NCBI GenBank assembly: GCA_944321565.1 | Contig: CALULT010000010.1 | Location: 16 to 64,015, forward strand | Length of the DNA: 64,000 nucleotides | Direction: 5' to 3' | DNA from: an uncultured Paraprevotella sp. | GTDB lineage: Bacteria; Bacteroidota; Bacteroidia; Bacteroidales; Bacteroidaceae | In this document: positions 1-64,000 of the stretch, one piece after another | Numbering within the stretch: position 1 is the first letter of the stretch | How the letters are laid out: every line of letters begins with the position of its first letter | Program-made: the position numbers and the translations under genes | Notes under the pieces: model-generated | The model's database searches: none | What the model saw: the letters and a program-made list of their open reading frames with translations, nothing else | Told to the model about the DNA's origin: nothing

Positions 1-105
1 TTCCAAAGCCTGCATGGTGATGGCGGCGCGCAATGTGTCGGCAAGCGCCCAACCAATAATCTGTCTTTTCCTGATTTCACTAGACACTTTTTTGTTTATA
101 AACTG

Positions 106-275
106 ACTCAAGTTTCGAATTTAGAAATTAGGCCGTTTGGGCGTATGCTCTGAGGGCGGCCAATCCCTTGCCGTTTTCAACGGCCTGCATTGTCAACTCA
201 TCGGAATCCGCATCGATAAGTTTCAGCTACTACACCACGACTTCCACTATAATCTCCTACTTACTTTGTCGAGGT
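106..275 (-). mobile_element. IS4-family IS remnant, copy A (terminal inverted repeat plus about 170 nt of the transposase 3' end)
   Basis: From ACTCAAGTTTCGAATTTAGAAATTAGGC onward it aligns by eye with 15669-15850, with scattered mismatches and one 1-nt indel. The similarity fades around 275. Confidence 0.6.
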
Positions 276-360
276 TGTGCCCCCTTACGACCTTGTTTAT
301 CCACGCCTTTGTGGAATTAAAAATTTCTACGTGAAATGCGAATCTTTCGGCCAAAAACAT

Positions 361-368
361 TATCTTTG
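361..368 (+). promoter_or_regulatory. Bacteroides-type -7 promoter box (TATCTTTG)
   Basis: Exact match to TAnnTTTG, 70 nt upstream of the ATG at 438 and downstream of the track ATG at 336. Confidence 0.45.
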
Positions 369-437
369 CTTTATGGAGATTCATCCGTCCACACGGGAGT
401 GGATGATTGTAATATTAACCTTTTAAATGTATCCATT

Positions 438-1682
438 ATGAAAAGACTTATTACGCTGACATTTGCTGTTTTCGCAATTTCCGAGCTGCAAGCGCAACTT
501 AAAATGTATTCCAACGGAAATGTGGGCATTCAATCCTCTGCCGTCCCCGAGGCCTCCTTGGTCGTGGGAGGGGATGCCAGTCACACAGGGAAGGGATTTA
601 AAAGTTACGTCAAGGCCAACCATTACTTGTTCCATGCAAGACGCGAAGGTGCCTATACTAACTCGGAGCCTTGGCTCGTGGCTTGTGAAGGCAATAATTT
701 TGTGGACGGGATAAACTTTTACATTGGAACAAAAGGATGTGCCTTTTATGACAACCCTGTATCACGAGGACGGGCATGGGGCGTCATAGGCGAAGCCGGA
801 AATGCCACCTCCGGTTTTAACTATGCCGTGCATGGCAATCTGAAGGGAAGTCAATACGGGGCATCCATCTTGGGAACATTGGACGATTTGGACATTTGTG
901 TTCCAGGACGTTATGTAGGTTATTTCATGGGCGATGTCCGCGCAACGGGAAATATTTATGGCACGGTGCTGACCCCTTCGGCATCTAGTTCCGTCTCGAT
1001 GGGACGCTCGGCGGTGATGCCCTTGTCGGTGGAAAGCGATGGTGCGAACAACATGTCGGTGGGAGAGAAATTCTCACGCTTGACGGCTGTGCAGTACAAC
1101 CTGTCTGAACCTCAAATGGCCCAGACTTTTGCTGCGGCGGGCGACACGGCAATGGCTGCCGTCCCGCATTCCGTGACAGACGCGCAGGCTTTGGAGAAGA
1201 CGCACTATGGCTTGGATGCCGAGGTGCTGAAGGAAGTCTATCCGGATTTAGTGTATGAAAGCCAGGAGGGCGACCTTTGCATCAACTATACGGAAATGAT
1301 TCCGTTGCTGGTGCAGTATGTCAACGAACTGCGCGCACAGGTCATTTCTTTGCAAGGGACGCAGGTATATAACGTGCGCAACCAAAGCGAAGAGAAGAGG
1401 AGCGGGAACGATATGTTGGACATGCCCTTGCTGGAACAAAACGACCCGAACCCGTTCACGCAAACAACCGTGGTGCGCTACACATTGCCGGAGAGTGTGC
1501 AATCCGCCTTTTTGTATATTTATGACCTGAACGGGACGCAAATCAACCAAAAAACGTTGGAGGGGCGCGGCAAATCTTCCGTGACGCTCGAAGCCGGAAG
1601 TCTGGCTCCCGGAATGTACTTGTATGCCCTCATTGCCGACGGCAAAGTCATCGACACTAAACGGATGATCATCACCAAGTAG
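438..1682 (+). CDS. Secreted tail-fibre-like protein with an endosialidase-chaperone (peptidase S74)-like domain and a T9SS type A C-terminal sorting domain
   Basis: Track ORF 336..1682. The in-frame ATG at 438 gives the signal peptide MKRLITLTFAVFAISELQAQ. HYGLDAEVLKEVYPDLVYESQEGDLCINYTEMIPLLVQYVNELRAQV resembles the intramolecular chaperone of phage tail fibres. The C-terminus LYIYDLNGTQ...GMYLYALIADGKVIDTKRMIITK is a canonical T9SS CTD. Confidence 0.8.
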   Translation: MKRLITLTFAVFAISELQAQLKMYSNGNVGIQSSAVPEASLVVGGDASHTGKGFKSYVKANHYLFHARREGAYTNSEPWLVACEGNNFVDGINFYIGTKGCAFYDNPVSRGRAWGVIGEAGNATSGFNYAVHGNLKGSQYGASILGTLDDLDICVPGRYVGYFMGDVRATGNIYGTVLTPSASSSVSMGRSAVMPLSVESDGANNMSVGEKFSRLTAVQYNLSEPQMAQTFAAAGDTAMAAVPHSVTDAQALEKTHYGLDAEVLKEVYPDLVYESQEGDLCINYTEMIPLLVQYVNELRAQVISLQGTQVYNVRNQSEEKRSGNDMLDMPLLEQNDPNPFTQTTVVRYTLPESVQSAFLYIYDLNGTQINQKTLEGRGKSSVTLEAGSLAPGMYLYALIADGKVIDTKRMIITK

Positions 1683-1724
1683 GGCGGCCGGACATAATGG
1701 CCGTTCCCTGCGACGTCCGGATGG

Positions 1725-1872
1725 CAAAAACTCCTCCGCCTTGTAGGGGAGAGAACTCGAAGAGCCGGAGGGGTTCCACATACACAAAAGTTACTTTTCA
1801 GTAGGTACACATGTGGACGTGAGCCTCCTCTATCTCTTCGGTGTTTGTCTCCCTGCGAGGCGAGACTGTTTG
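1725..1872. repeat. GC-rich intergenic repeat, copy 1 (second copy at 54342-54530)
   Basis: The cores CCTCCGCCTTG[T/C]AGGGGAG and CTCGAAGAGCCGGAGGGGTT are shared with 54352-54393. A second, looser block (1812-1872) matches 54468-54530. Both blocks have hairpin potential. Confidence 0.6.
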
Positions 1873-1924
1873 GCGATATGCGGAATATTGTATTTAGATT
1901 CTGACAAATTATTAAAAATAAGCT

Positions 1925-3082
1925 ATGAAAAAGATATTATTTTCACTCTTGTGTACAATGGTTATGTTGTGCAGGCTGCAAGCCCAAAACGCCGAAACCC
2001 ATGTGGCGGTATATGCCGGCGGGGCACCCTTGGAAACGTTGCTGACGGAGGCACAGAAACAGTCCGTGACATATTTGGAAATCACCGGAGGAAGTTTGTC
2101 GGACGAGGATTATGCCTTCTTGCGCGACAGTTTGTTGGAACAACTCGACACGTTGGACCTGCGCCATGCGGAGATTGACACCATACCTGCGGATGCTTTG
2201 GGCGAGATGAACCTCTATCTGATTTTGCCGGAAGTGATAGAATGCATCGGGGACTATGCCTTTACGGGAGAATGCGAAGTGACCGGAAACTTCCCTTTTT
2301 TGGGGGAATTTAAACTCGCATATAGTGCCAAGCCGGATTTTATTATAAGCTCTACTAACCCGAAACTTTCTTATGTGCAAAACAAAACTACGGCTTTAAT
2401 ATGTTCCAAAGACGAAGACACGGTTTTCTTTTTCAGATATAGAAATCCCATGTTGTCGCAAGAAGAACTAATCATACCTAAAGGCACAAAAATTATCAAT
2501 GCATCTGCTTATAGAGGAGAAAGTTTGTATCTAACAAACAATATTGTACTACCGGAAAGCCTTGATTCTATTGGAGATTATGCCTTCTCTGACATTTTCC
2601 CGGAAATAATGACGGGACGTAGCACAAAAGGGGAATATCAAAACGGTGGCAGCTACAACATCGGTTCTGTGGTTTGCGAAGCCAAAACGCCACCGAATTT
2701 TGGTAAAATTGGAACAGGAAATTTCATTGGAGACTATTGCTATCTTTACGTTCCTGAAGAAAGTCTTGAGGAGTATAAAAGAGCTAATGGATGGAAACGA
2801 TTCATGGAAGTACGAAGCCTTAAAAATATAATCAATTCTATTACAGAGATTCCAAGCAGACATCGAATAGAACTGACCGTTCTTCCTGAGAAATACATTC
2901 TCGCATTTCCACAAGATGTGAAACACATCAAATTATATGACACACAGGGGCGTATGCTGTCTGACATTCCCATCAAAGGAAAAACAATAGCCATCAATAG
3001 AATGAACTTGCTAAAACCATTTGCAATTACACACATATATTTTGCAGACGGCACAACCGAAACAGTCAAACTAATACCCTAA
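1925..3082 (+). CDS. BspA-type leucine-rich-repeat (LRR_5) secreted protein, paralog 1, with a T9SS-CTD-like tail
   Basis: Signal peptide MKKILFSLLCTMVMLCRLQAQ. Repeated ...IGDYAF... LRR_5 motifs. C-terminus ...KLYDTQGRML...IYFADGTTETVKLIP. Confidence 0.8.
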   Translation: MKKILFSLLCTMVMLCRLQAQNAETHVAVYAGGAPLETLLTEAQKQSVTYLEITGGSLSDEDYAFLRDSLLEQLDTLDLRHAEIDTIPADALGEMNLYLILPEVIECIGDYAFTGECEVTGNFPFLGEFKLAYSAKPDFIISSTNPKLSYVQNKTTALICSKDEDTVFFFRYRNPMLSQEELIIPKGTKIINASAYRGESLYLTNNIVLPESLDSIGDYAFSDIFPEIMTGRSTKGEYQNGGSYNIGSVVCEAKTPPNFGKIGTGNFIGDYCYLYVPEESLEEYKRANGWKRFMEVRSLKNIINSITEIPSRHRIELTVLPEKYILAFPQDVKHIKLYDTQGRMLSDIPIKGKTIAINRMNLLKPFAITHIYFADGTTETVKLIP

Positions 3083-3087
3083 AGATT

Positions 3088-3393
3088 ATGAAACGAAGAG
3101 TAGTTCTAATATTGCTGGCATGGGTCGCGTGTGCGCCCTTCCGAGCACAAATCGGCGGACACGTCGAAGTGAAAGTGGACGAACTGTCTTTTACCCGGCA
3201 GGACGGTTATGACGTCATCCGTTGGAGCGGCGGGACGGACAAGACGCAGGAAGTCGGAGCTCCAGAAATTCCCGTCATCTTCAAAACATACGTGGTGCCT
3301 TTGGAGGCACAGGTAACCGGAGTGGAGGTTTCATCATCCAACCGAATGGCCGTGGAAGGGAACTTTAAACCAACATATAATCTAACCTGCTAA
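3088..3393 (+). CDS. Truncated copy 1 of the C25 peptidase N-terminus (signal peptide plus the first part of the propeptide, 101 aa); intact ORF, possibly a gene remnant
   Basis: The first 93 codons are near-identical to the 5' end of 9093..13820. It diverges after nt 280 into K-P-TYNLTC-stop. Confidence 0.7.
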   Translation: MKRRVVLILLAWVACAPFRAQIGGHVEVKVDELSFTRQDGYDVIRWSGGTDKTQEVGAPEIPVIFKTYVVPLEAQVTGVEVSSSNRMAVEGNFKPTYNLTC

Positions 3394-3405
3394 AAATGAA
3401 AAGAT

Positions 3406-4581
3406 ATGAAAAAGATATTATTTTCAGTCCTGTGCACAATGATTGTGTTGTGCAGGCTGCAAGCCCAAAACGCCGAAACCCATGTGGCGGTACTTGCCGG
3501 CGAAGTACCCTTGGAAACATTGCTGACGGAGATGCAGAAACAGTCCGTGACATATTTGGAAATCACCGGAGGAACTTTGTCGGACAAGGATTATGCCTTC
3601 TTGCGCGACAGCTTGTTGGAACAACTCGACACGTTGGACCTGCGCCATGCGGAGATTGACACCATACCTGCGGATGCTTTGGGCGAAATGAACCTCTATC
3701 TGATTTTGCCGGAAGTGATAGAATGCATCGGGGACTATGCCTTTACGGGAGAATGCGAAGTGACCGGAAACTTCCCCTATATGGGAAAATATAAAAATTC
3801 CCCCTATGACAAACCTTTAATGCAAGCAAGTAAAGACCACCCCAAACTAGTTAATGTAGAAGAACTCTGTTACTTTGCGGTTTATTCCAAAGATGGAAAT
3901 ACACTTTATTATCTAAAACCGAAAGACGAATTCGCTTATTGGGGAGGTGAATTGGAGATACTGCCAAATACGCGAATTATAGCACCAACAGCTATACGGA
4001 ACGAATTGGTGCCTATGGAGGCAAACAATTTAATATTGCCAGAAAGCCTAGATTCCATTGGAGACTACGCATTTGATGTCACCCCAGATTTTATAACGGG
4101 CTATACTAATAAGAAGACTCATTATCCAAGCGGGGGAAATCGTGGCAGAGGAGGCATAGTATGTGAAGCCAAGAATCCTCCCAAATTTGGAATGCTCGGC
4201 AACTCTTTTTGGTTGAAATTCTGCTATTTGTATGTTCCAAAACCTAGTCTTGAGGCTTACAAAGCCGCTCCGGGATGGAAACTTGCACAAAAAATAGATA
4301 CGATAGAGAACCTTTTGAAGGGAGCCCAAAGTATATCATCCGTTCCTGGAGAGGGGGCAACATATGTTTCCATCACATCAACGGATGAAAACTACATCTT
4401 GTCTTTTTCAAAAGAACCCTTGCAGATGGATTTGTTTTCGGCAGACGGAAGCTTGCTCTCTTCCCAGATGGTTTCTTCCATGATGGTCACACTGCCTAAA
4501 ACAAACCTAAAAAAAACATTAACCATAGCCCATGTCCGTTTTGCGGACGGGACGAATGAAACAGTCAAACTAATGCCATAA
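3406..4581 (+). CDS. BspA-type LRR secreted protein, paralog 2
   Basis: Same signal peptide and N-terminal block as the other paralogs. IGDYAF motifs. Tail ...VRFADGTNETVKLMP. Confidence 0.8.
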   Translation: MKKILFSVLCTMIVLCRLQAQNAETHVAVLAGEVPLETLLTEMQKQSVTYLEITGGTLSDKDYAFLRDSLLEQLDTLDLRHAEIDTIPADALGEMNLYLILPEVIECIGDYAFTGECEVTGNFPYMGKYKNSPYDKPLMQASKDHPKLVNVEELCYFAVYSKDGNTLYYLKPKDEFAYWGGELEILPNTRIIAPTAIRNELVPMEANNLILPESLDSIGDYAFDVTPDFITGYTNKKTHYPSGGNRGRGGIVCEAKNPPKFGMLGNSFWLKFCYLYVPKPSLEAYKAAPGWKLAQKIDTIENLLKGAQSISSVPGEGATYVSITSTDENYILSFSKEPLQMDLFSADGSLLSSQMVSSMMVTLPKTNLKKTLTIAHVRFADGTNETVKLMP

Positions 4582-4586
4582 TAATT

Positions 4587-4892
4587 ATGAAACGAATAAT
4601 ACCTTTAATATGTCTGCTCTTGGCGGGATATCTGCCTGTCCGCGCCCAAATAGGCGGAATGGTCGAAGTGAATGTGAATGAATTGTATTTTTCCAAACAG
4701 GACAGTTACGATATGATTCGTTGGACTGGAGGAAATGACAAAATTCGTCAGGTTGGTGCTCCAGAACTTCCCGTTATCTTCAAAACTTACGTGGTGCCTT
4801 TGGAGGCACAGGTAACCGGGGTGGAAGTTTCATCATCCAACCGGATGGCCGTGGAAGGGAACTTTAAACTAACATATAATCTAACCCGCTAA
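4587..4892 (+). CDS. Truncated copy 2 of the C25 peptidase N-terminus, with a divergent 5' half (101 aa)
   Basis: MKRIIPLICLLLAGYLPVRAQ... differs at about 23 of the first 55 residues (manual alignment). It is identical from GAPELPVIF to F93 and has the same junction at nt 280. Confidence 0.7.
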   Translation: MKRIIPLICLLLAGYLPVRAQIGGMVEVNVNELYFSKQDSYDMIRWTGGNDKIRQVGAPELPVIFKTYVVPLEAQVTGVEVSSSNRMAVEGNFKLTYNLTR

Positions 4893-4904
4893 AAATGAAA
4901 AGCT

Positions 4905-6092
4905 ATGAAAAAGATGTTATTTTCAGTCTTGTGCACAATGATTGTGTTGTGCAGGCTGCAAGCCCAAAACGCCGAAACCCATGTGACGGTATATGCCGGC
5001 GGGGCACCCTTGGAAACGTTGCTGACGGAGGCGCAGAAACAATCGGTGAAACATTTGACGATTATCGGGACATTGCAAGATATGGATTATATCTTTTTGC
5101 GGGAGAATTTGTATCCACAGTTGGATACACTGGACTTACGAGAAGTGAATGTTGATACGTTGCCGAATATAAGAGTTGAAGATTATTCGCCGAAACCAAA
5201 CTATAACAAAGTCCATCTTGTTTTACCTATGAATATTGAATATATAGGAGCAAATTTCTTATATCAATTTTCTCGTTGTTATAGTTTGGAGGTGACTGGG
5301 AATTTTCCGGAATTCGGAGAAAGTGTTTACAGTATTCCGCAGTCTGGTGAAGTGAAAGTCTCATTGAGTGATGATAACTTTTCTTATATAACAAAGACAT
5401 TCAATTTTTTCGATGAATGGATTTCAGAAACCTATTCTTCAATATATTCATTAAATGAAGATACCCTTTATTACATGAACATGCCTGTGGACGGGAACTA
5501 TGTCATAAAGGAAGGTACAAAAGTCATTCATGGAACTGCATTTAGGAACCTTGGCTTTCCAACGTTTACGCTTATATTTCCTGCAACTCTGGATTCTATT
5601 GGAGACTATGCGTTTGAGCACACGGAATGTCCTGTTCCGACGAGTTATATTACTGGGGTCGGTGCATTGATTCTATGTTATGCGGTAGAACCTCCGAAAT
5701 TAGGGAAAGATGTTTTTAAAAATAGTGTATTAGGATCATCTATTTTATATGTACATGAGGCAAGTATCGAAAAATACAAAAATGCTAAAGATTGGAATCA
5801 AGCAGTGGAAATTCGTGCCATAGAAGAGATTGGAGCGCCGCCAAGTCGGATTTCTACACAAGTACAAAAGAAAAAAATATCTATCAAGGCTATGCCAAAT
5901 TCTTATGAACTGAATTTTGGTCAAGAGCCACTCTATATGGAGATGTACAGCACGAATGGGATATTGCTTACCAAGCGGTCTGTGGGCTCATCCACATTGT
6001 CTATCGACCGGAACCAATTAGTGTCTCCTTTTATCATTATGCTTGTTCGTTTTGCAGACGGCACAACCGAAACAGTCAAACTAATACCATAA
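4905..6092 (+). CDS. BspA-type LRR secreted protein, paralog 3 (most divergent core)
   Basis: It shares only about the first 48 residues and the last about 15 residues (RFADGTTETVKLIP) with the other paralogs. IGDYAF and IGANFL LRR motifs. Confidence 0.8.
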   Translation: MKKMLFSVLCTMIVLCRLQAQNAETHVTVYAGGAPLETLLTEAQKQSVKHLTIIGTLQDMDYIFLRENLYPQLDTLDLREVNVDTLPNIRVEDYSPKPNYNKVHLVLPMNIEYIGANFLYQFSRCYSLEVTGNFPEFGESVYSIPQSGEVKVSLSDDNFSYITKTFNFFDEWISETYSSIYSLNEDTLYYMNMPVDGNYVIKEGTKVIHGTAFRNLGFPTFTLIFPATLDSIGDYAFEHTECPVPTSYITGVGALILCYAVEPPKLGKDVFKNSVLGSSILYVHEASIEKYKNAKDWNQAVEIRAIEEIGAPPSRISTQVQKKKISIKAMPNSYELNFGQEPLYMEMYSTNGILLTKRSVGSSTLSIDRNQLVSPFIIMLVRFADGTTETVKLIP

Positions 6093-6097
6093 AGATT

Positions 6098-6403
6098 ATG
6101 AAACGAAGAATAGTTCTAATATTGCTGGCATGGGTCGCGTGTGCGCCCTTCCGAGCACAAATAGGCGGACACGTCGAAGTGGAAGTGGACGAACTGTCTT
6201 TTACCCGGCTGGACGGTTATGACATCATCCGTTGGAGCGGCGGGACGGACAAGACGCCGGAAATCGGAGCTCCGGAGCTTCCCGTTATCTTCAAAACATA
6301 CGTGGTGCCTTTGGAGGCACAGGTAACCGGAGTGGAAGTTTCATCATCCAACCGAATGGCCGTGGAAGGGGACTTTAAACTAACATATAATCTAACCTGC
6401 TAA
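6098..6403 (+). CDS. Truncated copy 3 of the C25 peptidase N-terminus (101 aa)
   Basis: Near-identical to the first 93 codons of 9093..13820, with the same junction. Confidence 0.7.
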   Translation: MKRRIVLILLAWVACAPFRAQIGGHVEVEVDELSFTRLDGYDIIRWSGGTDKTPEIGAPELPVIFKTYVVPLEAQVTGVEVSSSNRMAVEGDFKLTYNLTC

Positions 6404-6415
6404 AAATGAAAAGCT

Positions 6416-7579
6416 ATGAAAAAGATGTTGTTATTAATCTTGTGCACAATGGTTATGTTGTGCTGGCTGCAAGCCCAGAACGCCGAAACCCATGTGACGG
6501 TATATGCCGGCGGGGCACCCTTGGAAACGTTGCTGACGGAAGCACAGAAACAGTCCGTGACATATTTGGAAATCACCGGAGGGACTTTGTCGGACAAGGA
6601 CTATGTCTTCTTGCGCGACAGTTTGTTGGAACAACTCGACACGTTGGACCTGCGCCATGCGGAGATTGACACCATACCTACGGACGCTTTGGGCGAAATG
6701 AACCTCTATCTGATTTTGCCGGAAGTGATAGAATGCATCGGGGACTATGCCTTTACGGGAGAATGCGAAGTGACCGGAAACTTCCCCTATATGGGAGAAT
6801 ATAAAAATTCCCCCTATGACAAACCTTTAATGCAAGCAAGTAAAGACCACCCCAAACTAGTTGATGTAGAGGAACTCTGTTACTTTGCGGTTTATTCCAA
6901 AGACGGAAATACACTTTATTATCTAAAACCGAAAGAATATGTTTATTGGGGAGAAGATGTGATAATACAAACGGGTACACGGGTTATTGCTCCAACAGCT
7001 ATAAGAAATATGGATTTTCCTATAGAAATAATTAATTTGGTATTACCGGAAAGCATAGATTCCATCGGAGATTATGCTCTTGATATAAGACCGAATTTTA
7101 TGACAGGGTATAGTAGAAATAGGCGATATCCGAGTGGGGGATACTATGGTTACGGAAGTGTAATATGTGAAGCCAAAGATCCTCCCAAATTGGGTGAGTT
7201 GGGAGAGAATTTTTGGGTAGCACGTTCTAATCTATATGTCCCAAAGGCAAGCCTAGAGGCTTATAAAGATGCACCGGGATGGAATCTGGCAAGAGAAATC
7301 CTTTCAATAGAAAAACTCCTGGGAGTGGATGTTCCTTCTCTACGCAAAAAAGATGAAACAGCCATCTCCGTTACTTCCACTACGGAAAGTTACATTCTGA
7401 CTCTTTCTAAGAAACCTTTGCAGATGAATTTGTTGAATGTGGACGGGCGTGTCTTTGATGTGCAGACAGTATATTCCACAAAGATTATGCTCTCCAAGAA
7501 GCTTTTGCAAAATCCCATGACTTTAATACAAATCCGTTTTGCAGACGGCACAACCGAAACAGTCAAACTAATACCTTAA
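6416..7579 (+). CDS. BspA-type LRR secreted protein, paralog 4
   Basis: It shares about 170 N-terminal residues with paralog 2, then diverges. Tail IRFADGTTETVKLIP. Confidence 0.8.
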   Translation: MKKMLLLILCTMVMLCWLQAQNAETHVTVYAGGAPLETLLTEAQKQSVTYLEITGGTLSDKDYVFLRDSLLEQLDTLDLRHAEIDTIPTDALGEMNLYLILPEVIECIGDYAFTGECEVTGNFPYMGEYKNSPYDKPLMQASKDHPKLVDVEELCYFAVYSKDGNTLYYLKPKEYVYWGEDVIIQTGTRVIAPTAIRNMDFPIEIINLVLPESIDSIGDYALDIRPNFMTGYSRNRRYPSGGYYGYGSVICEAKDPPKLGELGENFWVARSNLYVPKASLEAYKDAPGWNLAREILSIEKLLGVDVPSLRKKDETAISVTSTTESYILTLSKKPLQMNLLNVDGRVFDVQTVYSTKIMLSKKLLQNPMTLIQIRFADGTTETVKLIP

Positions 7580-7584
7580 AGATT

Positions 7585-7890
7585 ATGAAACGAAGAATAG
7601 TTCTAATATTGCTGGCATGGGTCGCGTGTGCGCCCTTCCGAGCACAAATAGGCGGACACGTCGAAGTGGAAGTGGACGAACTGTCTTTTACTCAGCAGGA
7701 CGGTTATGACATCATCCGGTGGAGCGGTGGAACGGACAAGACGCAGGAAGTCGGAGCTCCAGAACTTCCCGTTATCTTCAAAACATACGTGGTGCCTTTG
7801 GAGGCACAGGTAACCGGAGTGGAGGTTTCATCATCCAACCGAATGGCCGTGGAAGGGAACTTTAAACTAACATATAATCTAACCTGCTAA
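7585..7890 (+). CDS. Truncated copy 4 of the C25 peptidase N-terminus (101 aa)
   Basis: Near-identical to the first 93 codons of 9093..13820, with the same junction. Confidence 0.7.
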   Translation: MKRRIVLILLAWVACAPFRAQIGGHVEVEVDELSFTQQDGYDIIRWSGGTDKTQEVGAPELPVIFKTYVVPLEAQVTGVEVSSSNRMAVEGNFKLTYNLTC

Positions 7891-7902
7891 AAATGAAAAG
7901 AT

Positions 7903-9087
7903 ATGAAAAAGATATTATTTTCACTCTTGTGTACAATGGTTATGTTGTGCAGGCTGCAAGCCCAGAACGCCGAAACCCATGTGACGGTACTTGCCGGCGA
8001 AGCGCCCTTGGAAACGTTGCTGACGGAGGCGCAAAAACAGTCCGTGACATATTTGGAAATCACCGGAGGAACTTTGTCGGACGAAGACTATGCCTTCTTG
8101 CGCGACAGCTTGTTGGAACAGCTTGACACGTTGGACCTGCGCCATGCGGAGATTGACACCATACCTGACTATGCTTTCGACCGCTACTTGCCGGAGACTC
8201 TTTGTTTCATATTACCTGAAGACATTCAATATGTAGGAAACAGTGCTTTCTCAACCACCAATTGGTACACTTTAGTCATAACAGGAAATTATCCTATTTT
8301 TGGGGAGAGGCTAGAAACATACATAAACCATATTCATATTGAAGCGAGTGATGACAACAAATATTGTAAAAATGTCATCCAAGAGAATGAATACCCCTAT
8401 TTATCCGTTTATTCGCGAGATGAAGAAATTCTCTATTTTATTAATGCACAATATGGGGTCTTTGAAGTCAAAAGCGGCACAAAACAGATTCATAGTTCTG
8501 CGTTTCAAGGAATCGTCCTTGCGTATCAGTGTACTTTGGTGTTTCCTTCATCTATAGACAGTATAGGAGATTACGCATTCAAAAGTACAGGTATAAATAT
8601 GCCAACAGGAAGCTATTCCAGAAATTATAACTTTCCTTTTAAGGATGGATGTGCCAGCCGTATAATCTGTGAAAGCGAAAATCCGCCTTCATTGGGAAAG
8701 GACGTATTTTATAACAGTTTTTATTATGATGAAGCCTGCCTTTATGTGCCAAAGAAAAGTCTTGAAACATACCGTAACACCCCAGGGTGGAATGAAGCAA
8801 AAAAAATCCGCGCCATAGAAGACATAGGCAAGGGAAGCTCCATCTTTGGTGGCAAAAAAACATCGCGGTTGGCCGTGCAAATAGATGGTGGTATTTATAC
8901 GATAAACTCATCCTGTGAAATTCAGTCAGTATCTTGCTATGACACCGCAGGACGTTTGTTGCCCATTCAGACAGGAAAGGATGCCCAATCATTTACGATG
9001 AGGAAAGCAAACATTACAAAACCTTACATACTGGTTCGTGTTCGTTTTGCAGACGGCACAACCGAAACAGTCAAACTAATACCCTAA
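7903..9087 (+). CDS. BspA-type LRR secreted protein, paralog 5
   Basis: It shares about 87 N-terminal residues (to LDLRHAEIDTIP) with the other paralogs. Tail VRFADGTTETVKLIP. Confidence 0.8.
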   Translation: MKKILFSLLCTMVMLCRLQAQNAETHVTVLAGEAPLETLLTEAQKQSVTYLEITGGTLSDEDYAFLRDSLLEQLDTLDLRHAEIDTIPDYAFDRYLPETLCFILPEDIQYVGNSAFSTTNWYTLVITGNYPIFGERLETYINHIHIEASDDNKYCKNVIQENEYPYLSVYSRDEEILYFINAQYGVFEVKSGTKQIHSSAFQGIVLAYQCTLVFPSSIDSIGDYAFKSTGINMPTGSYSRNYNFPFKDGCASRIICESENPPSLGKDVFYNSFYYDEACLYVPKKSLETYRNTPGWNEAKKIRAIEDIGKGSSIFGGKKTSRLAVQIDGGIYTINSSCEIQSVSCYDTAGRLLPIQTGKDAQSFTMRKANITKPYILVRVRFADGTTETVKLIP

Positions 9088-9092
9088 AGATT

Positions 9093-12000
9093 ATGAAACG
9101 AAGAATAGTTCTAATATTGCTGGCATGGGTCGCGTGTGCGCCCTTCCGAGCACAAATCGGCGGACACGTCGAAGTGGAAGTGGACGAACTGTCTTTTACC
9201 CAGCAGGACGGTTATGACGTCATTCGTTGGAGCGGTGGAACGGACAAGACGCAGGAAGTCGGAGCTCCGGAGCTTCCCGTCATCTTCAAAACATACGTGG
9301 TGCCTTTGGAGGCACAGATAACCGAAGTGGAAGTTTCATCATCCGACCGGATGGCCGTGGAAGGGAACTTTACGCCCTATCCCGTGCAACCGGCGGTACC
9401 AACAGACGGAACCCACGAAGTCCAGTTCACGCAACCGAAAGTTTCCATTTATCAAGGAACGGAGGTCTATCCGCAAGCAAAAGCGCAAATCGTGGCAGAC
9501 TACAATGAAATGGGATACCATTTGGTCACCGTGCAACTCAATCCGGTGGAATTCGATCCGGTTTCGCGGAAACTATTCGTCAGCCGTTTGGATTTCACAT
9601 TGCAATACGAAATGACCGCAAGCAATGCCGTACACCCCCTGCAACAGACTACGCGCCGCGCTAATATCATCAAAAAGGCCATCCGCGCCATGGTGGACAA
9701 CCCGGAAGACGTGGACGGCTTCATGAACCGCAAAGTGGAATTGGTTGGAATGGCAATGCCGGACGCGCAAACTCTCGCTGCGTCTTCTTCCTTGACAATC
9801 AACGTAATCCAAGAGCAGATTCCGGACTACATCATCATTACCAACAATGCGCTGAAAGGTGAATTCCAGCGTCTCGCCGACTGGAAAACGCAAAAGGGAG
9901 TGCCGACGTTAATCAAAGACATTGAAAGCATTGGAGAGGAATATCAGGGTTCGGATCTAGCAGAGAAAATACATGCTTATTTGCAGGAATGCTATCGCAA
10001 GTGGGGAGCCGGGCTGTTCGTGTTGCTGGGTGGGGATGTGAATATCATACCGGCAAGATGTTATATTTACTCAAATGCAGAATATCCATCCGATGCTTAT
10101 TATACAGACCTAGAATGCGATTGGAATGCCAACAAAAATCACATTTACAAAGAGCCCAATGATGGCATGAATATGGATCGGCTTTGCTATTTGGGACGCG
10201 CATCCGTAGAGAATAAGCAAGAAGCTAATGCCTTTATCAATAAGGTGCTCTTGTACGAGAAAATGGCGAATGCAAATACAAGCTATTTGATGAATCACTT
10301 GGCAGTTTCCGCTTATATTTCGAAAAATGAAACCACAGGATGGCTTTATTATGGCGGACAAGAGGATATTGATGACTATCTTTCCTCTCATTTCCAAGTC
10401 CACAAATGGTATTTGTTTGACCATTACAATTGCGATTGCTCCTTTCATAATCCAACCAAAAAGTTTGATTGCGGGGAAGAATTAAATAGGGAACATTTCC
10501 TTTCCGCCCTCCAAGACGGAGGAAATTCCGGATTGGGGCATTTCCATATCGTCTATCACATGGATCATTGCAACCCGCGCAACATGGCGGCTTCTTCCAT
10601 AGACAAGCATGAATACGTTTATATCCAAGACGTAGAAAACCTGAGGAACGAAGACTACCCTTTCATTATGATTTCCGGAGGATGCAAACCCGCAAAATTC
10701 GATGAAGATTGCATAGCGGAACATTTCCTGACGAATCCTTATGGCGGCGCGGTGGCATTTATTGGTAATGCAAATATTGGTTATGCGGATGAGCATAACC
10801 AATATCGAATTTTTTTAACTGCATTGTATAATGAACAGATTCGTTATTTAGGAATTCTTTTTAATCGAATGATTAATAAAGATACTAAATATGACCTTCA
10901 TGACTATTACCGCCTCCATCTTTTAGGCGACCCTGAAATGCCGATATGGTCTGCCGTGCCACAAACCTTGCAAGTGAACGTGTCCCCCACGCAAATGGAG
11001 TCCGGCACAAACAACATCATGGTGCAAGTCGCCAACCTGCCGGCTGGGGAAGAAGCCACGGTCTGCCTCATGAAGGACGCGGAGGCATATACTGTGGTGA
11101 CCGTGAACGACACGCGGCCGCATAGTTTCAGCTTCAGCCCGAAGACAGCAGGAGAAATAACCGTGACCGTGACGGCTCGCAACTTTCTGCCATTTGAAAA
11201 AGCGGTACCGGTGTCGGTAAACCATGGCAATTTGCTTTCCATCGGACAAATCAATGGATTTGATGGATACGTGTTGGCAGGAACAGAACGGGAATTCGAC
11301 ATCGTGCTAAGAAACAACGGGCAAACGGCAGCAGGGAACGTGACGGCCACTTTGTCCTCGTCCTCCCCTTATGTGACGGTCACCCAGGGGACGGTGAACT
11401 ACGGCACAATAAGTGCCGGGCAGTCCAAGACCGGGACAGGAAAATTCAAAGTACAAATCTCCGCAGACGCGCCAGAAACGGGGCGCAACGAATGGAACGC
11501 CCCTTGCTTCTACCTGACGATGGAAAAGGACGGGACGGAGACAACGGACGTGGACACGTTCAAAGTGGATGTGAAGCACTACAAGTACAGAATTGCCCGC
11601 CTCGCCCTTGCTTCGGGTGCCACCCTGAAACCGGGCGGGCAGATTACGATGAACCTGTACTCGGAGAATCTGGGGGATGCGGCTTCATCAGCTCCGCATT
11701 GGAAGGTTACGCCGCTAGAACCGGCAAAAGCGACGGTAGTCCAAACCACCGCTTCCACTTGCATTTGCACCCTTACGGAAGATTATGAAGCCGGCAGCCG
11801 TCTGCCAATCAAAGTACAGCTCTATGTAGGCGACATGCTGCAAGACGAAGTGACTTGGAACGTGGCGGAAAAAGCCGTGCCGGTGGACTTGTCGAAATTG
11901 GTGTCCGAACTGGATGCCGAAGCCATTTCTTTCCATTGGGACAAAATGGGAGGGGAAGACAAATACAATGTTTACCGCAGCACCTCGGAGGCCGGACCTT

Positions 12001-13820
12001 ACCTCAAACTCAACTCTCTTCCGCTGGAAACCAGGTATTACAAGGACGAAGGACTGCAACCCTTGACCACTTACTATTACAAGTTCTCCACACTGACGCA
12101 GGGAATGGTGGAAAGCAACCTGTCTCCAGCCCTACGCACATGGACGACCTATCCGGCCATGGACATGTTCCCGCTCTCCATGGGGATGAGCCTGCACTAT
12201 GCCTGCGAGACGCACACGGCCGATTTCGACTACGACGGGCAAAAGGAAATCTTCCTTACGGGATATACGGATGAAGGGACGGAAGCGCTCTTGGTCGCCA
12301 TCCGGCCGGACGGCACGGAACCTTACGACCTGGACGGAAACGTCACTTCATACAGCGGATATGCGGAAATCCCATTCCGCACGGACGCAACCCCAGTGGT
12401 GGCCGACCTCTTGGGCAACGGTGAGCCGTGCATTATCGTGCCCACGAGGAACAGCAATGGGGACAATTACGTCATCTGCTACTCCTCGTTGGACAAGGAT
12501 GGGGACAAGCTGCCGGACAAACTGTGGGAAACTTCCATCGGGAATATGCCTTCTTATCGCAGTGTGGTGGTCACAGACATAGACATGCCGGACGGGAAAG
12601 GCGAAAAGGAAATCATCCTGCGGGGAGAAAATGGCAATGCCCCGGTCATCGTGCTGGATGCTTACGGGAAAGAAAAGATGCGCACCGCGAACACTGTGGG
12701 CAGTTTTTACGGTGTTCCGGCCGTGGCCGACCTTGATGGTGACGGTTACAAGGAAATCATCTGCGGAACCGAAGCCGGGCAAGTGTACGTGTGGCGGCAC
12801 AACGGCAGCACTTACCTCCGTTCGCCCTTCTTCTCCCACGCGGGAGAGAAACTGAACTGCTCCCCCACGGTCTGCGACCTGGACGGCGACGGCAAGAAGG
12901 AAATCCTCATCACGACAAGGACCACGACCTTGAGCTACATCTATGCCATCAAGCAGGACGGCACCTGCGTGGGGAACTTCGACCGCGAGGCGGCGCAGCC
13001 CGTTTCCATTCCTTATACGGATGCGTCGGGTAGCGGAATCGAGCATCCCGTCAGTGTGGGCGACATCAATGGCGACGGCGACTTGGAGGTAGTCGCCATC
13101 GGGCACGAATGCGTAAGGGCATGGACGCATACGGGTACGTTGATTTTCGACCGTGCCATCCCCGGCCTGTGCCCGGACAAGGAATGGGCCATCAACCTGA
13201 CGTGTCCCCTGTTGGCCGACGTGGACGGCGACGGTGACATTGACATCGTGTTCCATCAGGACAATCTGATTTACGCCCTGCACCACGACGGGACAGACGT
13301 GAAAGGCTTCCCGTTGTCTGCGCCGGCCAATATCAGCAACGGGATTTGTGTGTCGGACATGGACGGCGACGGGAAAAACGAGATTGTTTCCGCAGACGAC
13401 AGCGGCAACATCTGCGCTTGGAAGACAGACGGGAAATCCACTGCCATCGAATGGGGACGCGCCCGCTTCGACACGGGATTCACCGGAGAATACATCCCGC
13501 ATTATGAAGACCCGAAAGTGGTCACCACATCCACGGAATGGGGCGGAGGACAGTTCAACAACGACCTCATCATACGCGGCGGCACGTTTAAAATCCCGGC
13601 CGGGAAGACCTTGCTGATGCGCGAGGGGTGCCGGATTCATGTGCTCGAAGGAGGGACACTGGACGTGGATGGCGGCACGGTGGAAAATGCCGACATCCTG
13701 CTGAAACCCGGCAGCGTGTTGAATGTCAAGAACAATGGCTATGTGCTTCTCAACCGACATGGGAAACTCGATGCCGAACAAGGCGCAACCGTCAATGCCT
13801 TGTATGGGGAAGTGCGTTAG
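9093..13820 (+). CDS. Gingipain-like C25 family cysteine peptidase (1575 aa): propeptide, C25 catalytic domain, Ig/Fn3-like domains and an FG-GAP/VCBS beta-propeller
   Basis: PDYIIITNNALKGEFQRLADWKTQKGV, GLGHFHIVYHMDHC (putative catalytic His region) and IMISGGCKPAKFDED (putative catalytic Cys) are C25-like. ISFHWDKMGGEDKYNVYRS looks Fn3-like. At least 8 repeats of the type DLDGDGKKEI / DVDGDGDIDIV / DMDGDGKNEIV are FG-GAP-like. Confidence 0.85.
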   Translation: MKRRIVLILLAWVACAPFRAQIGGHVEVEVDELSFTQQDGYDVIRWSGGTDKTQEVGAPELPVIFKTYVVPLEAQITEVEVSSSDRMAVEGNFTPYPVQPAVPTDGTHEVQFTQPKVSIYQGTEVYPQAKAQIVADYNEMGYHLVTVQLNPVEFDPVSRKLFVSRLDFTLQYEMTASNAVHPLQQTTRRANIIKKAIRAMVDNPEDVDGFMNRKVELVGMAMPDAQTLAASSSLTINVIQEQIPDYIIITNNALKGEFQRLADWKTQKGVPTLIKDIESIGEEYQGSDLAEKIHAYLQECYRKWGAGLFVLLGGDVNIIPARCYIYSNAEYPSDAYYTDLECDWNANKNHIYKEPNDGMNMDRLCYLGRASVENKQEANAFINKVLLYEKMANANTSYLMNHLAVSAYISKNETTGWLYYGGQEDIDDYLSSHFQVHKWYLFDHYNCDCSFHNPTKKFDCGEELNREHFLSALQDGGNSGLGHFHIVYHMDHCNPRNMAASSIDKHEYVYIQDVENLRNEDYPFIMISGGCKPAKFDEDCIAEHFLTNPYGGAVAFIGNANIGYADEHNQYRIFLTALYNEQIRYLGILFNRMINKDTKYDLHDYYRLHLLGDPEMPIWSAVPQTLQVNVSPTQMESGTNNIMVQVANLPAGEEATVCLMKDAEAYTVVTVNDTRPHSFSFSPKTAGEITVTVTARNFLPFEKAVPVSVNHGNLLSIGQINGFDGYVLAGTEREFDIVLRNNGQTAAGNVTATLSSSSPYVTVTQGTVNYGTISAGQSKTGTGKFKVQISADAPETGRNEWNAPCFYLTMEKDGTETTDVDTFKVDVKHYKYRIARLALASGATLKPGGQITMNLYSENLGDAASSAPHWKVTPLEPAKATVVQTTASTCICTLTEDYEAGSRLPIKVQLYVGDMLQDEVTWNVAEKAVPVDLSKLVSELDAEAISFHWDKMGGEDKYNVYRSTSEAGPYLKLNSLPLETRYYKDEGLQPLTTYYYKFSTLTQGMVESNLSPALRTWTTYPAMDMFPLSMGMSLHYACETHTADFDYDGQKEIFLTGYTDEGTEALLVAIRPDGTEPYDLDGNVTSYSGYAEIPFRTDATPVVADLLGNGEPCIIVPTRNSNGDNYVICYSSLDKDGDKLPDKLWETSIGNMPSYRSVVVTDIDMPDGKGEKEIILRGENGNAPVIVLDAYGKEKMRTANTVGSFYGVPAVADLDGDGYKEIICGTEAGQVYVWRHNGSTYLRSPFFSHAGEKLNCSPTVCDLDGDGKKEILITTRTTTLSYIYAIKQDGTCVGNFDREAAQPVSIPYTDASGSGIEHPVSVGDINGDGDLEVVAIGHECVRAWTHTGTLIFDRAIPGLCPDKEWAINLTCPLLADVDGDGDIDIVFHQDNLIYALHHDGTDVKGFPLSAPANISNGICVSDMDGDGKNEIVSADDSGNICAWKTDGKSTAIEWGRARFDTGFTGEYIPHYEDPKVVTTSTEWGGGQFNNDLIIRGGTFKIPAGKTLLMREGCRIHVLEGGTLDVDGGTVENADILLKPGSVLNVKNNGYVLLNRHGKLDAEQGATVNALYGEVR

Positions 13821-13831
13821 CCTTTACACAG

Positions 13832-13870
13832 CGGGACGGCCAGGATTGAAACCTGCGCCGTCCCGTTTTT
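13832..13870 (+). terminator. Rho-independent terminator after the C25 gene
   Basis: CGGGACGG (13832-13839) pairs with CCGTCCCG (13858-13865), followed by TTTTT. Confidence 0.7.
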
Positions 13871-13944
13871 CAAACCAAGGATAGGAATGCCATGGGCAGA
13901 CATACTTACTTGCCTAAGTAAGATATCCTCCATTTTGTACCCTT

Positions 13945-13968
13945 ACTCAAAATTCGAATTTAGGAATA
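13945..13968. repeat. Solo IS-end-like sequence (copy C of the IS4-family terminal repeat)
   Basis: ACTCAAAATTCGAATTTAGGAATA matches the termini at 106 and 15669 at about 20 of 24 positions. There is no similarity beyond that. Confidence 0.4.
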
Positions 13969-14024
13969 TTACTCAAAGCCATAAGCACAATTACAAAAAC
14001 CCCATCAGAGATCCGCAAGTTTTT

Positions 14025-14738
14025 TTATAAAAAAAGCCGATATGATAGTTGTTTTACTATTAGACCAAACAACGTTGCTATTCCAAAGCTTAGCAGTGTT
14101 CCTGCCAGCACATATTCCGTTTTAGCTGTATCTGTTTCTTTAAAGCGGAGTAAAGATTTCGCTGCTACAATAAACCCCACAGCTTCATATTGACCCATCA
14201 GGACAAAGACCATTGTAAGTATCCTTTCCAAGTTACCAATTAACGCCCCTGCATTCTTTATACTTAGGCAAGACTCCGCATCGCCAATTTTATACTTGTC
14301 TAAAATTAACTTGATAAAAATGTTAGTAGGCTTTAAGCAACATAGAATTGCAAATGCAAATAAAGGGATAGATAAAGTATGAAGAAAATCGATGCTTTGG
14401 ATTGGCAGACGGGATGTCGGCATATATTGGCATGAAATAAAGCATAAGATTAATATATGTGCAAATTGGTCCGTCAGGAAAGACCATAGCCCCCTGCACA
14501 TATATGTTTTCATTGTATCAATCACCCAATGTGTGCCTCCTATGATTAGAGCAAAAATTCCAAAATCAGCAAACGGAACAAAAGCCCAAGAAAGTAATCC
14601 TACGATAACTGAATGAATATAGAGGAACGGACTTTTGATTTTCAACAGTTCTTTCTGCTTGCAATATTTATCGCTTTGCAGGTAGAAATCTCCAACTATA
14701 TGAGCCGTCAATAAGCTCAATAATAACCAGCTATTCAT
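14025..14738 (-). CDS. DUF3307-family multi-pass membrane protein
   Basis: About 7 hydrophobic segments. Conserved-looking His/Asp motifs AHIVGDFYLQ, THWVIDTMK and DQFAHI. Its ATG overlaps the upstream gene's TGA in an ATGA junction at 14735-14738. Confidence 0.7.
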   Translation of the reverse strand: MNSWLLLSLLTAHIVGDFYLQSDKYCKQKELLKIKSPFLYIHSVIVGLLSWAFVPFADFGIFALIIGGTHWVIDTMKTYMCRGLWSFLTDQFAHILILCFISCQYMPTSRLPIQSIDFLHTLSIPLFAFAILCCLKPTNIFIKLILDKYKIGDAESCLSIKNAGALIGNLERILTMVFVLMGQYEAVGFIVAAKSLLRFKETDTAKTEYVLAGTLLSFGIATLFGLIVKQLSYRLFL

Positions 14739-15394
14739 ACGTTTTCAAAATTTAGTTGTTCAAAATAGCTCAATGCTTCCTCTATACAGTACCATTTGGC
14801 CGAAGTCGAGTGTTGGTTTATTCCAGACTGTTTTACGCCCAATATGTCTGCAATTTCCTGCTCGCTTTTAGATAAAAGTTTATAATAAATGACTTCGCTT
14901 TGCCGTTTCGTTGCATTATTGAGCAAGGCGTCCGTCAACATACCGACGGTCTGTAAAGCAGGTTTAAGTTGCTTATCAGCCGGTTCTATGAGGAATGTAC
15001 CGTTTTTGTTAGGAGAACCCATCCCGTCTAATGTCCTGCCTGACAAATAAATAGCCTCTCCATCCATTATGCCGTTTTCCTTATCTACAATACGCATATC
15101 ACCTATTCCCATAGCCATACGGATTCCATATATTTGGAATAGTTTTTTCTTTTTTGATTCTGAGATAGGGAACGACTTAATGCAACTCTTGATAATTAGA
15201 GCAGCCCTAAAGCCGTCCTTAGTTGATGGCAACAGGCACTCCATATAATCCCCTTTTATTAGCCTGCCCCAAAATCCGGGAAATCTCTTTTCAAAAATAG
15301 AAAATAAATCTTCTATTCTCTGTTTTAACGCAATGGTTTCCTCTATGCACAAAGATGTGGAAGAAACAATATCGGCAGAAATAGCTGCATACAT
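14735..15394 (-). CDS. SatD-family protein: nucleotide-cyclase-like N-terminal domain plus a C-terminal sigma70-r4/LuxR-like helix-turn-helix
   Basis: AISADIVSST ... GRLIKGDYMECL ... IRMAMGIGDMRIV ... DGEAIYLSGRTLD resembles the class III cyclase/GGDEF fold motif order. The C-terminus SEQEIADILGVKQSGINQHSTSAKW is HTH-like. Confidence 0.65.
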   Translation of the reverse strand: MYAAISADIVSSTSLCIEETIALKQRIEDLFSIFEKRFPGFWGRLIKGDYMECLLPSTKDGFRAALIIKSCIKSFPISESKKKKLFQIYGIRMAMGIGDMRIVDKENGIMDGEAIYLSGRTLDGMGSPNKNGTFLIEPADKQLKPALQTVGMLTDALLNNATKRQSEVIYYKLLSKSEQEIADILGVKQSGINQHSTSAKWYCIEEALSYFEQLNFENV

Positions 15395-15423
15395 AGATTG
15401 ATTCTAATTGATTACTATGAATG

Positions 15424-15431
15424 CAAAAGTA
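15424..15431 (-). promoter_or_regulatory. Bacteroides-type -7 box (TACTTTTG on the minus strand)
   Basis: Exact TAnnTTTG match, 30 nt upstream of the ATG at 15394. Confidence 0.45.
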
Positions 15432-15458
15432 CAAATAATATTTCTACCAGCCAGGGAT

Positions 15459-15480
15459 TTATAAGTTAAATAACTTATAA
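15459..15480. promoter_or_regulatory. Perfect 10-2-10 palindrome, candidate operator
   Basis: TTATAAGTTA-AA-TAACTTATAA, about 65-85 nt upstream of the SatD-like gene. Confidence 0.45.
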
Positions 15481-15668
15481 TAGTCAGACATAAGCAATTT
15501 GACTTATTATGTAAGCATATAAGGTTAACCTCTTATTTCCCATTATTTATGAGAACCTCCAGCCGCCTACTAATAATCAGAAGTTTCCATTATGATAAGC
15601 TGAAAAAGAAATAGGATAAAGTGTGACACTAAAATGGCGCTAAAATTTACAATGCCATCTAATTATAT

Positions 15669-16085
15669 ACTCAAGTTTCGGATTTAGAAATTAGGCAGTT
15701 TGGGCGTAGCTCTGAGTGCAGCCAACCTCTTGTCGTTCTCAAGAACCTGCATAGTCAGCTCGTCTGAGTCCGCCCCGATAAGTTCTGCTACCACCGCCAC
15801 GACTTCCACTATAATCCCCCATATTTTCTCGACGACAGTCAGCTCATGAACTCCCATGTATATGTCTTCGAACAGCCCTCAGATGGTGTCGTAGTCAAGC
15901 GTCCTCTTTATGGAAGCGAGCATGTTATAGCGTATCATGACCAATGACACATGGGCTATGTGTGCGGAAAAATCGCGTGAAGAGCAGTCGGCGAGCCCGG
16001 GCATCCGCTTGCTGTCGGAGAAGAAGACCTCGATGCTCCGGCGCATTGAGTAGATTTCATAGGCGCACATGAATTCGGCATCCAA
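15669..16085 (-). pseudogene. IS4-family DDE transposase, C-terminal fragment plus IS terminus (copy B)
   Basis: ORF 15879..16085 carries the IS4 Y(2)R(3)E(6)K signature (YSMRRSIEVFFSDSK). It has no N-terminal DDE region. The reading frame breaks at 15879 while the similarity to copy A continues down to the terminus at 15669. Confidence 0.75.
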
Positions 16086-16269
16086 TGATTAAGCGATTTC
16101 CAACACCGACTAGCTATTTTTCTGAATTTCCTTATATATCTTTAGCCTAAAGATACAACTTTTTCGAGCACGAAAAGAATCTCGCTTTTTTCCGCCCCCG
16201 TTTTTTGCGGTTCGGGATTTTATTGATAACTTGCCGCGCCAAAATTATTGAGTGCACCAAAAGCAAACC

Positions 16270-17532
16270 ATGAAGATATTGCATACTGCCGACCTGCACC
16301 TGGGGCAGGTCATTTACCAGAACTACGACCGCACCGACGAACACGACTGCTTTTTCTCCCAGTTGGAGCAATGGTGCAGGGAGGAACGTCCCGACGCCTT
16401 GGTCGTGAGCGGCGACGTGTTCGACATACAGCAACCATCGGCCGCGACGTGGAAAAACTTCACCGACCGCTTCGTCCGCCTGCATGAGGCTTCGCCCGGC
16501 ATGCACATCGTCATCGTCGCGGGAAACCACGACTCCGCCTCCCGCATCCAATCCCACAACGCCGTGTGGAAACTGGCCGACGTGCATCTCGTCGGCATGC
16601 CGCCACCGGCCGGCCCAACTGCAGCAGACGGATGGCAAACGCGCTTCGTCGTCAAGTTGCCGGGCGGCTATGTCGTGGCATTGCCTTACATGACCGGGGA
16701 GCGCACCGCCACCCTCCAAGCCCTGCTCGACTTTGTAGAGGCTGACAACACGGACAGAAAACCGGTGGTCATGACAGGCCACCTGGCCGTCACCGGATGC
16801 GACACGACAGGCCACGATTTCGACATCGGGCACACCAGGACACAAGCCCCCGCCAGCCTCGGTACAGGATACGACTACCTCGCCCTGGGCCACATCCACA
16901 AACCGCAGACCATCGGGCACGAACAGGACTGCATGAACCCGGACGTGACCTATCCCGCTCCCGTCATCCGTTACGCGGGAAGTGCCCTGCACGTGAGCTG
17001 CGACGAGAATTATCCGCATACGGCCAGCTGCGTGGAAATCGACCGCCATGGCGGGCTGGTGCGCATCCGGCAACTACGCATCCGCGAGCTGCGGCATTTC
17101 TACACCCTCCCCTCGCCCGACACTTCGTTCACCTGCGCCGAAGATGCACTGGAAGGCATTCGGCAGTTCGCGGAAGAAAAGGGGAAGGGCTACATCCGCC
17201 TGCAAATAGACTGCCGCGCGTCGTTGCCTTCCGACTTCAGCCAAATGGCCTATGCCCTCATCGAACCTTACGGGGACGAGCTGCGCTACAACCCGAAAAT
17301 CCTGTGGACCGGCACACCGGACACCCCCAGGGAGGAGACCGCAAAGCCCAAATTCGAAGTGGCGGAAATCCAACAAATGACCGACCCCATGCTTTTCATC
17401 GAAAAGACCTGGGCACAGTACCCTGAACTTGACTTGGACGAAGTGCGCGAAGCTTTTGTCGAGATAGAGGCGGAAATGAAACGCATGGAGGAAGAAGACA
17501 GCACATCCGGCAAAAAGGCCAAAAAGAACTGA
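16270..17532 (+). CDS. sbcD: Exonuclease SbcCD, nuclease subunit D (Mre11-like)
   Basis: MKILHTADLHLGQ, VSGDVFD and AGNHDS are calcineurin-like phosphoesterase motifs. The ATG at 16270 was chosen over the track start at 16252. Confidence 0.9.
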   Translation: MKILHTADLHLGQVIYQNYDRTDEHDCFFSQLEQWCREERPDALVVSGDVFDIQQPSAATWKNFTDRFVRLHEASPGMHIVIVAGNHDSASRIQSHNAVWKLADVHLVGMPPPAGPTAADGWQTRFVVKLPGGYVVALPYMTGERTATLQALLDFVEADNTDRKPVVMTGHLAVTGCDTTGHDFDIGHTRTQAPASLGTGYDYLALGHIHKPQTIGHEQDCMNPDVTYPAPVIRYAGSALHVSCDENYPHTASCVEIDRHGGLVRIRQLRIRELRHFYTLPSPDTSFTCAEDALEGIRQFAEEKGKGYIRLQIDCRASLPSDFSQMAYALIEPYGDELRYNPKILWTGTPDTPREETAKPKFEVAEIQQMTDPMLFIEKTWAQYPELDLDEVREAFVEIEAEMKRMEEEDSTSGKKAKKN

Positions 17533-17551
17533 CACGACAAGCCACACCGTC

Positions 17552-20500
17552 ATGAAAATAAAAAAACTGCATATCAGAAACATCGCGTCCATAGAGCAAG
17601 GAGACATTGACTTCGGAAACGGGCTGCGCGACGCCGTGAGCGGCGAAACAGCCCCCCTCTTCCTCATCAGCGGCGACACCGGCGCGGGAAAGACCGTCAT
17701 CCTGGACTGCATCTCCATGGCTTTGTACAAGAAAACCCCGCGGCTGGACTGCGTAACGAACATCACGAAAAACGACTATGTCAACGCGGAAGGCGAAACG
17801 TTGCGGGTGGCCAGCATCGAACAATACACCCGGCTCGGCATCTCGGAACGCGACCCGTCTTACAGCGAAGTGGAATTTGAAGGCAACGACGGCATCATTT
17901 ACCACGCCCGGCTCACCTTGGGGATGCAACGCTCCCGTAAACAGCTCAAACACCGCTCACCTAAATGGGAAGTGAAAAAAGGAGATGCCGACTGGCTGTC
18001 GGGCAACAACGAGGTGGCCGGCATCATCATGCAAGCTGTGGGGCTCAGCTTCGAACAGTTCGGACGCATGGCCATGCTGGCGCAAGGACAATTTGCCACT
18101 TTCCTCACCGGCAACAAGTCGGAACGCGAAGCCATCCTGGAACAACTGACCAACACGGAACGCTTCTCCAAATACGGCACGGCCATCAAGAACCTTTTCG
18201 ACCGGGCAAAAGCCGCATGTGGACAGGTGCAGGCCGAACACGACACAGAAGCGGCGCACATTCTGAAAGACGAAGAGAAACTGGCTCTCCTCGACAATCA
18301 AGCAAAGCTGGAAACGAACAAGAAAGAACTGGAAACAAAAGTCCGTCTCAACGAGGAACGGCTTGCCCTTGTCGGTACCATAGAAAAATGCAGAAAAGAC
18401 ATCGCCGCAGCCCTGCAGGCATTGGAGATTTTGGAGAAAACCATGCAGGAAGAGGCGTACAAAGCGGATGCCGCACTCGTCCACGGATGGGACAACACCA
18501 CCAGCCAACGCCAAGCCTGGACAAAAATGAAAGACGCACAGGAAAAGCGGGACAAGACCCACATGAAAGAACCTGTGCGCCACGCCGCTTTCCAAAGGCT
18601 CGCCGCCGACTTGGCGCAACGCGACAACGACATTCTCCTGCTGAACAAGCACATAGAAGACCTTCGGCAATGGCTGGACAAGCATAAGGATTGGGAGGGG
18701 ATTTACGGCAAAGCGGGCGAAATCATCCAAAAAATCCGCCAATATGACGAAGTCAGGAAAGGACTGCAAAGCCTGTCCTGCAAAATCCAGGCCGAAGCTT
18801 TGAAAACTTCAGTCCTGAAAGACGAAGCGGAAAGAACCACACGGCAAGCCATGCTGGCGGCCAAGGCGGTGGCCGAAAAACAAAAAGCCATAGACGGCCT
18901 GAACAGGCAACGGGAGGAGTTGAACCCGGCCTCGGTCAACCGGCAACTTGACACGGCCAACACCATGTACGCCCAATTGTCCCAGCTCAGGCAAACACTG
19001 CAAACCATCGGAAGCGATGCGGACGGACTGGAAAAGCTCGGACTGGAGGTCAAACAACAAGAAGAGAGGCTCGCCGCACTGCAAAAGACAACCGTAGAAG
19101 CCGAAACAGCCTACAGGATGGCCCGCGAAAGGGACGAAAAAGCCAACAACCTGCTCCACACCATGCAGACCAGCCTCGAAACGCACCTCGTCACGCTGCG
19201 CAAAAGGCTCGCCGAAGAACAAGCCGACACTTGCCCCCTCTGCGGGCAACCTATCGCCCACGCTCTCCTTCACCAGGACTTCAAGACGATGCTGTCGCCC
19301 CTTGAGCAAGAAAAAGCCGCCACGGGAACGGCCTTGGCCAAAGCCTTTGCCGCATACGAGGAAGCCAAAAAGAAAAGCGACACCCTGCACGGCATGCTCC
19401 AGACGCAAAAGACACAGCTGTCCCGGCAAAAGGAAAGGCTCGACACCCAAAAATCACAGGCTTCCCGCACGGCGCAACAGTTGAGCCTCAACACGGCGCA
19501 ACCCATGCTCCCGCAAGTGGAAGCCGCCATCGGCTCCGCGACCCAAACCATCAACCGCCTCAAGACCCTTCAGAAGGAAGCCGAGGAACTGCAACTCAAA
19601 ATCGCCCGCTTATTGGACGAGAAAAAAACGCTTGACGCAGCCAAAGAAGACGCGGAAAAAGCCCAGGTCCGGGCCGAAAAGGCCATTGAAGCTAACGCCA
19701 GGGAGATGCGCCACCTGCACGAGCAGGAAGAAGCCGGCAAACAGGCTTCAGACAACCTGGATGCCGACCTGGCCTCCGCGTTAGGCAACCTGATGGCGGA
19801 CTGGAAAAAAGATACCGCCGCCACCAAAGACGCCCTCGCCGCCGGTGCCGGCACATACGCCAACCAGAAGGCCGCGCTCGAAAACGCCCTGCAACGGCTA
19901 AAGGCAACAACAACCCTGACCGCCTCCATCGCCGGCATACGCGACAAAATCCTGGAATGCCGCGCCAGTTGGGCCGCACCTGCCATGCCGGCGGCATACG
20001 CCTGCCCGGACATCTACGCCGAATGGACAAGACTGTTTGCCGACATTGACACGGCCACGAAGGACATTGGCGAATGCACCCGCACCATTGCCGCCTGCGA
20101 ATCGGTGCTGAAAGATTTCTACAAGGCTTCCGGCATGACGGAAACCGCCCTCGCCGCCCTCATCGCCAAGGAAGACGAACTGCCCGGAGCGCGCCAACGG
20201 CTCAACAACCTGCAAGCCAACGTCACTTCACGCCGCGATGCCATCGCCACGGCACGGGAACAACAGGCGGAAGCCATGGCAAAACTCGGCATCAGCAAAG
20301 AGCAAGACCTGCCCTCCCTGGCGGCCTTGCAAGACGAAAAAAACATGCTGACCCATGCGCGCGACCAACTCCTGGGCGAAATGACGGTGACCCGCAAACG
20401 GCTGGAAGACAACCTGCGCAACGAAGCCCGCTTCAAAGGCATTGCCGCACGGCTGGAAGCCGCGAAAAAAAGCCTTGCCAAATGGGACCGGCTGAATGCC

Positions 20501-20998
20501 CGCTTCGGAGGCACACGCTTCCGCACCCTCGTGCAGTCCTACGTCCTGCGCCCGTTGCTCAACAACGCCAACATCTATCTGGCCCGCATCACCGACCGCT
20601 ACAAACTGACCTGCAGCGAGGAAAACGAACAGCTCTCCATCTTGGTGCTCGACCGCTACAACAAAGAGCAGGTGCGCAGCGCGACAGTGCTCTCCGGCGG
20701 CGAACGTTTCATGATTTCCCTAGCCTTGTCGCTGGCCCTCTCCTCGCTCAACCGCCCCGGCATGAACATCGACATCCTGTTCATCGATGAAGGATTCGGC
20801 ACACTCGACGAGAAAAGTCTCGACTCCGTCATGTCCACCCTCGAACGCCTGCAGGAAATCGCCGGACAGAACGGGCGGCGCGTCGGCATCATCTCCCACC
20901 GCGAGGAACTGGACGAACGCATCGGCGTACAAATCCGCGTGGTCAAAAAAGGGGAAGGGCGCAGCCGCATCGAACTGCACGGGACGAGAGCTACATAA
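17552..20998 (+). CDS. sbcC: Exonuclease SbcCD, ATPase subunit C (Rad50-like)
   Basis: Walker A GDTGAGKT, long coiled coil, CPLCGQP zinc hook, signature LSGGE, Walker B ILFIDEGFG. Confidence 0.9.
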   Translation: MKIKKLHIRNIASIEQGDIDFGNGLRDAVSGETAPLFLISGDTGAGKTVILDCISMALYKKTPRLDCVTNITKNDYVNAEGETLRVASIEQYTRLGISERDPSYSEVEFEGNDGIIYHARLTLGMQRSRKQLKHRSPKWEVKKGDADWLSGNNEVAGIIMQAVGLSFEQFGRMAMLAQGQFATFLTGNKSEREAILEQLTNTERFSKYGTAIKNLFDRAKAACGQVQAEHDTEAAHILKDEEKLALLDNQAKLETNKKELETKVRLNEERLALVGTIEKCRKDIAAALQALEILEKTMQEEAYKADAALVHGWDNTTSQRQAWTKMKDAQEKRDKTHMKEPVRHAAFQRLAADLAQRDNDILLLNKHIEDLRQWLDKHKDWEGIYGKAGEIIQKIRQYDEVRKGLQSLSCKIQAEALKTSVLKDEAERTTRQAMLAAKAVAEKQKAIDGLNRQREELNPASVNRQLDTANTMYAQLSQLRQTLQTIGSDADGLEKLGLEVKQQEERLAALQKTTVEAETAYRMARERDEKANNLLHTMQTSLETHLVTLRKRLAEEQADTCPLCGQPIAHALLHQDFKTMLSPLEQEKAATGTALAKAFAAYEEAKKKSDTLHGMLQTQKTQLSRQKERLDTQKSQASRTAQQLSLNTAQPMLPQVEAAIGSATQTINRLKTLQKEAEELQLKIARLLDEKKTLDAAKEDAEKAQVRAEKAIEANAREMRHLHEQEEAGKQASDNLDADLASALGNLMADWKKDTAATKDALAAGAGTYANQKAALENALQRLKATTTLTASIAGIRDKILECRASWAAPAMPAAYACPDIYAEWTRLFADIDTATKDIGECTRTIAACESVLKDFYKASGMTETALAALIAKEDELPGARQRLNNLQANVTSRRDAIATAREQQAEAMAKLGISKEQDLPSLAALQDEKNMLTHARDQLLGEMTVTRKRLEDNLRNEARFKGIAARLEAAKKSLAKWDRLNARFGGTRFRTLVQSYVLRPLLNNANIYLARITDRYKLTCSEENEQLSILVLDRYNKEQVRSATVLSGGERFMISLALSLALSSLNRPGMNIDILFIDEGFGTLDEKSLDSVMSTLERLQEIAGQNGRRVGIISHREELDERIGVQIRVVKKGEGRSRIELHGTRAT

Positions 20999-21041
20999 GG
21001 AAACGCAAAACGGCATGCAAAAACAGTTGTTGAATTTCTTT

Positions 21042-21299
21042 AGAAACTGTTTTGAAATTATCGTGCGATGATTTGGGATGAGTTTTCGAGTCAGTTTTGC
21101 TTCCGTGATAAGGAAGATAGCAAGCTATCTGACGAAGAACAGAAGTGAAAAGTTTCGATTAAGCGAGAGCAAGGCAAGCTGGCTTGTCGTGCCGAGCGTG
21201 AGAAACTTATGTAACTGGCCGGAAAATCGCCCAAAGCACACACGAAAACGAGTACATCAAGCTAGAAAAAACTTTTTGTAGAAATTCAAAACAGTTTCT
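21042..21299. repeat. About 260-bp element bounded by a perfect 15-bp inverted repeat
   Basis: AGAAACTGTTTTGAA (21042-21056) is the exact reverse complement of TTCAAAACAGTTTCT (21285-21299). Internal short palindromes GATAGCaaGCTATC and CAAGCtgGCTTG. Confidence 0.6.
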
Positions 21300-21332
21300 T
21301 AAGCAAACGAAGCGAAAAACGGGATTTTTGTG

Positions 21333-21340
21333 TAACTTTG
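21333..21340 (+). promoter_or_regulatory. Bacteroides-type -7 box (TAACTTTG)
   Basis: Exact TAnnTTTG match, about 50 nt upstream of the ATG at 21392. Confidence 0.45.
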
Positions 21341-21391
21341 CAGGAAAAGAACAAAAATTCACAAGAATATCACGTCAAAACTCATATCAAC

Positions 21392-22753
21392 ATGGAAAAG
21401 AGAAAAAGATACTTCCTCTCGGAAGACGAAATCCCACGCTATTGGTATAACATCCAGGCCGACATGGTGAACAAACCCATGCCGCTGCTCAACCCGGCCA
21501 CACGCCAGCCGATGAAACCGGAAGACCTCTTCCCCATCTTTGCGGAAGAGGTGTCGCGGCAAGAACTCAACCAAACTGACACGTGGATAGAGATTCCCGA
21601 AGAAGTGCGCGAAATGTACAAATACTACCGCAGCACGCCGTTGGTGCGCGCCTACGGACTGGAAAAGGCACTCGGCACCCCGGCTCACATCTACTTCAAG
21701 AACGAAAGCGTCAGCCCAATCGGGTCGCACAAGCTCAACTCCGCACTGGCACAGGCTTACTATTGCAAAAAAGAGGGGGTGACGAACATCACAACCGAAA
21801 CGGGTGCCGGACAATGGGGTGCAGCCCTGGCCTACGCCGCCAAGGTGTTCGGGTTGGAAGCTGCCGTCTATCAGGTGAAAATCAGTTATGAGCAGAAACC
21901 CTACCGCCGCAGCATCATGCAGACCTTCGGCGCACAAGTGACACCCTCGCCCTCCATGTCCACCCGTGCAGGAAAGGACATCCTGACGCGCGAACCTAAC
22001 AACCAAGGCTCGTTGGGCACGGCCATCTCGGAAGCCGTGGAACTGGCGCGCGAAACACCAAACTGCAAATACACGCTCGGCTCCGTCATGAGCCACGTCA
22101 CCCTGCACCAGACCATCATCGGACTGGAAGCCGAGAAACAAATGGAAATGGCCGGCGAATATCCCGACGTCATCATCGGCTGCTTCGGTGGCGGCTCTAA
22201 CTTCGGCGGCATCAGCTTCCCCTTCATGCGCCACACCATCAAGGAAGGGCGCAAGACACGCTATGTGGCCGCAGAACCGGCTTCGTGCCCCAAACTGACG
22301 CGCGGGCATTTCCAATATGACTTCGGCGACGAGGCGGGCTACACACCGCTCCTCCCGATGTTCACCCTCGGCCACAACTTCATGCCCGCCAATATCCACG
22401 CGGGCGGACTGCGCTACCACGGTGCCGGTGTCATCGTGTCGCAGCTCCTGAAGGACAAGCTGATGGAAGCCGTTGACATCCAACAGCTGGAATCCTTCGA
22501 TGCCGGTACGCTCTTCGCCAAGGCCGAAGGCATCATCCCCGCGCCGGAATCGTGCCACGCCATCGCGGCTGCCATCCGCGAGGCCAATGCCTGCAAGGAA
22601 AGCGGCGAGGAGAAGGTCATCCTCTTCAACCTCTCAGGCCACGGACTCATCGACATGAGTGCCTACGACCAATACCTGGCCGGCAACCTGACCAATTCGG
22701 AACTGACCGACACGGACATCCAGCACAATCTGGACGAGATAAAGGACTTGTAA
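21392..22753 (+). CDS. TrpB-like PLP-dependent enzyme (tryptophan synthase beta, TrpB2 type)
   Basis: MEKRKRYFLSEDEIPRYWYN..., NESVSPIGSHKLN (PLP lysine region) and GCFGGGSNFGG. Typical long TrpB2 N-terminus. No trpA is adjacent. Confidence 0.85.
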   Translation: MEKRKRYFLSEDEIPRYWYNIQADMVNKPMPLLNPATRQPMKPEDLFPIFAEEVSRQELNQTDTWIEIPEEVREMYKYYRSTPLVRAYGLEKALGTPAHIYFKNESVSPIGSHKLNSALAQAYYCKKEGVTNITTETGAGQWGAALAYAAKVFGLEAAVYQVKISYEQKPYRRSIMQTFGAQVTPSPSMSTRAGKDILTREPNNQGSLGTAISEAVELARETPNCKYTLGSVMSHVTLHQTIIGLEAEKQMEMAGEYPDVIIGCFGGGSNFGGISFPFMRHTIKEGRKTRYVAAEPASCPKLTRGHFQYDFGDEAGYTPLLPMFTLGHNFMPANIHAGGLRYHGAGVIVSQLLKDKLMEAVDIQQLESFDAGTLFAKAEGIIPAPESCHAIAAAIREANACKESGEEKVILFNLSGHGLIDMSAYDQYLAGNLTNSELTDTDIQHNLDEIKDL

Positions 22754-22782
22754 ACACAACGCGTTTGCATGCGAATAAGAAA

Positions 22783-22820
22783 GGGCACGTTGGAACATGG
22801 AAATCCGACGTGCCCTTTTT
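22783..22820. terminator. Hairpin terminator between convergent genes
   Basis: GGGCACGT (22783-22790) pairs with ACGTGCCC (22808-22815), followed by TTTTT. Confidence 0.65.
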
Positions 22821-22872
22821 CAAACGTTTCAATGTCGCCTTCACACAAGCAGCCCGAATAACCCGGAATTTC

Positions 22873-25032
22873 TCAACCTCCCACTTCCAAATTCGTGAAA
22901 CGGGAAGTGACGCGGAATCCCGGATCGGGGTATTCGAAGAAAGGAAACCGGCATTCAGTCTCGCCTTCGGTATAACTCCAAAGGCTGGCATACTCGCCCA
23001 TGTCCTCCCCCATGGCTTGCAACTGCGCCAAGTAGCGGTAAACCGACTTGTTCTCACGGATATACACCTCAGGCATCCGGTCGATGACGGGACTATGGCG
23101 GCGGGTACGGTCGTGGTCGAAGCGCAGGACGCGCCGCCCGTCGGCCCCGATGCCGACCAATGCGAACGTCATACTCTTGCCGATGCCGGGAAGGTTGAGC
23201 ACGTTGCGGTCGCTGGCCACGAAAGGAATATCCTTCTCCATGCAGAACCGGCGCAAAACAGCATCCGGACGCGACGCGGCGCGCAAGCGTGCCATGCATT
23301 CCGCCTCGTCGGCAGGCGACAAACACCCGAAAGCCTTCTCCTCCTGCGTTTCCTGCAGGGAACGGGCGTTGGGCGCGAACACCTCGTAATTCTCCTCAAA
23401 GCCCTTCACCGAGAAAGTGTAATAGCACACCACACCCAGTCCGTTCAACACGCGGCGCAGCTTGGCCGTGTGCCCGCGGCGCGAAGCCGCCACGTTGTAA
23501 ACCAGCTGGTTGGTGACCGACCATCCGGTGGAAAGCAGCCGCCGGACAGCCTCGCGCGCCTCCGGCGTGACCTCCAAGGGCGACTGGAAATGCGTCTGGA
23601 TGAAAAACTGGCGGACGCCTGCCGCCGATGCCTTTTCACGGAACACGCGCAGGATGTCCAACAACTCGTCATCCACGCGCATGGGCAGGTAAACCGGCAG
23701 GCGCGTACCCAGGCGCACCCGCTGCAGCTCGGCATATTTCTCCCCGTCGGGACGAAGCCGGTTGGCCTCCCGTTTCCGCACAGCCATGCGATAGACGGCC
23801 TCCAGCAGATGGCGCAACGTGGCGTTGCGGCTCATCAGCGCGTCGCCTCCGGTAATCAGGATGTCGCGCAACTGGGTGTCCTGTTCGAAATATTCCATCA
23901 ACCTGCGCAGCCTCATGTTCCACGATTCTTTCGGTTTCAGGCTTTCCAACTCGAAATTCAGGCGTTTGCTTTGAAAATCGTACATCCGCTGGCAGGACGC
24001 GCAAAGCCCGCCACAAGCACGGCCCATCGTGTCGGGAATCAAAATGGCCACGTCCGGATAGCGTCGGTGGATGTTATGCCCGTCCGGCAAAATCCACCCG
24101 GCCACATTCGGCCGCCCCGCTTCCACCACGTCCTCGCGCTCCCAGGCACGGATATGCCCGAACGTGTCCACCAGCCCGGCGGAATAGAGCACGTAACTCC
24201 GGATGGCCGTGTCGTCATAGCCTTTGCCTGTGGGGTTCAACAAAGAAAGATAATAGGGCGTGACGAAGACCGGCATGCCTTTTTCCTGCGCACGGTGGTA
24301 TATGCGCAAAGTCTCCTCGTCCAAGGTGCCGCCCAGCATGCGGTTCAGTTCCGCCGCGCCCTTCACCGCCATAGCCAGATGGAAGCGGTAGTCCTGCCAC
24401 CATTGCTCCACAAGGGCCAGCTTCTCCTCCGCCCCGAGACCGGCCGGAAACACGTAACGCCCCGCCCCCGGGGAACGGTGCTCGATTTTCCGCACCAACA
24501 GTTCCATGATGCGCCGCTTGTTCTCCCGGCGCACCTCCATCACGTGCCTGTTCAACCCGTCGGGCCAACGCCTCATCCACCGGCGGAGCGTGTCCTTGTC
24601 CGGTCTCTCCGGACCCGTTTCCCGCAAACGGACGAACAAATGATAAACATCCAACGCGAAATCCACAGACAACCCCTCCAAGCCTCCGCGCCCCGTGAGG
24701 AAACGCCACAACAGGGACAAGGTTTCCAACCGGATATCCTCGTCGCGCGAGGATTCATGCACCGTTTTCCCTTCGCAGTCCGCCAACCGCCTCAACGTGG
24801 CCGCCGCGCTACCTGGCGTGGGAGTCCCGGGCAATGCCTCCCGCAACCGCTGCCGGAAGTCCATCCCGTCCCGGCACTGCAAAGCCAACGCCGTCCATTC
24901 CGGGAGTTTTTCCGCGAACCTGTTTCTTACTTCGTCCAATGTGATTGTGCTCTTCTGTGTTCTCATGCGTCCGTCTCCGTTTATTGCCTGTACGCCGGGG
25001 AAATCCGACAAAATGCGTACAAGCCCTTTCAT
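22873..25032 (-). CDS. KamA-family radical SAM protein (lysine-2,3-aminomutase-like, long 719-aa form)
   Basis: CGGLCASCQRMY (CxxxCxxC) and ILITGGDALM are KamA-like. The opposite-strand 856-aa ORF is low-complexity R/P/H/A-rich and was rejected. Confidence 0.85.
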   Translation of the reverse strand: MKGLVRILSDFPGVQAINGDGRMRTQKSTITLDEVRNRFAEKLPEWTALALQCRDGMDFRQRLREALPGTPTPGSAAATLRRLADCEGKTVHESSRDEDIRLETLSLLWRFLTGRGGLEGLSVDFALDVYHLFVRLRETGPERPDKDTLRRWMRRWPDGLNRHVMEVRRENKRRIMELLVRKIEHRSPGAGRYVFPAGLGAEEKLALVEQWWQDYRFHLAMAVKGAAELNRMLGGTLDEETLRIYHRAQEKGMPVFVTPYYLSLLNPTGKGYDDTAIRSYVLYSAGLVDTFGHIRAWEREDVVEAGRPNVAGWILPDGHNIHRRYPDVAILIPDTMGRACGGLCASCQRMYDFQSKRLNFELESLKPKESWNMRLRRLMEYFEQDTQLRDILITGGDALMSRNATLRHLLEAVYRMAVRKREANRLRPDGEKYAELQRVRLGTRLPVYLPMRVDDELLDILRVFREKASAAGVRQFFIQTHFQSPLEVTPEAREAVRRLLSTGWSVTNQLVYNVAASRRGHTAKLRRVLNGLGVVCYYTFSVKGFEENYEVFAPNARSLQETQEEKAFGCLSPADEAECMARLRAASRPDAVLRRFCMEKDIPFVASDRNVLNLPGIGKSMTFALVGIGADGRRVLRFDHDRTRRHSPVIDRMPEVYIRENKSVYRYLAQLQAMGEDMGEYASLWSYTEGETECRFPFFEYPDPGFRVTSRFTNLEVGG

Positions 25033-25214
25033 GCTTTAAATTTAAGCAAAAAAAAGGAGTCTGGCAAACGGAAGGAAATCCTTTTCAAGCTTTTTAGAAG
25101 AGATTATCAGAAGGAAAGATAAAAGCCTCCATCCATCATCTCCAAGACATAAGAAACTGTAATGAAGGTATTCATATCTGCGCTATGGGTTATTCGGGAT
25201 TAAGGCAAACTTCG

Positions 25215-25222
25215 TATCTTTG
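25215..25222 (+). promoter_or_regulatory. Bacteroides-type -7 box (TATCTTTG)
   Basis: Exact TAnnTTTG match, 33 nt upstream of the ATG at 25255. Confidence 0.5.
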
Positions 25223-25254
25223 CATCCACAGAAAAAAGACTTATTGACACGACA

Positions 25255-27165
25255 ATGAAAACAGACAAGACGCTCGCACTCGTCCTGCTGGCCGGAGGGC
25301 TACTCCCTACCCCTGCAAGATCTGCCGACACAGACTCAACCGCAACCGGAAACACACGCCCCTTGCACGAAGTAGTGGTGACCGGCACACGCGACGAAGC
25401 CGACATCCGCCGCACCCCCTCCACCGTGTCCGTCATCGGACGCAAACAAATAGAACAATCCCACAATCCCTCCCTGCTGCCCGTGCTGACGGAACAAGTG
25501 CCGGGACTCTTCGTCACCTCGCGCGGCATCATGGGCTACGGCGTGTCCGGCGGGGCTGCCGGCGGCATCAGCCTGCGGGGACTGTCCGGAGGTAGCGGAC
25601 GGGTAATGGTACTCATCGACGGCCACCCGCAATACATGGGACTCATGGGGCATCCCATCTCGGATGCCTACCAGTCGCCGTTGGCCGAACGCGTGGAAGT
25701 GTTGCGCGGGCCGGCTTCCGTGCTCTATGGTTCGAACGCCATGGGCGGTGTCATCAACATCATCACGCGGAAAATGCAGGCGGAGGGTGTGCGGACGGAT
25801 GTGGACTTGGGCTACGGTTCCTATAACACGCTCCAGGCAGAAGCCACCAACCGGGTGCGCCAAGGCCGGTTCACCAGCATCGCCAGCGCATCTTATAACC
25901 GCACAGACGGACACCGGCCCGACATGGGCTTCGAACAATTCGGGGGATACGTCAAACTGGGCTATGCACTGTCCAAGGCGTGGGACATCCGGGCAGACGT
26001 GGACATCACCCACTTCAACGCCTCACAACCGGGAGAAACGTCCGCACCCTTGCTTGATGTCGACCAGCGCATCACGCGCGGCATGGCTTCCATGGCCGTC
26101 GAAAACCACTACGGACGGACATCCGGCGCGTTGAGCCTCTTCTACAACTGGGGGCGGCACAACATCAATGACGGATACACGCCCGGGGACAGCCCGCTGG
26201 ACTACCGTTTCCATTCGCGCGACGAGATGATGGGGGTCTCATGGTACCAGAACGCGAGGCTTTTCCGCGGCAACCAGCTGACCGTGGGCGCGGACTGGTT
26301 CCGCATGGGCGGAGAGGCATGGAACCAATATGTCGCAGGGGAACGGAACGGCAAACGGCAGGACATCGTGGACCGGACACGGAACGAAGTGGCGGGCTAC
26401 ATCGACTTCCGGCAGGACATCGCCCCGTGGCTGGCCTTGAATGCCGGGCTGCGGATTGATTACCACGAAGAAGCCGGCACGGAATGGATTCCACAAGCGG
26501 GACTGGCTTTCGTGCTGCCCCGCGACGCGGACATCAAACTGACGGCTAGCCGCGGGTTCCGCCATCCACTCATCCGTGAAATGTTCATGTGGGGCGCCGC
26601 CAACCCCGACCTTGAGGCGGAATGCCTGTGGAACTACGAAGCGGCATTCTCCCAAAACCTGCTGGAAGGCCGCCTGACCTACGGAGCCAACATCTTCTAC
26701 ATCCGCGGCGACAACATGATTGCCACGGCATCGGTCGGCGGACGCATGCAGAACGTCAACACTGGAAAAATAGAAAACGCGGGCACGGAACTGCAAGCCG
26801 CCTACCGCATCTCGCGCCGGTGGAGCGTGGATGCCAACTACAGCTACCTGCACATGGCGCATCCCGTCGTCTCGGCACCGGAACACAAGCTCTATGCAGG
26901 CGCGGCCTTCACGCAAGGAAGATGGAATCTGACCACAGGAGTGCAATACGTCCAAGGGCTTTACACGCAAGTAAAGACCAACGGACAAGGAGACGAGACG
27001 CAGGAAAACTTCGTGCTATGGAACTTGCGCGGCTCGTTCCGCGCCACGAAGTTCCTCGACATTTGGGTGCGGGGCGAAAACCTGCTGACCCAGCGGTATG
27101 AGACCATGGCCGGCTATCCCATGCCGAAAGCCACTTTCATGGGCGGAGTGCGCTTCCAGTTCTGA
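25255..27165 (+). CDS. TonB-dependent receptor (small, 636 aa, no SusD partner)
   Basis: Signal peptide. Plug region LHEVVVTGTRDEADIRRTPSTVSVI. C-terminal ...GGVRFQF with a terminal Phe. Confidence 0.85.
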   Translation: MKTDKTLALVLLAGGLLPTPARSADTDSTATGNTRPLHEVVVTGTRDEADIRRTPSTVSVIGRKQIEQSHNPSLLPVLTEQVPGLFVTSRGIMGYGVSGGAAGGISLRGLSGGSGRVMVLIDGHPQYMGLMGHPISDAYQSPLAERVEVLRGPASVLYGSNAMGGVINIITRKMQAEGVRTDVDLGYGSYNTLQAEATNRVRQGRFTSIASASYNRTDGHRPDMGFEQFGGYVKLGYALSKAWDIRADVDITHFNASQPGETSAPLLDVDQRITRGMASMAVENHYGRTSGALSLFYNWGRHNINDGYTPGDSPLDYRFHSRDEMMGVSWYQNARLFRGNQLTVGADWFRMGGEAWNQYVAGERNGKRQDIVDRTRNEVAGYIDFRQDIAPWLALNAGLRIDYHEEAGTEWIPQAGLAFVLPRDADIKLTASRGFRHPLIREMFMWGAANPDLEAECLWNYEAAFSQNLLEGRLTYGANIFYIRGDNMIATASVGGRMQNVNTGKIENAGTELQAAYRISRRWSVDANYSYLHMAHPVVSAPEHKLYAGAAFTQGRWNLTTGVQYVQGLYTQVKTNGQGDETQENFVLWNLRGSFRATKFLDIWVRGENLLTQRYETMAGYPMPKATFMGGVRFQF

Positions 27166-27195
27166 AGAAGCTCCCTACCGTTCAAAAAAGATACA

Positions 27196-27229
27196 GCCGC
27201 AACATCCATTCAGCATCAGATGTTGCGGC
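27196..27229. terminator. Bidirectional hairpin terminator
   Basis: GCCGCAACATC ... GATGTTGCGGC, between the convergent genes ending at 27165 and 27256. Confidence 0.65.
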
Positions 27230-27255
27230 CATTATTTTATTACGGTGCTCTACTT

Positions 27256-29790
27256 CTAGAAACGACAGCGGGTTTCTTTGCCCTCATAACGGACGGTCTT
27301 CTCTTCCGTCTGCCGCTTCTCATAATTCCATAACACCACGCGGAACGTACGGTTTTCCTCCATCCCGGCAAACTCTCCTTCACGTCCGCCCAACGTCAGT
27401 GTCTTCTTCCGGTCATCCCACGACAAAGGAATAGTCGTGTATCGCCCTTGTTCGTAATCATAATTGTCGCCTTCGTCCTCATAAAGCGTAAAGACGGCAT
27501 CACGTCCGGGATAAACCACAATCCGAAGTTCCTTCCCCGCCTGTTCAGCCGTATGTTGCACCATTGGCCCCATCGGCACTATGGAACCTTGGCGCACAAA
27601 CAACGGCAAACGGTCAATCGGCGCATCCGCCTCAATTTTCCGCCCGCCTCCGTAAGCTGTTCCCGTCCAAAAATCCACCCAGTCCGCTCCTTTGGGCAAA
27701 TACACCTCACGGGTTTTGTCCGTCCCGTGGAGTTCCACCGACCCTTTGTCGTAATACATCGGACGCGTAACGGGACAAACCAAGAATGCCGGCCCCCACA
27801 TGAATTCGTCTTTCACGTCATGGACAGCCGCATCCTCAGGAAAATCAAAGGCCAACAAACGAGCCATCGTGTAATCCTCTAAATAGACGCGCCCGGCCAA
27901 TGAATAATTATATGGCAACATTTCGTAACGCAAGCGAATCATCTTCAGAATGCTCTCGTAGAACGGCTCACCGGGATTGCCGAAACGCCAAATCTCACGC
28001 GGAGTATCGGTGCCATGGCTACGGCACAAAGGCAGGAACGTGCCGAACTGGAACATGCGCGTGTAATATTCCCGATAGCCAAGGTCATCTACCCCCTTGT
28101 CGAAATCCCCGGCACGGAACCACTCACGCCCTTTGCGCACGAAAAAAGAACCGATGTCCACCGTCCAATAAGGACAACCCGTAGCCATGAAGTTCAACCC
28201 CTGGGGAATCTGTTGCGCGAACGACTTCCACGAAGCATGGGTGTCGCCGTTCCACGTAATCGTGGCATAACGCTGTTGTCCCGCATAACTCGAACGGGTC
28301 AGGTTGACCACCCGTTTGCGATCCGTCGTGGCACGTTGATGCTCATAAAGCCCCTTGGAATGGTAGAGGGAATACACGCTGGCACGTTCCGCACCCAACA
28401 CATCACCCAACAAATCCGCATTGCCCTTCCATCTGGCTTCGTGATTATTCCACCCATATCCTTCCGGCATCGGATGCCAGTCGGCATCCAACGGCTCCGT
28501 GCAGTCGCACCACCATGCATCAAATCCATTGCTGAAAAACTCGTCATTGGCATATTTCCAATAAAGCGCCCGCGCCAAAGGATTGAAAGCATCGTACACG
28601 GAACGCTCCAACATGAAACCGCGCCGGGCAAAATCCTGCGTTTGCGGGCAATTTGTCGGATTCGGCCAAATGGAAATCATCAACTTGGCATCCAACGCAT
28701 GCACCGAATCGGCCAATGCGCGCGGGTCGGGATAATATTTCCGATCCATCTTCATGTAGCCCCACTGCCCTCCTGGCCAATAGTTCCAGTCCTGCACAAT
28801 GACATCGAGCGGCACCTGCCGGTTGCGATATTCCTTCACCACGTCCACGATCTCCTGCGAATTGGTATAACGCTCTTTTGATTGGATATAACCAAACATG
28901 TAACGTGGCAACAAAGGAGACTCGCCGGTCAGGAAACGGTAACGCTCCACGACTTTGTCCATCGTGGCTCCCTTCATGAAGTAATAATCAATCTCGTTTG
29001 CCGCCTCCAATTCCATAAAACTCCCCTCCGCATCGTCGGCATACACCATGGCACAACCGGCATCGAACAAAAGGCCATACCCCGCCGTGGAATTAAGCAC
29101 CGGCACCATCTCTTTCAGGTTATGCTGGCAAAGATACATCCGTTTCCCGCGCAGGTTCATGAAATCTTCCAAATGGCATCCCAGCCCATAGAGAGCCTCG
29201 CCCTCCTGCCAACGGAAATGGTTGCGGTATTTCCACGTGCTTCCCACCGTGTCGCGGCGCAACACGTCCATCACCTCTTTCTCCCCATCGGCAGTCTTCT
29301 CAATGCGCTTACTTTTTTGGTCGTATGTTACCTTTTCGGTATAGATATGCTCGGCTTCACGCGGACGTTCCACGTCTTCCTCCAAAAGAAGTTTCCCTGT
29401 CCGCACATCCTTGAAACCGACAGCACAAGTGCGCAAATCCAACCGCACCTCCAAACTGTCCGACCTCAAGATTAATCCATCCTGCTCCCGCGCAGTCCGG
29501 AACGCGACCTTCTCTTCCCGCCGAGGCACACAAACAATCGTCCCGTTACCCAAGAAATCGGGTTCCTGCGTATAACGGACACGCACAATGTCAGGAGTTA
29601 CGAACTCTACGCGAAGCAAGCCCGCATCCGTCCGCACATGCACCCCGGAAGGAATAGTGACATATCCATTTCCCGCCCCCCCGGCAGCATACCCTCGCAA
29701 GACACACACACTCATCAAAACGACCACGAAAGCCGTCCAAAAAGTCCGAGGCACCATCCCCGGACACGTTTTCACCCTTTTTGTTTCCAT
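27256..29790 (-). CDS. Glycoside hydrolase family 31 (alpha-glucosidase/alpha-xylosidase type), secreted
   Basis: KLMISIWPNP and GFDAWWCDCTEP are GH31-like. Hydrophobic signal sequence near the N-terminus. Confidence 0.8.
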   Translation of the reverse strand: METKRVKTCPGMVPRTFWTAFVVVLMSVCVLRGYAAGGAGNGYVTIPSGVHVRTDAGLLRVEFVTPDIVRVRYTQEPDFLGNGTIVCVPRREEKVAFRTAREQDGLILRSDSLEVRLDLRTCAVGFKDVRTGKLLLEEDVERPREAEHIYTEKVTYDQKSKRIEKTADGEKEVMDVLRRDTVGSTWKYRNHFRWQEGEALYGLGCHLEDFMNLRGKRMYLCQHNLKEMVPVLNSTAGYGLLFDAGCAMVYADDAEGSFMELEAANEIDYYFMKGATMDKVVERYRFLTGESPLLPRYMFGYIQSKERYTNSQEIVDVVKEYRNRQVPLDVIVQDWNYWPGGQWGYMKMDRKYYPDPRALADSVHALDAKLMISIWPNPTNCPQTQDFARRGFMLERSVYDAFNPLARALYWKYANDEFFSNGFDAWWCDCTEPLDADWHPMPEGYGWNNHEARWKGNADLLGDVLGAERASVYSLYHSKGLYEHQRATTDRKRVVNLTRSSYAGQQRYATITWNGDTHASWKSFAQQIPQGLNFMATGCPYWTVDIGSFFVRKGREWFRAGDFDKGVDDLGYREYYTRMFQFGTFLPLCRSHGTDTPREIWRFGNPGEPFYESILKMIRLRYEMLPYNYSLAGRVYLEDYTMARLLAFDFPEDAAVHDVKDEFMWGPAFLVCPVTRPMYYDKGSVELHGTDKTREVYLPKGADWVDFWTGTAYGGGRKIEADAPIDRLPLFVRQGSIVPMGPMVQHTAEQAGKELRIVVYPGRDAVFTLYEDEGDNYDYEQGRYTTIPLSWDDRKKTLTLGGREGEFAGMEENRTFRVVLWNYEKRQTEEKTVRYEGKETRCRF

Positions 29791-29809
29791 AGTTTATCCA
29801 TTCTGCGTA

Positions 29810-29817
29810 CAAAGATA
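29810..29817 (-). promoter_or_regulatory. Bacteroides-type -7 box (TATCTTTG on the minus strand)
   Basis: Exact match, about 20 nt upstream of the ATG at 29790. Confidence 0.45.
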
Positions 29818-30043
29818 AGGCATTCCCGACAACCCCAATAGCACTATCCCGCCATTTTTTGGTACTAGATCGGCCATTCATCCATATTTGCATGGCAATT
29901 ATAGTAAAAAGCGAGAGGAAAAACTTCAATATTAATCGGTCATTATGGCAAATTCCTAAGCTGGCTCACAACCACAAAATGTTCCGAACCACCAAGCTAA
30001 TTACAATTCTACAATTAGAACAGCCGCACAATCAACCAACCAC

Positions 30044-30799
30044 TCAAATCAAACTCTTATATAAGGCCCTGCAGGCATAGTTTGCGTAATAATAAAAGGA
30101 TTTCCACAACCCCAGTTTCTCTACGTTCCTATATATATTCCACTGCCAAAAAAGAAGTACAAACTTCTTGGAAGACACGGACGACTTGCGCACCCGATAC
30201 AATGCCGTCACCGTGTTTGTATTCCTTGCCACACCCCCTTTCTTCAAAATTGACAGCCACATAGCATAATCTTCATGATGAATGAGCCTAAACATCATTT
30301 TCCCGACCTTGGCCACGTCATAAATCCCTGTCAAATTCCCGATTACATTCCCCTTCAGCAAATCACCATACGAAGATGAAGCCGGTGCCTTGACAATGCG
30401 GTTTGAACGGGTCCCATTTTCCGGAATCTTTTCATAATCCGAATAAACAATAACAGTATCCGCATTGGAAAACAGAGCAACTTGTTGCTGCAACTTGTCC
30501 GGCAGCCAGGTATCATCGCTATCCAAAAACGCGATGTATCTTCCCCGCGCTTCCTGAATGCCTTTATTCCGAGGCACGGCCGGCATGCCCGAAGACTTTT
30601 GAAAACGGAACAAACGAATACGCCCGTCACGACCGGCATAGCGTTCCGCTATCATGGCAGACCCATCCGTGGAACCGTCATCCACAATAATCAATTCCCA
30701 ATACGGATAAGTCTGTGCTTGGACTGAAAGTATCGCCTCTTCAATAAAGCATTCAGAGTTATACACCGGCATTATGACAGATACCATATTGTTCACCAT
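30044..30799 (-). CDS. Glycosyltransferase family 2
   Basis: VSVIMPVYNSECFIEEAILSVQAQTY...LIIVDDGSTDGS. Confidence 0.85.
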   Translation of the reverse strand: MVNNMVSVIMPVYNSECFIEEAILSVQAQTYPYWELIIVDDGSTDGSAMIAERYAGRDGRIRLFRFQKSSGMPAVPRNKGIQEARGRYIAFLDSDDTWLPDKLQQQVALFSNADTVIVYSDYEKIPENGTRSNRIVKAPASSSYGDLLKGNVIGNLTGIYDVAKVGKMMFRLIHHEDYAMWLSILKKGGVARNTNTVTALYRVRKSSVSSKKFVLLFWQWNIYRNVEKLGLWKSFYYYANYACRALYKSLI

Positions 30800-30805
30800 A
30801 CCCCC

Positions 30806-32266
30806 CTACTTTGCAAACAAATAATGTTTCAACTTTCCAAAAGCCTTGATGGAACGCTTCAGGTCTGAAGGATGGGACAGGCCTACGCATAATCGATGGA
30901 ATATATATTGGGGACGCAAATAATATTTGCGCCTGGCCATATTACAGAATGCCACCATCTCCCCGGCCGAAAGACCGGGTAACGACAAGACAGTGTTATG
31001 TGTCCCGTCGGGCAAACAATATTTGGAATAATCCGATTCAATGAAACCATTCTGCCTGGCCCAATCATACGCTTCGGTGCCCGGATAAGGAATCAATGGG
31101 AAAAATTGCGCCGTGTCGGTATTCAGTTTCAATGCCAACTTCAAAGTCTCGGCCATTGTTTCCTTAGTCTCTCCTTTATTCCCCACCATGTAACAAGCAT
31201 GCACCAACAGGCCTGCCTTTTTGGCATTCGCCACATATTCGTAGAACTGTCCTACCCGCGTCCCCTTCTTGATATTGTCCAGGATTTGCTGGTTCCCAGA
31301 TTCTATACCGGGGATAATCAAACGACATCCGGCTTTCTTCATGGCGCACATCGTCTCAAAATCCAAATTCACACGTGCGTTGCACAACCACCTCAAACGA
31401 TGCTGCATCCCTCTTTCCACCAACAAACGGCATATTTCCAAGACTCTTTTCTTGTTCACCGTAAACGTGTCGTCTTCTATCACCACCTCGTGCACATCCG
31501 GAAAGTTCGCCGCGATATATTCAAATTCCTGCACGACATTCTCCGCCGACCGTGCACGAAACACATGGCCATGCATCGTTTGAGGATAAACACAAAAATT
31601 ACAATGGAAAGGACAACCTCTCCCCGTAAAAATCTGAATAGAAGGATAAGTGGCAGCCGCAAAAAAATAGTCACGTTCATTCAGGAATTCCTTGATAAAT
31701 GCCGAAGCAAAAGGAATCCCATCCAGGTCTTTCACCATCGGCATGACGCCCGTGTGGAGGAAACCATCTCCCCGACGCAAACACAATCCTCTTACTTGGG
31801 TTATGTCCGACTTCCGCCCTATCGCATCCGCCAATTCACGTATAGTCTCATCATATTCGCCTATAGCCACCGCATCCACCGAGGAAGAATACCCCAATGT
31901 CTCCTCTGCACAAGCAGAAGGATGTGTCCCCACAAGCACAATATAGGCATGCGGATACACAGCCCTTATCTTATCGGCAAAAGCCACATCACTCTTGATG
32001 GAAGGAGTGCTCGTATCCAAAACAAACAAAGTATAATCGTCTGCAGAAGAGGTTATCACAGACATCGCCTCGTCTTCATTAAGCGGCTTTGCCGGCGCAT
32101 CCAAAAAATGCACCTCATGGCCGCCCTTTTGACAATAAGCCGCCGCATATATCAACCAAAGAGGATAATATAGGGCACCGCTCTTCGTAATGGCCGGACT
32201 CCTGGACTCTCTGGAGAACTTTCCGTATTCAGCTTTGAAAGGCGGATTTATAAAATATATTTTCAT
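30806..32266 (-). CDS. B12-binding-domain radical SAM protein (class B)
   Basis: MKIYFINPPF... N-terminal B12-binding-like domain. CPFHCNFCVYP (CxxxCxxC). The track start at 32287 is GTG; the ATG at 32266 is preferred. Confidence 0.8.
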   Translation of the reverse strand: MKIYFINPPFKAEYGKFSRESRSPAITKSGALYYPLWLIYAAAYCQKGGHEVHFLDAPAKPLNEDEAMSVITSSADDYTLFVLDTSTPSIKSDVAFADKIRAVYPHAYIVLVGTHPSACAEETLGYSSSVDAVAIGEYDETIRELADAIGRKSDITQVRGLCLRRGDGFLHTGVMPMVKDLDGIPFASAFIKEFLNERDYFFAAATYPSIQIFTGRGCPFHCNFCVYPQTMHGHVFRARSAENVVQEFEYIAANFPDVHEVVIEDDTFTVNKKRVLEICRLLVERGMQHRLRWLCNARVNLDFETMCAMKKAGCRLIIPGIESGNQQILDNIKKGTRVGQFYEYVANAKKAGLLVHACYMVGNKGETKETMAETLKLALKLNTDTAQFFPLIPYPGTEAYDWARQNGFIESDYSKYCLPDGTHNTVLSLPGLSAGEMVAFCNMARRKYYLRPQYIFHRLCVGLSHPSDLKRSIKAFGKLKHYLFAK

Positions 32267-32286
32267 AATCTTCGCAGTAAAATTCA

Positions 32287-33075
32287 CTATTTAGGCTTCG
32301 CATAATGCATCCGCTTCAGCGTATCTATGCCAAAGATACGAATTATTACTCTTTTTACACAGTCAAAAGCAAAAAAATAGAGATAACAGAACTTGGCAAG
32401 ACACTTATTTCCCCCGTTGTTCAACACGATATGCTCTATATCATACTTCTTTGCCTTAATCGGAGCTACCGACACTCCGCCCAACCTGAACTCAGCCACA
32501 TCTGCCGGGACATACTTGAAACGTGCCCCCCCCTGATAGGCCCGTGCCAAGAAATCGTGATCCATCATATAACGGAAATTCAAATCATACAACCCAAAAC
32601 GGCGATAAGCATCAGCCGTCACGAAAGTCCCTTGATGGTCCACGTTCACAAAAAAAGGCATCAATGGAAATTTCATGGAAGGTATGTCGCGTCCCGTAAA
32701 ACCAGTATCCTTATTCCGGATGATTACATTTCCCCTATAAATATCCACGCCAGGTTCATAGCTTGCAGCCACAGCTTCCAAAGCACCCGGCAACAATACA
32801 TCGTCGCTGTTGATAATTACTATCAACTGGCCTTTTGCATACAGAATCCCTTTGTTGAAAGCATCGCTTATCCCCTTGTCCGGTTCCGAACAAAAATAGC
32901 CTAGCCGATTACGGTATCGCCCTACTATATCTAACGTACCATCCGTGGATCCTCCATCTATGATTACGTAATCCAATGCCGGATACCCTTGTCCCAAAAC
33001 ACTTTGGATGGTTTCTTCAATCGTATCCGCACTGTTATAACATATTGTCACTACAGAAATCAATGGTGTATTCAT
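32287..33075 (-). CDS. Glycosyltransferase family 2
   Basis: MNTPLISVVTICYNSADTIEETIQSV...VIIDGGSTDGT. The track start at 33087 is TTG; the ATG at 33075 is preferred. Confidence 0.85.
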   Translation of the reverse strand: MNTPLISVVTICYNSADTIEETIQSVLGQGYPALDYVIIDGGSTDGTLDIVGRYRNRLGYFCSEPDKGISDAFNKGILYAKGQLIVIINSDDVLLPGALEAVAASYEPGVDIYRGNVIIRNKDTGFTGRDIPSMKFPLMPFFVNVDHQGTFVTADAYRRFGLYDLNFRYMMDHDFLARAYQGGARFKYVPADVAEFRLGGVSVAPIKAKKYDIEHIVLNNGGNKCLAKFCYLYFFAFDCVKRVIIRIFGIDTLKRMHYAKPK

Positions 33076-33083
33076 GCCACAAA

Positions 33084-33986
33084 TCAAAATAAATTAAACA
33101 GCACGGCAAACCGCCATGCCGCAGACACAAAACGATTCGCACATTTCAACTCTTTGCGCCTCAGTACATTCCATTTATATGTCCAACGGGAATAATTCGC
33201 CACTTCGTATGTCAATCTGCGGTTCTCGGCAGACATCGAATCCGCATATCCCTTCCACAACTCGCCTGCAATGCGCGAACGGATATTTTCTCTTTTCCAC
33301 AGTCGCCCTATCCGCTCTTTCCAATGCTGGGCCGCCGAATGGCTTTGTCCCACCGCATTCAAAGCATGCTGACGATATAATATGCGAGGTTCCGAATCAA
33401 AACGCACCACGGCGTCCAAAGCCAAAGCCACGTCATAGACCCACACGTCATGCATCCGCATATAGCTCGGTTTATATTCCAGCAGTCTCTTCCTGAGTGC
33501 GTTATTGAGCACCATTGTGTTCCCTCCCACAAACTGATAAATCAAAGCCTCGCCATAAGTGACTAATGGATGAATTTCCACATTCTTCAGCGGTGACAAC
33601 TTCTCATCCACCAACTGAGTCTGTCCGAAATACAAGGCAGGCTTGTCGCCACAGTCCTCCATCATTGCCAACGCTGCAGCCAATTTGTCATCCATCCAGA
33701 CATCATCCTGGTCGGCAAACGCATACCATTCCGCACATGGTGCCTTTTCCAACAAGTCCCAAAAAGCCCATGCCGGGCCGACATTTTCCCCGGCATACCA
33801 CTTCAACCGGCCTTCGTCCTGCTCCGCACCCAACAAGCCACATGTCCCATCCGTAGAACCATCATCACGCACCAACAACGAACACGCCACGCCTTTTTGC
33901 CCATATATGGAACGCAACTGTTCCCCGATATACTTCCTTCCATTGTATGTGGACATCAACACTATGACCTCTTTCTTATCATCCAT
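33084..33986 (-). CDS. Glycosyltransferase family 2 (rhamnosyltransferase-like)
   Basis: VIVLMSTYNGRKYIGEQLRSIYGQ...LLVRDDGSTDGT. The track start at 33992 is TTG; the ATG at 33986 is preferred. Confidence 0.8.
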   Translation of the reverse strand: MDDKKEVIVLMSTYNGRKYIGEQLRSIYGQKGVACSLLVRDDGSTDGTCGLLGAEQDEGRLKWYAGENVGPAWAFWDLLEKAPCAEWYAFADQDDVWMDDKLAAALAMMEDCGDKPALYFGQTQLVDEKLSPLKNVEIHPLVTYGEALIYQFVGGNTMVLNNALRKRLLEYKPSYMRMHDVWVYDVALALDAVVRFDSEPRILYRQHALNAVGQSHSAAQHWKERIGRLWKRENIRSRIAGELWKGYADSMSAENRRLTYEVANYSRWTYKWNVLRRKELKCANRFVSAAWRFAVLFNLF

Positions 33987-34198
33987 ATTCAACTCACCCT
34001 AATTAAAGAAACGCCGCGCCCCACCTTTTATTATGTATGTCCTGCGACAAATCGCCCACCAGTATCCCGTCCCAATAGATGTCACGCCGCCTGCCTCATA
34101 TTGCTTTTCCAAAGAAGATATACTGACTTGGCAAAGTAAGATATGCTTCAATGGCCAAAGGAGATATACTTTTCGTGTCGACATTGCCCCCAACTCCT

Positions 34199-35935
34199 TT
34201 AGCGAAGCATTTTCTTCACCATATCCACCCCTTTAGGGCCGACGATCCGCTCCACTTGCTCTTTCAAGAAGAATCTCAAATCACCCGCCATTCCCGTACT
34301 GGTGATTAAACGCAAAGCTTCATTTTCGTCTTCATCACGGGTAAAGACCTCGAAAACACATGATTTTTTGAGTTCCGGGGCAACAAACTTGTCCACCTGC
34401 GCCAAGAATTCCTCCTTGGACGTGGCCGAAAAATAATCCATCCCCAAATTCCTGGCATAATCGCGAACCAACGTCCGGGACTGGTTCCCAAAATGACCTG
34501 CAGCTGCGATATATGGATCCACACGCTCCTTGAAGATATGTCCTGGATTCAAATAATGGGTAAACTCGCATCCTTTCCCATTGTTTACCAACAGAATCCG
34601 CACATTATTCCCCCAATGCCTATTACCCAATGCATTCATGTCATAAAAAAATGCCAAGTCGCCTAACACGCCGAAAAAGAGCTTGCCAGGATTTACCAAG
34701 GAAGCTCCCAACAACGAAGATAGCGTCCCGTCCGTTCCGAACCCTCCAACATTACATGCCGAATTGACAGAAGCCGGTATTTCAAAAAAATCCCAAGACC
34801 TCAATGAGGTCAAAATGCCAAAATGAATGGCACTGCCCCCAGGAAGCCTGCCTGTCAATTGCCTGGCCATCCAAATATTGGAGAACGGCAGTTCCGGGAT
34901 GTTAGAGCAACATGCGTCATACTCCGCCCTGCAAGCGTCCCTGAAAGATGTCCCTTCATTTACGTCCTTTTCAGAATAGGCTTCGAAAAAATGCCGTTCA
35001 TTCATCGCAAACAAATGAGTAAGCTTGCCATACCTGTCTCTCATCTGTCCGTCTTCGCTGACACGCCACACTTCCTTTGCCCGATTTCCCATATTGAAAT
35101 GGTCGCCGGATATTTCCCCCAAATGGATCAACAAACGGATGCCGTGCAAACACGTGGCGTCCTGCACTTGCAGCAAAGCATCTACTTGCCGGAACATTCC
35201 TTTATACCCACTCGTGTGGTCACAAAAACAAACCGCATCATGATTCGCACAAAACGTGTCGATAGCCGTTGTCGTCTCGGCATCAAACGCACGGTGAGCA
35301 CCAATAAATATGGCTATTTTGCCTTGTGGCAAAGAAGGGAACTCACCGCCATAATCAATTCTCCTGACCACCTTTGCCTTTGGCAACTGCCTTACGGAAA
35401 GGTCCTTGCTATATGTCGTTTCCAGATTAATATGAGACGGGCCTCCCCCGTGAAGCGTTAATGCCGAAATGGCCTGGTTAATGCGCAAGGCTGCATTCTC
35501 CTCGTCCCTTTCATCCCTCACGGACGGGATATATGCGCTATAAACCAAAAGGTCTTTGGCATACACGCTGCGGTCTGTCACCTGGTCATACAAGTTTCCC
35601 AACCTCCGCAAATCCTGCGTCCCGGTAACGACCAAAAGAGGCAACTTACGGTAAAAAGCTTCTGTCAGCCCGGGCATATAATTCCGTGCCGCAGTGGCAC
35701 CCGTGCAGGTAAGCACGACTGGCTCTCCACTCTCTTCCGCCATGCCGCAAGCCATATAAGCCGCCGAACGCTCATCAACAGCAGAATACATTTCAAAACC
35801 GCCATCATACATCAATGAAGCATTCAACATCATATTCGTCCCGCCAGGAGATGCAATCACCTTTCTTATCTGATGGTCTTTTAAGAGCCTGATAAGAATT
35901 TGTATCCCCTTTTCACTTGAATAATAAGTATCCAT
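34199..35935 (-). CDS. Thiamine-diphosphate-binding enzyme (acetolactate-synthase-like fold)
   Basis: ThDP motif GVLGDLAFFYDMNALGN...ILLVNNGKG. N-terminal Pyr domain IASPGGTN...TGATAARN. The ATG at 35935 is preferred over the TTG at 35965. Confidence 0.8.
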   Translation of the reverse strand: MDTYYSSEKGIQILIRLLKDHQIRKVIASPGGTNMMLNASLMYDGGFEMYSAVDERSAAYMACGMAEESGEPVVLTCTGATAARNYMPGLTEAFYRKLPLLVVTGTQDLRRLGNLYDQVTDRSVYAKDLLVYSAYIPSVRDERDEENAALRINQAISALTLHGGGPSHINLETTYSKDLSVRQLPKAKVVRRIDYGGEFPSLPQGKIAIFIGAHRAFDAETTTAIDTFCANHDAVCFCDHTSGYKGMFRQVDALLQVQDATCLHGIRLLIHLGEISGDHFNMGNRAKEVWRVSEDGQMRDRYGKLTHLFAMNERHFFEAYSEKDVNEGTSFRDACRAEYDACCSNIPELPFSNIWMARQLTGRLPGGSAIHFGILTSLRSWDFFEIPASVNSACNVGGFGTDGTLSSLLGASLVNPGKLFFGVLGDLAFFYDMNALGNRHWGNNVRILLVNNGKGCEFTHYLNPGHIFKERVDPYIAAAGHFGNQSRTLVRDYARNLGMDYFSATSKEEFLAQVDKFVAPELKKSCVFEVFTRDEDENEALRLITSTGMAGDLRFFLKEQVERIVGPKGVDMVKKMLR

Positions 35936-35965
35936 ATTATTACCACCTATATTAAACCAACCCAA

Positions 35966-36850
35966 TCATTCAAAAGCATAACGTTTGGCGTAATCATCCA
36001 CCGTAAGATTCCCTATTCCACCCGTCATAAAAACAGTGTCTCCCACTATCGAACGACCCAAGCCACTCACCAAAACCACAGCCATGTTTGCAATCTCTTC
36101 CGGCATGACATAACGCCCCATGGGGATAGCGTCACAGGCTATGTCCGATGTGTCTTTCAACTTCGCCAACGGAGTCACCGTAGGCCCCGGGGCTATGCTA
36201 TTCACAGTAATACCGTGCGAAACCAAAGACTTGGCCAGCCCCAAGGTGAGCGCCCGGATGCCCCACTTGCTCAAGATATACGGGGAATTTGCCGGTCTAA
36301 GACTGGATGAGGAGGATATATTCAATATGTTGCCCCGGATTTGCTTTTCCACCATATATTTCCCTACCATCTGCGACAGGAAGAAAGTCCCTTTCAGGTT
36401 GGTATCAAGCACCCGGTCATATTCTTCCTCCGTGACATTCGGCATTGCCTCTCCATCCACCCCGGCGTTATTCACCAAAATATCAATCCCATTTCCACCG
36501 GCTAGCGACAAGCAACGGCCAAAAGCGGATGCAAAAGACGCCACATCCATGTTATCCATCACGCAGACATGGACTTTCCCTGCCCCCAGCCTCATATTGT
36601 CCAATTCGTTCTTTTTGCCTTGCAACTTGTCCTCATCCCGTCCTGTCAGAATCACCGAGGCTCCAGCACTCAGGAACGCCTTTGCTATCGCATAACCAAT
36701 GCCGCCCGCTCCTCCCGTAATCAAAGCCCACCTGCCCTTCAGCAAATCATTCGGCGGCAAGTTCACCAGATTTACGCTCACATGGTTAACCGGAACTCCC
36801 CTTGTCACAAACAGGAAAACCCTTTTCAGAAATGTTTTCAGTCCTGCCAT
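35966..36850 (-). CDS. SDR-family oxidoreductase
   Basis: ALITGGAGGIGYAIAK (TGxxxGxG), NNAG, and YILSKWG (YxxxK). The ATG at 36850 lies 2 nt downstream of the stop codon of the upstream (pyruvyl transferase) gene. Confidence 0.85.
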   Translation of the reverse strand: MAGLKTFLKRVFLFVTRGVPVNHVSVNLVNLPPNDLLKGRWALITGGAGGIGYAIAKAFLSAGASVILTGRDEDKLQGKKNELDNMRLGAGKVHVCVMDNMDVASFASAFGRCLSLAGGNGIDILVNNAGVDGEAMPNVTEEEYDRVLDTNLKGTFFLSQMVGKYMVEKQIRGNILNISSSSSLRPANSPYILSKWGIRALTLGLAKSLVSHGITVNSIAPGPTVTPLAKLKDTSDIACDAIPMGRYVMPEEIANMAVVLVSGLGRSIVGDTVFMTGGIGNLTVDDYAKRYAFE

Positions 36851-36852
36851 AA

Positions 36853-37974
36853 TCAATTTTCTATCGCTTGAACAAGATAATTTATAGATTTGACCCGTTC
36901 TTCTTGTAGCCTCTTTTGGACATCCGCATACGCAACCGGCCGCTTCCATTCCTCCCCCGCCTCGTCATACCATCTCGCAGAAAGCCCGAACAAAGACAAA
37001 AGGTCATAAATCCTATCATTCTGCGAACGCCCATCCGCATCATCAAATCTCTTCAGGGCTACAAAATTCTTGGACAAATTGATGGCGATGGCGCATGCAT
37101 GGAAAGAATCCGTGCAAACAGCCTCCGCATCGGCAATATAACGCACAAAGTCGTAAGGCCCCGCAGCACTGTCTGTCGTTGAATGTTCCAAAACCAACTC
37201 CTCCCCTTCCAACGAAGGCAAAAAAACAACATCCTTAATGCCCAGCCCCGTACGCACCCTTTCTATTTGGCAAGCATATTCTTCCCTGTGGCCAATCAAA
37301 TAACATAACAGATATTTTTCAGGCAAACCAGGCATCTTTATCCCCTTCCCGGCAAAAGTCTCCCAATGCGCCGCCGGAAGTAGGAACGTGGGATCAAGCA
37401 CTTGCCGGATGTCATTCCGCCCCAACAGGGAAGAAAGCAACGCCACGGCGCTTTTCTCCCTTGTCCCGATATGCTGGAATAAAGACAAGAAAGCCCTCAC
37501 TACCTCCTCATATTGTTCAGGTATCCTGCTTACTCCGATACTTGACGCATAGGCCATGCGCTTGCCCTTCCCGGCAAAATCCAAAAACATAAAAGGGTCA
37601 AAACAATGCACACAATTCCATATCTGGTCACTCCCCGTCACAAAAACGTCCGTTTCCGACAGCAAGCGGGAATAGCCTGCCCGGCCATTCACATAACAGT
37701 GGTTATAATTCTCCGCATTAAACTTCTTTAATCTGTTGTCCTTTACCGATGAAGGCAAAAGGCTTCTTATCCTCATCCGGATTTTCCGGGCCTCCATCTT
37801 AAACCAACGCCGGAACCATTTGTGGGAAATGCCGGGAATGACAAATGGATGTAAAAACACCACGTCGTAGCCCAGCTGCCTCAAGACCTCATGCAAAGCA
37901 TAAGATTGCAGGCTCGTGCCATAGTTTCCCGTGCCAAGCCATGTCACCAAAGCCACCCTTATTTTCTTACCCAT
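36853..37974 (-). CDS. Polysaccharide pyruvyl transferase family protein
   Basis: MGKKIRVALVTWLGTGNYGTSLQSYAL... resembles the PS_pyruv_trans N-terminus. It sits inside a glycan locus. Confidence 0.7.
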   Translation of the reverse strand: MGKKIRVALVTWLGTGNYGTSLQSYALHEVLRQLGYDVVFLHPFVIPGISHKWFRRWFKMEARKIRMRIRSLLPSSVKDNRLKKFNAENYNHCYVNGRAGYSRLLSETDVFVTGSDQIWNCVHCFDPFMFLDFAGKGKRMAYASSIGVSRIPEQYEEVVRAFLSLFQHIGTREKSAVALLSSLLGRNDIRQVLDPTFLLPAAHWETFAGKGIKMPGLPEKYLLCYLIGHREEYACQIERVRTGLGIKDVVFLPSLEGEELVLEHSTTDSAAGPYDFVRYIADAEAVCTDSFHACAIAINLSKNFVALKRFDDADGRSQNDRIYDLLSLFGLSARWYDEAGEEWKRPVAYADVQKRLQEERVKSINYLVQAIEN

Positions 37975-39503
37975 AACTTATACTTCTGTCGCACAAACAA
38001 TAAGACCCGCTCCTTCTCATTCTTCCCCATGCCGGCTATCCATGTTGCCACCGCAATAGACATCGCACTAGCTGCAAACACGACCATAAAACGTAACACA
38101 CCCTCGTGAAGCATCTTCACCAATAGATATGGCATAACAAACGATAAAGCCGTCACGCATACCACACGATTTATCACTTGCGTAATAAACGGGCGGACAG
38201 GAAAACCGATTTGGTTCCTCAATAAAAACAACCGCACATAAACCAAACCGATATAGACTACCACATAAGCCACATATGCCGATTCTGGCGGGAATCCACA
38301 TTTAAATAAGATATAACTAACCGGAAGAACGACACAGCCAAACCCTCCCACATAAAGATAGAACTTCTTGATTTCTCCTGTCGCTTGCGCCAATACGGTC
38401 AATGGTGCTCCCGGCAAGTCCACCAATGTCCCCAACATGGCAAGTTTCCAAAACAAAACCGCATGCTCAGGCACCTCTTTCAACCATAGGTTCAGCACAA
38501 AATCGGCTTCTAAGACAAAGGGTATAAAAAAAAACAACATCAAAATATAAGAATACTTCGCCCCCTGGCTCACAATGCCAAAACAAGCTGAATAGTCCTT
38601 TTCCGCATAAGTCTTAATAATCTGAGGATTCAAAGCCGTCGTGAAATTCCCCACAAATTGTTTCACACCATTCTCCGCTTGGGCGGCAATCCCGCGCGCG
38701 GCATTCACCACAACGCCAAAAAAGAGATTAGACACGACATTCACGCCTTGTGTGTTAAGGATATAGGCACCCGTCCCCAAGAAATTCCAACCAGCAAAAC
38801 CGGACATCTCCACCAAAAGTCCCCGTTCCAACTTGAAACGATATTTGCACTCACTGAAATGGCGGGAACAATAATAGCCATATATCAAACGAATGACAAA
38901 GGCTGAAAAAGCCACTAGGAACGCATAAACGACCAGCTTATCAAGAGGAGATACAAACATGGCATAAGCCGCCAACAACCTTAGGGCAGCTTCCAAAACA
39001 GACACATAAGCAAAAATATCCATTTTCTCATGCGCAATAATCACAGCATTATAAGGCAAACTCACCAATTGAATCACAAAAGTCAACAGCGAACACTGTA
39101 GCACCCAAAATGCCGCATTCAAACGCTCAGGCGGTATCTGCATGCGTTCAAACAAAAACCAAACGCCTACGCTCTCCGCGAGAATCGTAACAACCAAGGA
39201 AATAAGCAATTGAATGTTCACACTCGTGGAAAATATAAGATTCAGCTTCTTCTCGTCCCGGTTCCCCAACTCAAAAGTCAAATAACGCGTGATGGCATTA
39301 GACAACGACACGGATATGATAGAAAACATCACAACGATGCCACCCACTATATTGTAAACGCCGAAATCTTCCTCCCCCAAAACGTCCAACACGACCCGTG
39401 ACGTATAAAGATTCACGAGCAAGACAAAAAATGTACGAACGTAAAGCAGCAACGTATTTTTCGCAATACGCCTTGTATTTTGAACATTCTCATTCCCGGC
39501 CAT
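37959..39503 (-). CDS. Oligosaccharide flippase (Wzx/MOP family)
   Basis: 514 aa, at least 12 hydrophobic segments, N-terminal RRIAKNTLLLYVRTFFVLLVNLYTSR. Confidence 0.8.
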   Translation of the reverse strand: MAGNENVQNTRRIAKNTLLLYVRTFFVLLVNLYTSRVVLDVLGEEDFGVYNIVGGIVVMFSIISVSLSNAITRYLTFELGNRDEKKLNLIFSTSVNIQLLISLVVTILAESVGVWFLFERMQIPPERLNAAFWVLQCSLLTFVIQLVSLPYNAVIIAHEKMDIFAYVSVLEAALRLLAAYAMFVSPLDKLVVYAFLVAFSAFVIRLIYGYYCSRHFSECKYRFKLERGLLVEMSGFAGWNFLGTGAYILNTQGVNVVSNLFFGVVVNAARGIAAQAENGVKQFVGNFTTALNPQIIKTYAEKDYSACFGIVSQGAKYSYILMLFFFIPFVLEADFVLNLWLKEVPEHAVLFWKLAMLGTLVDLPGAPLTVLAQATGEIKKFYLYVGGFGCVVLPVSYILFKCGFPPESAYVAYVVVYIGLVYVRLFLLRNQIGFPVRPFITQVINRVVCVTALSFVMPYLLVKMLHEGVLRFMVVFAASAMSIAVATWIAGMGKNEKERVLLFVRQKYKLWVRK

Positions 39504-39548
39504 AAAGGTATCTGCAAAATATTTTCACATCTGAGACTGAAGGACTGG

Positions 39549-39556
39549 CAAAGATA
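39549..39556 (-). promoter_or_regulatory. Bacteroides-type -7 box (TATCTTTG on the minus strand), internal to the glycan locus
   Basis: Exact match, about 45 nt upstream of the flippase ATG at 39503, inside a 153-nt gap. Confidence 0.4.
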
Positions 39557-39656
39557 CGAAAAACAATCTATAAGCCATGCCTTTTCCGAAAAAAACCATC
39601 ACTGTCAACATACATTTCAGCAAATCCTGCAATAGTTCCCCAAACGCCCTTATGCC

Positions 39657-40691
39657 TTACACGTATATCACTTGATTATAATAAATCCCTATAAATAGGA
39701 AAAACATGGCCAAAGCACATACAATCCCTTTTGAGATGTAATCCGGCTTTATGGTATAAACAATCAGAGGAAACAATATCACTTCCACCACCCCCAACAA
39801 CTCACTCAAACGAAATGCAAGAACCGGCAAATTATAAAACAGCACAAAAGACGCCAATGACAATATTTCTATTTTCAACAAGATGGGCACATAGGGATTA
39901 GAGCGGGCAATCAATTCGTTTTTCCATAGCAAAAAATAAGTAATTGCCACTTTACCCAAGAAAACCAAATTGAAAACGTTAATCTCATCCCATAAACCCT
40001 GCTCCTGCAAATAACGGTACGCCTCAAGTTTTTCTTCTATATAAGGAATAGGAAGAGCCAACAAAAAATCCCAATTCAGGAAATACACCACATAACAAAG
40101 CGGAATAATTGACGAATAAAATATATATTGCCATTTCTTAAAAGGCTCATTGGAAAAAAACGCCAACAAAGCCAGCACACCTGCCGTATAATGGAAGAAT
40201 GTCGCGCAAAGGACATAAAGCAAGAACCTAAGACGTGACCCATTCTGCAAACAAGGAAGCGACAGCAAGAAAAAAACCGCCGCCACCGCCACACGGATTT
40301 GATTCATGCCATGCAACAAATAATAATTACTAAGATACACCAATAAGGACAAGAAACACAACTCTGTCAGCTTCCTTATGGCCAAAAGCTGAAACAACAC
40401 CCCCAGCACGGCATAAATCAGAAACAGGAAAACGACATCGTCAAACACATAATAAACGAAATAAGATATGGCCACAAAAGAAAGTTCTTTCGTCACATCA
40501 TAACTGCTGCCATACAAATTCACATAATTCAGATAATCGTGATCCACATCGTCTGGCCTGAAACCGGCGACCAAAGCCATCATGCACCCTATGAAAACAA
40601 GCAAAAGCAACCGGGCATACGGCATCAACCGCTCTTCTATGAAGACACAAAACGTAATCAGGCAAAACAAAAGAAGAATCAAATATATCAT
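39657..40691 (-). CDS. EpsG-family membrane protein (putative Wzy-type polymerase)
   Basis: Polytopic membrane protein. The ATG at 40691 overlaps the upstream gene's TGA (ATGA). The track's N-terminal extension is non-hydrophobic and overlaps the upstream gene. Confidence 0.7.
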   Translation of the reverse strand: MIYLILLLFCLITFCVFIEERLMPYARLLLLVFIGCMMALVAGFRPDDVDHDYLNYVNLYGSSYDVTKELSFVAISYFVYYVFDDVVFLFLIYAVLGVLFQLLAIRKLTELCFLSLLVYLSNYYLLHGMNQIRVAVAAVFFLLSLPCLQNGSRLRFLLYVLCATFFHYTAGVLALLAFFSNEPFKKWQYIFYSSIIPLCYVVYFLNWDFLLALPIPYIEEKLEAYRYLQEQGLWDEINVFNLVFLGKVAITYFLLWKNELIARSNPYVPILLKIEILSLASFVLFYNLPVLAFRLSELLGVVEVILFPLIVYTIKPDYISKGIVCALAMFFLFIGIYYNQVIYV

Positions 40692-41761
40692 TTCCGGAGG
40701 TCGGTTTCTTCTTTCGACATCTGTGCCTTTCCATATACATATAAAGAAGAGCCGACAATCGCCAACAGCACACACCCAATCACAGTCAACATACGCTTGG
40801 GAGAAGACGGGCGCAAGGGAACCGTCACCGACTTGACCACCGTAAACGATGGAGTCTTTTCCTGCACCTTCGCTTTGGCAAGTTGCACTTGTTGCATCCA
40901 TTGGCTATAAGAAGTGTACGCCAATTGCAATTGATTTTCCAAGAAGTCCTGCTGCGAAATATAAGACTGCAATATGGTTCCCTTGTGCGTATCACAGTAT
41001 TCCGAATAATCATGCTGGGCTGCTTCGTACTCTTTACGGCTTTCCTGGAGCAAACGTTCGAAATAAACAAGATCGTTACGGGCTTTGCTCGTTTTATAAT
41101 CAATGATAAAATCCTGCAGTTTCTGCTTTATGGAGTCTGTCATGCATGCCGCGACCAAAGGATCCTGCGCGGAAAAACCCAACGTGATGACACTCGTTTT
41201 CTTGTCCACCACACAAGAAATATTCGATGAAATTGCCCGGCACACGTCATTCTCCTCTTTGGTCAACCAAAACGGATCCACGACATCCGTGGCTTTTTTT
41301 TCCTCCTCCGAAGGCAAAAGGTTCTTAATAAATCGCCGGATACCCGCGAAACATTGTTCCCACCACGGATATTTCTGCTCGCTACAAAAATAGTCATACA
41401 ACGTAGTCCGCAATCCTTCGGAAGTTTCCACCCTCACATCAAACAAAGAGACTAAAAACCGCGTGGAGTTCAATACATCCGGATAAATCTCCGGATAAAG
41501 GGCATCCCCGTTCATTCCGCTACCTAGATTCAACCCGACCATATTGGCCAATGAACCTATGTTCCCCGCCAAAGAAGCGTCCGATGAAACCTCAGGAGCC
41601 AAAGTCACAGAAGCCTCATAACCACGTGGAACACTATATACATATACAACAGACAGCACAAATGCCACCAGGCAAACCTTCGCAATAGTTTTCTTTCCAT
41701 TCCACAAGACGTGAAATATTTCCAACACATCTATTGGCTGAGGCTCCTTTTTCCGTTCCAT
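40688..41761 (-). CDS. Chain-length determinant (Wzz-family) protein
   Basis: N-terminal IDVLEIFHVLWNGKKTIAKVCLVAFVLSVVY transmembrane segment, long soluble coiled-coil-like middle, C-terminal transmembrane segment. Confidence 0.75.
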   Translation of the reverse strand: MERKKEPQPIDVLEIFHVLWNGKKTIAKVCLVAFVLSVVYVYSVPRGYEASVTLAPEVSSDASLAGNIGSLANMVGLNLGSGMNGDALYPEIYPDVLNSTRFLVSLFDVRVETSEGLRTTLYDYFCSEQKYPWWEQCFAGIRRFIKNLLPSEEEKKATDVVDPFWLTKEENDVCRAISSNISCVVDKKTSVITLGFSAQDPLVAACMTDSIKQKLQDFIIDYKTSKARNDLVYFERLLQESRKEYEAAQHDYSEYCDTHKGTILQSYISQQDFLENQLQLAYTSYSQWMQQVQLAKAKVQEKTPSFTVVKSVTVPLRPSSPKRMLTVIGCVLLAIVGSSLYVYGKAQMSKEETDLRK

Positions 41762-41771
41762 AACAACAGTC

Positions 41772-44318
41772 TTACTTAAATATATTCACCAAAGTGGCAA
41801 TCATCGTTGCTATTGAGGCTGTGGACGTTCCAATGGTCATCATCTCTGCCGTACTCATCCTGGTCTTCTGCGGCTTCGTCGGCACAACAATTTCACATCC
41901 CGGCTGAATGGCACGGCTTGTCCTCCTTCCTAACTTTTCCACCGCCCCATTCATATAGATGGCATATACGCTCGACTTGTTGGCACGGTCGGCATAACCG
42001 CCGGCACGCTTGATGTAATAGCTAAGCGGCTTGCCTTTTTCATAGTTCATGGAAATGGGATACATCACCTCACCACTGATTTTCACCGTATTCGAGAATT
42101 GCGGCACCACCAGCTCGTCGCCTTCACGCAACTGGATGTCGGCCAAACCTCCCGGCTCCGCCATGGCCGCAGCCAAATCAATGGCCACAGGATATGTGTC
42201 GCCCAAGTCCAACCGCAGATTCATGACCGAGTCTGCCTTCGCCATGTCGAAAGCCTTTTCCGAACGCATGCTTTCTTCATACAACTGGATTTGAGAGTTT
42301 TTCATGGAGATTTCCCGTTGCTGCTTCTCCTCTTCCGTCAACGCACGTTGCAGACGCGCCCCTTTGGCGTATGCCAAAGAAGAAAGCCCCCCGGCAGCCT
42401 TGACCAAGTCGCTCAACCGATAGTCCTTGCTCTCCATGGCATATTCGCCCTCAAAATTGACCGCCCCGGTGATTTTGACATTCTGCTGTTCAGAATAAGC
42501 CGGGCTTTTACGCACTACAATTTCGTCATACGGCTGAAGATAGAAATCCTTATTCCCGCCCAGCACGAAACCATCACGCAAAGAAAAGCTATATGTCTCG
42601 GCCAATTTTTCGTCATCCATCACCGCATCGGGATTCTTAATGCGGCGGAACACGTCCACACGTGCCATGGAAGCAGCCTCCGTAAGCCCACCGGCTTGAA
42701 GCACCAAGTCCTCTATCGATGTCTTATCGGCATATTGGTAAATACCAGGGAAATTCACTTCGCCACTGATGGTCAATGTCTGGTTTCCTTGCATCTCCAC
42801 CTTGCTGGGAATAAACAACACGTCATTTTTCCGAAGCGGAATATCTGCGGTTGTGCCATCCATAATGCCTTTCACATCCACGGCAAGCACTTCCATCGTG
42901 AGGTCTTCCTTCTGACGATGCATGACCGCGCGCGAAACAAAGGCGTCTTCGCGGAGTCCGTCGGCCGCCTTAATCAGTTCACGGACGGAACTGATTTTCC
43001 CATCCATTTGGAATTTCCCTGGATGGAACACCGCTCCACGAATTTCGGCCATATTGGAAAAACGCGGAATCACAGAATCCACATACAGCGAATCGCCATC
43101 TTTCAGCAAGAAACCGTTCATCTCGAATTCCCCCACGGTGTAAACCGAATACTCACGTCCGCTTTTACGCATCAAACGCACATTGTCCGTGTAAGCATCA
43201 CCAGCAAACCCGCCGGCATATTCCAAAATGCGGGACACGCTTTCATCGCCCTTCATTTCATAAAACATCGGGCGTTTCACTTTGCCCCGGATATTGACCA
43301 AGCAATCATAAGCACCCACGACAATCACATCGTTGTCCGCCAAACGCACATCGCCACGCGTATTTCCATGGAATATGTAGTCATACACGTCTATCGTGGA
43401 AATCACCCGCCCTTGCCGATACACCTTGATGTCACGCAAGGTTCCAATGTCACTGATTCCTCCTGCAGCATAAAGTGCATTGAAAGCTGTCGATAAGGCG
43501 CTCAGCGTGTAGCTTCCCGGCATCATGACTTCACCCATAACCTGCACTTGGACGGAACGGGTTTCGCCCACAGTCAACGTGATGTTCGACCCGGAATAAT
43601 ATTTGCCCAATTCACCCCTCACATAGTCATTGGCCTCTTTCACCGTCATTCCGGACAAGCTTAACGGCCCGACCCCCTCTATCGTCACCGTCCCGTCTGG
43701 CGAGACCACACCTTCGAACGTAATTTGCGAAGCCCCCCAAACATCTATAATCACATTGTCACCCGCGCCAAGCCGATAATCGGATGGGGTCGGGATGTTC
43801 AGGCTAGGCTCGAACGTCAACAACTCATTATTAAATATGTTGCGGCCGAAAACCTGGTTCTCATCCTCTTTAAAATAATTACGATAATAAATGAGCGAGT
43901 CTATGTCCATGAAACCGATTTCATCATTAAGTTGCTGCCGGCGCACTGTTTTGTCCTCGCTTTCTAAAATCTCCCGCTGGGAACGCACCATGTAGCCATT
44001 ACGCCGATGGCGTTCATCCATAGCTTTTTCGCGGTTGGTGCGAAGGCGATTTGTTCCTTGGGGCACACTTTGGGAAGTTCCCACCAAATCCACCGCACCA
44101 AGCTGTTTCTGTTGCGCCTCATATTTTTTCCGGATACGGCGCAATTGGTCGACAGTCACCCCCTTCTGCATCAATTGCGAAACGATAGTTTGTTGGTCTT
44201 TCCCCTTTTCTTGTTGTTCCATTACATAACGAATGACTTGGTCGTCCGACATCGACTGGGCGTATGCCAAACATACACACACACAAGCCAAGCAAAACAA
44301 CAATATTTTCTTTGCCAT
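41772..44318 (-). CDS. Polysaccharide export outer-membrane protein (Wza/BexD-like, multiple SLBB domains)
   Basis: Signal peptide MAKKILLFCLACVCVCLAYAQ. YRLGAGDNVIIDVWG export motif. Repeated SLBB-like segments. Confidence 0.8.
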   Translation of the reverse strand: MAKKILLFCLACVCVCLAYAQSMSDDQVIRYVMEQQEKGKDQQTIVSQLMQKGVTVDQLRRIRKKYEAQQKQLGAVDLVGTSQSVPQGTNRLRTNREKAMDERHRRNGYMVRSQREILESEDKTVRRQQLNDEIGFMDIDSLIYYRNYFKEDENQVFGRNIFNNELLTFEPSLNIPTPSDYRLGAGDNVIIDVWGASQITFEGVVSPDGTVTIEGVGPLSLSGMTVKEANDYVRGELGKYYSGSNITLTVGETRSVQVQVMGEVMMPGSYTLSALSTAFNALYAAGGISDIGTLRDIKVYRQGRVISTIDVYDYIFHGNTRGDVRLADNDVIVVGAYDCLVNIRGKVKRPMFYEMKGDESVSRILEYAGGFAGDAYTDNVRLMRKSGREYSVYTVGEFEMNGFLLKDGDSLYVDSVIPRFSNMAEIRGAVFHPGKFQMDGKISSVRELIKAADGLREDAFVSRAVMHRQKEDLTMEVLAVDVKGIMDGTTADIPLRKNDVLFIPSKVEMQGNQTLTISGEVNFPGIYQYADKTSIEDLVLQAGGLTEAASMARVDVFRRIKNPDAVMDDEKLAETYSFSLRDGFVLGGNKDFYLQPYDEIVVRKSPAYSEQQNVKITGAVNFEGEYAMESKDYRLSDLVKAAGGLSSLAYAKGARLQRALTEEEKQQREISMKNSQIQLYEESMRSEKAFDMAKADSVMNLRLDLGDTYPVAIDLAAAMAEPGGLADIQLREGDELVVPQFSNTVKISGEVMYPISMNYEKGKPLSYYIKRAGGYADRANKSSVYAIYMNGAVEKLGRRTSRAIQPGCEIVVPTKPQKTRMSTAEMMTIGTSTASIATMIATLVNIFK

Positions 44319-44323
44319 ACCAA

Positions 44324-44956
44324 TCAGAACTTTTTCCCTTTCAAGATGAAACTCACCGTCGTATAAATCACCTTCAAATCCATCCACAACGAACGCCGCT
44401 GAAAATATTCCAAGTCCATGTCCAAACGGGTCAACATCTTCTGCATTGTATCCGTATAGCCATTATACAACGTAGCCATCGAAGTCAATCCAGGACGCAT
44501 CAAGAAAATATATTCATAATCCGGATTTTCCTTCATTATTAAATTGATAAAATAGCGACGCTCAGGACGGGGACCCACAAATGACATATCCCCCCTGAGC
44601 ACATTCCACAATTGCGGCAACTCATCCAAATGATGTTCCCGCAGAAACTTCCCGACCGGAGTAAGGCGTTCATCGCCTTTCTTAGCCAAACAAGGCCGCC
44701 CATCCTTTTCCGAATCCATCCGCATTGACCTGAATTTCAAAATATAAAAAGGTTGCCCCTTATATCCTATCCGCTCTTGCCGGAATATCACAGGCCCATC
44801 TCCTTGCCTCTTCAACAATATATATACAAGCAGAAAAACTGGAGATAAAAAAATCAATCCCACCAACGCACAAACCGCATCAAAGCCCCTTTTTATGGCC
44901 TTTTCAGCCGCATTCATTCCATCACAAATCTCCATACTGACAGATATTTGCTTCAT
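44324..44956 (-). CDS. Undecaprenyl-phosphate sugar phosphotransferase (bacterial sugar transferase family, initiating enzyme)
   Basis: KRGFDAVCALVGLIFLSPVFLLV...GPVIFRQERIGYKGQPFYILKFRSM...DELPQLWNVLRGDMSFVGPRP. Confidence 0.9.
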   Translation of the reverse strand: MKQISVSMEICDGMNAAEKAIKRGFDAVCALVGLIFLSPVFLLVYILLKRQGDGPVIFRQERIGYKGQPFYILKFRSMRMDSEKDGRPCLAKKGDERLTPVGKFLREHHLDELPQLWNVLRGDMSFVGPRPERRYFINLIMKENPDYEYIFLMRPGLTSMATLYNGYTDTMQKMLTRLDMDLEYFQRRSLWMDLKVIYTTVSFILKGKKF

Positions 44957-45120
44957 TCTTACTTTCGTCTTTTTTTAATTAAAACTCCGCGTATATCATT
45001 TTATTGCAAAATAACAACTATTTTTTTTCTTTCCCAAACAAAGCAAGCAAATGCCCGCCTTTTTTATCTCCTTTTTACAAAAAAACGCCGGACAATGCAA
45101 TGCATTCCAAAAGAAAATCT

Positions 45121-45128
45121 TATCTTTG
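45121..45128 (+). promoter_or_regulatory. Bacteroides-type -7 box (TATCTTTG) for ssrA
   Basis: Exact match, 16 nt upstream of the tmRNA 5' GGGG. Confidence 0.55.
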
Positions 45129-45143
45129 CAGTTCCAAACATCC

Positions 45144-45539
45144 GGGGTTGACATGGATTTGACAGCAGGATGGAATGGTACGTAAGCACGCAGAGGGTGG
45201 ACTGTTTCCTCTATAATCTCAGCGGTCAAAAATTTATCTGGCGAAAACAAGTACGCTCTCGCTGCGTAATCGAAGTACAGTAGATTACCTTTATTTCGGC
45301 ACCAGGTGCTGAAACGGGACATCACTCGGAAGCTGTGGCTTCGAAGCATTCCGGCAAAGTGGTGCAGCAAAATCGGAGATAGCCGTCCGCGGCCTTGCAC
45401 GGGCGGTGAAAATTTAAAGGATAAGGTGCAAGTGGGTGGCCCGGGTCTTGCTTGCGCACGAAAATCGAAGGCCGGGATAAGCGTGTAGAAAGCGTATGGT
45501 TTCCCTGTTTGGACGAGGGTTCGATTCCCTCCAGCTCCA
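45144..45539 (+). ncRNA. ssrA: tmRNA (SsrA)
   Basis: The 5' GGGGTTGACATGGATTTGAC pairs with the 3' ...GGTTCGATTCCCTCCAGCTCCA, giving an acceptor stem with the G3:U pair and a T-arm. Internal tag reading frame GGC GAA AAC AAG TAC GCT CTC GCT GCG TAA = GENKYALAA* at 45240-45269. Confidence 0.92.
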
Positions 45540-45548
45540 CGGCACACG

Positions 45549-45581
45549 ACAGCCCGGCACTTCCGTGTCGCGGCTGTTTTT
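45549..45581 (+). terminator. Hairpin terminator after ssrA
   Basis: ACAGCCCGGCAC-ttcc-GTGTCGCGGCTGT is an imperfect stem with one bulge, followed by a T run. Confidence 0.55.
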
Positions 45582-45607
45582 CGTTTGTACATTTTACATC
45601 ATCTGAT

Positions 45608-46789
45608 ATGAAAGAATTAGCATTAAAGTACGGATGCAATCCGAATCAGAAGCCCTCCCGGATTTACATGACCGAGGGGGAACTGCCCATTGAAGTCCTC
45701 AACGGACGCCCGGGGTACATCAACTTTTTGGATGCGCTCAACGGATGGCAGTTAGTCAAGGAACTCAAGGAAGCCACAGGCATGCCTGCGGCCACCTCTT
45801 TCAAGCATGTGTCGCCCGCCGGAGCCGCTATCGGCCTCCCGCTCACCGACACCTTGAGAAAGATATATTTCGTGGACGACGTGCAAATCCCGCTTTCCCC
45901 GTTGGCATGCGCTTACGCACGCGCACGCGGAGCCGACCGCATGTCCAGCTATGGTGACTTCATCGCGCTGAGCGACACCTGCGACGCTGCCACCGCCACA
46001 CTTATCAAACGGGAAGTGAGCGATGGTGTCATCGCACCGGGTTACACGGAAGAAGCCCTCGAAATCCTGCGCGAGAAACGCAAAGGCACCTACTACTTCA
46101 TCAAGATTGACCCGGACTACGTGCCTGCCCCCGTGGAACACAAACAGGTATTCGGCATCACCTTCGAACAAGGCCGCAACGAAATCAAACTGAACGACCC
46201 CGCCTTGTTCGAAAACATCCCGACAGCCAACAAAACATTTACCGAAGAAGCCAAACGCGACCTGATGATTGCCCTCATCACCCTGAAATACACCCAAAGC
46301 AATTCCGTGTGCTACGTGAAGGACGGACAGGCCATCGGCATCGGCGCTGGCCAGCAGAGCCGCATCCATTGCACCCGTTTGGCCGGCAACAAAGCCGACA
46401 TTTGGTGGCTGCGCCAGCATCCGAAAGTGATGAGCCTGCCTTTCGTGGAGAAAATCCGCCGTGCCGACCGCGACAACACCATTGACATCTACATCAGCGA
46501 CGACTACATGGACGTGTTGGCCGATGGCGAATGGCAAAAGTTCTTCACCGAATGCCCCGAGCCGCTCACGCGCGAAGAAAAAAAGGAATGGATTGCCCAA
46601 AACACCAATGTGGCTCTTGGCTCGGATGCCTTCTTCCCCTTCGGCGACAACATCGAACGTGCACATAAGAGCGGAGTGCAGTATGTGGCACAAGCCGGAG
46701 GCAGTGTGCGCGACGACCATGTCATCGCGACCTGCGACAAGTACGGCATCGCCATGGCTTTCACCGGCATACGCCTGTTCCATCATTAA
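45608..46789 (+). CDS. AICAR-transformylase-domain protein (PurH-like, lacking the IMP cyclohydrolase/MGS domain)
   Basis: MKELALKYGCNPNQKP...GYINFLDALNGWQLV...SFKHVSPAGAA resembles the PurH AICARFT domain. The upstream part of track ORF 45452.. overlaps the tmRNA and is not coding. Confidence 0.75.
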   Translation: MKELALKYGCNPNQKPSRIYMTEGELPIEVLNGRPGYINFLDALNGWQLVKELKEATGMPAATSFKHVSPAGAAIGLPLTDTLRKIYFVDDVQIPLSPLACAYARARGADRMSSYGDFIALSDTCDAATATLIKREVSDGVIAPGYTEEALEILREKRKGTYYFIKIDPDYVPAPVEHKQVFGITFEQGRNEIKLNDPALFENIPTANKTFTEEAKRDLMIALITLKYTQSNSVCYVKDGQAIGIGAGQQSRIHCTRLAGNKADIWWLRQHPKVMSLPFVEKIRRADRDNTIDIYISDDYMDVLADGEWQKFFTECPEPLTREEKKEWIAQNTNVALGSDAFFPFGDNIERAHKSGVQYVAQAGGSVRDDHVIATCDKYGIAMAFTGIRLFHH

Positions 46790-46801
46790 TTCCATCCTAT
46801 T

Positions 46802-47011
46802 ATGGCCGACTTTGGAGGAGACAATATAGACCAGGTCATCATGGGGGGCATCGTGTTTTCCGGCGGTGCAAAAAACACATCCGGGAAACAAAATGCCAAA
46901 GTGAAAACCAAAGCCAAAAAGAAGGGCTACGCCACCGGGGCACACGGTTCCGGCTCGGCAAAAAAGAAAGCCGACATCCGGCAACGCCGCGCCAACCGGC
47001 ATAAAAAATAG
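46802..47011 (+). CDS. Hypothetical small lysine-rich basic protein (69 aa)
   Basis: The ATG is 12 nt after the purH-like stop. Codon third positions look like those of neighbouring genes. A strong terminator follows directly. No recognisable family. Confidence 0.4.
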   Translation: MADFGGDNIDQVIMGGIVFSGGAKNTSGKQNAKVKTKAKKKGYATGAHGSGSAKKKADIRQRRANRHKK

Positions 47012-47025
47012 ATTAGACGATTGCT

Positions 47026-47060
47026 CCGCCTGCATTTATCTCGTGCAGGCGGGGCTTTTT
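47026..47060. terminator. Rho-independent terminator
   Basis: CCGCCTGCA (47026-47034) pairs with TGCAGGCGG (47044-47052), followed by GGCTTTTT. Confidence 0.75.
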
Positions 47061-47086
47061 CATTTGCCCAATCTATGCACAACCTG

Positions 47087-48307
47087 TCACTCCGCCTTGA
47101 TTGAAATCCGGCCATTCGCCTTACGAGTGAATGTCAGCATGCCATTTTTCAAGACATGATTTGCATGGTCAAAAATATAATCGCTGTTGAAAGGCACTCC
47201 GTTCACCCGCACCTCGAAATGGCAATGCTCCGTCGTGGCACGTCCGGTACGGCCTACTGTGGCTATCGCGTCACCGGCCTTCACGCGGTCGCCCGCCTTC
47301 ACCAGGTTCTTGGCATTATGGCTATAACAGGTTTCCAACCCATTGGCATGGCGCACCACCACCATGTTGCCGTAAGCGGAATATTTGCCGGAAAAACGCA
47401 CCACGCCATCGAATACGGCCCTGATTTTGTCCTTTGGCCGCGTTTTCAGGTCGGTTCCTGTATGATTCTTACGTTTCCCGCCATACGGGCTGATGACTTT
47501 CGCGCCCGGCAAAGGATAAGACCATTTCCCCACACGCGCCAAATCAACCGTAAAGGAAGAGGCATGTTCAAACAATCCCGGTGTGGCCACTCCGACATGT
47601 TGCCGCTCCATGGCCGAGAAAGGACGGTCCAAGTCCACCACGGCCGGTGTCTCCATCCAATCGAAACGAGGTGCGCGTTCCGCTACCGCACCGATGGCAC
47701 ATAAAGATACTCTTACCATCCCGTCGCCTCCCAAAGAAAACACAGCCATTTCGTCCTTCAACGTCCCATCCGGACGAACCAAAGTGGAAGGATTGAGCGG
47801 CACCCCGTTGACCATCATCGTAAAGTAGGTATATACCATCCCATGGTCGGCCCCGGCCAAAGCCACAGGCTGCCCGGCTGACACATAATCGCCCGATGAC
47901 ACCAACGTTTTGGCATGATGGGCATAGACCGTCTCCATGCCATTGGGATGAAGGACGACCACCGTCTTGCCTAAATTCGTCTTACGCACCAGGCGCACCA
48001 CACCCTCCATCGCCGCTTTCACTTCATGACGCGGCTCGGGCGACATGATATACCATCCCACCGTCTCATGAGGGAATTCCGGTGTAAACAACACGCCGTC
48101 CTCCACCGGAAGACACCACCCATCGCGCCTCATGTCCGATGGAGCCACAGTGAAATAATCATAATGGTCAAACAAACCGGCCGTCGGTATGTGAAGCATG
48201 CGGCGTTCCATGCGGGAAAAATCAACCTGCTCCTGGTGATGTTCCGTGAAAGAATAAAACAACGCCAACAGCAAGGCCAAACACAAAATTGAAATACGCT
48301 TCATCAT
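47087..48307 (-). CDS. M23-family metallopeptidase (LytM domain), secreted
   Basis: HTGTDL ... GNMVVVRHANGLETCYSHN ... TTEHCHFEVRVNG (HxxxD / HxH motifs). A second, degenerate LytM-like domain lies upstream. Signal peptide MMKRISILCLALLLALF starts from the ATG at 48307. Confidence 0.85.
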   Translation of the reverse strand: MMKRISILCLALLLALFYSFTEHHQEQVDFSRMERRMLHIPTAGLFDHYDYFTVAPSDMRRDGWCLPVEDGVLFTPEFPHETVGWYIMSPEPRHEVKAAMEGVVRLVRKTNLGKTVVVLHPNGMETVYAHHAKTLVSSGDYVSAGQPVALAGADHGMVYTYFTMMVNGVPLNPSTLVRPDGTLKDEMAVFSLGGDGMVRVSLCAIGAVAERAPRFDWMETPAVVDLDRPFSAMERQHVGVATPGLFEHASSFTVDLARVGKWSYPLPGAKVISPYGGKRKNHTGTDLKTRPKDKIRAVFDGVVRFSGKYSAYGNMVVVRHANGLETCYSHNAKNLVKAGDRVKAGDAIATVGRTGRATTEHCHFEVRVNGVPFNSDYIFDHANHVLKNGMLTFTRKANGRISIKAE

Positions 48308-48324
48308 GATTCTTACACCTCTTT

Positions 48325-49137
48325 TCATTCCGTCAGGAAAATGCCATTTAAGATTCGCCCGGAACGAATACCCAAACGACGCGCCGAAAAAAAACATTCC
48401 GGATGCTGATAAGTACAGATTCCGGACTGCAGGATTCGCCCCCCCGGCACTCCCACATCCTCCAAGATGCCCCGATTGGCCTGCCACAAATCAAGATGCC
48501 ACTTTTCTGCCGAAGCAACAACAATATTCCCGGCCACGGGAAAACGCCGGGACATGGCCTGCATCGGGAAACCTGCTTCGCGGAAAGCTTCAAACACCTC
48601 GTCGCCCACTTCGAAGGCTTCAAGGGAAATACCCGGCCCGACCGCCACACGGACATCGGCAGCCTTCGTGCCGTAAGCGTCACACATGGCCCGCAAAGCC
48701 AACTCAGGTATGCGCTGCAACGTGCCTCGCCAGCCGGCGTGCACGGCAGCCACGGCATGGTGACGCGCATCATATATTAATATAGGTATACAGTCGGCCG
48801 TCGAAACCGACACACAAGTGAATGGCAAATCGGTCATCACGGCATCCACGCCTTCGAGCACGAACCTCCTCTCCTCTTCCGGCAAGCGGAAGAAAGCCTC
48901 ATCAATGCGGCGCACCTCCACGCCATGCACCTGATGGGGCATGACCAGCCTTGCAGGTTCAAGCCCCATCGTCCGGCAAAGCAATTCGCGGTTCATGCGC
49001 ACCGCACATGCATCGTCCCCGCAATAGGCATTCACATTGAACGATGCATATGCACCTATGCTGTAACCGCCCCTGCGCCCCGTGCTGAAAGCCCGGACAC
49101 CGTGCCCCAAATCATATTCCAACAAATCCGGCTTCAT
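48325..49137 (-). CDS. pgeF: Peptidoglycan editing factor PgeF (YfiH/DUF152 family)
   Basis: RAFSTGRRGG...MPHQVHG...VSVSTADCIPI...AVHAGWRG. Confidence 0.85.
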   Translation of the reverse strand: MKPDLLEYDLGHGVRAFSTGRRGGYSIGAYASFNVNAYCGDDACAVRMNRELLCRTMGLEPARLVMPHQVHGVEVRRIDEAFFRLPEEERRFVLEGVDAVMTDLPFTCVSVSTADCIPILIYDARHHAVAAVHAGWRGTLQRIPELALRAMCDAYGTKAADVRVAVGPGISLEAFEVGDEVFEAFREAGFPMQAMSRRFPVAGNIVVASAEKWHLDLWQANRGILEDVGVPGGRILQSGICTYQHPECFFSARRLGIRSGRILNGIFLTE

Positions 49138-49151
49138 GCCTCGCTGCCGTC

Positions 49152-50333
49152 CTATTGTCGGGGTTCCTCCTCATCCCAATCTTCCTCGTACTCGAAATCA
49201 TCCAAGTCTTCCACATCGTCTTCGTCCACGAACTGGATGTCCTCGTCCTCGCCCATGGCCGCCAGCTCTTCCGGCAAGAGAGCCAGGTTTTTATTCCGGT
49301 GCACCATGCCCGCCTGTGCCGTGATGGATTGCAACTTATTGCTTTCGCTATTCAATTCTTTCCACAACAGGTCTTTCAACTCGGCAATGCCCATTCCCGT
49401 CACGGAAGAAATGAACACATGCGGCACGTCCGGCAGGTGCTCGGACAACATCTGAATCAGTTCCGCATCGAGCAAATCGCTCTTGGTAATAGCCAACACC
49501 CGCTGTTTGTCAAGCATTTCGGGATTGAACGTGGCCAGCTCCTTCAACAACACCTCATACTCCTTGCAGATATCATCCGTGTCTCCGGGCACCATGAAGA
49601 GCAACAACGAGTTGCGCTCGATGTGGCGGAGGAAACGCAGGCCAAGCCCCTTGCCTTCACTGGCCCCTTCGATGATGCCGGGTATGTCCGCCATGACAAA
49701 CGATTGGTTGTCGCGGTAAGACACGATGCCCAGGCTCGGCTCCAACGTGGTAAACGGATAATTGGCGATTTTAGGACGCGCTGACGACACTGCACTCAGC
49801 AATGTGGACTTCCCCGCATTGGGAAATCCCACCAAGCCCACGTCGGCCAGCAATTTCAGTTCCATGATGACGGTCATTTCCTGCATCGGCTCGCCGGGCT
49901 GGGCATAACGCGGTGCCTGGTTGGTCGCCGTGCGGAAATTCCAGTTCCCCAATCCGCCACGACCGCCCTTAAGAAGCAGGACAACTTGCCCGTCCTCGGT
50001 CACGTCGCAGATATATTCGCCCGTCTCGGCATTATAGACCACCGTGCCGCAAGGCACGTCGATGTAACGGTCCTCGCCGTCCTTCCCCGAGGAACGGGCT
50101 TTCGACCCGTTCCCCCCGTGCCCTGCAAAGACGTGGCGTTCATACCGCAAATGGAGCAACGTCCAATAATTGTGGTTGCCGCGAAGGTAAATGTTTCCTC
50201 CTCGTCCGCCGTTCCCGCCGTCCGGTCCGCCATTGGGCACATATTTGGCACGGCGCATGTGTGCAGAGCCGCGCCCTCCTTTGCCCGAACGGCAATATAT
50301 CTTCACGTAATCAACAAAATTGGATTCCGCCAT
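49152..50333 (-). CDS. obg: GTPase Obg/CgtA
   Basis: [23 protein letters not shown]...[12 protein letters not shown], then GFPNAGKST and DIPGIIEGA. Confidence 0.95.
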
Positions 50334-50341
50334 GTCGCGAC

Positions 50342-50917
50342 TTATTTGTTTTCTGCGTCTATTGACTCAAAAATCTCCTCCAGCATCAGGTCTTTCGAAC
50401 CTTTCCAAGTGAACACGTGGCGCAGGCCTTCCTTCTCAAACCAGTCCGCCAACGGGGCTGTCTGGCTGCGATACACGTCGAAACGCTTCTTGATGGTCTC
50501 TTCGTTGTCATCGGCACGCCCTTGTTCCAAGGCACGGTTCAGCAAACGGGCCATCAGCGTCTCCTCGTCCACCACCAGTTCAATCATCATGCCCATGTCA
50601 TGGTTGCGTTCGGCCAGCATCTTCTTCAAAGCCTCAGCCTGCGCGATGGTGCGGGGGAAGCCGTCGAAAATCACGCCCTTGCCCTGCGGCAGCGCATCGT
50701 AGGTCTTGGCCAGGATGTCAATCATCAGTTCGTCTGGAATCAGCTGGCCGTTGTCGATGTAGCCCTTGGCCACCTTGCCCAGTTCCGTGCCGTTCTTGAT
50801 TTCGCCACGCAACACATCGCCGGTAGAAATGTGTTCCATGCCATACTTCGTCACGATCTCGTCACTATACGTGCCTTTTCCCGAACCGGGCGCACCGAAA
50901 ATAATAATGTTCTTCAT
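50342..50917 (-). CDS. adk: Adenylate kinase
   Basis: [16 protein letters not shown]...ISTGDVLR...DGFPRT. Confidence 0.95.
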
Positions 50918-50964
50918 TTTATCCTATTTAGTCTGTCAAATCAAATTTCTTTTCCCGCCGGGAC

Positions 50965-51501
50965 TCATTCCACCACGGTATAAATATCCCGCGTGTTACG
51001 CCCGAATCCGTCATAGTCCAATCCATATCCGACTATAAAGTCATTCGGGATTTCAAAACAGCGGTAACGGATGTCCACATCCACTTTCAAGTTCTCCGGC
51101 TTCACCAGCAATGTGCAAACGGCAAGCGAACGGGGATTGCGGGCGCGCAACATCTCCATGACATGTTGCATCGTCAACCCGGAGTCCACGATATCTTCCA
51201 CGACAACCACGTCACGACCCTCAATGTCAGCGTCAAGGCCTATCATGTCCGCCACCTCGCCCGTAGATGACATGCCGGCATAGGAAGCCAGCTTGACAAA
51301 GGATATTTGGGATTCCAGCGTGATTTCCCGCATCAGATCGGCCGCAAAAATGAACGACCCGTTCAATATGGCAAGAAACAAAGGTTTCCTCCCGCACAAA
51401 TCACGGTTGATTTCCTCCGCCACCCGTTTCACCTGCCTTCTGATTTCCGCCTCGGGAATAGACACGGCAAATTTTTTATCCTTTATCTGAAGCGTTTCCA
51501 T
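50965..51501 (-). CDS. hpt: Hypoxanthine phosphoribosyltransferase
   Basis: VVVVEDIVDSGLTM (PRPP-binding motif) and DFIVGYGLDY. Confidence 0.9.
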   Translation of the reverse strand: METLQIKDKKFAVSIPEAEIRRQVKRVAEEINRDLCGRKPLFLAILNGSFIFAADLMREITLESQISFVKLASYAGMSSTGEVADMIGLDADIEGRDVVVVEDIVDSGLTMQHVMEMLRARNPRSLAVCTLLVKPENLKVDVDIRYRCFEIPNDFIVGYGLDYDGFGRNTRDIYTVVE

Positions 51502-51521
51502 ATCTTTTTGCTAATTTTGTG

Positions 51522-51529
51522 CAAAGATA
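51522..51529 (-). promoter_or_regulatory. Bacteroides-type -7 box (TATCTTTG on the minus strand) for hpt; a plus-strand TAATTTTG box lies at 51512-51519
   Basis: Exact matches on both strands in the divergent hpt/nnr intergenic region. Confidence 0.45.
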
Positions 51530-51618
51530 GTGCAAACTAAGAGAAATAAGAAAGAAACGCGAGTTTATTTCTATATTCGAAGTGCGCCTGTCTTCTACAT
51601 TTCAGTCGTATTCATGTC

Positions 51619-53136
51619 ATGAAGATACTAACCTCAACCCAATTTAAAGCACTAGACAAATACACCATCGAACATGAACCGGTCTCTTCCATCGATTTGA
51701 TGGAACGTGCGGCAAAAGCCCTCACGCAAGAAATCATGAAACGATGGGACAAGACCACGCGAATCATCGCATTTGCCGGCCCGGGCAACAACGGCGGAGA
51801 CGCCTTGGCCGTCTCCCGTTTGCTTCACCATGCAGGCTATGCCGTACACACATACCTTTTCAACATCACCGGCCGGCTCAGCAACGACTGCCTGGCCAAC
51901 AAAAAGAGGTTGGAAAACCTGTCAGGCTTGAGTTTCACGGAAATTTCTTCCCAATTCTCTTTCCCGGAATTGAACAAGGAAGACGTAATCATCGACGGAC
52001 TTTTCGGCACGGGGCTCAACAAACCCCTCGAAGGGGGCTATGCCGGATTGGTCAAAAGAATCAACGCCTGTCCGGCCACGACCGTGAGCATCGACATGCC
52101 CTCCGGCCTGATGGGCGAGGACAACTCCGCCAACAATCCCGCAGCCATCGTCCGTGCCGACCTCACACTGACCATCCAACTGCCGAAACTTGCTTTTTTC
52201 TTTCCCGAAAACCAGCCCTACGTTGGTGAAGTGCAGGCCATCGACATCCAACTCTCACAAGAAGGATTGGAAAACATCGACAGCAGCATCACCATGACAG
52301 AAGAGCCACAAATCCGCAAGATGCTCAAGCCGCGTTCCCCCTTTGCCCACAAAGGCAGCATGGGACATGCCCTGCTCGTGAGCGGACAATACGGCATGGC
52401 GGGCGCCACGGTGCTGGCAGCAAAGGCATGCCTGAGAAGCGGAGCGGGCAAGCTCACCGTCCACACGCCGGACATGAACAACAACATCCTGCAATGCTCT
52501 GTGCCCGAAGCCATCCTCAGCCACGACATTTCAGACATGATTGTGTCAAAAGCCATCAGCACATACAATTACGACGCATTGGCTATCGGCCCCGGCTTGG
52601 GCACCCATGAGGAGACGGCCGAAGCAGTGCGTACATTCATACGCAACCATCCGGGCGAGATGGTGCTTGATGCTGATGCGCTCAACATCCTGGCAGCCCA
52701 TCCCGAATGGAAGGCCGACATCCCCCAGGATGCCATCCTCACCCCGCATCCCAAAGAACTGGACAACTTGGTCGGGACAAGCCAGGACAGTTACAGCCGG
52801 CTGTCGAAAGCCCGTGAACTGGCCATCAAGTTGCAACTCTACGTCGTCTTAAAAGGACATTACACCATGATTTGCACTCCCACAGGACGGGTGTTCATCA
52901 ATCCGACCGGAAATGCAGGCATGGCCACGGCCGGCAGCGGTGACGTGCTCACAGGCATCCTGACTGCCCTGCTGGCCCGCGGCTATTCAGCAGGAGAAGC
53001 ATGCCGCCTCGGAGTTTACCTGCATGGCCTGGCCGGCGACATCGCCTGCGAGGAATGGGGAGAAGAGAGCATGGTGGCCAGCGACATCATCCAGGCCATT
53101 CCACGCGCATTCAAAAAGCTTAAAGAAAAACCATAA
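51619..53136 (+). CDS. nnr: Bifunctional NAD(P)H-hydrate epimerase / ADP-dependent dehydratase
   Basis: N-terminal YjeF_N (FAGPGNNGGDA) and C-terminal carbohydrate-kinase-like domain (GSGDVLTG). Confidence 0.9.
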   Translation: MKILTSTQFKALDKYTIEHEPVSSIDLMERAAKALTQEIMKRWDKTTRIIAFAGPGNNGGDALAVSRLLHHAGYAVHTYLFNITGRLSNDCLANKKRLENLSGLSFTEISSQFSFPELNKEDVIIDGLFGTGLNKPLEGGYAGLVKRINACPATTVSIDMPSGLMGEDNSANNPAAIVRADLTLTIQLPKLAFFFPENQPYVGEVQAIDIQLSQEGLENIDSSITMTEEPQIRKMLKPRSPFAHKGSMGHALLVSGQYGMAGATVLAAKACLRSGAGKLTVHTPDMNNNILQCSVPEAILSHDISDMIVSKAISTYNYDALAIGPGLGTHEETAEAVRTFIRNHPGEMVLDADALNILAAHPEWKADIPQDAILTPHPKELDNLVGTSQDSYSRLSKARELAIKLQLYVVLKGHYTMICTPTGRVFINPTGNAGMATAGSGDVLTGILTALLARGYSAGEACRLGVYLHGLAGDIACEEWGEESMVASDIIQAIPRAFKKLKEKP

Positions 53137-53147
53137 ACACGAGATAT

Positions 53148-54227
53148 ATGAAAGCAAGAACCCTCTTATGCGGATTGGCTCTTTACGCCATCGGCACTAC
53201 GGCACAAACGGAAGTAAACCCCTATATCCCTGGTGCCACCGTCGAAGGCGTAACCTACTACTTGCCCCGAACGGCACTTCGCCTGGTCGTCGTGGCCGAG
53301 AAACAAGTCTATACTCCTGGGGATTTCAATAAATACGCCGACCGCTACCTGCGCCTCTCCAATGTGAATCCGGAACCTTACACCCGCTGGACCATCAAAA
53401 GCATCGAAATGGCTCCATACGGTGTGCCCGACATGCAGAAAGCTTATAGCATCGTACTGAAAAAAAGAACCGTAGCACCGCTGGTGGGACTGACACGAGA
53501 CGGCATTCTTCTTTCCATCAACACGGAAGGGGAAGAAGAAGCCCTTCCTCCCGTGCCCAAAGGCACAGATGCACCCAAGCATCCCAATCCACGGAACTAC
53601 ATGAGCCAGGAAATCCTTTCGGCTGGCAGCAACGCCAAAATCGCGGAACTGACGGCAGAAGAGATTTATGACCTCCGCGAAAGCCGCGACGCGCTGATCA
53701 AGGGCGAAGCCGACAACATGCCTAAAGACGGGGCGCAACTGAAAATCATGCTCGACCAACTGGCCTTGCAGGAACAGGCCCTCAGTCAACTCTTCAAAGG
53801 CACCATCGACACCTCCACCGAAGTATTTACCATCGACGTCACGCCGGAAGAACTGACCGACCGCATGGTGCTGTTCCGCTTCTCCCGGAAACTGGGCGTG
53901 GTGGACAACGATGACTTGTCCGGCAGCCCCGTTTATCTCTCCCTGAAAAGCATGAACACCCTGCCACAACCCGTGGAGGACGAAAAAGCGGCCAAGAAAA
54001 AAAGCAAGATGGAGGAAGGTGTCTATTACAATGTCCCCGAAAGGGTGGCCGTCAGCGTCTTCGACACGTCCAAGGAGTATTGCAAAGGGGAAATCCCCAT
54101 GGCGCAATTCGGCAACGTGGAAGTGCTGAGCGACATCCTCTTCGACAAGAAGACCACCACGCAAGTGACATTCTACTCCAGCAACGGCGGCATCAAGCAA
54201 CTGACGGACAACGCTGCGGAAGAATAA
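53148..54227 (+). CDS. Secreted hypothetical protein (possibly DUF4831 family)
   Basis: Signal peptide MKARTLLCGLALYAIGTTAQ. The family name comes only from memory of similar Bacteroides proteins. Confidence 0.6.
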   Translation: MKARTLLCGLALYAIGTTAQTEVNPYIPGATVEGVTYYLPRTALRLVVVAEKQVYTPGDFNKYADRYLRLSNVNPEPYTRWTIKSIEMAPYGVPDMQKAYSIVLKKRTVAPLVGLTRDGILLSINTEGEEEALPPVPKGTDAPKHPNPRNYMSQEILSAGSNAKIAELTAEEIYDLRESRDALIKGEADNMPKDGAQLKIMLDQLALQEQALSQLFKGTIDTSTEVFTIDVTPEELTDRMVLFRFSRKLGVVDNDDLSGSPVYLSLKSMNTLPQPVEDEKAAKKKSKMEEGVYYNVPERVAVSVFDTSKEYCKGEIPMAQFGNVEVLSDILFDKKTTTQVTFYSSNGGIKQLTDNAAEE

Positions 54228-54341
54228 CCATGAGGGTGCATCAAAATGAGAAAAAGCAACTGCTCCTAATCTTGGGGATTTAACAACTGACGAATATTCA
54301 TTTGTAATCAAATGCCCTGCTTCCTGTCACTTGCCTGTGCG

Positions 54342-54530
54342 GGAAAAAACCCCTCCGCCTTGCAGGGGAGGTGGCTCGAAGAGCCGGAGGGGTTTCCCAC
54401 CCACGTGTCATTAACAAAAGGGCCATTATGGCCGCCGCACGGCGAACAGAAGGGGCGTTACGTCCCCCGTGGGTGTGAGCCCCCCTCCGCCCCTTCGGGG
54501 CTCGTCCCCCTATGGGGCGGGACAGTTCAT
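54342..54530. repeat. GC-rich intergenic repeat, copy 2
   Basis: It shares the cores CCTCCGCCTTGCAGGGGAG and CTCGAAGAGCCGGAGGGGTT with 1733-1776, plus a looser second block. It lies between convergent gene ends. Confidence 0.6.
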
Positions 54531-54680
54531 TCCTGCCGGCTTTGACTGCCGACATTCAGAAGTTTGTAAAAGCAGGAACTCTGTATTACTCAATTCCCTC
54601 AATTCGTTTTTCCAAATGGTGCTAAATCCCAAGAATGCGGGCTGTTCCGTTTAATTTTGCCACATCCTCATAACCCCCTC

Positions 54681-55598
54681 CTACCGGGAACCCAAATAAA
54701 GGAACACCATCCCCAAAAGCACAAGCAAAAGGTCAACAACCTTGCTGCGCAAGTTCTTCTCGCGGAACAGCATCGCCCCGAAAAGGAAAGAAACGACCAC
54801 ACTCCCGCGCCGAATCATGGACACGATGGAAATCATCGCCCCGTCAAGGCTGAGGGCATAGAAATACACGAAATCGGCGGCTGAGAGGAACAAGGATATC
54901 AGGACGATGCACCAATCCCAACGGAATGGCGTGGCCTGCTTACGTTTAGGCCACCACAACAGCATCAGCATGAGTCCCATCATGCCCAATTGGTAAAGGT
55001 TGTAATAACTCTGCACCACCATGCGGTCCAGCCCCACCCCGCCGTTTTCGGGCGAAGCCATCAGGTATTTGTCATACAACCCGCTCACCGCGCCCAACAG
55101 ACTGGCCAACACGACGAAATAAATCCAACGGTCGTGCTTGAAGTCTATGCCTTCCTTCTTCCCGCTACGGCTGAGCATGAAGAAGGACAGCACAGCCAAA
55201 GCCACACCCACCCATTGGTAACCGTTCAGCCGTTCGCCGAACACCAGCAATGCCCCCACAAGCACCATGACCGGACGGGTGGCATTGATAGGCCCCACGA
55301 TGGTCAGCGGCAAATGCTTCATGCCAAAATAGCCGAAGATCCAAGAGGCCAAGACGATGCACGACTTCAGGAGGATGTATTTCTGTGCCTCCCAACCAGT
55401 CTGCGGCACATAGAACATTCCACCTTCGCCAATCCATCCCCATGCTGAACCCAAGATGAGCGGCAGGAACAACAAACTGCAAACCAACGTGTTCAGGAAC
55501 AACACGGGAATTACCGCATTGTCCCGCAGCGATTCTTTCTTGAAAACATCATAAAAGCCCAATAGGGCAGCAGACGTAAACGCCAACAACAACCACAT
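54681..55598 (-). CDS. EamA-family (DMT superfamily) transporter
   Basis: 305 aa, about 10 hydrophobic segments, in two EamA-like halves. Confidence 0.8.
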   Translation of the reverse strand: MWLLLAFTSAALLGFYDVFKKESLRDNAVIPVLFLNTLVCSLLFLPLILGSAWGWIGEGGMFYVPQTGWEAQKYILLKSCIVLASWIFGYFGMKHLPLTIVGPINATRPVMVLVGALLVFGERLNGYQWVGVALAVLSFFMLSRSGKKEGIDFKHDRWIYFVVLASLLGAVSGLYDKYLMASPENGGVGLDRMVVQSYYNLYQLGMMGLMLMLLWWPKRKQATPFRWDWCIVLISLFLSAADFVYFYALSLDGAMISIVSMIRRGSVVVSFLFGAMLFREKNLRSKVVDLLLVLLGMVFLYLGSR

Positions 55599-55660
55599 AT
55601 ATTCTTATTTTCTTTTTACCTTATCCGTACTTCCCGGAACACACGCCCCATATAAACGAA

Positions 55661-56431
55661 TCATACTTCCACGATATCCTCCGGATATTCCACATCTACC
55701 AGGAACAGTGCATTCCCCGGCATGGATTCTCCGGCACCGCAACGGTCCTTCCCTTCGATGACTGCCCGGAAGCCATCCACCGAAAGCCGCCCGCGCCCCA
55801 CTTCGACCAATGTGCCGACAATGGCCCGCACCATGTTGCGCAGGAAACGGTCGGCACGAATCTCGAACCTCCATTCGCCCGGAGCCAATTCCACCCAACG
55901 CGCCTGCATGATGCGGCAGTTGTTGGTTTTCGTGTCGGTGTTCACCTTGCTGAAACTCGTGAAATCCGTATAGTCAAACAGCGCGGCGGAAGCCTCGTTC
56001 ATCTTCGCAAAATCGAGCATGCGGTACATCCGGCAGGAATAAGCCCGCAGGAAAGGCGATTTGGAAAAGTGCATATAATAATGGTACGTGCGCGAAAGGG
56101 CATCGAAGCGGGCATGGGCATCCCGCCGCACAGGGACGGTCTTATAGACAGATATGTCCGGCGGCAACAAGCGGTTGAGCTTGTCCGTCAGCCACGGGCC
56201 GTCAATCCGCCGTTCCGGCTCTCCGGCATACTCGAAGTCGAAATGTGCCACCATCAGCCGCGCATGCACCCCGGTGTCTGTACGCCCAGCTCCAGTGACC
56301 GGCACTGGCTGGCGCAGGAGCGTGGCCAACGCACCCTGCAACACCTCTTGCACACTGATGCCGTTCGGTTGAATTTGCCAACCGTGGTAGCGGGTGCCGT
56401 CGTAGGCCAAATATAAAAAATATCTTTGCAT
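55661..56431 (-). CDS. truA: tRNA pseudouridine(38-40) synthase
   Basis: [24 protein letters not shown]...[11 protein letters not shown]. The ATG at 56431 is preferred, because the track extension would run through the -7 box. Confidence 0.92.
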
Positions 56432-56461
56432 CCGTCCCTCTCGTAAACGGATGCAAAGATA
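56421..56461. promoter_or_regulatory. Perfect 15-bp inverted repeat spanning the truA start codon and its -7 box
   Basis: TATCTTTGCATCCGT (56421-56435) is the reverse complement of ACGGATGCAAAGATA (56447-56461). The minus-strand TATCTTTG box is at 56454-56461. Confidence 0.55.
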
Positions 56462-56513
56462 CGACTTTTTCAGCAACTGTCACGCCGGGTGTCCCGACAA
56501 ATAAGGCCCTTTC

Positions 56514-58871
56514 CTACTTCACGATGTAATAATCAGGCTTCAGCCCGCGCAAGGCATCCTTGCGCTTGGCCGTGCGCACCTTGATTCCGCCGAGCGTGTA
56601 AACGTCCACACGCTCTTCCGAATCGTCCTGCAAAGTTTCCCGCACACCATCGTGCAGCCCGCCGTAGTCGCTCATCTGGATGTCGTCCACGTTCAGACGT
56701 TTGCTGGAGGAACCTGTGGCCGTGAACTTCAGGCGCACCAGTCCGTCCGCATCCAGTTTGTAACCGTAACGCTTCCACTCGCCTTTGGTGAAGCCCATCT
56801 CCGTCACGACCGGCTTCCACGTCATGCCGCCGTCCAGCGAATAGCTGACCGACAGCTTCACGCCCGTGTCCGACCCATACAAGCCGGCATAGAACCACAA
56901 GGAATCGCAACCTTCGGCCTTGTCTTCCAACATTTCCAGTTCCGTCACCACGCCGTTCTTGGCCTGCATGCGCACAGACCAGTTACCATTTTTACGATCA
57001 TTTTCCAAATTCCCAATCAAGACTTGCGCCATCCGCCACGTGGTTGCCGCACAGGCGACCTCGCCCTCGGCATAACCGCCCTTGCTGCCCGTCTCAAATG
57101 TTTCGAAGAACGATTTTTGGGCATCGACTTCTCCAGACAAGCTGACAATCACATCGTCCGCCCCAGGCGTGGACAACACCATCTCGCCCTCCACGCGACC
57201 TTCTTCCGCCACGCTGCCGAGGCGAACCAGCACCGTCTGTTCGTCATAGCCCGAAACGGTGGCCGTCTGCCCCCACTCCACGCCGTCGGCACTCACTTCA
57301 AACGGCGTTTCCGCAGTCACGGTGGTCACATATTCCGGCAATGACAGAGCCGTGATTTGCAAAGTTTGCGGAGAAGAAGGCCGTCCCGGCACCGACGTGA
57401 AAGCCATTTCGGACTTTTCAGTCGTAAACACAGGCGACACTTCCGGCATCACCACCTCCACTTCGTTGGACTCCATCACGATGCCTCCGGTTTCGTCCAA
57501 AAGGCATACCTTGTAATAATAAGTCGTGGAAGCCCGCAAATCCTCCACACACCAGGACGTGCCGTTCACCGTTTGGGGATAGCCGTCCGCCATCTGCGGG
57601 TTTCCCTGAGCGTCTTTCGTATAAACCTCCAAAGAATAAGCATCTCCGCCCATGTCCATCCAGGAAGCGGTGAAACGCCGGCTCCACGTCGAACATACGA
57701 TGTCTTCTGCCGGATAAGCCGGTATGCCGTCCACGAACTCCGCCCGCAAGGTGACCGTCTGCACGAAACCCTCTCCCGACAGGGTCAACGTGGCCGTATG
57801 TTCCCCGGGAGCAAGCCCTTCCGGGCAGGATACTCCCAGCCGTACCCCCCGCGTGACCTCCTCGCCGGACAAATCCTGCCTGCCCAACACAAACAGGGAG
57901 TTATCCATCTGCAAAGCCAACCCGTCCGGCAGATTTCTTCCCCGGACGACCAGCATCGTGTCCAGCCCTTTCGACACGGCCTGCAGGCCATAGTCTATGG
58001 TAGCACCACTCCCGGGCACAAACAATTCCGGTGCTGTCGCCGCCGGGTCTGTATAAAAGGCATATTCCATGCTGTCGCCCCAAATGTAATCGGCCAGTTG
58101 CGGATAGTCCACGAACGGGTTCCGGTTGCCTTGTATGCCACAGACCGCCTCATTGCGCGCCCGCTCAATCTCATCTACGGGATCGGCCTCGTTCCATTCC
58201 AGCAACAAGCGGCACACCCAAGGACGCAACGTGGGATAGCGGTTCTTCTCCACCACCAGCAACCCTTCGTTGGTTTGCCACTCGTCCTGCAAATCCTCGT
58301 AACAAGTTGCCATGTAGAAGAAGGTGCGCGCAAAATCCCCTTTCCACTGGTCGGCAGGCTCCCACACGGTGATCAACGAGTCCGCACGGTAGGAGGCAGA
58401 CTTACCCACCCTCGTCACACCGTTGTCGAAACTCACCGCGCCGGTCACCACGCCCATCGGGTTGTTGCTTTTGCGCCCGTTGGCCGAGGCGTCGCTGGGA
58501 AACAGGTTGAACAAGTCGCAATAAGCATCGTTCACCGTATGCCCCCACCAACTGTTGGCAAAGACATGCTCGATGTTCATGCCCGACACGGCATTCAGCC
58601 CGTCGAACGTCCGGAGGACATCGCTGTACCGGTCGCGCACCGTCACGCCATCCGGCATACGGTCGGCCACGGCAAAGCCGGCCCACGTATATCCCTCGCC
58701 TTTCCCGCCATAATCCAACACATAGTCCGGCTGAATCAGTTCAAAAAGCGCGGTCTTCAATTCCGCCTGTTTCAATCCCTCCGCCGGACGATAATACTGC
58801 CCCTGCCCGTACATCGCCCCTGTGCATACAAACAAAAGGTATAAACCCAACAAGATTCTCTTCATATCCAT
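56514..58871 (-). CDS. Secreted endonuclease I family nuclease with Fn3/Ig-like and C-terminal carbohydrate-binding-like domains
   Basis: Signal peptide. NIEHVFANSWWGH and RGNRNPFVDYP are Endonuclease_1-like. The short tail RVDVYTLGGIKVRTAKRKDALRGLKPDYYIVK resembles a T9SS CTD end. Confidence 0.75.
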   Translation of the reverse strand: MDMKRILLGLYLLFVCTGAMYGQGQYYRPAEGLKQAELKTALFELIQPDYVLDYGGKGEGYTWAGFAVADRMPDGVTVRDRYSDVLRTFDGLNAVSGMNIEHVFANSWWGHTVNDAYCDLFNLFPSDASANGRKSNNPMGVVTGAVSFDNGVTRVGKSASYRADSLITVWEPADQWKGDFARTFFYMATCYEDLQDEWQTNEGLLVVEKNRYPTLRPWVCRLLLEWNEADPVDEIERARNEAVCGIQGNRNPFVDYPQLADYIWGDSMEYAFYTDPAATAPELFVPGSGATIDYGLQAVSKGLDTMLVVRGRNLPDGLALQMDNSLFVLGRQDLSGEEVTRGVRLGVSCPEGLAPGEHTATLTLSGEGFVQTVTLRAEFVDGIPAYPAEDIVCSTWSRRFTASWMDMGGDAYSLEVYTKDAQGNPQMADGYPQTVNGTSWCVEDLRASTTYYYKVCLLDETGGIVMESNEVEVVMPEVSPVFTTEKSEMAFTSVPGRPSSPQTLQITALSLPEYVTTVTAETPFEVSADGVEWGQTATVSGYDEQTVLVRLGSVAEEGRVEGEMVLSTPGADDVIVSLSGEVDAQKSFFETFETGSKGGYAEGEVACAATTWRMAQVLIGNLENDRKNGNWSVRMQAKNGVVTELEMLEDKAEGCDSLWFYAGLYGSDTGVKLSVSYSLDGGMTWKPVVTEMGFTKGEWKRYGYKLDADGLVRLKFTATGSSSKRLNVDDIQMSDYGGLHDGVRETLQDDSEERVDVYTLGGIKVRTAKRKDALRGLKPDYYIVK

Positions 58872-58906
58872 GACTCTTTTCTAATAAAAACAGCAAATCC
58901 CAAATC

Positions 58907-61024
58907 TCAGTCCCCGAACTCCACACCCAGGTTATACATGATGAAAGCGTAAATATCGGCCTGCTCTTCCAGCACCTTTCCCATGGGTTTGCCACCTCCG
59001 TGTCCCGCCTTGCTGTCGATGCGGATGATGGTTGGGTTCGTCCCGTCGTTGCATGCCTGGAGCGTGGCGGCAAACTTAAAGGAGTGGGCCGGCACCACGC
59101 GGTCGTCGTGGTCGGCAGTCATGACCAGCGTGGCGGGATAGGCCGTGCCCGGCCTGAGGTTGTGCAAAGGAGAGTAGCCCCTGAGATATTCAAACATCTC
59201 CCGGCTGTCCTCGCTGGTGCCATAGTCGCTGGCCCAGTTCCAACCGATGGTGAACTTATGGTAACGCAACATGTCCATGACGCCCACCATCGGCACAGCC
59301 ACCTGGAAGAGGTCGGGCCGCTGGGTCATGCAAGCCCCCACCAACAGGCCACCGTTTGAACCGCCCACGATAGCCAGCTTTTCCTTGCTGGTATAGCCAT
59401 TGGCTATCAGGTATTCGGCCGCGGCAATGAAATCATCAAACACGTTCTGCTTGTTCAGCTTCGTGCCGGCCTGGTGCCATTCCTCGCCATATTCGTTGCC
59501 GCCACGCAGGTTGGCCTGGGCATAGATGCCCCCATTCTCCAGGAAAGGAATGCGCATGGCCGAGAAGCCAGGATTCAGGCTGATGTTGAACCCGCCGTAG
59601 CCATAGAGGTAAACAGGATTCTTGCCATTCTTCTCCAGCCCTTTCTTGTAGGTCAGGAACATCGGGATTTTCGTCCCGTCCTTGCTGGGATAGAACACTT
59701 GCTCTGTGACAAACGCATCGGAGTCGAAGTTCACCTTGGGCGCACGAAACAGCTCGGAGGCATTGGCGTCCATGTCGTAACGATAGATGGCACCCGGTGT
59801 AGTGAACGAGGCAAAAGTGTAGAAACATTCTTTGTCGTCCTTGTTCCCGCTGATGCTCACCGAGCCCAGGGAAGGCAGCCGGATTTCCTGCAATTCCTTT
59901 CCGTCCAGCCCATAAACGTAGGCGTGACTGGAAGCGTCCTTGTCGTAAACCAGGAAAAGCTTCCCGCCGATAATGCTTGCACCGGCCAACACGGACTCTT
60001 TTTCAGGGACAAGTTCTTGCCAGTCCTTCACGTCGGGACGGTCGGGAGTAGTGACCATGATGCGGTTCTTGGAAGCCCCATAATTGGTGAACAAATAGAT
60101 TTTCCCGTCCAACACTTCCACGGGAGAATACTGGTAGTCCATATCGGTGGCCATCGGCACGAAGGACGCGCCGGGCTTGCGCAAGTTCTTCACATAGATG
60201 GCATTCCCGGCTCCCTCCCCGCTCTCGAATAGGAAAAGCAGGGTCTCGTCCTCATCGGCTTCTATGCTATAAAAACGTTTGGGATAAGCCTTGTTTTCAT
60301 AGACAAGTTCGTCCGCCGACTGTGGAGTCCCCACCTTGTGGTAATAAACTTTATGATTCTCGTTCACATTGGAATATTCCTTCCCGGCCACAGGGACATC
60401 GTAGGCGCTGTAGAAAAAGCCGTCTTTCACCCACGAGGCTTGCGTGAACTTGGCCCACCTTATATGGTCGTCCAGCAAACGGCCTGTTTCAACGTCCATC
60501 ACGTAAATTTCACTCCAGTCCGACCCGCTGCGCGAAATGGTGTAGGCCATGTACTTCCCGTCTTTCGAAAAACTGGTACCCGTCAAGGCCACAGTCCCGT
60601 CGTCGGACAACTTGTTCGGGTCGAGAAACACGCGAGGCTCGCCGTCCAAACTGTCTTGGACATAAAGCAAACTTTGGTTCTGCAGGCCGTCGTTCTTGAA
60701 GAAGTAATACTTTCCATGCTTCTTCACAGGCATGCCTATTTTCTCGTAATTGGCCACGTCGGTGAGGCGTTTCAACAGGGCGTCGCGGAAAGGAATCCGC
60801 GAAAAGTATTCTTCCGTCACCTTGTTTTCCGCTTCCACCCAAGCCGCCGTGGCCGCACTGGTGTCGTTTTCCAGCCATCGGTAAGGGTCTGGCACTTCCG
60901 TTCCGAAATATACATCCACCGTATCCACCTTAGCCGCTTCCGGATACGTAAGTTTCGGTTGCCTTACTCCACAGGCAACCCATGTCAAACTCGCCATAGA
61001 CAACATCAATACATTTTTGTTCAT
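58907..61024 (-). CDS. Prolyl oligopeptidase (S9A family serine peptidase)
   Basis: YRWLEND..., a beta-propeller region, GGSNGGLL (nucleophile Ser), and ...DDRVVP...HGGGKP. Confidence 0.9.
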   Translation of the reverse strand: MNKNVLMLSMASLTWVACGVRQPKLTYPEAAKVDTVDVYFGTEVPDPYRWLENDTSAATAAWVEAENKVTEEYFSRIPFRDALLKRLTDVANYEKIGMPVKKHGKYYFFKNDGLQNQSLLYVQDSLDGEPRVFLDPNKLSDDGTVALTGTSFSKDGKYMAYTISRSGSDWSEIYVMDVETGRLLDDHIRWAKFTQASWVKDGFFYSAYDVPVAGKEYSNVNENHKVYYHKVGTPQSADELVYENKAYPKRFYSIEADEDETLLFLFESGEGAGNAIYVKNLRKPGASFVPMATDMDYQYSPVEVLDGKIYLFTNYGASKNRIMVTTPDRPDVKDWQELVPEKESVLAGASIIGGKLFLVYDKDASSHAYVYGLDGKELQEIRLPSLGSVSISGNKDDKECFYTFASFTTPGAIYRYDMDANASELFRAPKVNFDSDAFVTEQVFYPSKDGTKIPMFLTYKKGLEKNGKNPVYLYGYGGFNISLNPGFSAMRIPFLENGGIYAQANLRGGNEYGEEWHQAGTKLNKQNVFDDFIAAAEYLIANGYTSKEKLAIVGGSNGGLLVGACMTQRPDLFQVAVPMVGVMDMLRYHKFTIGWNWASDYGTSEDSREMFEYLRGYSPLHNLRPGTAYPATLVMTADHDDRVVPAHSFKFAATLQACNDGTNPTIIRIDSKAGHGGGKPMGKVLEEQADIYAFIMYNLGVEFGD

Positions 61025-61328
61025 ATCGAAACCTATTTTTTAATGTTTCTTCGTCTCGCCGGAAAAGTTCAGTCCAACCACCCCGGCCTGTTTCCCTTCT
61101 AGGACAAGGGAAACAGCAGTCATAATAGAGGCGTAAATATACAGAAAAAAAATCAAGTAAGAGGAAAACGAAGTGGTTTTCTTCCTACTTTCGTTTTCCG
61201 GCCTCTCACACCACCATACGTGCCGTTCGGCATAAGGGGATTCCTGTTTTTGGTTTGCCACGCGCGTTGAAGTTTCCTTCTTATTCATTTTTCTGTGTGG
61301 CTAAAGCGGTATTCCCAGATATTATAGT

Positions 61329-61336
61329 TAAATTTG
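61329..61336 (+). promoter_or_regulatory. Bacteroides-type -7 box (TAAATTTG)
   Basis: Exact TAnnTTTG match, about 80 nt upstream of the hsdM ATG at 61417. Confidence 0.4.
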
Positions 61337-61416
61337 CGCTATAAGTCAAAGTGTTGCAGTTGGCAAACGAATGTTGACACTCGCCAACTTATCAATGGCG
61401 GTAATAATGATTGATT

Positions 61417-63018
61417 ATGGCAAAGAAAAAAACAAAGAAAGAGAAGAACTCGCTTAATCTTGAATCCATATTGTTCAACTGTCGCGACTATCTCCGTGGC
61501 AGTGCATCGCTCAATGACAAGCGTGATGTCATACTTACGCTCGTGTTCCTCCGTTTTATCGGCGAAAAATTTGACGATGCCCAGGCTGAGATGCGCAAAC
61601 TTTGCAACGACAATGGGATTACCGATGAAGAGGATATCGCAAGCTTTCTCGCTTCTCCCGCCCGTTACAAGAATATAGTGTATGTCCCGGAAGCTGCTCG
61701 TTGGGACATGCTGATCAATGTGCCTGCTTCCGACCTTGTTGCTTCGCTTGATGATGCACTGCAGGCCATTGAAGACGGAGGGGATGCGCTGAAAGGTTGC
61801 GTAAAGCTTGGTTTGTTTACATCGGTGAATATTCAACCGAACGAACTTAAAAAGGTAGTGGATGAGGTGAACAAGATTTCTCACAAGACTTTCGGTGAAG
61901 AAAAGGACTTGATTGGCCGTGTCTATGAATATTTTCTGAAGTCATTCGCTGTAAATGCCACCAAAGAAGATGGCGAGTTTTACACTCCACACGACATCGT
62001 GGAGCTTATAGCCGCCTTTATCGAACCTTTTGATGGCACACTCTACGATCCATGTTGCGGGTCCGGCGGTATGTTTATCCAATGCGCTAAATATGTCGAG
62101 GCAAAGCAGGGTGACATTACCGCTGTTAATGTTTTCGGGCAAGAGAAAGAGAAGGCCACTTTCCGTCTCGCCAAGATGAACTTGGCCATGCGTGGCATAT
62201 CCCACCATTTGGGGGATGGAGCCATTTCCACGTTCGATAAAGACTGGCATGCCGGACTTGTTTTTGACTACATCATGGCTAATCCGCCGTTCAATCTCAA
62301 ACATTGGTTTACAAAAGATGTCACCCAGCAGGGCGTGAACTGGGCCGATTATGGAACTCCTCCGGAGAGCAACGCCAACTATGCGTGGATTCTCCACATG
62401 CTCGCCAAACTGAAAGCCGACAAAGGCATCGCTGGTTTTTTGTTGGCAAATGGTGCCCTTGGTGATGAAGACACCATCGCCATTCGCCAAAAGCTTATTG
62501 AGAATGACAAGGTGGAAGCGATTATTGTCCTGCCTCGTGAACTGTTTTATACCACAGACATATCGGTCACGCTTTGGATTCTCAACCAAAACAAGCGCGG
62601 AGGTATGCACCATGGACGGCAGCTGCGCGACCGCCATGGCGAAATCCTCTTTATGGACTTACGTTCTTGGACTGAAAACCCTGTCAAGGGGGAGCAGAAA
62701 AAGAAAGTGATGCTAAATGCCGACCAAGTAAAACGGGCTACTGAGATTTATTTCCGTTGGCAGTCGGTCGGCACGGACGGCGCGAACTTTGCCGTACCAG
62801 AACTTTATCGCTCGGTCGGATTCGACGAGCTGAAAGAAAACAACTACTCGCTCGTTCCCAGTCGCTATATTGAGTTCGTTGACCGCGACACGGATATTGA
62901 TTACGACAAGGTGCTGACAGAGACAGCCTCTGCCGTTTCTGAACTCCTGACGCTCCAACGCGAGAATGACGCCATGCTTCGTAACGCACTAAAACAGTTA
63001 GGCTATGAGTGTAGATAA
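61417..63018 (+). CDS. hsdM: Type I restriction-modification system, methyltransferase subunit
   Basis: HsdM_N-like LFNCRDYLRG...LVFLRFI. FYTPHDIV, DPCCGSGGM (AdoMet motif I) and NPPFN (motif IV). The track start at 61411 is TTG. Confidence 0.9.
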   Translation: MAKKKTKKEKNSLNLESILFNCRDYLRGSASLNDKRDVILTLVFLRFIGEKFDDAQAEMRKLCNDNGITDEEDIASFLASPARYKNIVYVPEAARWDMLINVPASDLVASLDDALQAIEDGGDALKGCVKLGLFTSVNIQPNELKKVVDEVNKISHKTFGEEKDLIGRVYEYFLKSFAVNATKEDGEFYTPHDIVELIAAFIEPFDGTLYDPCCGSGGMFIQCAKYVEAKQGDITAVNVFGQEKEKATFRLAKMNLAMRGISHHLGDGAISTFDKDWHAGLVFDYIMANPPFNLKHWFTKDVTQQGVNWADYGTPPESNANYAWILHMLAKLKADKGIAGFLLANGALGDEDTIAIRQKLIENDKVEAIIVLPRELFYTTDISVTLWILNQNKRGGMHHGRQLRDRHGEILFMDLRSWTENPVKGEQKKKVMLNADQVKRATEIYFRWQSVGTDGANFAVPELYRSVGFDELKENNYSLVPSRYIEFVDRDTDIDYDKVLTETASAVSELLTLQRENDAMLRNALKQLGYECR

Positions 63019-64000
63019 TTTGTCCCTTGAACCATTGGAACAGCAATTCGAGGAATTGTGTTCTATTATCAATTATCACCGTAGCCGTGCTTCTCACGCT
63101 GTTAATGAGCAACAGCTCCTTACTGCGTGGAATGTCGGAGCTTATGTTTCAAATAAGCTCAAGACAAATGAATGGGGCAGTAAAGTGGTAACTCAGTTTG
63201 TGGAGTATATGAAGGTGAACGCTCCTGCTCTTAAAGGATATAGTAGAGCCAGTATATACAACATGGTGATGTTCTTTGACGAATATTCATCTGATATGTT
63301 CTTGTCAACCGTCTCCAAATTTTATCCCAATGAAATTGTCCAAACAGCATCTGGACAATTAGGAGCCACAGGAAGTGAAGAAATCGAGCCCTCGCGTGTA
63401 ATGGTGCAGACTCCAACTGCGCAAATTGTCCAATTGCCATTTGGACAATTACCCGGCATATTGAAACAGACTTCATACTCTAATCATCTTGCCATACTCA
63501 ACCAGTGTAAGCACCCAGAGGAACGTCTCTTTTATATTCTTTATGCACATCGTGAAAGATTGACTTTCAAAGAACTGCAGCGATGCATCTCCAACGACAC
63601 CTACTCATCGCTCTTGGGGTCAAAGCACAATCTTTCCAAAGGCCTGCTTGACACTTATTCCAATGCACCCGTGCTATTCAAAGACACCGCTTTCATTGAT
63701 TTCTTGGGTCTGCCGCAAAAGTGTACGGAGAAAAAACTTCGTATGGGCTTGGTGGAGCACATGAAACAGTTTATTCTTGAACTCGGCAAAGATTTCCTAT
63801 TTGTTGATCAAGAATATACGCTTGAAGTGGGGGCTTCGGTATTCAAAGCAGACTTGCTCTTTTTCCATCGTGGCTTGCAAGCTCTCGTTGCTGTTGAACT
63901 TAAACGGCGCAAATTCCATCCGAAAGACTTGGGCCAGCTGGAGTTTTACCTCGAAGCACTTGACCGGGATGTGAAACGCACAAACGAGAACCCTTCAATC
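63005..64000 (+). CDS. DUF1016/YhcG-like PDDEXK nuclease family protein (3'-truncated by the window end)
   Basis: It is not in the ORF track because it has no stop in the window. The ATG at 63005 overlaps hsdM by 14 nt and the frame is open for 332 codons. The C-terminal region ...FLFVDQEYTLEVGASVFKADLLFFHRGLQALVAVELKRRKF matches the D...ELK PDDEXK pattern. Confidence 0.75.
   Translation, partial: MSVDNLSLEPLEQQFEELCSIINYHRSRASHAVNEQQLLTAWNVGAYVSNKLKTNEWGSKVVTQFVEYMKVNAPALKGYSRASIYNMVMFFDEYSSDMFLSTVSKFYPNEIVQTASGQLGATGSEEIEPSRVMVQTPTAQIVQLPFGQLPGILKQTSYSNHLAILNQCKHPEERLFYILYAHRERLTFKELQRCISNDTYSSLLGSKHNLSKGLLDTYSNAPVLFKDTAFIDFLGLPQKCTEKKLRMGLVEHMKQFILELGKDFLFVDQEYTLEVGASVFKADLLFFHRGLQALVAVELKRRKFHPKDLGQLEFYLEALDRDVKRTNENPSI

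Follow-up and report, generated by a model that had tools for sequence, protein, structure and literature searches.

The window, the 64,000-nt stretch of DNA analyzed here, comes from an uncultured gut Paraprevotella and carries five head-to-tail units of 1481–1511 nt, each composed of one complete LRR gene followed by nt 1–280 of a C25 peptidase gene (Table 1). A repeat finder returned five-copy families with spacings of 1481/1499/1511/1487 and 1499/1511/1487/1508 nt, and the unit spacing and coordinates of a preliminary description, with LRR start codons 1481/1499/1511/1487 nt apart, proved correct to the nucleotide. The 11 ORFs of the block are separated by gaps of 5 or 12 nt, apart from the 242-nt intergenic region. 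We found no consensus promoter in this region or between units, no recognizable Bacteroidota promoter even upstream of LRR1, and no terminators between units. With gaps this short, and neither promoters nor terminators evident from one unit to the next, transcription of the array as a single operon from a start ahead of LRR1 is probable, and the intergenic region presumably holds the promoter that serves all units.

Table 1. Features of the LRR–peptidase locus in window coordinates; LRR gene and stub ORF data follow the ORF list, and junctions were read directly from the sequence.
Feature	Position	Strand	Description
Left-flank gene	336..1682	+	448-aa secreted protein, T9SS C-terminal sorting domain (Pfam Por_Secre_tail, E=3.3e-7; TIGR04183, E=3.9e-9)
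Intergenic region	1683..1924	+	242 nt; sole sizeable gap of block
Unit 1	1887..3367	+	LRR1 gene + stub F1
LRR1 gene	1925-3082	+	385 aa; LRR_5 match 28.8 bits
Stub F1	3088-3367 (C25-homologous); ORF 3088-3393	+	101 codons
Duplication junction	3355..3405	+	C25 nt 280 joined 38 nt upstream of LRR start codon
Junction recurrences	4854-4904, 6365-6415, 7852-7902	+	
Unit 2	3368..4866	+	LRR2 gene + stub F2
LRR2 gene	3406-4581	+	391 aa
Stub F2	4587-4866 (C25-homologous); ORF 4587-4892	+	101 codons; mosaic
Unit 3	4867..6377	+	LRR3 gene + stub F3
LRR3 gene	4905-6092	+	395 aa
Stub F3	6098-6377 (C25-homologous); ORF 6098-6403	+	101 codons
Unit 4	6378..7864	+	LRR4 gene + stub F4
LRR4 gene	6416-7579	+	387 aa; lineage shared with LRR2
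Stub F4	7585-7864 (C25-homologous); ORF 7585-7890	+	101 codons
Unit 5	7865..9372	+	LRR5 gene + first 280 nt of intact peptidase gene
LRR5 gene	7903-9087	+	394 aa; LRR_5 match 36.7 bits
Full-length C25 peptidase gene	9093-13820	+	1575 aa

In every cassette the LRR ORF is complete: it has its own start codon and encodes a signal peptide at the N-terminus as well as a C-terminal domain. The AlphaFold model of LRR5 (pLDDT 82) combines a BspA-like LRR body, matching 3sb4 and 4cp6, with a T9SS-type C-terminal domain that superposes on 8gl6_D (TM 0.76), 8gl8_D (TM 0.72) and the RgpB sorting domain. Domain HMMs detected no T9SS sorting domain in the LRR proteins and the predicted fold alone shows one; by that fold, these proteins would be BspA-like T9SS cargo. 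They resemble the BspA-type LRR proteins of Bacteroidota (LRR_5; BT_1240, 3sb4; PcpA, 4cp6) in fold, in the LRR_5 matches of LRR1 and LRR5, and in their signal peptide and predicted T9SS-like C-terminal domain, but they are much shorter (385–395 aa, few repeats), LRR2 and LRR4 fall under all HMM thresholds, and the family is confined essentially to Paraprevotella and Prevotellaceae (46 clusters), its genes always adjoining a C25/FG-GAP peptidase gene. The full-length peptidase has a signal peptide, a C25 propeptide (Propeptide_C25, 22.4 bits), a predicted C25 catalytic domain (Peptidase_C25, E=3.8e-48) and an FG-GAP propeller (FG-GAP_3, E=1e-25). While its Peptidase_C25 and Propeptide_C25 matches and a distant sequence match to gingipain R suggest a likeness to gingipain-family (C25) peptidases and PorU, it differs from these in its 1575-aa length, FG-GAP propeller and beta-helix-like tail; no T9SS sorting domain was detected in it, and its weak PorU-like matches (42 bits) lie far under the model cut-off of 420.

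All four truncated copies in the window leave the peptidase gene at the same nucleotide, nt 280, as the preliminary description had stated. These copies and the full gene have ...GAAGGG[A/G]ACTTTA in common, after which the truncated copies continue with AAC[C/T]AACATATAATCTAACC[T/C]GCTAAAAATGAAAAG[A/C]TATG and their proteins end in FK[P/L]TYNLT[C/R]*. The break, at codon 94, truncates a real domain, since the Propeptide_C25 match spans residues 40–187. This breakpoint was shared by 43/43 complete stubs from separate contigs, a strain lineage with 3–6% divergence among them, and all of these stubs (8 sequence variants) keep an intact 101-codon ORF. Every related contig of the species carried the junction, which was found neither in sister species nor in the JGI metagenome collection and is identical by descent in all strains seen. 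A resemblance proposed between the sequence after the junction and that preceding LRR1 is confined to the ~15 nt before the ATG and was not statistically significant. Targeted literature searches found no description of this locus.

A sliding identity profile showed conserved unit ends (~0.3 kb at the 5′ and ~0.33 kb at the 3′ side, 82–100% identity) around a core of ~0.95 kb with 25–60% identity. Exceptions were units 2 and 4, near-identical to column 600, units 1, 2 and 4, near-identical to about column 480, and the unit 2 stub, whose first 230 nt represent a divergent allele (62–75% identity). The previously noted alternation of conserved and variable blocks was confirmed, with sizes now measured at ~0.63 and ~0.95 kb, respectively. 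Each conserved block takes in the final ~30 nt of one LRR gene, the stub of 280 nt and the opening ~300 nt of the LRR gene that follows, and these repeats are 90–100% identical. In the mosaic stub F2, the first ~230 nt are the allele that serves as functional peptidase 5′ end in L001/L002 and the last ~50 nt are of the common type, while F3 is 99% identical to the functional peptidase 5′ end of the three-unit strains L003–L007. That F2 and F3 nearly match functional peptidase 5′ ends in other strains shows that unequal crossovers took place recently. The single breakpoint across 43 stubs and the change of type within F2, which falls in the conserved block ~50 nt ahead of the junction, support the earlier proposal that one junction was propagated by unequal crossing-over.

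Core comparisons with P. xylaniphila gave 64% amino acid identity between LRR1 and the second LRR gene there, its closest match, and 67% identity between LRR3 and the first; with Paraprevotella sp. bin65, LRR2 reached 71% identity to the second LRR gene. LRR2 and LRR4 cores share 72% amino acid identity (dN 0.18/dS 0.71). Over the first 51 codons, dS was 0.13–0.24 between window paralogs and 0.87–1.25 between orthologues across species, while in the core dS exceeded 2.4 between window paralogs and cross-species orthologues shared 64–73% amino acid identity. The very low synonymous divergence at the unit ends indicates homogenization by gene conversion. The cores are ancient lineages of paralogs whose orthologues occur in sister species, and the ends were homogenized afterwards; this refines the earlier statement that the cores were replaced or diverged strongly, since they did not diverge in place. 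Core dN/dS was about 0.2–0.26 in orthologue pairs and in LRR2/LRR4, and 76/76 complete LRR ORFs in related contigs were intact; the cores are under purifying selection and the LRR cassettes are functional genes.

The linkage of LRR genes to the C25/FG-GAP peptidase is not confined to this genome but is a gene order conserved across Paraprevotella and Prevotella relatives. The T9SS-cargo gene directly upstream of the LRR gene(s) is kept in six of the related loci (L023, L024, L026, L028, L084, L085), and sister species hold 1–3 LRR genes here as ordinary adjacent genes. In P. xylaniphila (L024), Paraprevotella sp. bin65 (L023) and L085, 2 to at least 3 tandem LRR genes lie within this same order, separated by a short junction that retains a relic of the peptidase start-codon region, about the first 12 nt of the gene (ATGAAACGAAAT). 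Given that relics of ~12 nt and 280 nt represent different joins, the two junction types arose independently.

The junction recurs in about 30 independent same-species metagenome contigs, whose arrays have 2, 3, 4 or 5 units. Variants were tabulated from contigs reaching unique flanks: V1-V2-C25 (L001, L002), V1-V2-V3-C25 (L003–L006), V2-V3′-C25 (L074, L075, L077–L082, and L083 without right flank; about 10 samples, two assembly pipelines), V4′-V3′-C25 (L076), UP-V2-V3-V4-V5, without V1 (L012), V1-F1-V5 (L019, L018), and the five units of the window and L011. L011, an independent scaffold, has the same five-unit order at 99.9% identity, and each window adjacency is backed by further contigs (L012, L015, L020, L021, L022). 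Strains of the L003 type are 100% identical to the window over positions 1–6377 and 88–90% identical in the peptidase body. Variation in copy number and cassette order, named beforehand as a test, was thus found among strains (2–5 units); strains differ in unit number and combination and a fixed identical array was not seen, in agreement with the suggested recombination-driven variation or expansion locus.

It is very unlikely that this copy-number variation is unreal and reflects mis-joined or collapsed repeats. All sequences are short-read (meta)genome assemblies (metagenome assemblies for all comparative data, apparently a MAG contig for the window), and many contigs break inside the conserved block (L013, L014, L016 and L017 begin ~130 nt before LRR5), indicating that assemblers struggle at this locus. 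Given that 0.63-kb repeats of 90–100% identity can be mis-joined, the single-contig variants L012, L019 and L076 are less secure than those seen in multiple samples. However, the core of each unit is unique, so the five units cannot be an expansion artefact; the five-unit order also recurs in the independent scaffold L011, and each adjacency in further samples. Arrays of 2 and 3 units were recovered repeatedly, in 2, 5 and about 10 samples across two pipelines, and represent different strains, as indicated by their different peptidase alleles (88–94%); the samples yielding V5 do not overlap with those yielding these short arrays, which are therefore not collapse artefacts.

A programmed system, with a dedicated recombinase (integron-, shufflon- or invertase-like) acting at the junction or a diversity-generating retroelement acting on the cores, would fit the identical junctions, the strain-variable order and number of cassettes, and the integrase and VapE genes, variable among strains, that some strains carry immediately left of the locus, but is extremely unlikely. 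The junction lies inside the peptidase coding sequence and carries 280 nt of it, a signature of segmental duplication and not of a cassette boundary, and crossover points fall within homologous sequence, not at the junction. No meaningful inverted repeats were found in positions 1–14000 and no recombinase or reverse transcriptase in 1–21 kb, where the neighbors are DUF3307, a helix-turn-helix protein, transposase remnants and SbcCD; unlike retroelement targets, the cores differ by indels and 50–70% of residues, and their orthologues occur in other species. Silent-cassette antigenic variation of the pilS/vls type, in which the promoter-proximal LRR gene alone is expressed and the downstream units form a silent archive, is improbable: although an upstream intergenic region exists at unit 1 only, and in L012 the V2 core directly follows the unit-1 upstream region, as expected if cores move to the first position, every cassette is a complete ORF with signal peptide and C-terminal domain, the cores are under purifying selection, the short gaps without terminators favor co-transcription, and sister species hold such genes as ordinary neighbors.

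We consider the locus, with a probability of roughly 0.8, to be a recombination-driven tandem array ("gene accordion") of secreted BspA-like LRR genes between T9SS-cargo and C25/FG-GAP genes. One illegitimate join of peptidase nt 280 to sequence 38 nt ahead of an LRR start codon created a duplicable unit of LRR gene and 5′ peptidase stub. As strain comparison shows, unequal crossing-over and gene conversion between the ~0.63-kb blocks change unit number (2–5), re-assort cassettes among strains and homogenize unit ends, while the ~0.95-kb cores persist as old, distinct paralog lineages under purifying selection.

In classical tandem duplication, a novel join between non-homologous points is made once and multiplied by homologous unequal exchange, and the resulting amplifications are unstable, with near-identical copies. 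The array described here shares the single join, its multiplication by unequal exchange and the gene truncated at the join, but its join has persisted through 3–6% strain divergence and its units carry different old paralogs. The csa1 lipoprotein cluster of Staphylococcus aureus is described as a "gene accordion" of tandem paralogs, for which expansion and contraction were demonstrated in real time, along with a dependence on recA and consequences for immunity (Belikova et al., 2020; PMC7360770). Both loci contain head-to-tail paralogs of exported, potentially immunogenic proteins and show recombination-driven copy-number differences among close strains, here from sequence comparison. In contrast to csa1 as presented in that account, the homology block here includes a hitch-hiking 280-nt peptidase fragment with an intact 101-codon ORF, and the cores are ancient lineages, not recent copies.

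Surface-protein loci that grow and shrink by recombination have precedents, and the locus described here is a clear example; tandem LRR-array formation appears to be a recurrent process in the genus. If the array is a single operon, as is probable, the intact stub ORFs may simply prevent ribosomes from leaving the mRNA on the way from one LRR gene to the next, and the count of different LRR proteins exported via T9SS would follow from the number of units. As the most tentative step, a variable LRR repertoire might alter adhesion or escape from host antibody or phage, and adaptive antigenic variation at this locus is plausible.

The ORF list and the repeat finder reproduced every coordinate of the preliminary description, which had reported five head-to-tail units (U1–U5), each made of a complete LRR gene (LRR1–LRR5) and the first 280 nt of a C25 peptidase gene that only U5 continues to full length. 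The common breakpoint claimed for the truncated copies was also recovered. On reading the sequence, 4/4 stubs (F1–F4, the truncated peptidase copies of U1–U4) match the full gene through ...GGG[A/G]ACTTTA (nt 280) and then diverge, running in every case into the same AAC[C/T]AACATATAATCTAACC[T/C]GCTAAAAATGAAAAG leader of the following LRR gene. ACTTTA followed directly by AACYAACATATAATC is a junction marker common to every unit. The four junctions of the window are identical, and related contigs, each distinct, yielded 43 complete stubs that share this breakpoint and retain the intact 101-codon ORF (43/43); the complete LRR ORFs on related contigs are likewise intact (76/76). An exact search of the JGI metagenome collection for the junction gave 0 hits. 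Given that Propeptide_C25 matches residues 40–187 of the long gene and that its Peptidase_C25 domain is complete, the short ORFs are truncations of the long gene and not the reverse, and the 101-aa "hypothetical proteins" of the annotation are gene fragments. The loose likeness that had been seen between the sequence after the junction and the region upstream of LRR1 had no statistical support, as local alignments were no better than those of shuffled sequences: when the source of the 38 nt after the junction was sought in the sister-species inter-LRR spacer and in the LRR1 upstream region, the scores were reached by 311/2000, 1188/2000 and 308/2000 shuffles. In a five-way alignment, the units alternate between conserved and variable blocks as initially described, with unit ends (~300 nt on the 5′ side, 326 nt on the 3′ side) that are 82–100% identical and a core of ~0.95 kb at 25–60%. 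Relatedness between U2 and U4 reaches further into the gene in this alignment, and the first ~230 nt of the U2 stub are a divergent allele.

Features of the LRR/peptidase array in the window, its arrangements on same-species contigs, and corresponding features on related contigs
Feature	Sequence	Coordinates	Remarks
LRR genes (n = 5, ORF list)	window	starts 1925, 3406, 4905, 6416, 7903	385–395 aa
101-codon stub ORFs (n = 4, ORF list)	window	starts 3088, 4587, 6098, 7585	
Full peptidase gene (ORF list)	window	9093–13820	1575 aa
Units 1–5	window	1887–3367, 3368–4866, 4867–6377, 6378–7864, 7865–9372	
V1-V2-peptidase	L001, L002		
V1-V2-V3-peptidase	L003–L006, L007		L007 partial
V2-V3′-peptidase	L074, L075, L077–L082, L083		L074, L075, L077–L082 flank to flank; L083 partial; lineage 3–6% divergent
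V4′-V3′-peptidase	L076		
flank-V2-V3-V4-V5	L012		without V1
V1-F1-V5	L019		F1-V5 also in L018
Five units	window, L011		L011 at 99.9%
Short TTATGAAACGAAAT junction	L024 (P. xylaniphila)	8780–8860	
Short TTATGAAACGAAAT junction	L023 (Paraprevotella sp. bin65)	8760–8850	
Short TTATGAAACGAAAT junctions	L085 (further Paraprevotella relative)	6330–6375, 7560–7665	
Strain-variable mobile genes, left of locus	L001	5057–6364	
Strain-variable mobile genes, left of locus	L003	2505–3327	

We typed ~30 distinct same-species contigs from several metagenome projects, retrieved via exact-protein look-ups, with unit-specific probes (cassette types V1–V5 are named after the window units, V3′ and V4′ being variants in other strains). 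Variation in copy number and cassette order, for which the preliminary description had proposed to look, was found among strains, with two to five units per array and seven different arrangements, all in short-read assemblies. Such differences might reflect an assembly artefact, in which a universal five-unit array had collapsed into shorter ones. This is unlikely given that the window adjacencies all recur in other samples, that V5 samples and short-array samples did not overlap among the 10 V5 accessions listed of 17 contigs, and that the short-array strains have their own peptidase alleles, at 88–94% identity. On contig L076, the first LRR gene (4926–6089) is chimeric, mostly V4-like with the last ~50 residues V2-like, and is, to judge by this pattern, a further recombinant. 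The peptidase gene of the same contig (7606–12371) was called as two ORFs of 210 aa and 1389 aa, which indicates a frameshift or pseudogene. Between strains, the peptidase body at 9373–10900 of the window is 88–90% identical versus 97–100% for the flanks, and ~175 nt (10727–10902) do not align to the L003-type peptidase allele; the peptidase itself may be under diversifying pressure.

Allele sharing among arrays points to recombination at the stubs. The SNP map of the conserved block revealed that the first ~230 nt of F2 are identical to the functional peptidase 5′ end of the two-unit strains L001 and L002, with a switch to the common type ~50 nt before the junction, and that F3 is near-equal to the functional peptidase 5′ end of the three-unit strains. 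These matches to functional alleles mark F2 and F3 as very recent derivatives, as unequal crossovers between arrays would yield. The three-unit strains and the window are 100% identical over 1–6377 but only 88–90% identical in the peptidase body, which puts a recombination boundary at the stub. The preliminary description had held that the middles of the LRR genes were replaced or diverged strongly; their divergence stands, but the synonymous distances and cross-species identities indicate that the cores are lineages older than the species, and that it was the ends that changed later, being homogenised by gene conversion. Over the first 51 codons, paralogs differ by a dS of 0.13–0.24 and orthologues by one of 0.87–1.25, whereas dS between paralog cores exceeds 2.4. 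Accordingly, the first 55 alignment columns of the proteins are 76–94% identical among the five paralogs and 55–71% to sister-species genes, whereas the cores of the five are 32–49% identical to one another (72% for LRR2 versus LRR4). The LRR1 core is 64% identical to the second LRR gene of P. xylaniphila, the LRR3 core 67% to the first LRR gene of that species, and the LRR2 and LRR4 cores 71–73% to the second LRR gene of Paraprevotella sp. bin65.

Judged from these sequence comparisons, the tandem array is a gene accordion that grows and shrinks by unequal crossing-over, and unequal crossovers between arrays together with gene conversion in the shared blocks would generate the array variants. 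Two other kinds of system conflict with specific results. Silent-cassette antigenic variation of the pilS or vls type relies on one expression site and a silent archive of incomplete donor cassettes that have no promoter, yet all cassettes of the array are complete ORFs with a start codon, a signal peptide and a C-terminal domain, and they are under purifying selection, their dN/dS of ~0.2–0.26 being that of functional genes. Variation driven by a dedicated recombinase (integron, shufflon, invertible elements) is at odds with an inverted-repeat search that gave chance-level pairs only, with the lack of a recombinase in 1–21 kb and with the position of the junction inside coding sequence, and variation driven by a retroelement system with cores that have orthologues in other species. 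The gene accordion, on the other hand, behaves like the S. aureus tandem lipoprotein gene accordions (PMC7360770), and its junction fits classical duplication join-points. Known processes explain the locus well, and it reveals no new mechanism. What is particular to the array is that it keeps a hitch-hiking 280-nt peptidase stub as an ORF, joins ancient cores to homogenised ends, and has a C25/FG-GAP peptidase as its conserved partner; the searchable literature yielded nothing relevant on a described LRR/C25 cassette array.

The genes of the block are tightly packed, with stop-to-start gaps of 5 nt between an LRR gene and the stub or peptidase gene after it and of 12 nt between a stub and the next LRR gene, and the 242 nt upstream of LRR1 are its sole intergenic region. 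Scans for the sigma-70 consensus and the Bacteroidota TAnnTTTG motif gave no hits between units or upstream of LRR1, no terminators or inverted repeats separating the units were found, and Rfam and tRNA scans detected no RNA genes in the array. The simplest reading is that the block would be a single operon, in which translated stub ORFs would bridge the LRR genes within one transcript.

LRR1 and LRR5 exceeded the LRR_5 profile cut-off of 27.7 bits (28.8 and 36.7, respectively), LRR3 scored 22.1, and LRR2 and LRR4 had no match; the LRR family is small, numbering 46 clusters when grouped at 90% identity. LRR5 was modelled with AlphaFold from an alignment of 34 family sequences (mean pLDDT 82), and the model combines a signal peptide with an LRR solenoid like those of BT_1240 (3sb4) and PcpA (4cp6), with a probability of 0.99–1.0 and a low global TM of 0.25–0.29. 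Its C-terminal beta-sandwich of ~75 residues superposes on T9SS sorting domains (8gl6_D, TM 0.76, rmsd 2.3 Å; 8gl8_D, TM 0.72), and the sorting domains of RgpB and mirolase also match it. The sorting-domain profiles PF18962/TIGR04183 match the 448-aa protein encoded upstream, but at E ≤ 1 neither the peptidase nor any of the five LRR proteins gave a match; the LRR proteins are predicted T9SS cargo from the fold comparison. In the peptidase, propeptide, C25 and FG-GAP domains were recognised (Peptidase_C25, E = 3.8e-48, profile positions 1–373 of 374; Propeptide_C25, 22.4 bits versus a cut-off of 22), and its alignment to gingipain R in the solved-structure sequence search spans the N-terminal part of the C25 domain only. 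Its identification as PorU was rejected (42 bits versus a cut-off of 420).

Among species representatives, the closest peptidases are those of Paraprevotella sp. bin65 (67%) and P. xylaniphila (66%), followed by Xylanibacter muris and Prevotella MAGs at ~48%. These relatives have in common the gene order of a T9SS-cargo gene, one to three LRR genes and a C25/FG-GAP peptidase gene, and this conservation across Paraprevotella and Prevotella relatives suggests that the LRR proteins and the protease are functional partners. The three Paraprevotella relatives examined (L023, L024 and L085) all lack a 280-nt stub. Instead, in P. xylaniphila, bin65 and L085, non-terminal LRR stops are trailed by the 4–5-nt gap and the opening ~12 nt of the peptidase gene (TTATGAAACGAAAT), and then by a spacer. 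Given that the join-points differ between our array and the sister species, LRR duplication that clips the peptidase start arose at least twice at this locus. L085 has three or more LRR genes with the short junction recurring between them, and the relic ATG of P. xylaniphila shares the reading frame of the following LRR gene. The Paraprevotella trypsin-degradation locus 00502–00509 (Li et al., 2022) was suspected to be this locus and rejected, since the proteins of that paper differ: 00502 is an Omp28-related, Ig-like-domain protein with 00509 as its partner, and the P. muris 00502 is on NZ_JABKKF010000005 (Li et al., 2022), not on the contig with the homologue of the array locus, NZ_JABKKF010000015.

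A 168-nt direct repeat (82% identity; 106–272 and 15669–15832) brackets a 15.5-kb module of the flank gene, the array, the peptidase, DUF3307 and a helix-turn-helix gene. Each copy resembles the decayed 3′ end of an IS4-like transposase gene, and the right-hand one (15620–16085, minus strand) continues a transposase fragment ending ...LDYDTI. Given this repeat and genomic neighbours that differ between species, the module may once have been mobile. To the left of about position 59, strains vary in mobile genes, with VapE/DUF3874 in some and an rve-type integrase in others, so that the locus borders a strain-variable region. On the right, the module is closely followed by SbcD (Metallophos) and SbcC nuclease genes (16252–20998), an adjacency kept in other same-species strains. 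Further along, 27000–45000 is a long minus-strand gene run in which G+C is lower and GC skew strongly negative. It includes GH31, radical SAM/B12, TPP enzyme, MatE and polysaccharide export protein genes and probably holds a capsule or exopolysaccharide locus; a tmRNA gene with the tag peptide GENKYALAA follows at 45144–45542.

Beyond the gene accordion itself, the array might be a selected contingency locus and not a passive by-product, with stubs that serve as portable homology handles and as translated bridges for a long operon, allowing a gut Paraprevotella rapid within-host change in the number and identity of T9SS-displayed LRR adhesins beside a partner C25/FG-GAP protease. We consider this unlikely, at a probability of a little under one in five; if true, it would be a cassette-type surface-variation system so far undescribed in gut Bacteroidota. 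The conserved T9SS-cargo/LRR/peptidase module is uncharacterised. Since one unique junction marks every unit, metagenomes or long reads can be used to track copy number and cassette order directly, and the locus offers a clean case from nature of strain-to-strain change in the surface-protein repertoires of uncultured gut Bacteroidota.

Follow-up and report, generated by a model that had tools for sequence, protein, structure and literature searches.

The four small open reading frames (ORFs) that separate the LRR genes of an array in an uncultured Paraprevotella sp. are most probably junction remnants, left behind when LRR surface-protein cassettes were amplified in tandem upstream of a gingipain-family (C25) peptidase gene. 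They lie in a stretch of 64,000 nucleotides (GCA_944321565.1, CALULT010000010.1:16-64015), referred to here as the window. All fragment copies share a single junction and exchange sequence with full-length C25 genes; the architecture of the array varies among strains, relatives lack the fragment, and the fold that it encodes is truncated.

Layout of the LRR-C25 array

As originally predicted, four intact, ATG-started ORFs encoding 101 aa are present on the plus strand (F1 to F4; Table 1), each placed 5 nt after the stop codon of a gene for an LRR protein of 385-395 aa and 12 nt before the ATG of the next one. Their residues 1-93 (nt 1-280) match the N-terminus of the C25 peptidase and comprise a signal peptide of 21 residues followed by 72 propeptide residues; at the nucleotide level, identity between the fragments and the 5' ends of full-length C25 genes is 91-100%. 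The predicted lack of stops and frameshifts extends beyond the window, to 62 instances with 11 distinct sequences. The full-length C25 gene itself begins 5 nt past the stop codon of cassette E, the same spacing as that of the fragments. Since the start region of the fragments is that of C25, they are probably translated.

Two details of the prediction needed correction. The signal peptide that it quoted, MKRRIVLILLAWVACAPFRAQ, is exact in F3 and F4, whereas F1 carries the exchange I5V and F2 reads MKRIIPLICLLLAGYLPVRAQ. The short tail, of eight codons followed by TAA, is not uniform, with KPTYNLTC in F1, KLTYNLTR in F2 and GDFKLTYNLTC in F3. The proteins of F2 and F4 are only 76% identical, while a protein identical to F1 is encoded on 32 contigs. 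IGG follows the signal peptide, whose last residues are RAQ and which is of the signal-peptidase-I type; a lipoprotein signal at Cys15 was considered and dropped, this Cys being absent from the type 2 sequence and from relatives. A fusion of fragment and LRR protein by read-through or frameshifting was likewise dropped, because the 12-nt spacer, though in frame, contains TAA and TGA. No fragment matched the Pfam propeptide family Propeptide_C25 (PF08126), or any other Pfam or NCBIfam model at E <= 0.01.

Table 1. Features of the array, by position in the window
Feature	Position	Strand	Basis and remarks
Left neighbour with T9SS C-terminal sorting domain	438-1682	+	Pfam Por_Secre_tail, TIGR04183
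LRR cassette A, 385 aa, BspA-type	1925-3082	+	Pfam LRR_5, 28.8 bits
Conserved block of ~650 bp, copy 1	3043-3705	+	Identity profile of five 1.5-kb units
Fragment F1	3088-3393	+	3088-3367, C25 nt 1-280; 3368-3393, tail KPTYNLTC and stop
LRR cassette B, 391 aa	3406-4581	+	ORF call
Conserved block, further copy	about 4542-5204	+	Identity profile
Fragment F2, chimera	4587-4892	+	nt 1-175, 'type 2' C25 5' end; nt 176-280, common fragment type; tail KLTYNLTR
LRR cassette C, 395 aa	4905-6092	+	ORF call, Pfam
Conserved block, further copy	about 6053-6715	+	Identity profile
Fragment F3	6098-6403	+	ORF call; comparison with full-length C25 of L022
LRR cassette D, 387 aa	6416-7579	+	ORF call
Conserved block, further copy	about 7540-8202	+	Identity profile
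Fragment F4	7585-7890	+	ORF call, C25 alignment
LRR cassette E, 394 aa	7903-9087	+	Pfam LRR_5, 36.7 bits
Conserved block, partial copy ahead of full-length C25	9048-9372	+	Identity profile
Full-length C25 (gingipain-family) peptidase with C-terminal FG-GAP region, 1575 aa	9093-13820	+	Pfam

The LRR cassettes lie directly upstream of the C25 gene, with which they are probably co-transcribed. The full-length C25 protein matches Peptidase_C25 with 165 bits, FG-GAP_3, and Propeptide_C25 with 22.4 bits at a cut-off of 22; H492 and C531 occupy invariant alignment columns, and its AF2 model (pLDDT 89) retrieves the catalytic domains and prodomains of Kgp and RgpB in Foldseek. The left neighbour, found at the same place in all related loci that we compared, was listed as an ORF from 336, its true start more likely being at 438 (MKRLITL...); a TAnnTTTG motif is located at 361-368. 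It is the only protein with a Por_Secre_tail/TIGR04183 sorting domain; none was detected in the fragments, the LRR proteins or C25.

A script-based alignment of the five 1.5-kb units yielded an identity profile in which a block of ~650 bp stands out. This block opens with the last ~40 nt of one LRR gene, continues through the C25 fragment and 38 nt of tail and leader, and closes with the first ~300 nt of the LRR gene that follows; it is 80-96% identical between units, as against 29-64% for the LRR centres. Tandem Repeats Finder reported nothing relevant in 1-16000, the period of the array exceeding the limit of the tool. The cassette centres are orthologous between species (63-70% identity), whereas the N-termini have been homogenised within this species: over their N-terminal 100 aa, cassettes A, B, D and E show 82-91% identity to one another and 66-67% to cassette C. 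In the sister species represented by locus L015, the second LRR shares 63% identity with the centre of cassette A, and the first 67% with cassette C; the single LRR of the sister species L014 shares 70% with the centre of cassette B, and the centre of cassette D is 69-70% identical to both cassette B and the L014 LRR. Cassette E has no close counterpart among the sister-species LRRs (<=37% identity).

A single junction, and exchange with full-length C25 genes

In 62 of 62 fragment instances (11 distinct sequences on ~40 contigs), homology to C25 ends abruptly at the same breakpoint, immediately after GGGAACTTTA (nt 280/281). Upstream of it, the fragments resemble particular full-length genes of other strains. 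Over nt 1-175, F2 shows no difference from the full-length C25 gene that follows cassette B in locus L020, with 15 differences over nt 176-279; F3 shows none from the one that follows cassette C in L022, with two over nt 176-279. F4 differs from the window's own C25 gene at five sites in nt 1-175 and at eight in nt 176-279. Across the alignment, variants are distributed as a patchwork between fragments and full-length genes.

The array itself is variable. At least eight architectures with zero to four fragments occur among strains, each lying between the same flanking genes. Several of these are backed by multiple independent samples, and the five-cassette order recurs in the independent samples L030 and L031. 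Sister species carry the same LRR-C25 locus without the fragment ORF, which is thus not required by the locus. A tblastn search found the fragment in none of 25 related Bacteroidales-type loci, among them L014, with a single LRR gene, L015, and L017, with five LRR genes at 21-nt gaps. In the species of L015 and L130-L136, which has one to three LRR genes, the internal junctions retain only ATGAAACGAA of C25, a remnant of 10 nt. Searching GTDB species genomes with the fragment yielded no relative, and a scan with the C25 alignment returned no locus above 54% identity, the hits belonging to Paraprevotella, Prevotella, Xylanibacter and others. Bacteroidales arrays such as the Bacteroides nordii-like L017 and L054 resemble the present one in that a Por_Secre_tail protein is followed by one to five LRR genes and then by C25, but they have clean gaps of 4-21 nt and hold no C25-derived ORF. 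Among the possibilities originally raised, that of recently formed remnants is therefore well supported, by the single junction, the 5' identity of F2 and F3 to C25 genes, the variation in copy number and the absence from sister species.

Selection on the frame and on the product

The estimate of dN/dS across the copies that the original prediction had called for gave pairwise values of 0.1-0.5, but these are confounded, as the variation is imported from full-length genes. With F2 and F3 identical to full-length 5' ends found elsewhere, we rejected pairwise dN/dS as evidence of selection. Because nt 1-175 of these two copies are identical to C25 5' ends of other strains, neither the intact frames nor the low dN/dS require selection on the fragments. 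Changes private to the fragments comprise eight synonymous and seven nonsynonymous ones in the exchangeable part (nt 1-175), a synonymous excess that is nominally significant (P = 0.03), although such 'private' variants may be unsampled full-length alleles. The junction-proximal third and the tail together hold two synonymous and six nonsynonymous changes, fitting the neutral expectation, and the tail varies by three nonsynonymous changes. Overall, the ratio for the fragments does not differ from that of changes private to full-length genes (Fisher P = 0.72).

It is conceivable that the fragments were selected as spacers: the peptide would be inert, while its 306 nt would be kept translated, coupling ribosomes from LRR to LRR and shielding a long polycistronic transcript from termination and decay. 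Judged from the gene arrangement, translational coupling is plausible, given the gaps of 5 nt and 12 nt and the C25 start region, and LRR genes are 4-21 nt apart in relatives, too. No Bacteroidetes-type -7 motif or terminator-like hairpin was detected between the genes on the plus strand of 1683-9100; the scans for promoters, terminators and -7 motifs found nothing above chance inside the array, which is weak negative evidence. The lack of stops and frameshifts in all 62 instances points in the same direction: under a crude neutral model for the 11 distinct sequences, P(no stop) is ~0.43 and P(no indel), calculated with the ratio of indels to substitutions in the intergenic region nearby, ~0.08, giving a joint value of ~0.03. 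The unbroken copies and the synonymous excess would thus be compatible with selection for an open, translated frame as well, a signal weakened by the possible unsampled full-length alleles and by the small sample. However, the intactness of at least F2 and F3 is already explained by their recent derivation from full-length genes, and we regard a selected spacer as unlikely.

An extension of this idea would make the C25 stub a selected 'universal linker', its translation keeping a multi-cassette operon expressed and its sequence serving as portable homology for splicing cassette-C25 ends; in a bolder version, the half-prodomain would also tune C25 maturation. We give this proposal an equally low probability.

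Still less probable is a functional mini-prodomain, an exported peptide of 80 residues acting in trans as inhibitor, decoy or folding helper on C25 or on the LRR proteins. There are precedents, in that full gingipain propeptides of ~200 residues, produced as separate recombinant proteins, inhibit the cognate enzymes (PMC3677877, PMC4138498), and small inhibitor genes, those of the potempins, are described beside peptidase genes in another Bacteroidota species (PMC9890683); the intact signal peptides and the pairwise dN/dS speak in its favour as well, although the latter is explained by import from full-length genes. The first 93 codons of a C25 gene are indeed the source of the fragments, and the N-terminal domain of its product matches the RgpB (4IEF chain A) and Kgp (5MUN) prodomains (PF08126), with profile E-values of 2e-8 to 2e-14 and target-normalised TM-scores of 0.65-0.68 over about 175-200 residues. 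The C25 profile aligns with both prodomains over about residues 14-186, and residues 21-186 with 22-190 of 4ief_A. In the AF2 model of the full-length protein, the prodomain spans residues ~20-200 and has ~10 strands, the fifth of which is the last before the break at residue 93. Strands 20-27, 33-38, 41-46, 64-70 and 74-89 precede it; strands 131-139, 142-149, 152-155, 160-174 and 184-186 and helix 187-200 follow.

As the original prediction had cautioned, the fragments are thus shorter than a complete prodomain, with 72 of its ~180-200 residues. The inhibitory loop of RgpB that enters the active site comprises residues about 126-132 (PMC13366090), and the region corresponding to it lies beyond the break, since the profile alignment places it past residue 93. 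Unlike gingipain prodomains, the fragments represent ~40% of the domain, with neither inhibitory loop nor second sandwich half and with no catalytic domain after them. Modelled alone (pTM 0.52), the fragment keeps only the 33-38/41-46 hairpin, strand pairing being inferred from a comparison of DSSP strings between full-length and isolated models, and its tail (pLDDT < 60) is predicted to be disordered. A half sandwich with almost no strand pairing of its own, no loop region, no T9SS domain, no match among the family models and a variable tail argues, as far as the models go, against the predicted secreted decoy or modulator of C25; so do the zero to four copies among strains and the sister species that have the locus without the fragment. 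Nothing shows the fragments to be a new class of secreted regulator.

Finally, although repeats of 650 bp with 80-96% identity are hard for short-read assemblers and chimeric repeat assemblies can arise, a mis-joining of reads in the metagenome assembly is scarcely credible, as the junction and the cassette orders recur across dozens of assemblies made independently in different studies and the copies differ at many sites, consistently and in linkage with their cassettes.

Origin, parallels and implications of the array

For the junction remnants that we favour, the starting event would be one illegitimate join between nt 280 of the C25 frame and a site 38 nt upstream of the start codon of an LRR gene, either a duplication breakpoint or a deletion within an older LRR-C25 repeat. 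It would have created the ~650-bp block, which now provides homology common to the units, such that homologous recombination within it may add, remove and reorder cassettes. Crossovers would also pair a fragment with the 5' end of a full-length C25 gene on another chromosome or in another strain, and each would convert a functional C25 5' end to a fragment, or a fragment to a functional 5' end. In this way the fragments would be continually renewed from a gene under selection, which would account for their intact start codon, signal peptide and frame and for their low dN/dS. If translated, the product may be exported via Sec and cleaved before Gln21, yielding a periplasmic peptide of 80 residues that amounts to half a beta-sandwich, lacks the inhibitory loop and is probably degraded without serving a function of its own.

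Comparable arrangements are known from polymorphic-toxin and immunity arrays, such as Rhs orphan toxins (PMC3967940), effector-displacement arrays of the Vibrio cholerae T6SS (PMC5361080) and tandem T7SS immunity paralogues (PMC9484751). There, too, conserved pieces of a neighbouring gene lie between diverged tandem cassettes and offer homology for recombination, and the arrays vary between strains. Unlike in those systems, the conserved piece here stems from the 5' end of the downstream gene, includes its start codon and signal peptide, and so makes up a complete small ORF, and the cassettes encode LRR surface proteins beside a peptidase, not toxins or immunity proteins; the analogy is one of mechanism, not of homology. 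For the inhibitor idea, the closest precedent are the potempins of Tannerella forsythia, described as lipoproteins that are tethered to the outer membrane and act as specific inhibitors of the adjacent peptidases; the likeness consists in ORFs of ~100 residues beside secreted-peptidase genes in a Bacteroidota operon (PMC9890683). Compared by signal and fold, as far as that source describes them, the fragments differ in having a signal of the signal-peptidase-I type and no compact fold in the isolated model, and in being truncated copies of the enzyme's own prodomain.

The fragments call for caution with repeated small ORFs in general, which may show intact frames, signal peptides and low dN/dS without having a function if they are exchanged with a working gene. 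They would gain in interest if the stubs were translated and affected operon expression or peptidase maturation, and a universal linker, if real, would point to recombination-based variation of LRR surface proteins in gut Prevotella-like bacteria. The locus is a natural example of how recombination at a shared linker varies LRR surface proteins from strain to strain, with one to five cassettes in differing orders, in uncultured gut Bacteroidales. The same outcome was reached in two sister species via different breakpoints, which may interest students of surface variation in the gut microbiota.

Composition of the array

The original prediction of four intact 101-aa ORFs was borne out by the window's ORF list: each fragment begins 5 nt after the stop codon of the preceding 385-395-aa gene and lies 12 nt before the next gene, and the same 5-nt gap separates cassette E from the full-length C25 gene. 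In Pfam, three of the five interleaved genes score at or close to the threshold of LRR_5 (BspA-type). Nucleotides 1-280 of C25 are repeated in every fragment, with homology ending sharply after GGGAACTTTA, beyond which the fragments carry 8 codons followed by TAA. The copies are less uniform than predicted, since the single signal peptide proposed for them carries I5V in F1 and differs in F2, while the supposedly shared tail varies between copies (L95P, L99P, C101R); F2 and F4 are only 76% identical at the protein level.

Coordinates of the fragments, the LRR cassettes and the C25 gene in the window
Feature	Position	Strand	Remarks
F1 fragment	3088-3393	+	ORF list; ATG start, 101 codons
F2 fragment	4587-4892	+	ORF list; ATG start, 101 codons
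F3 fragment	6098-6403	+	ORF list; ATG start, 101 codons
F4 fragment	7585-7890	+	ORF list; ATG start, 101 codons
LRR cassette A	1925-3082	+	385-395-aa class
LRR cassette B	3406-4581	+	385-395-aa class
LRR cassette C	4905-6092	+	385-395-aa class
LRR cassette D	6416-7579	+	385-395-aa class
LRR cassette E	7903-9087	+	385-395-aa class
C25 gene, 1575 aa	9093-13820	+	Peptidase_C25 165 bits, FG-GAP repeats, Propeptide_C25 at threshold (Pfam)

When the five 1.5-kb units were aligned, a block of ~650 bp proved 80-96% identical between units, running from the final ~40 nt of one LRR gene through the C25 fragment and a 38-nt tail/leader into the 5' ~300 nt of the next; the centres of the LRR genes (900 bp) are only 29-64% identical. 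In 1683-9100 the spaces between genes contain neither a + strand match to TAnnTTTG, the Bacteroidetes-type -7 motif, nor a terminator-like hairpin, and the array therefore looks like one transcription unit, insofar as such weak scans can tell. Each fragment is preceded by 40 nt that almost match the 40 nt before the real C25 start, so that the fragments should be translated if C25 is translated from the same mRNA. The left-neighbour ORF, listed at 336-1682, has a signal-peptide-like start, MKRLITLTFAVFAISELQAQ, at 438, which is probably its true start, and a TAnnTTTG motif at 361-368.

Variation within and between species

A protein search with F4 yielded only short relatives, and the cluster listing contains dozens of 101-aa fragment variants. 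Context look-ups provided a population sample of this species comprising 42 loci, drawn from independent gut-type metagenome assemblies, with 62 fragment instances representing 11 distinct nucleotide sequences. All share one breakpoint and none contains a stop or indel. In the notation used here, f is a fragment and Por the upstream gene whose product bears a T9SS sorting domain; the sampled loci display at least eight architectures: Por-C-C25 (with C25 cut by an IS element), Por-A-f-B-C25, Por-B-f-C-C25, Por-D-f-C-C25, Por-A-f-B-f-C-C25, Por-B-f-C-f-D-f-E..., Por-A-f-B-f-C-f-D-f-E-C25 (the window and locus L030) and other orders, among them C-f-B-C25 and f-A-f-C. The recurrence of several architectures in different samples argues against assembly artefacts.

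In some strains an IS element with Transposase_mut (IS256-type) ORFs splits C25 near nt 175 (L013 1898-3343, protein P0128); the L013 strain has one cassette and lacks fragments. Upstream of the locus, a VapE-like/DUF3874 gene occurs in other strains (L020 5057-6364, L022 736-3327), some of which also have integrase-core (rve) ORFs; the array may adjoin a mobile element.

C25 proteins of 68-72% identity lie in loci that follow the same plan, with one LRR gene in L014, two in L015, 4 nt apart, and five in the Bacteroides nordii-like L017, with 21-nt gaps, in each case without a C25-derived ORF. In 25 related Bacteroidales-type loci, these three included, tblastn revealed no second C25 N-terminus upstream. 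Strains of the sister species (L015, L130-L136; human gut, by record names) have 1-3 LRR cassettes, and what each internal LRR junction (L015 8805-8841; L130-L136) retains of C25 is its initial 10 nt alone, ATGAAACGAA, joined in frame to the LRR gene that follows (MKRNVEQKQTA-MKRILL...), whose called protein is thereby 11 residues longer (MKRNVEQKQTA). This is a second junction with another breakpoint, and duplication of the cassette adjoining C25 appears to capture the C25 start repeatedly, as a by-product.

The cassette centres are orthologous across species, A matching L015-2 at 63% identity, B and D matching L014 at 70% and C matching L015-1 at 67%. Unlike these centres, the cassette N-termini are homogenised at 82-91% within the window's species; concerted evolution has therefore carried the fragment-bearing block into cassettes that were already old and diverged. 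Neither sister species has a cassette close to E (central region ≤37% identical), in contrast to A-D. In L060, a Candidatus Azobacteroides MAG, a 425-aa gene 5' of C25 shares the latter's 21-residue signal peptide at 95% (MKTKLYFIAIFLFAGIYA...); the two gene starts, near-identical at 8719-8784 and 10001-10066, appear to have exchanged sequence.

Exchange with full-length C25

F2 follows cassette B, as does the full-length C25 of L020; the two are identical over nt 1-175 but differ at 15 positions over nt 176-279, which makes F2 a crossover product. F3 and the full-length C25 of L022, both located after cassette C, differ at no position over nt 1-175 and at 2 over nt 176-279. The 5' part of a fragment moves together with its upstream cassette and is interchangeable with the 5' end of full-length C25. 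F2, moreover, has a divergent type 2 N-terminus similar to that of the sister-species C25. Fragments are thus made from, and converted back to, working C25 5' ends by recent homologous recombination, which explains their intact ATG, signal peptide and open frame. It likewise accounts for the pairwise dN/dS of 0.1-0.5, the comparison proposed originally as a check on function. We therefore favour with some confidence the view that the fragments are duplication-junction remnants, now part of a homology block for cassette exchange and kept intact mainly via exchange with C25; among the original proposals, recently formed remnants are best supported, given the common breakpoint and the 5' identity to full-length C25.

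Selection that keeps the fragment stretch translated is possible, though we give it a low probability. Counting only variants absent from every sampled full-length gene, the exchangeable nt 1-175 hold 8 synonymous and 7 nonsynonymous changes, a synonymous excess (P = 0.03), and the junction-proximal part and tail (nt 176-303) hold 2 and 6, fitting the neutral expectation of 28% synonymous; variants private to full-length genes number 5 and 8 (Fisher P = 0.72 versus the overall fragment ratio). Under a crude neutral model, the probability of observing no stop is 0.43 and that of no indel ~0.08, the latter derived from 2 indels to 15 substitutions in a nearby 242-nt intergenic region. Substitutions and intactness thus leave room for selection on the open frame without demonstrating it.

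Full-length C25 (window 9093-13820; L020, L022, L039) also proves mosaic when strains are compared: some segments of 300 nt (~nt 900-1200, 1500-2100) fall to 66-84% identity against 95-100% for the remainder, which suggests that diverged alleles recombined within the prodomain and catalytic region. In several contigs C25 is called as two overlapping ORFs (L001 4977-9742; L041 7606-12371) of 672 + 916 or 210 + 1389 aa, the 672-aa form occurring on 8 contigs; the split reflects either sequencing errors or alleles with a frameshift.

The predicted product and known systems

C25 residues 1-640 were modelled with confidence by AlphaFold2 (pLDDT 89, pTM 0.88), and the model matches gingipain catalytic domains and the RgpB/Kgp prodomains (4IEF, 5MUN), the latter with a target-normalised TM-score of 0.65-0.68 over ~175-200 residues and in agreement with a profile search. 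The modelled prodomain spans approximately residues 20-200 with about ten strands, and the break at residue 93 follows the fifth, confirming the earlier caveat that the fragments are shorter than a complete prodomain. The inhibitory loop of RgpB, at residues ~126-132 (PMC13366090), maps past this break. Modelled alone from the same alignment, the fragment reached a pTM of 0.52 with tail pLDDT < 60, and the proposed structure check left one hairpin (33-38/41-46) as its only assigned strands; the remaining strands evidently depend on pairing with the half that is absent, although this is soft evidence. RAQ closes the signal peptide and IGG comes next, a sequence that fits cleavage before Gln by signal peptidase I in Bacteroidetes. 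Pfam and NCBIfam detected no T9SS sorting domain in the fragments. The product, if made, is probably retained in the periplasm.

Gingipain propeptides of full length, complete domains of ~200 residues, are indeed inhibitors in trans (PMC3677877, PMC4138498). For half a prodomain with the inhibitory-loop region beyond its break, the suggested role as a secreted decoy or modulator of C25, a trans-acting mini-prodomain, is unlikely. Potempins (PMC9890683) are the nearest precedent for an inhibitor, and the fragments are unlike them in the tested features. The nearest mechanistic analogues of the remnants are the orphan or remnant modules in Rhs (PMC3967940), T6SS (PMC5361080) and T7SS (PMC9484751) arrays; here, LRR cassettes would be gained, lost and reordered through the homology block that includes the remnants.
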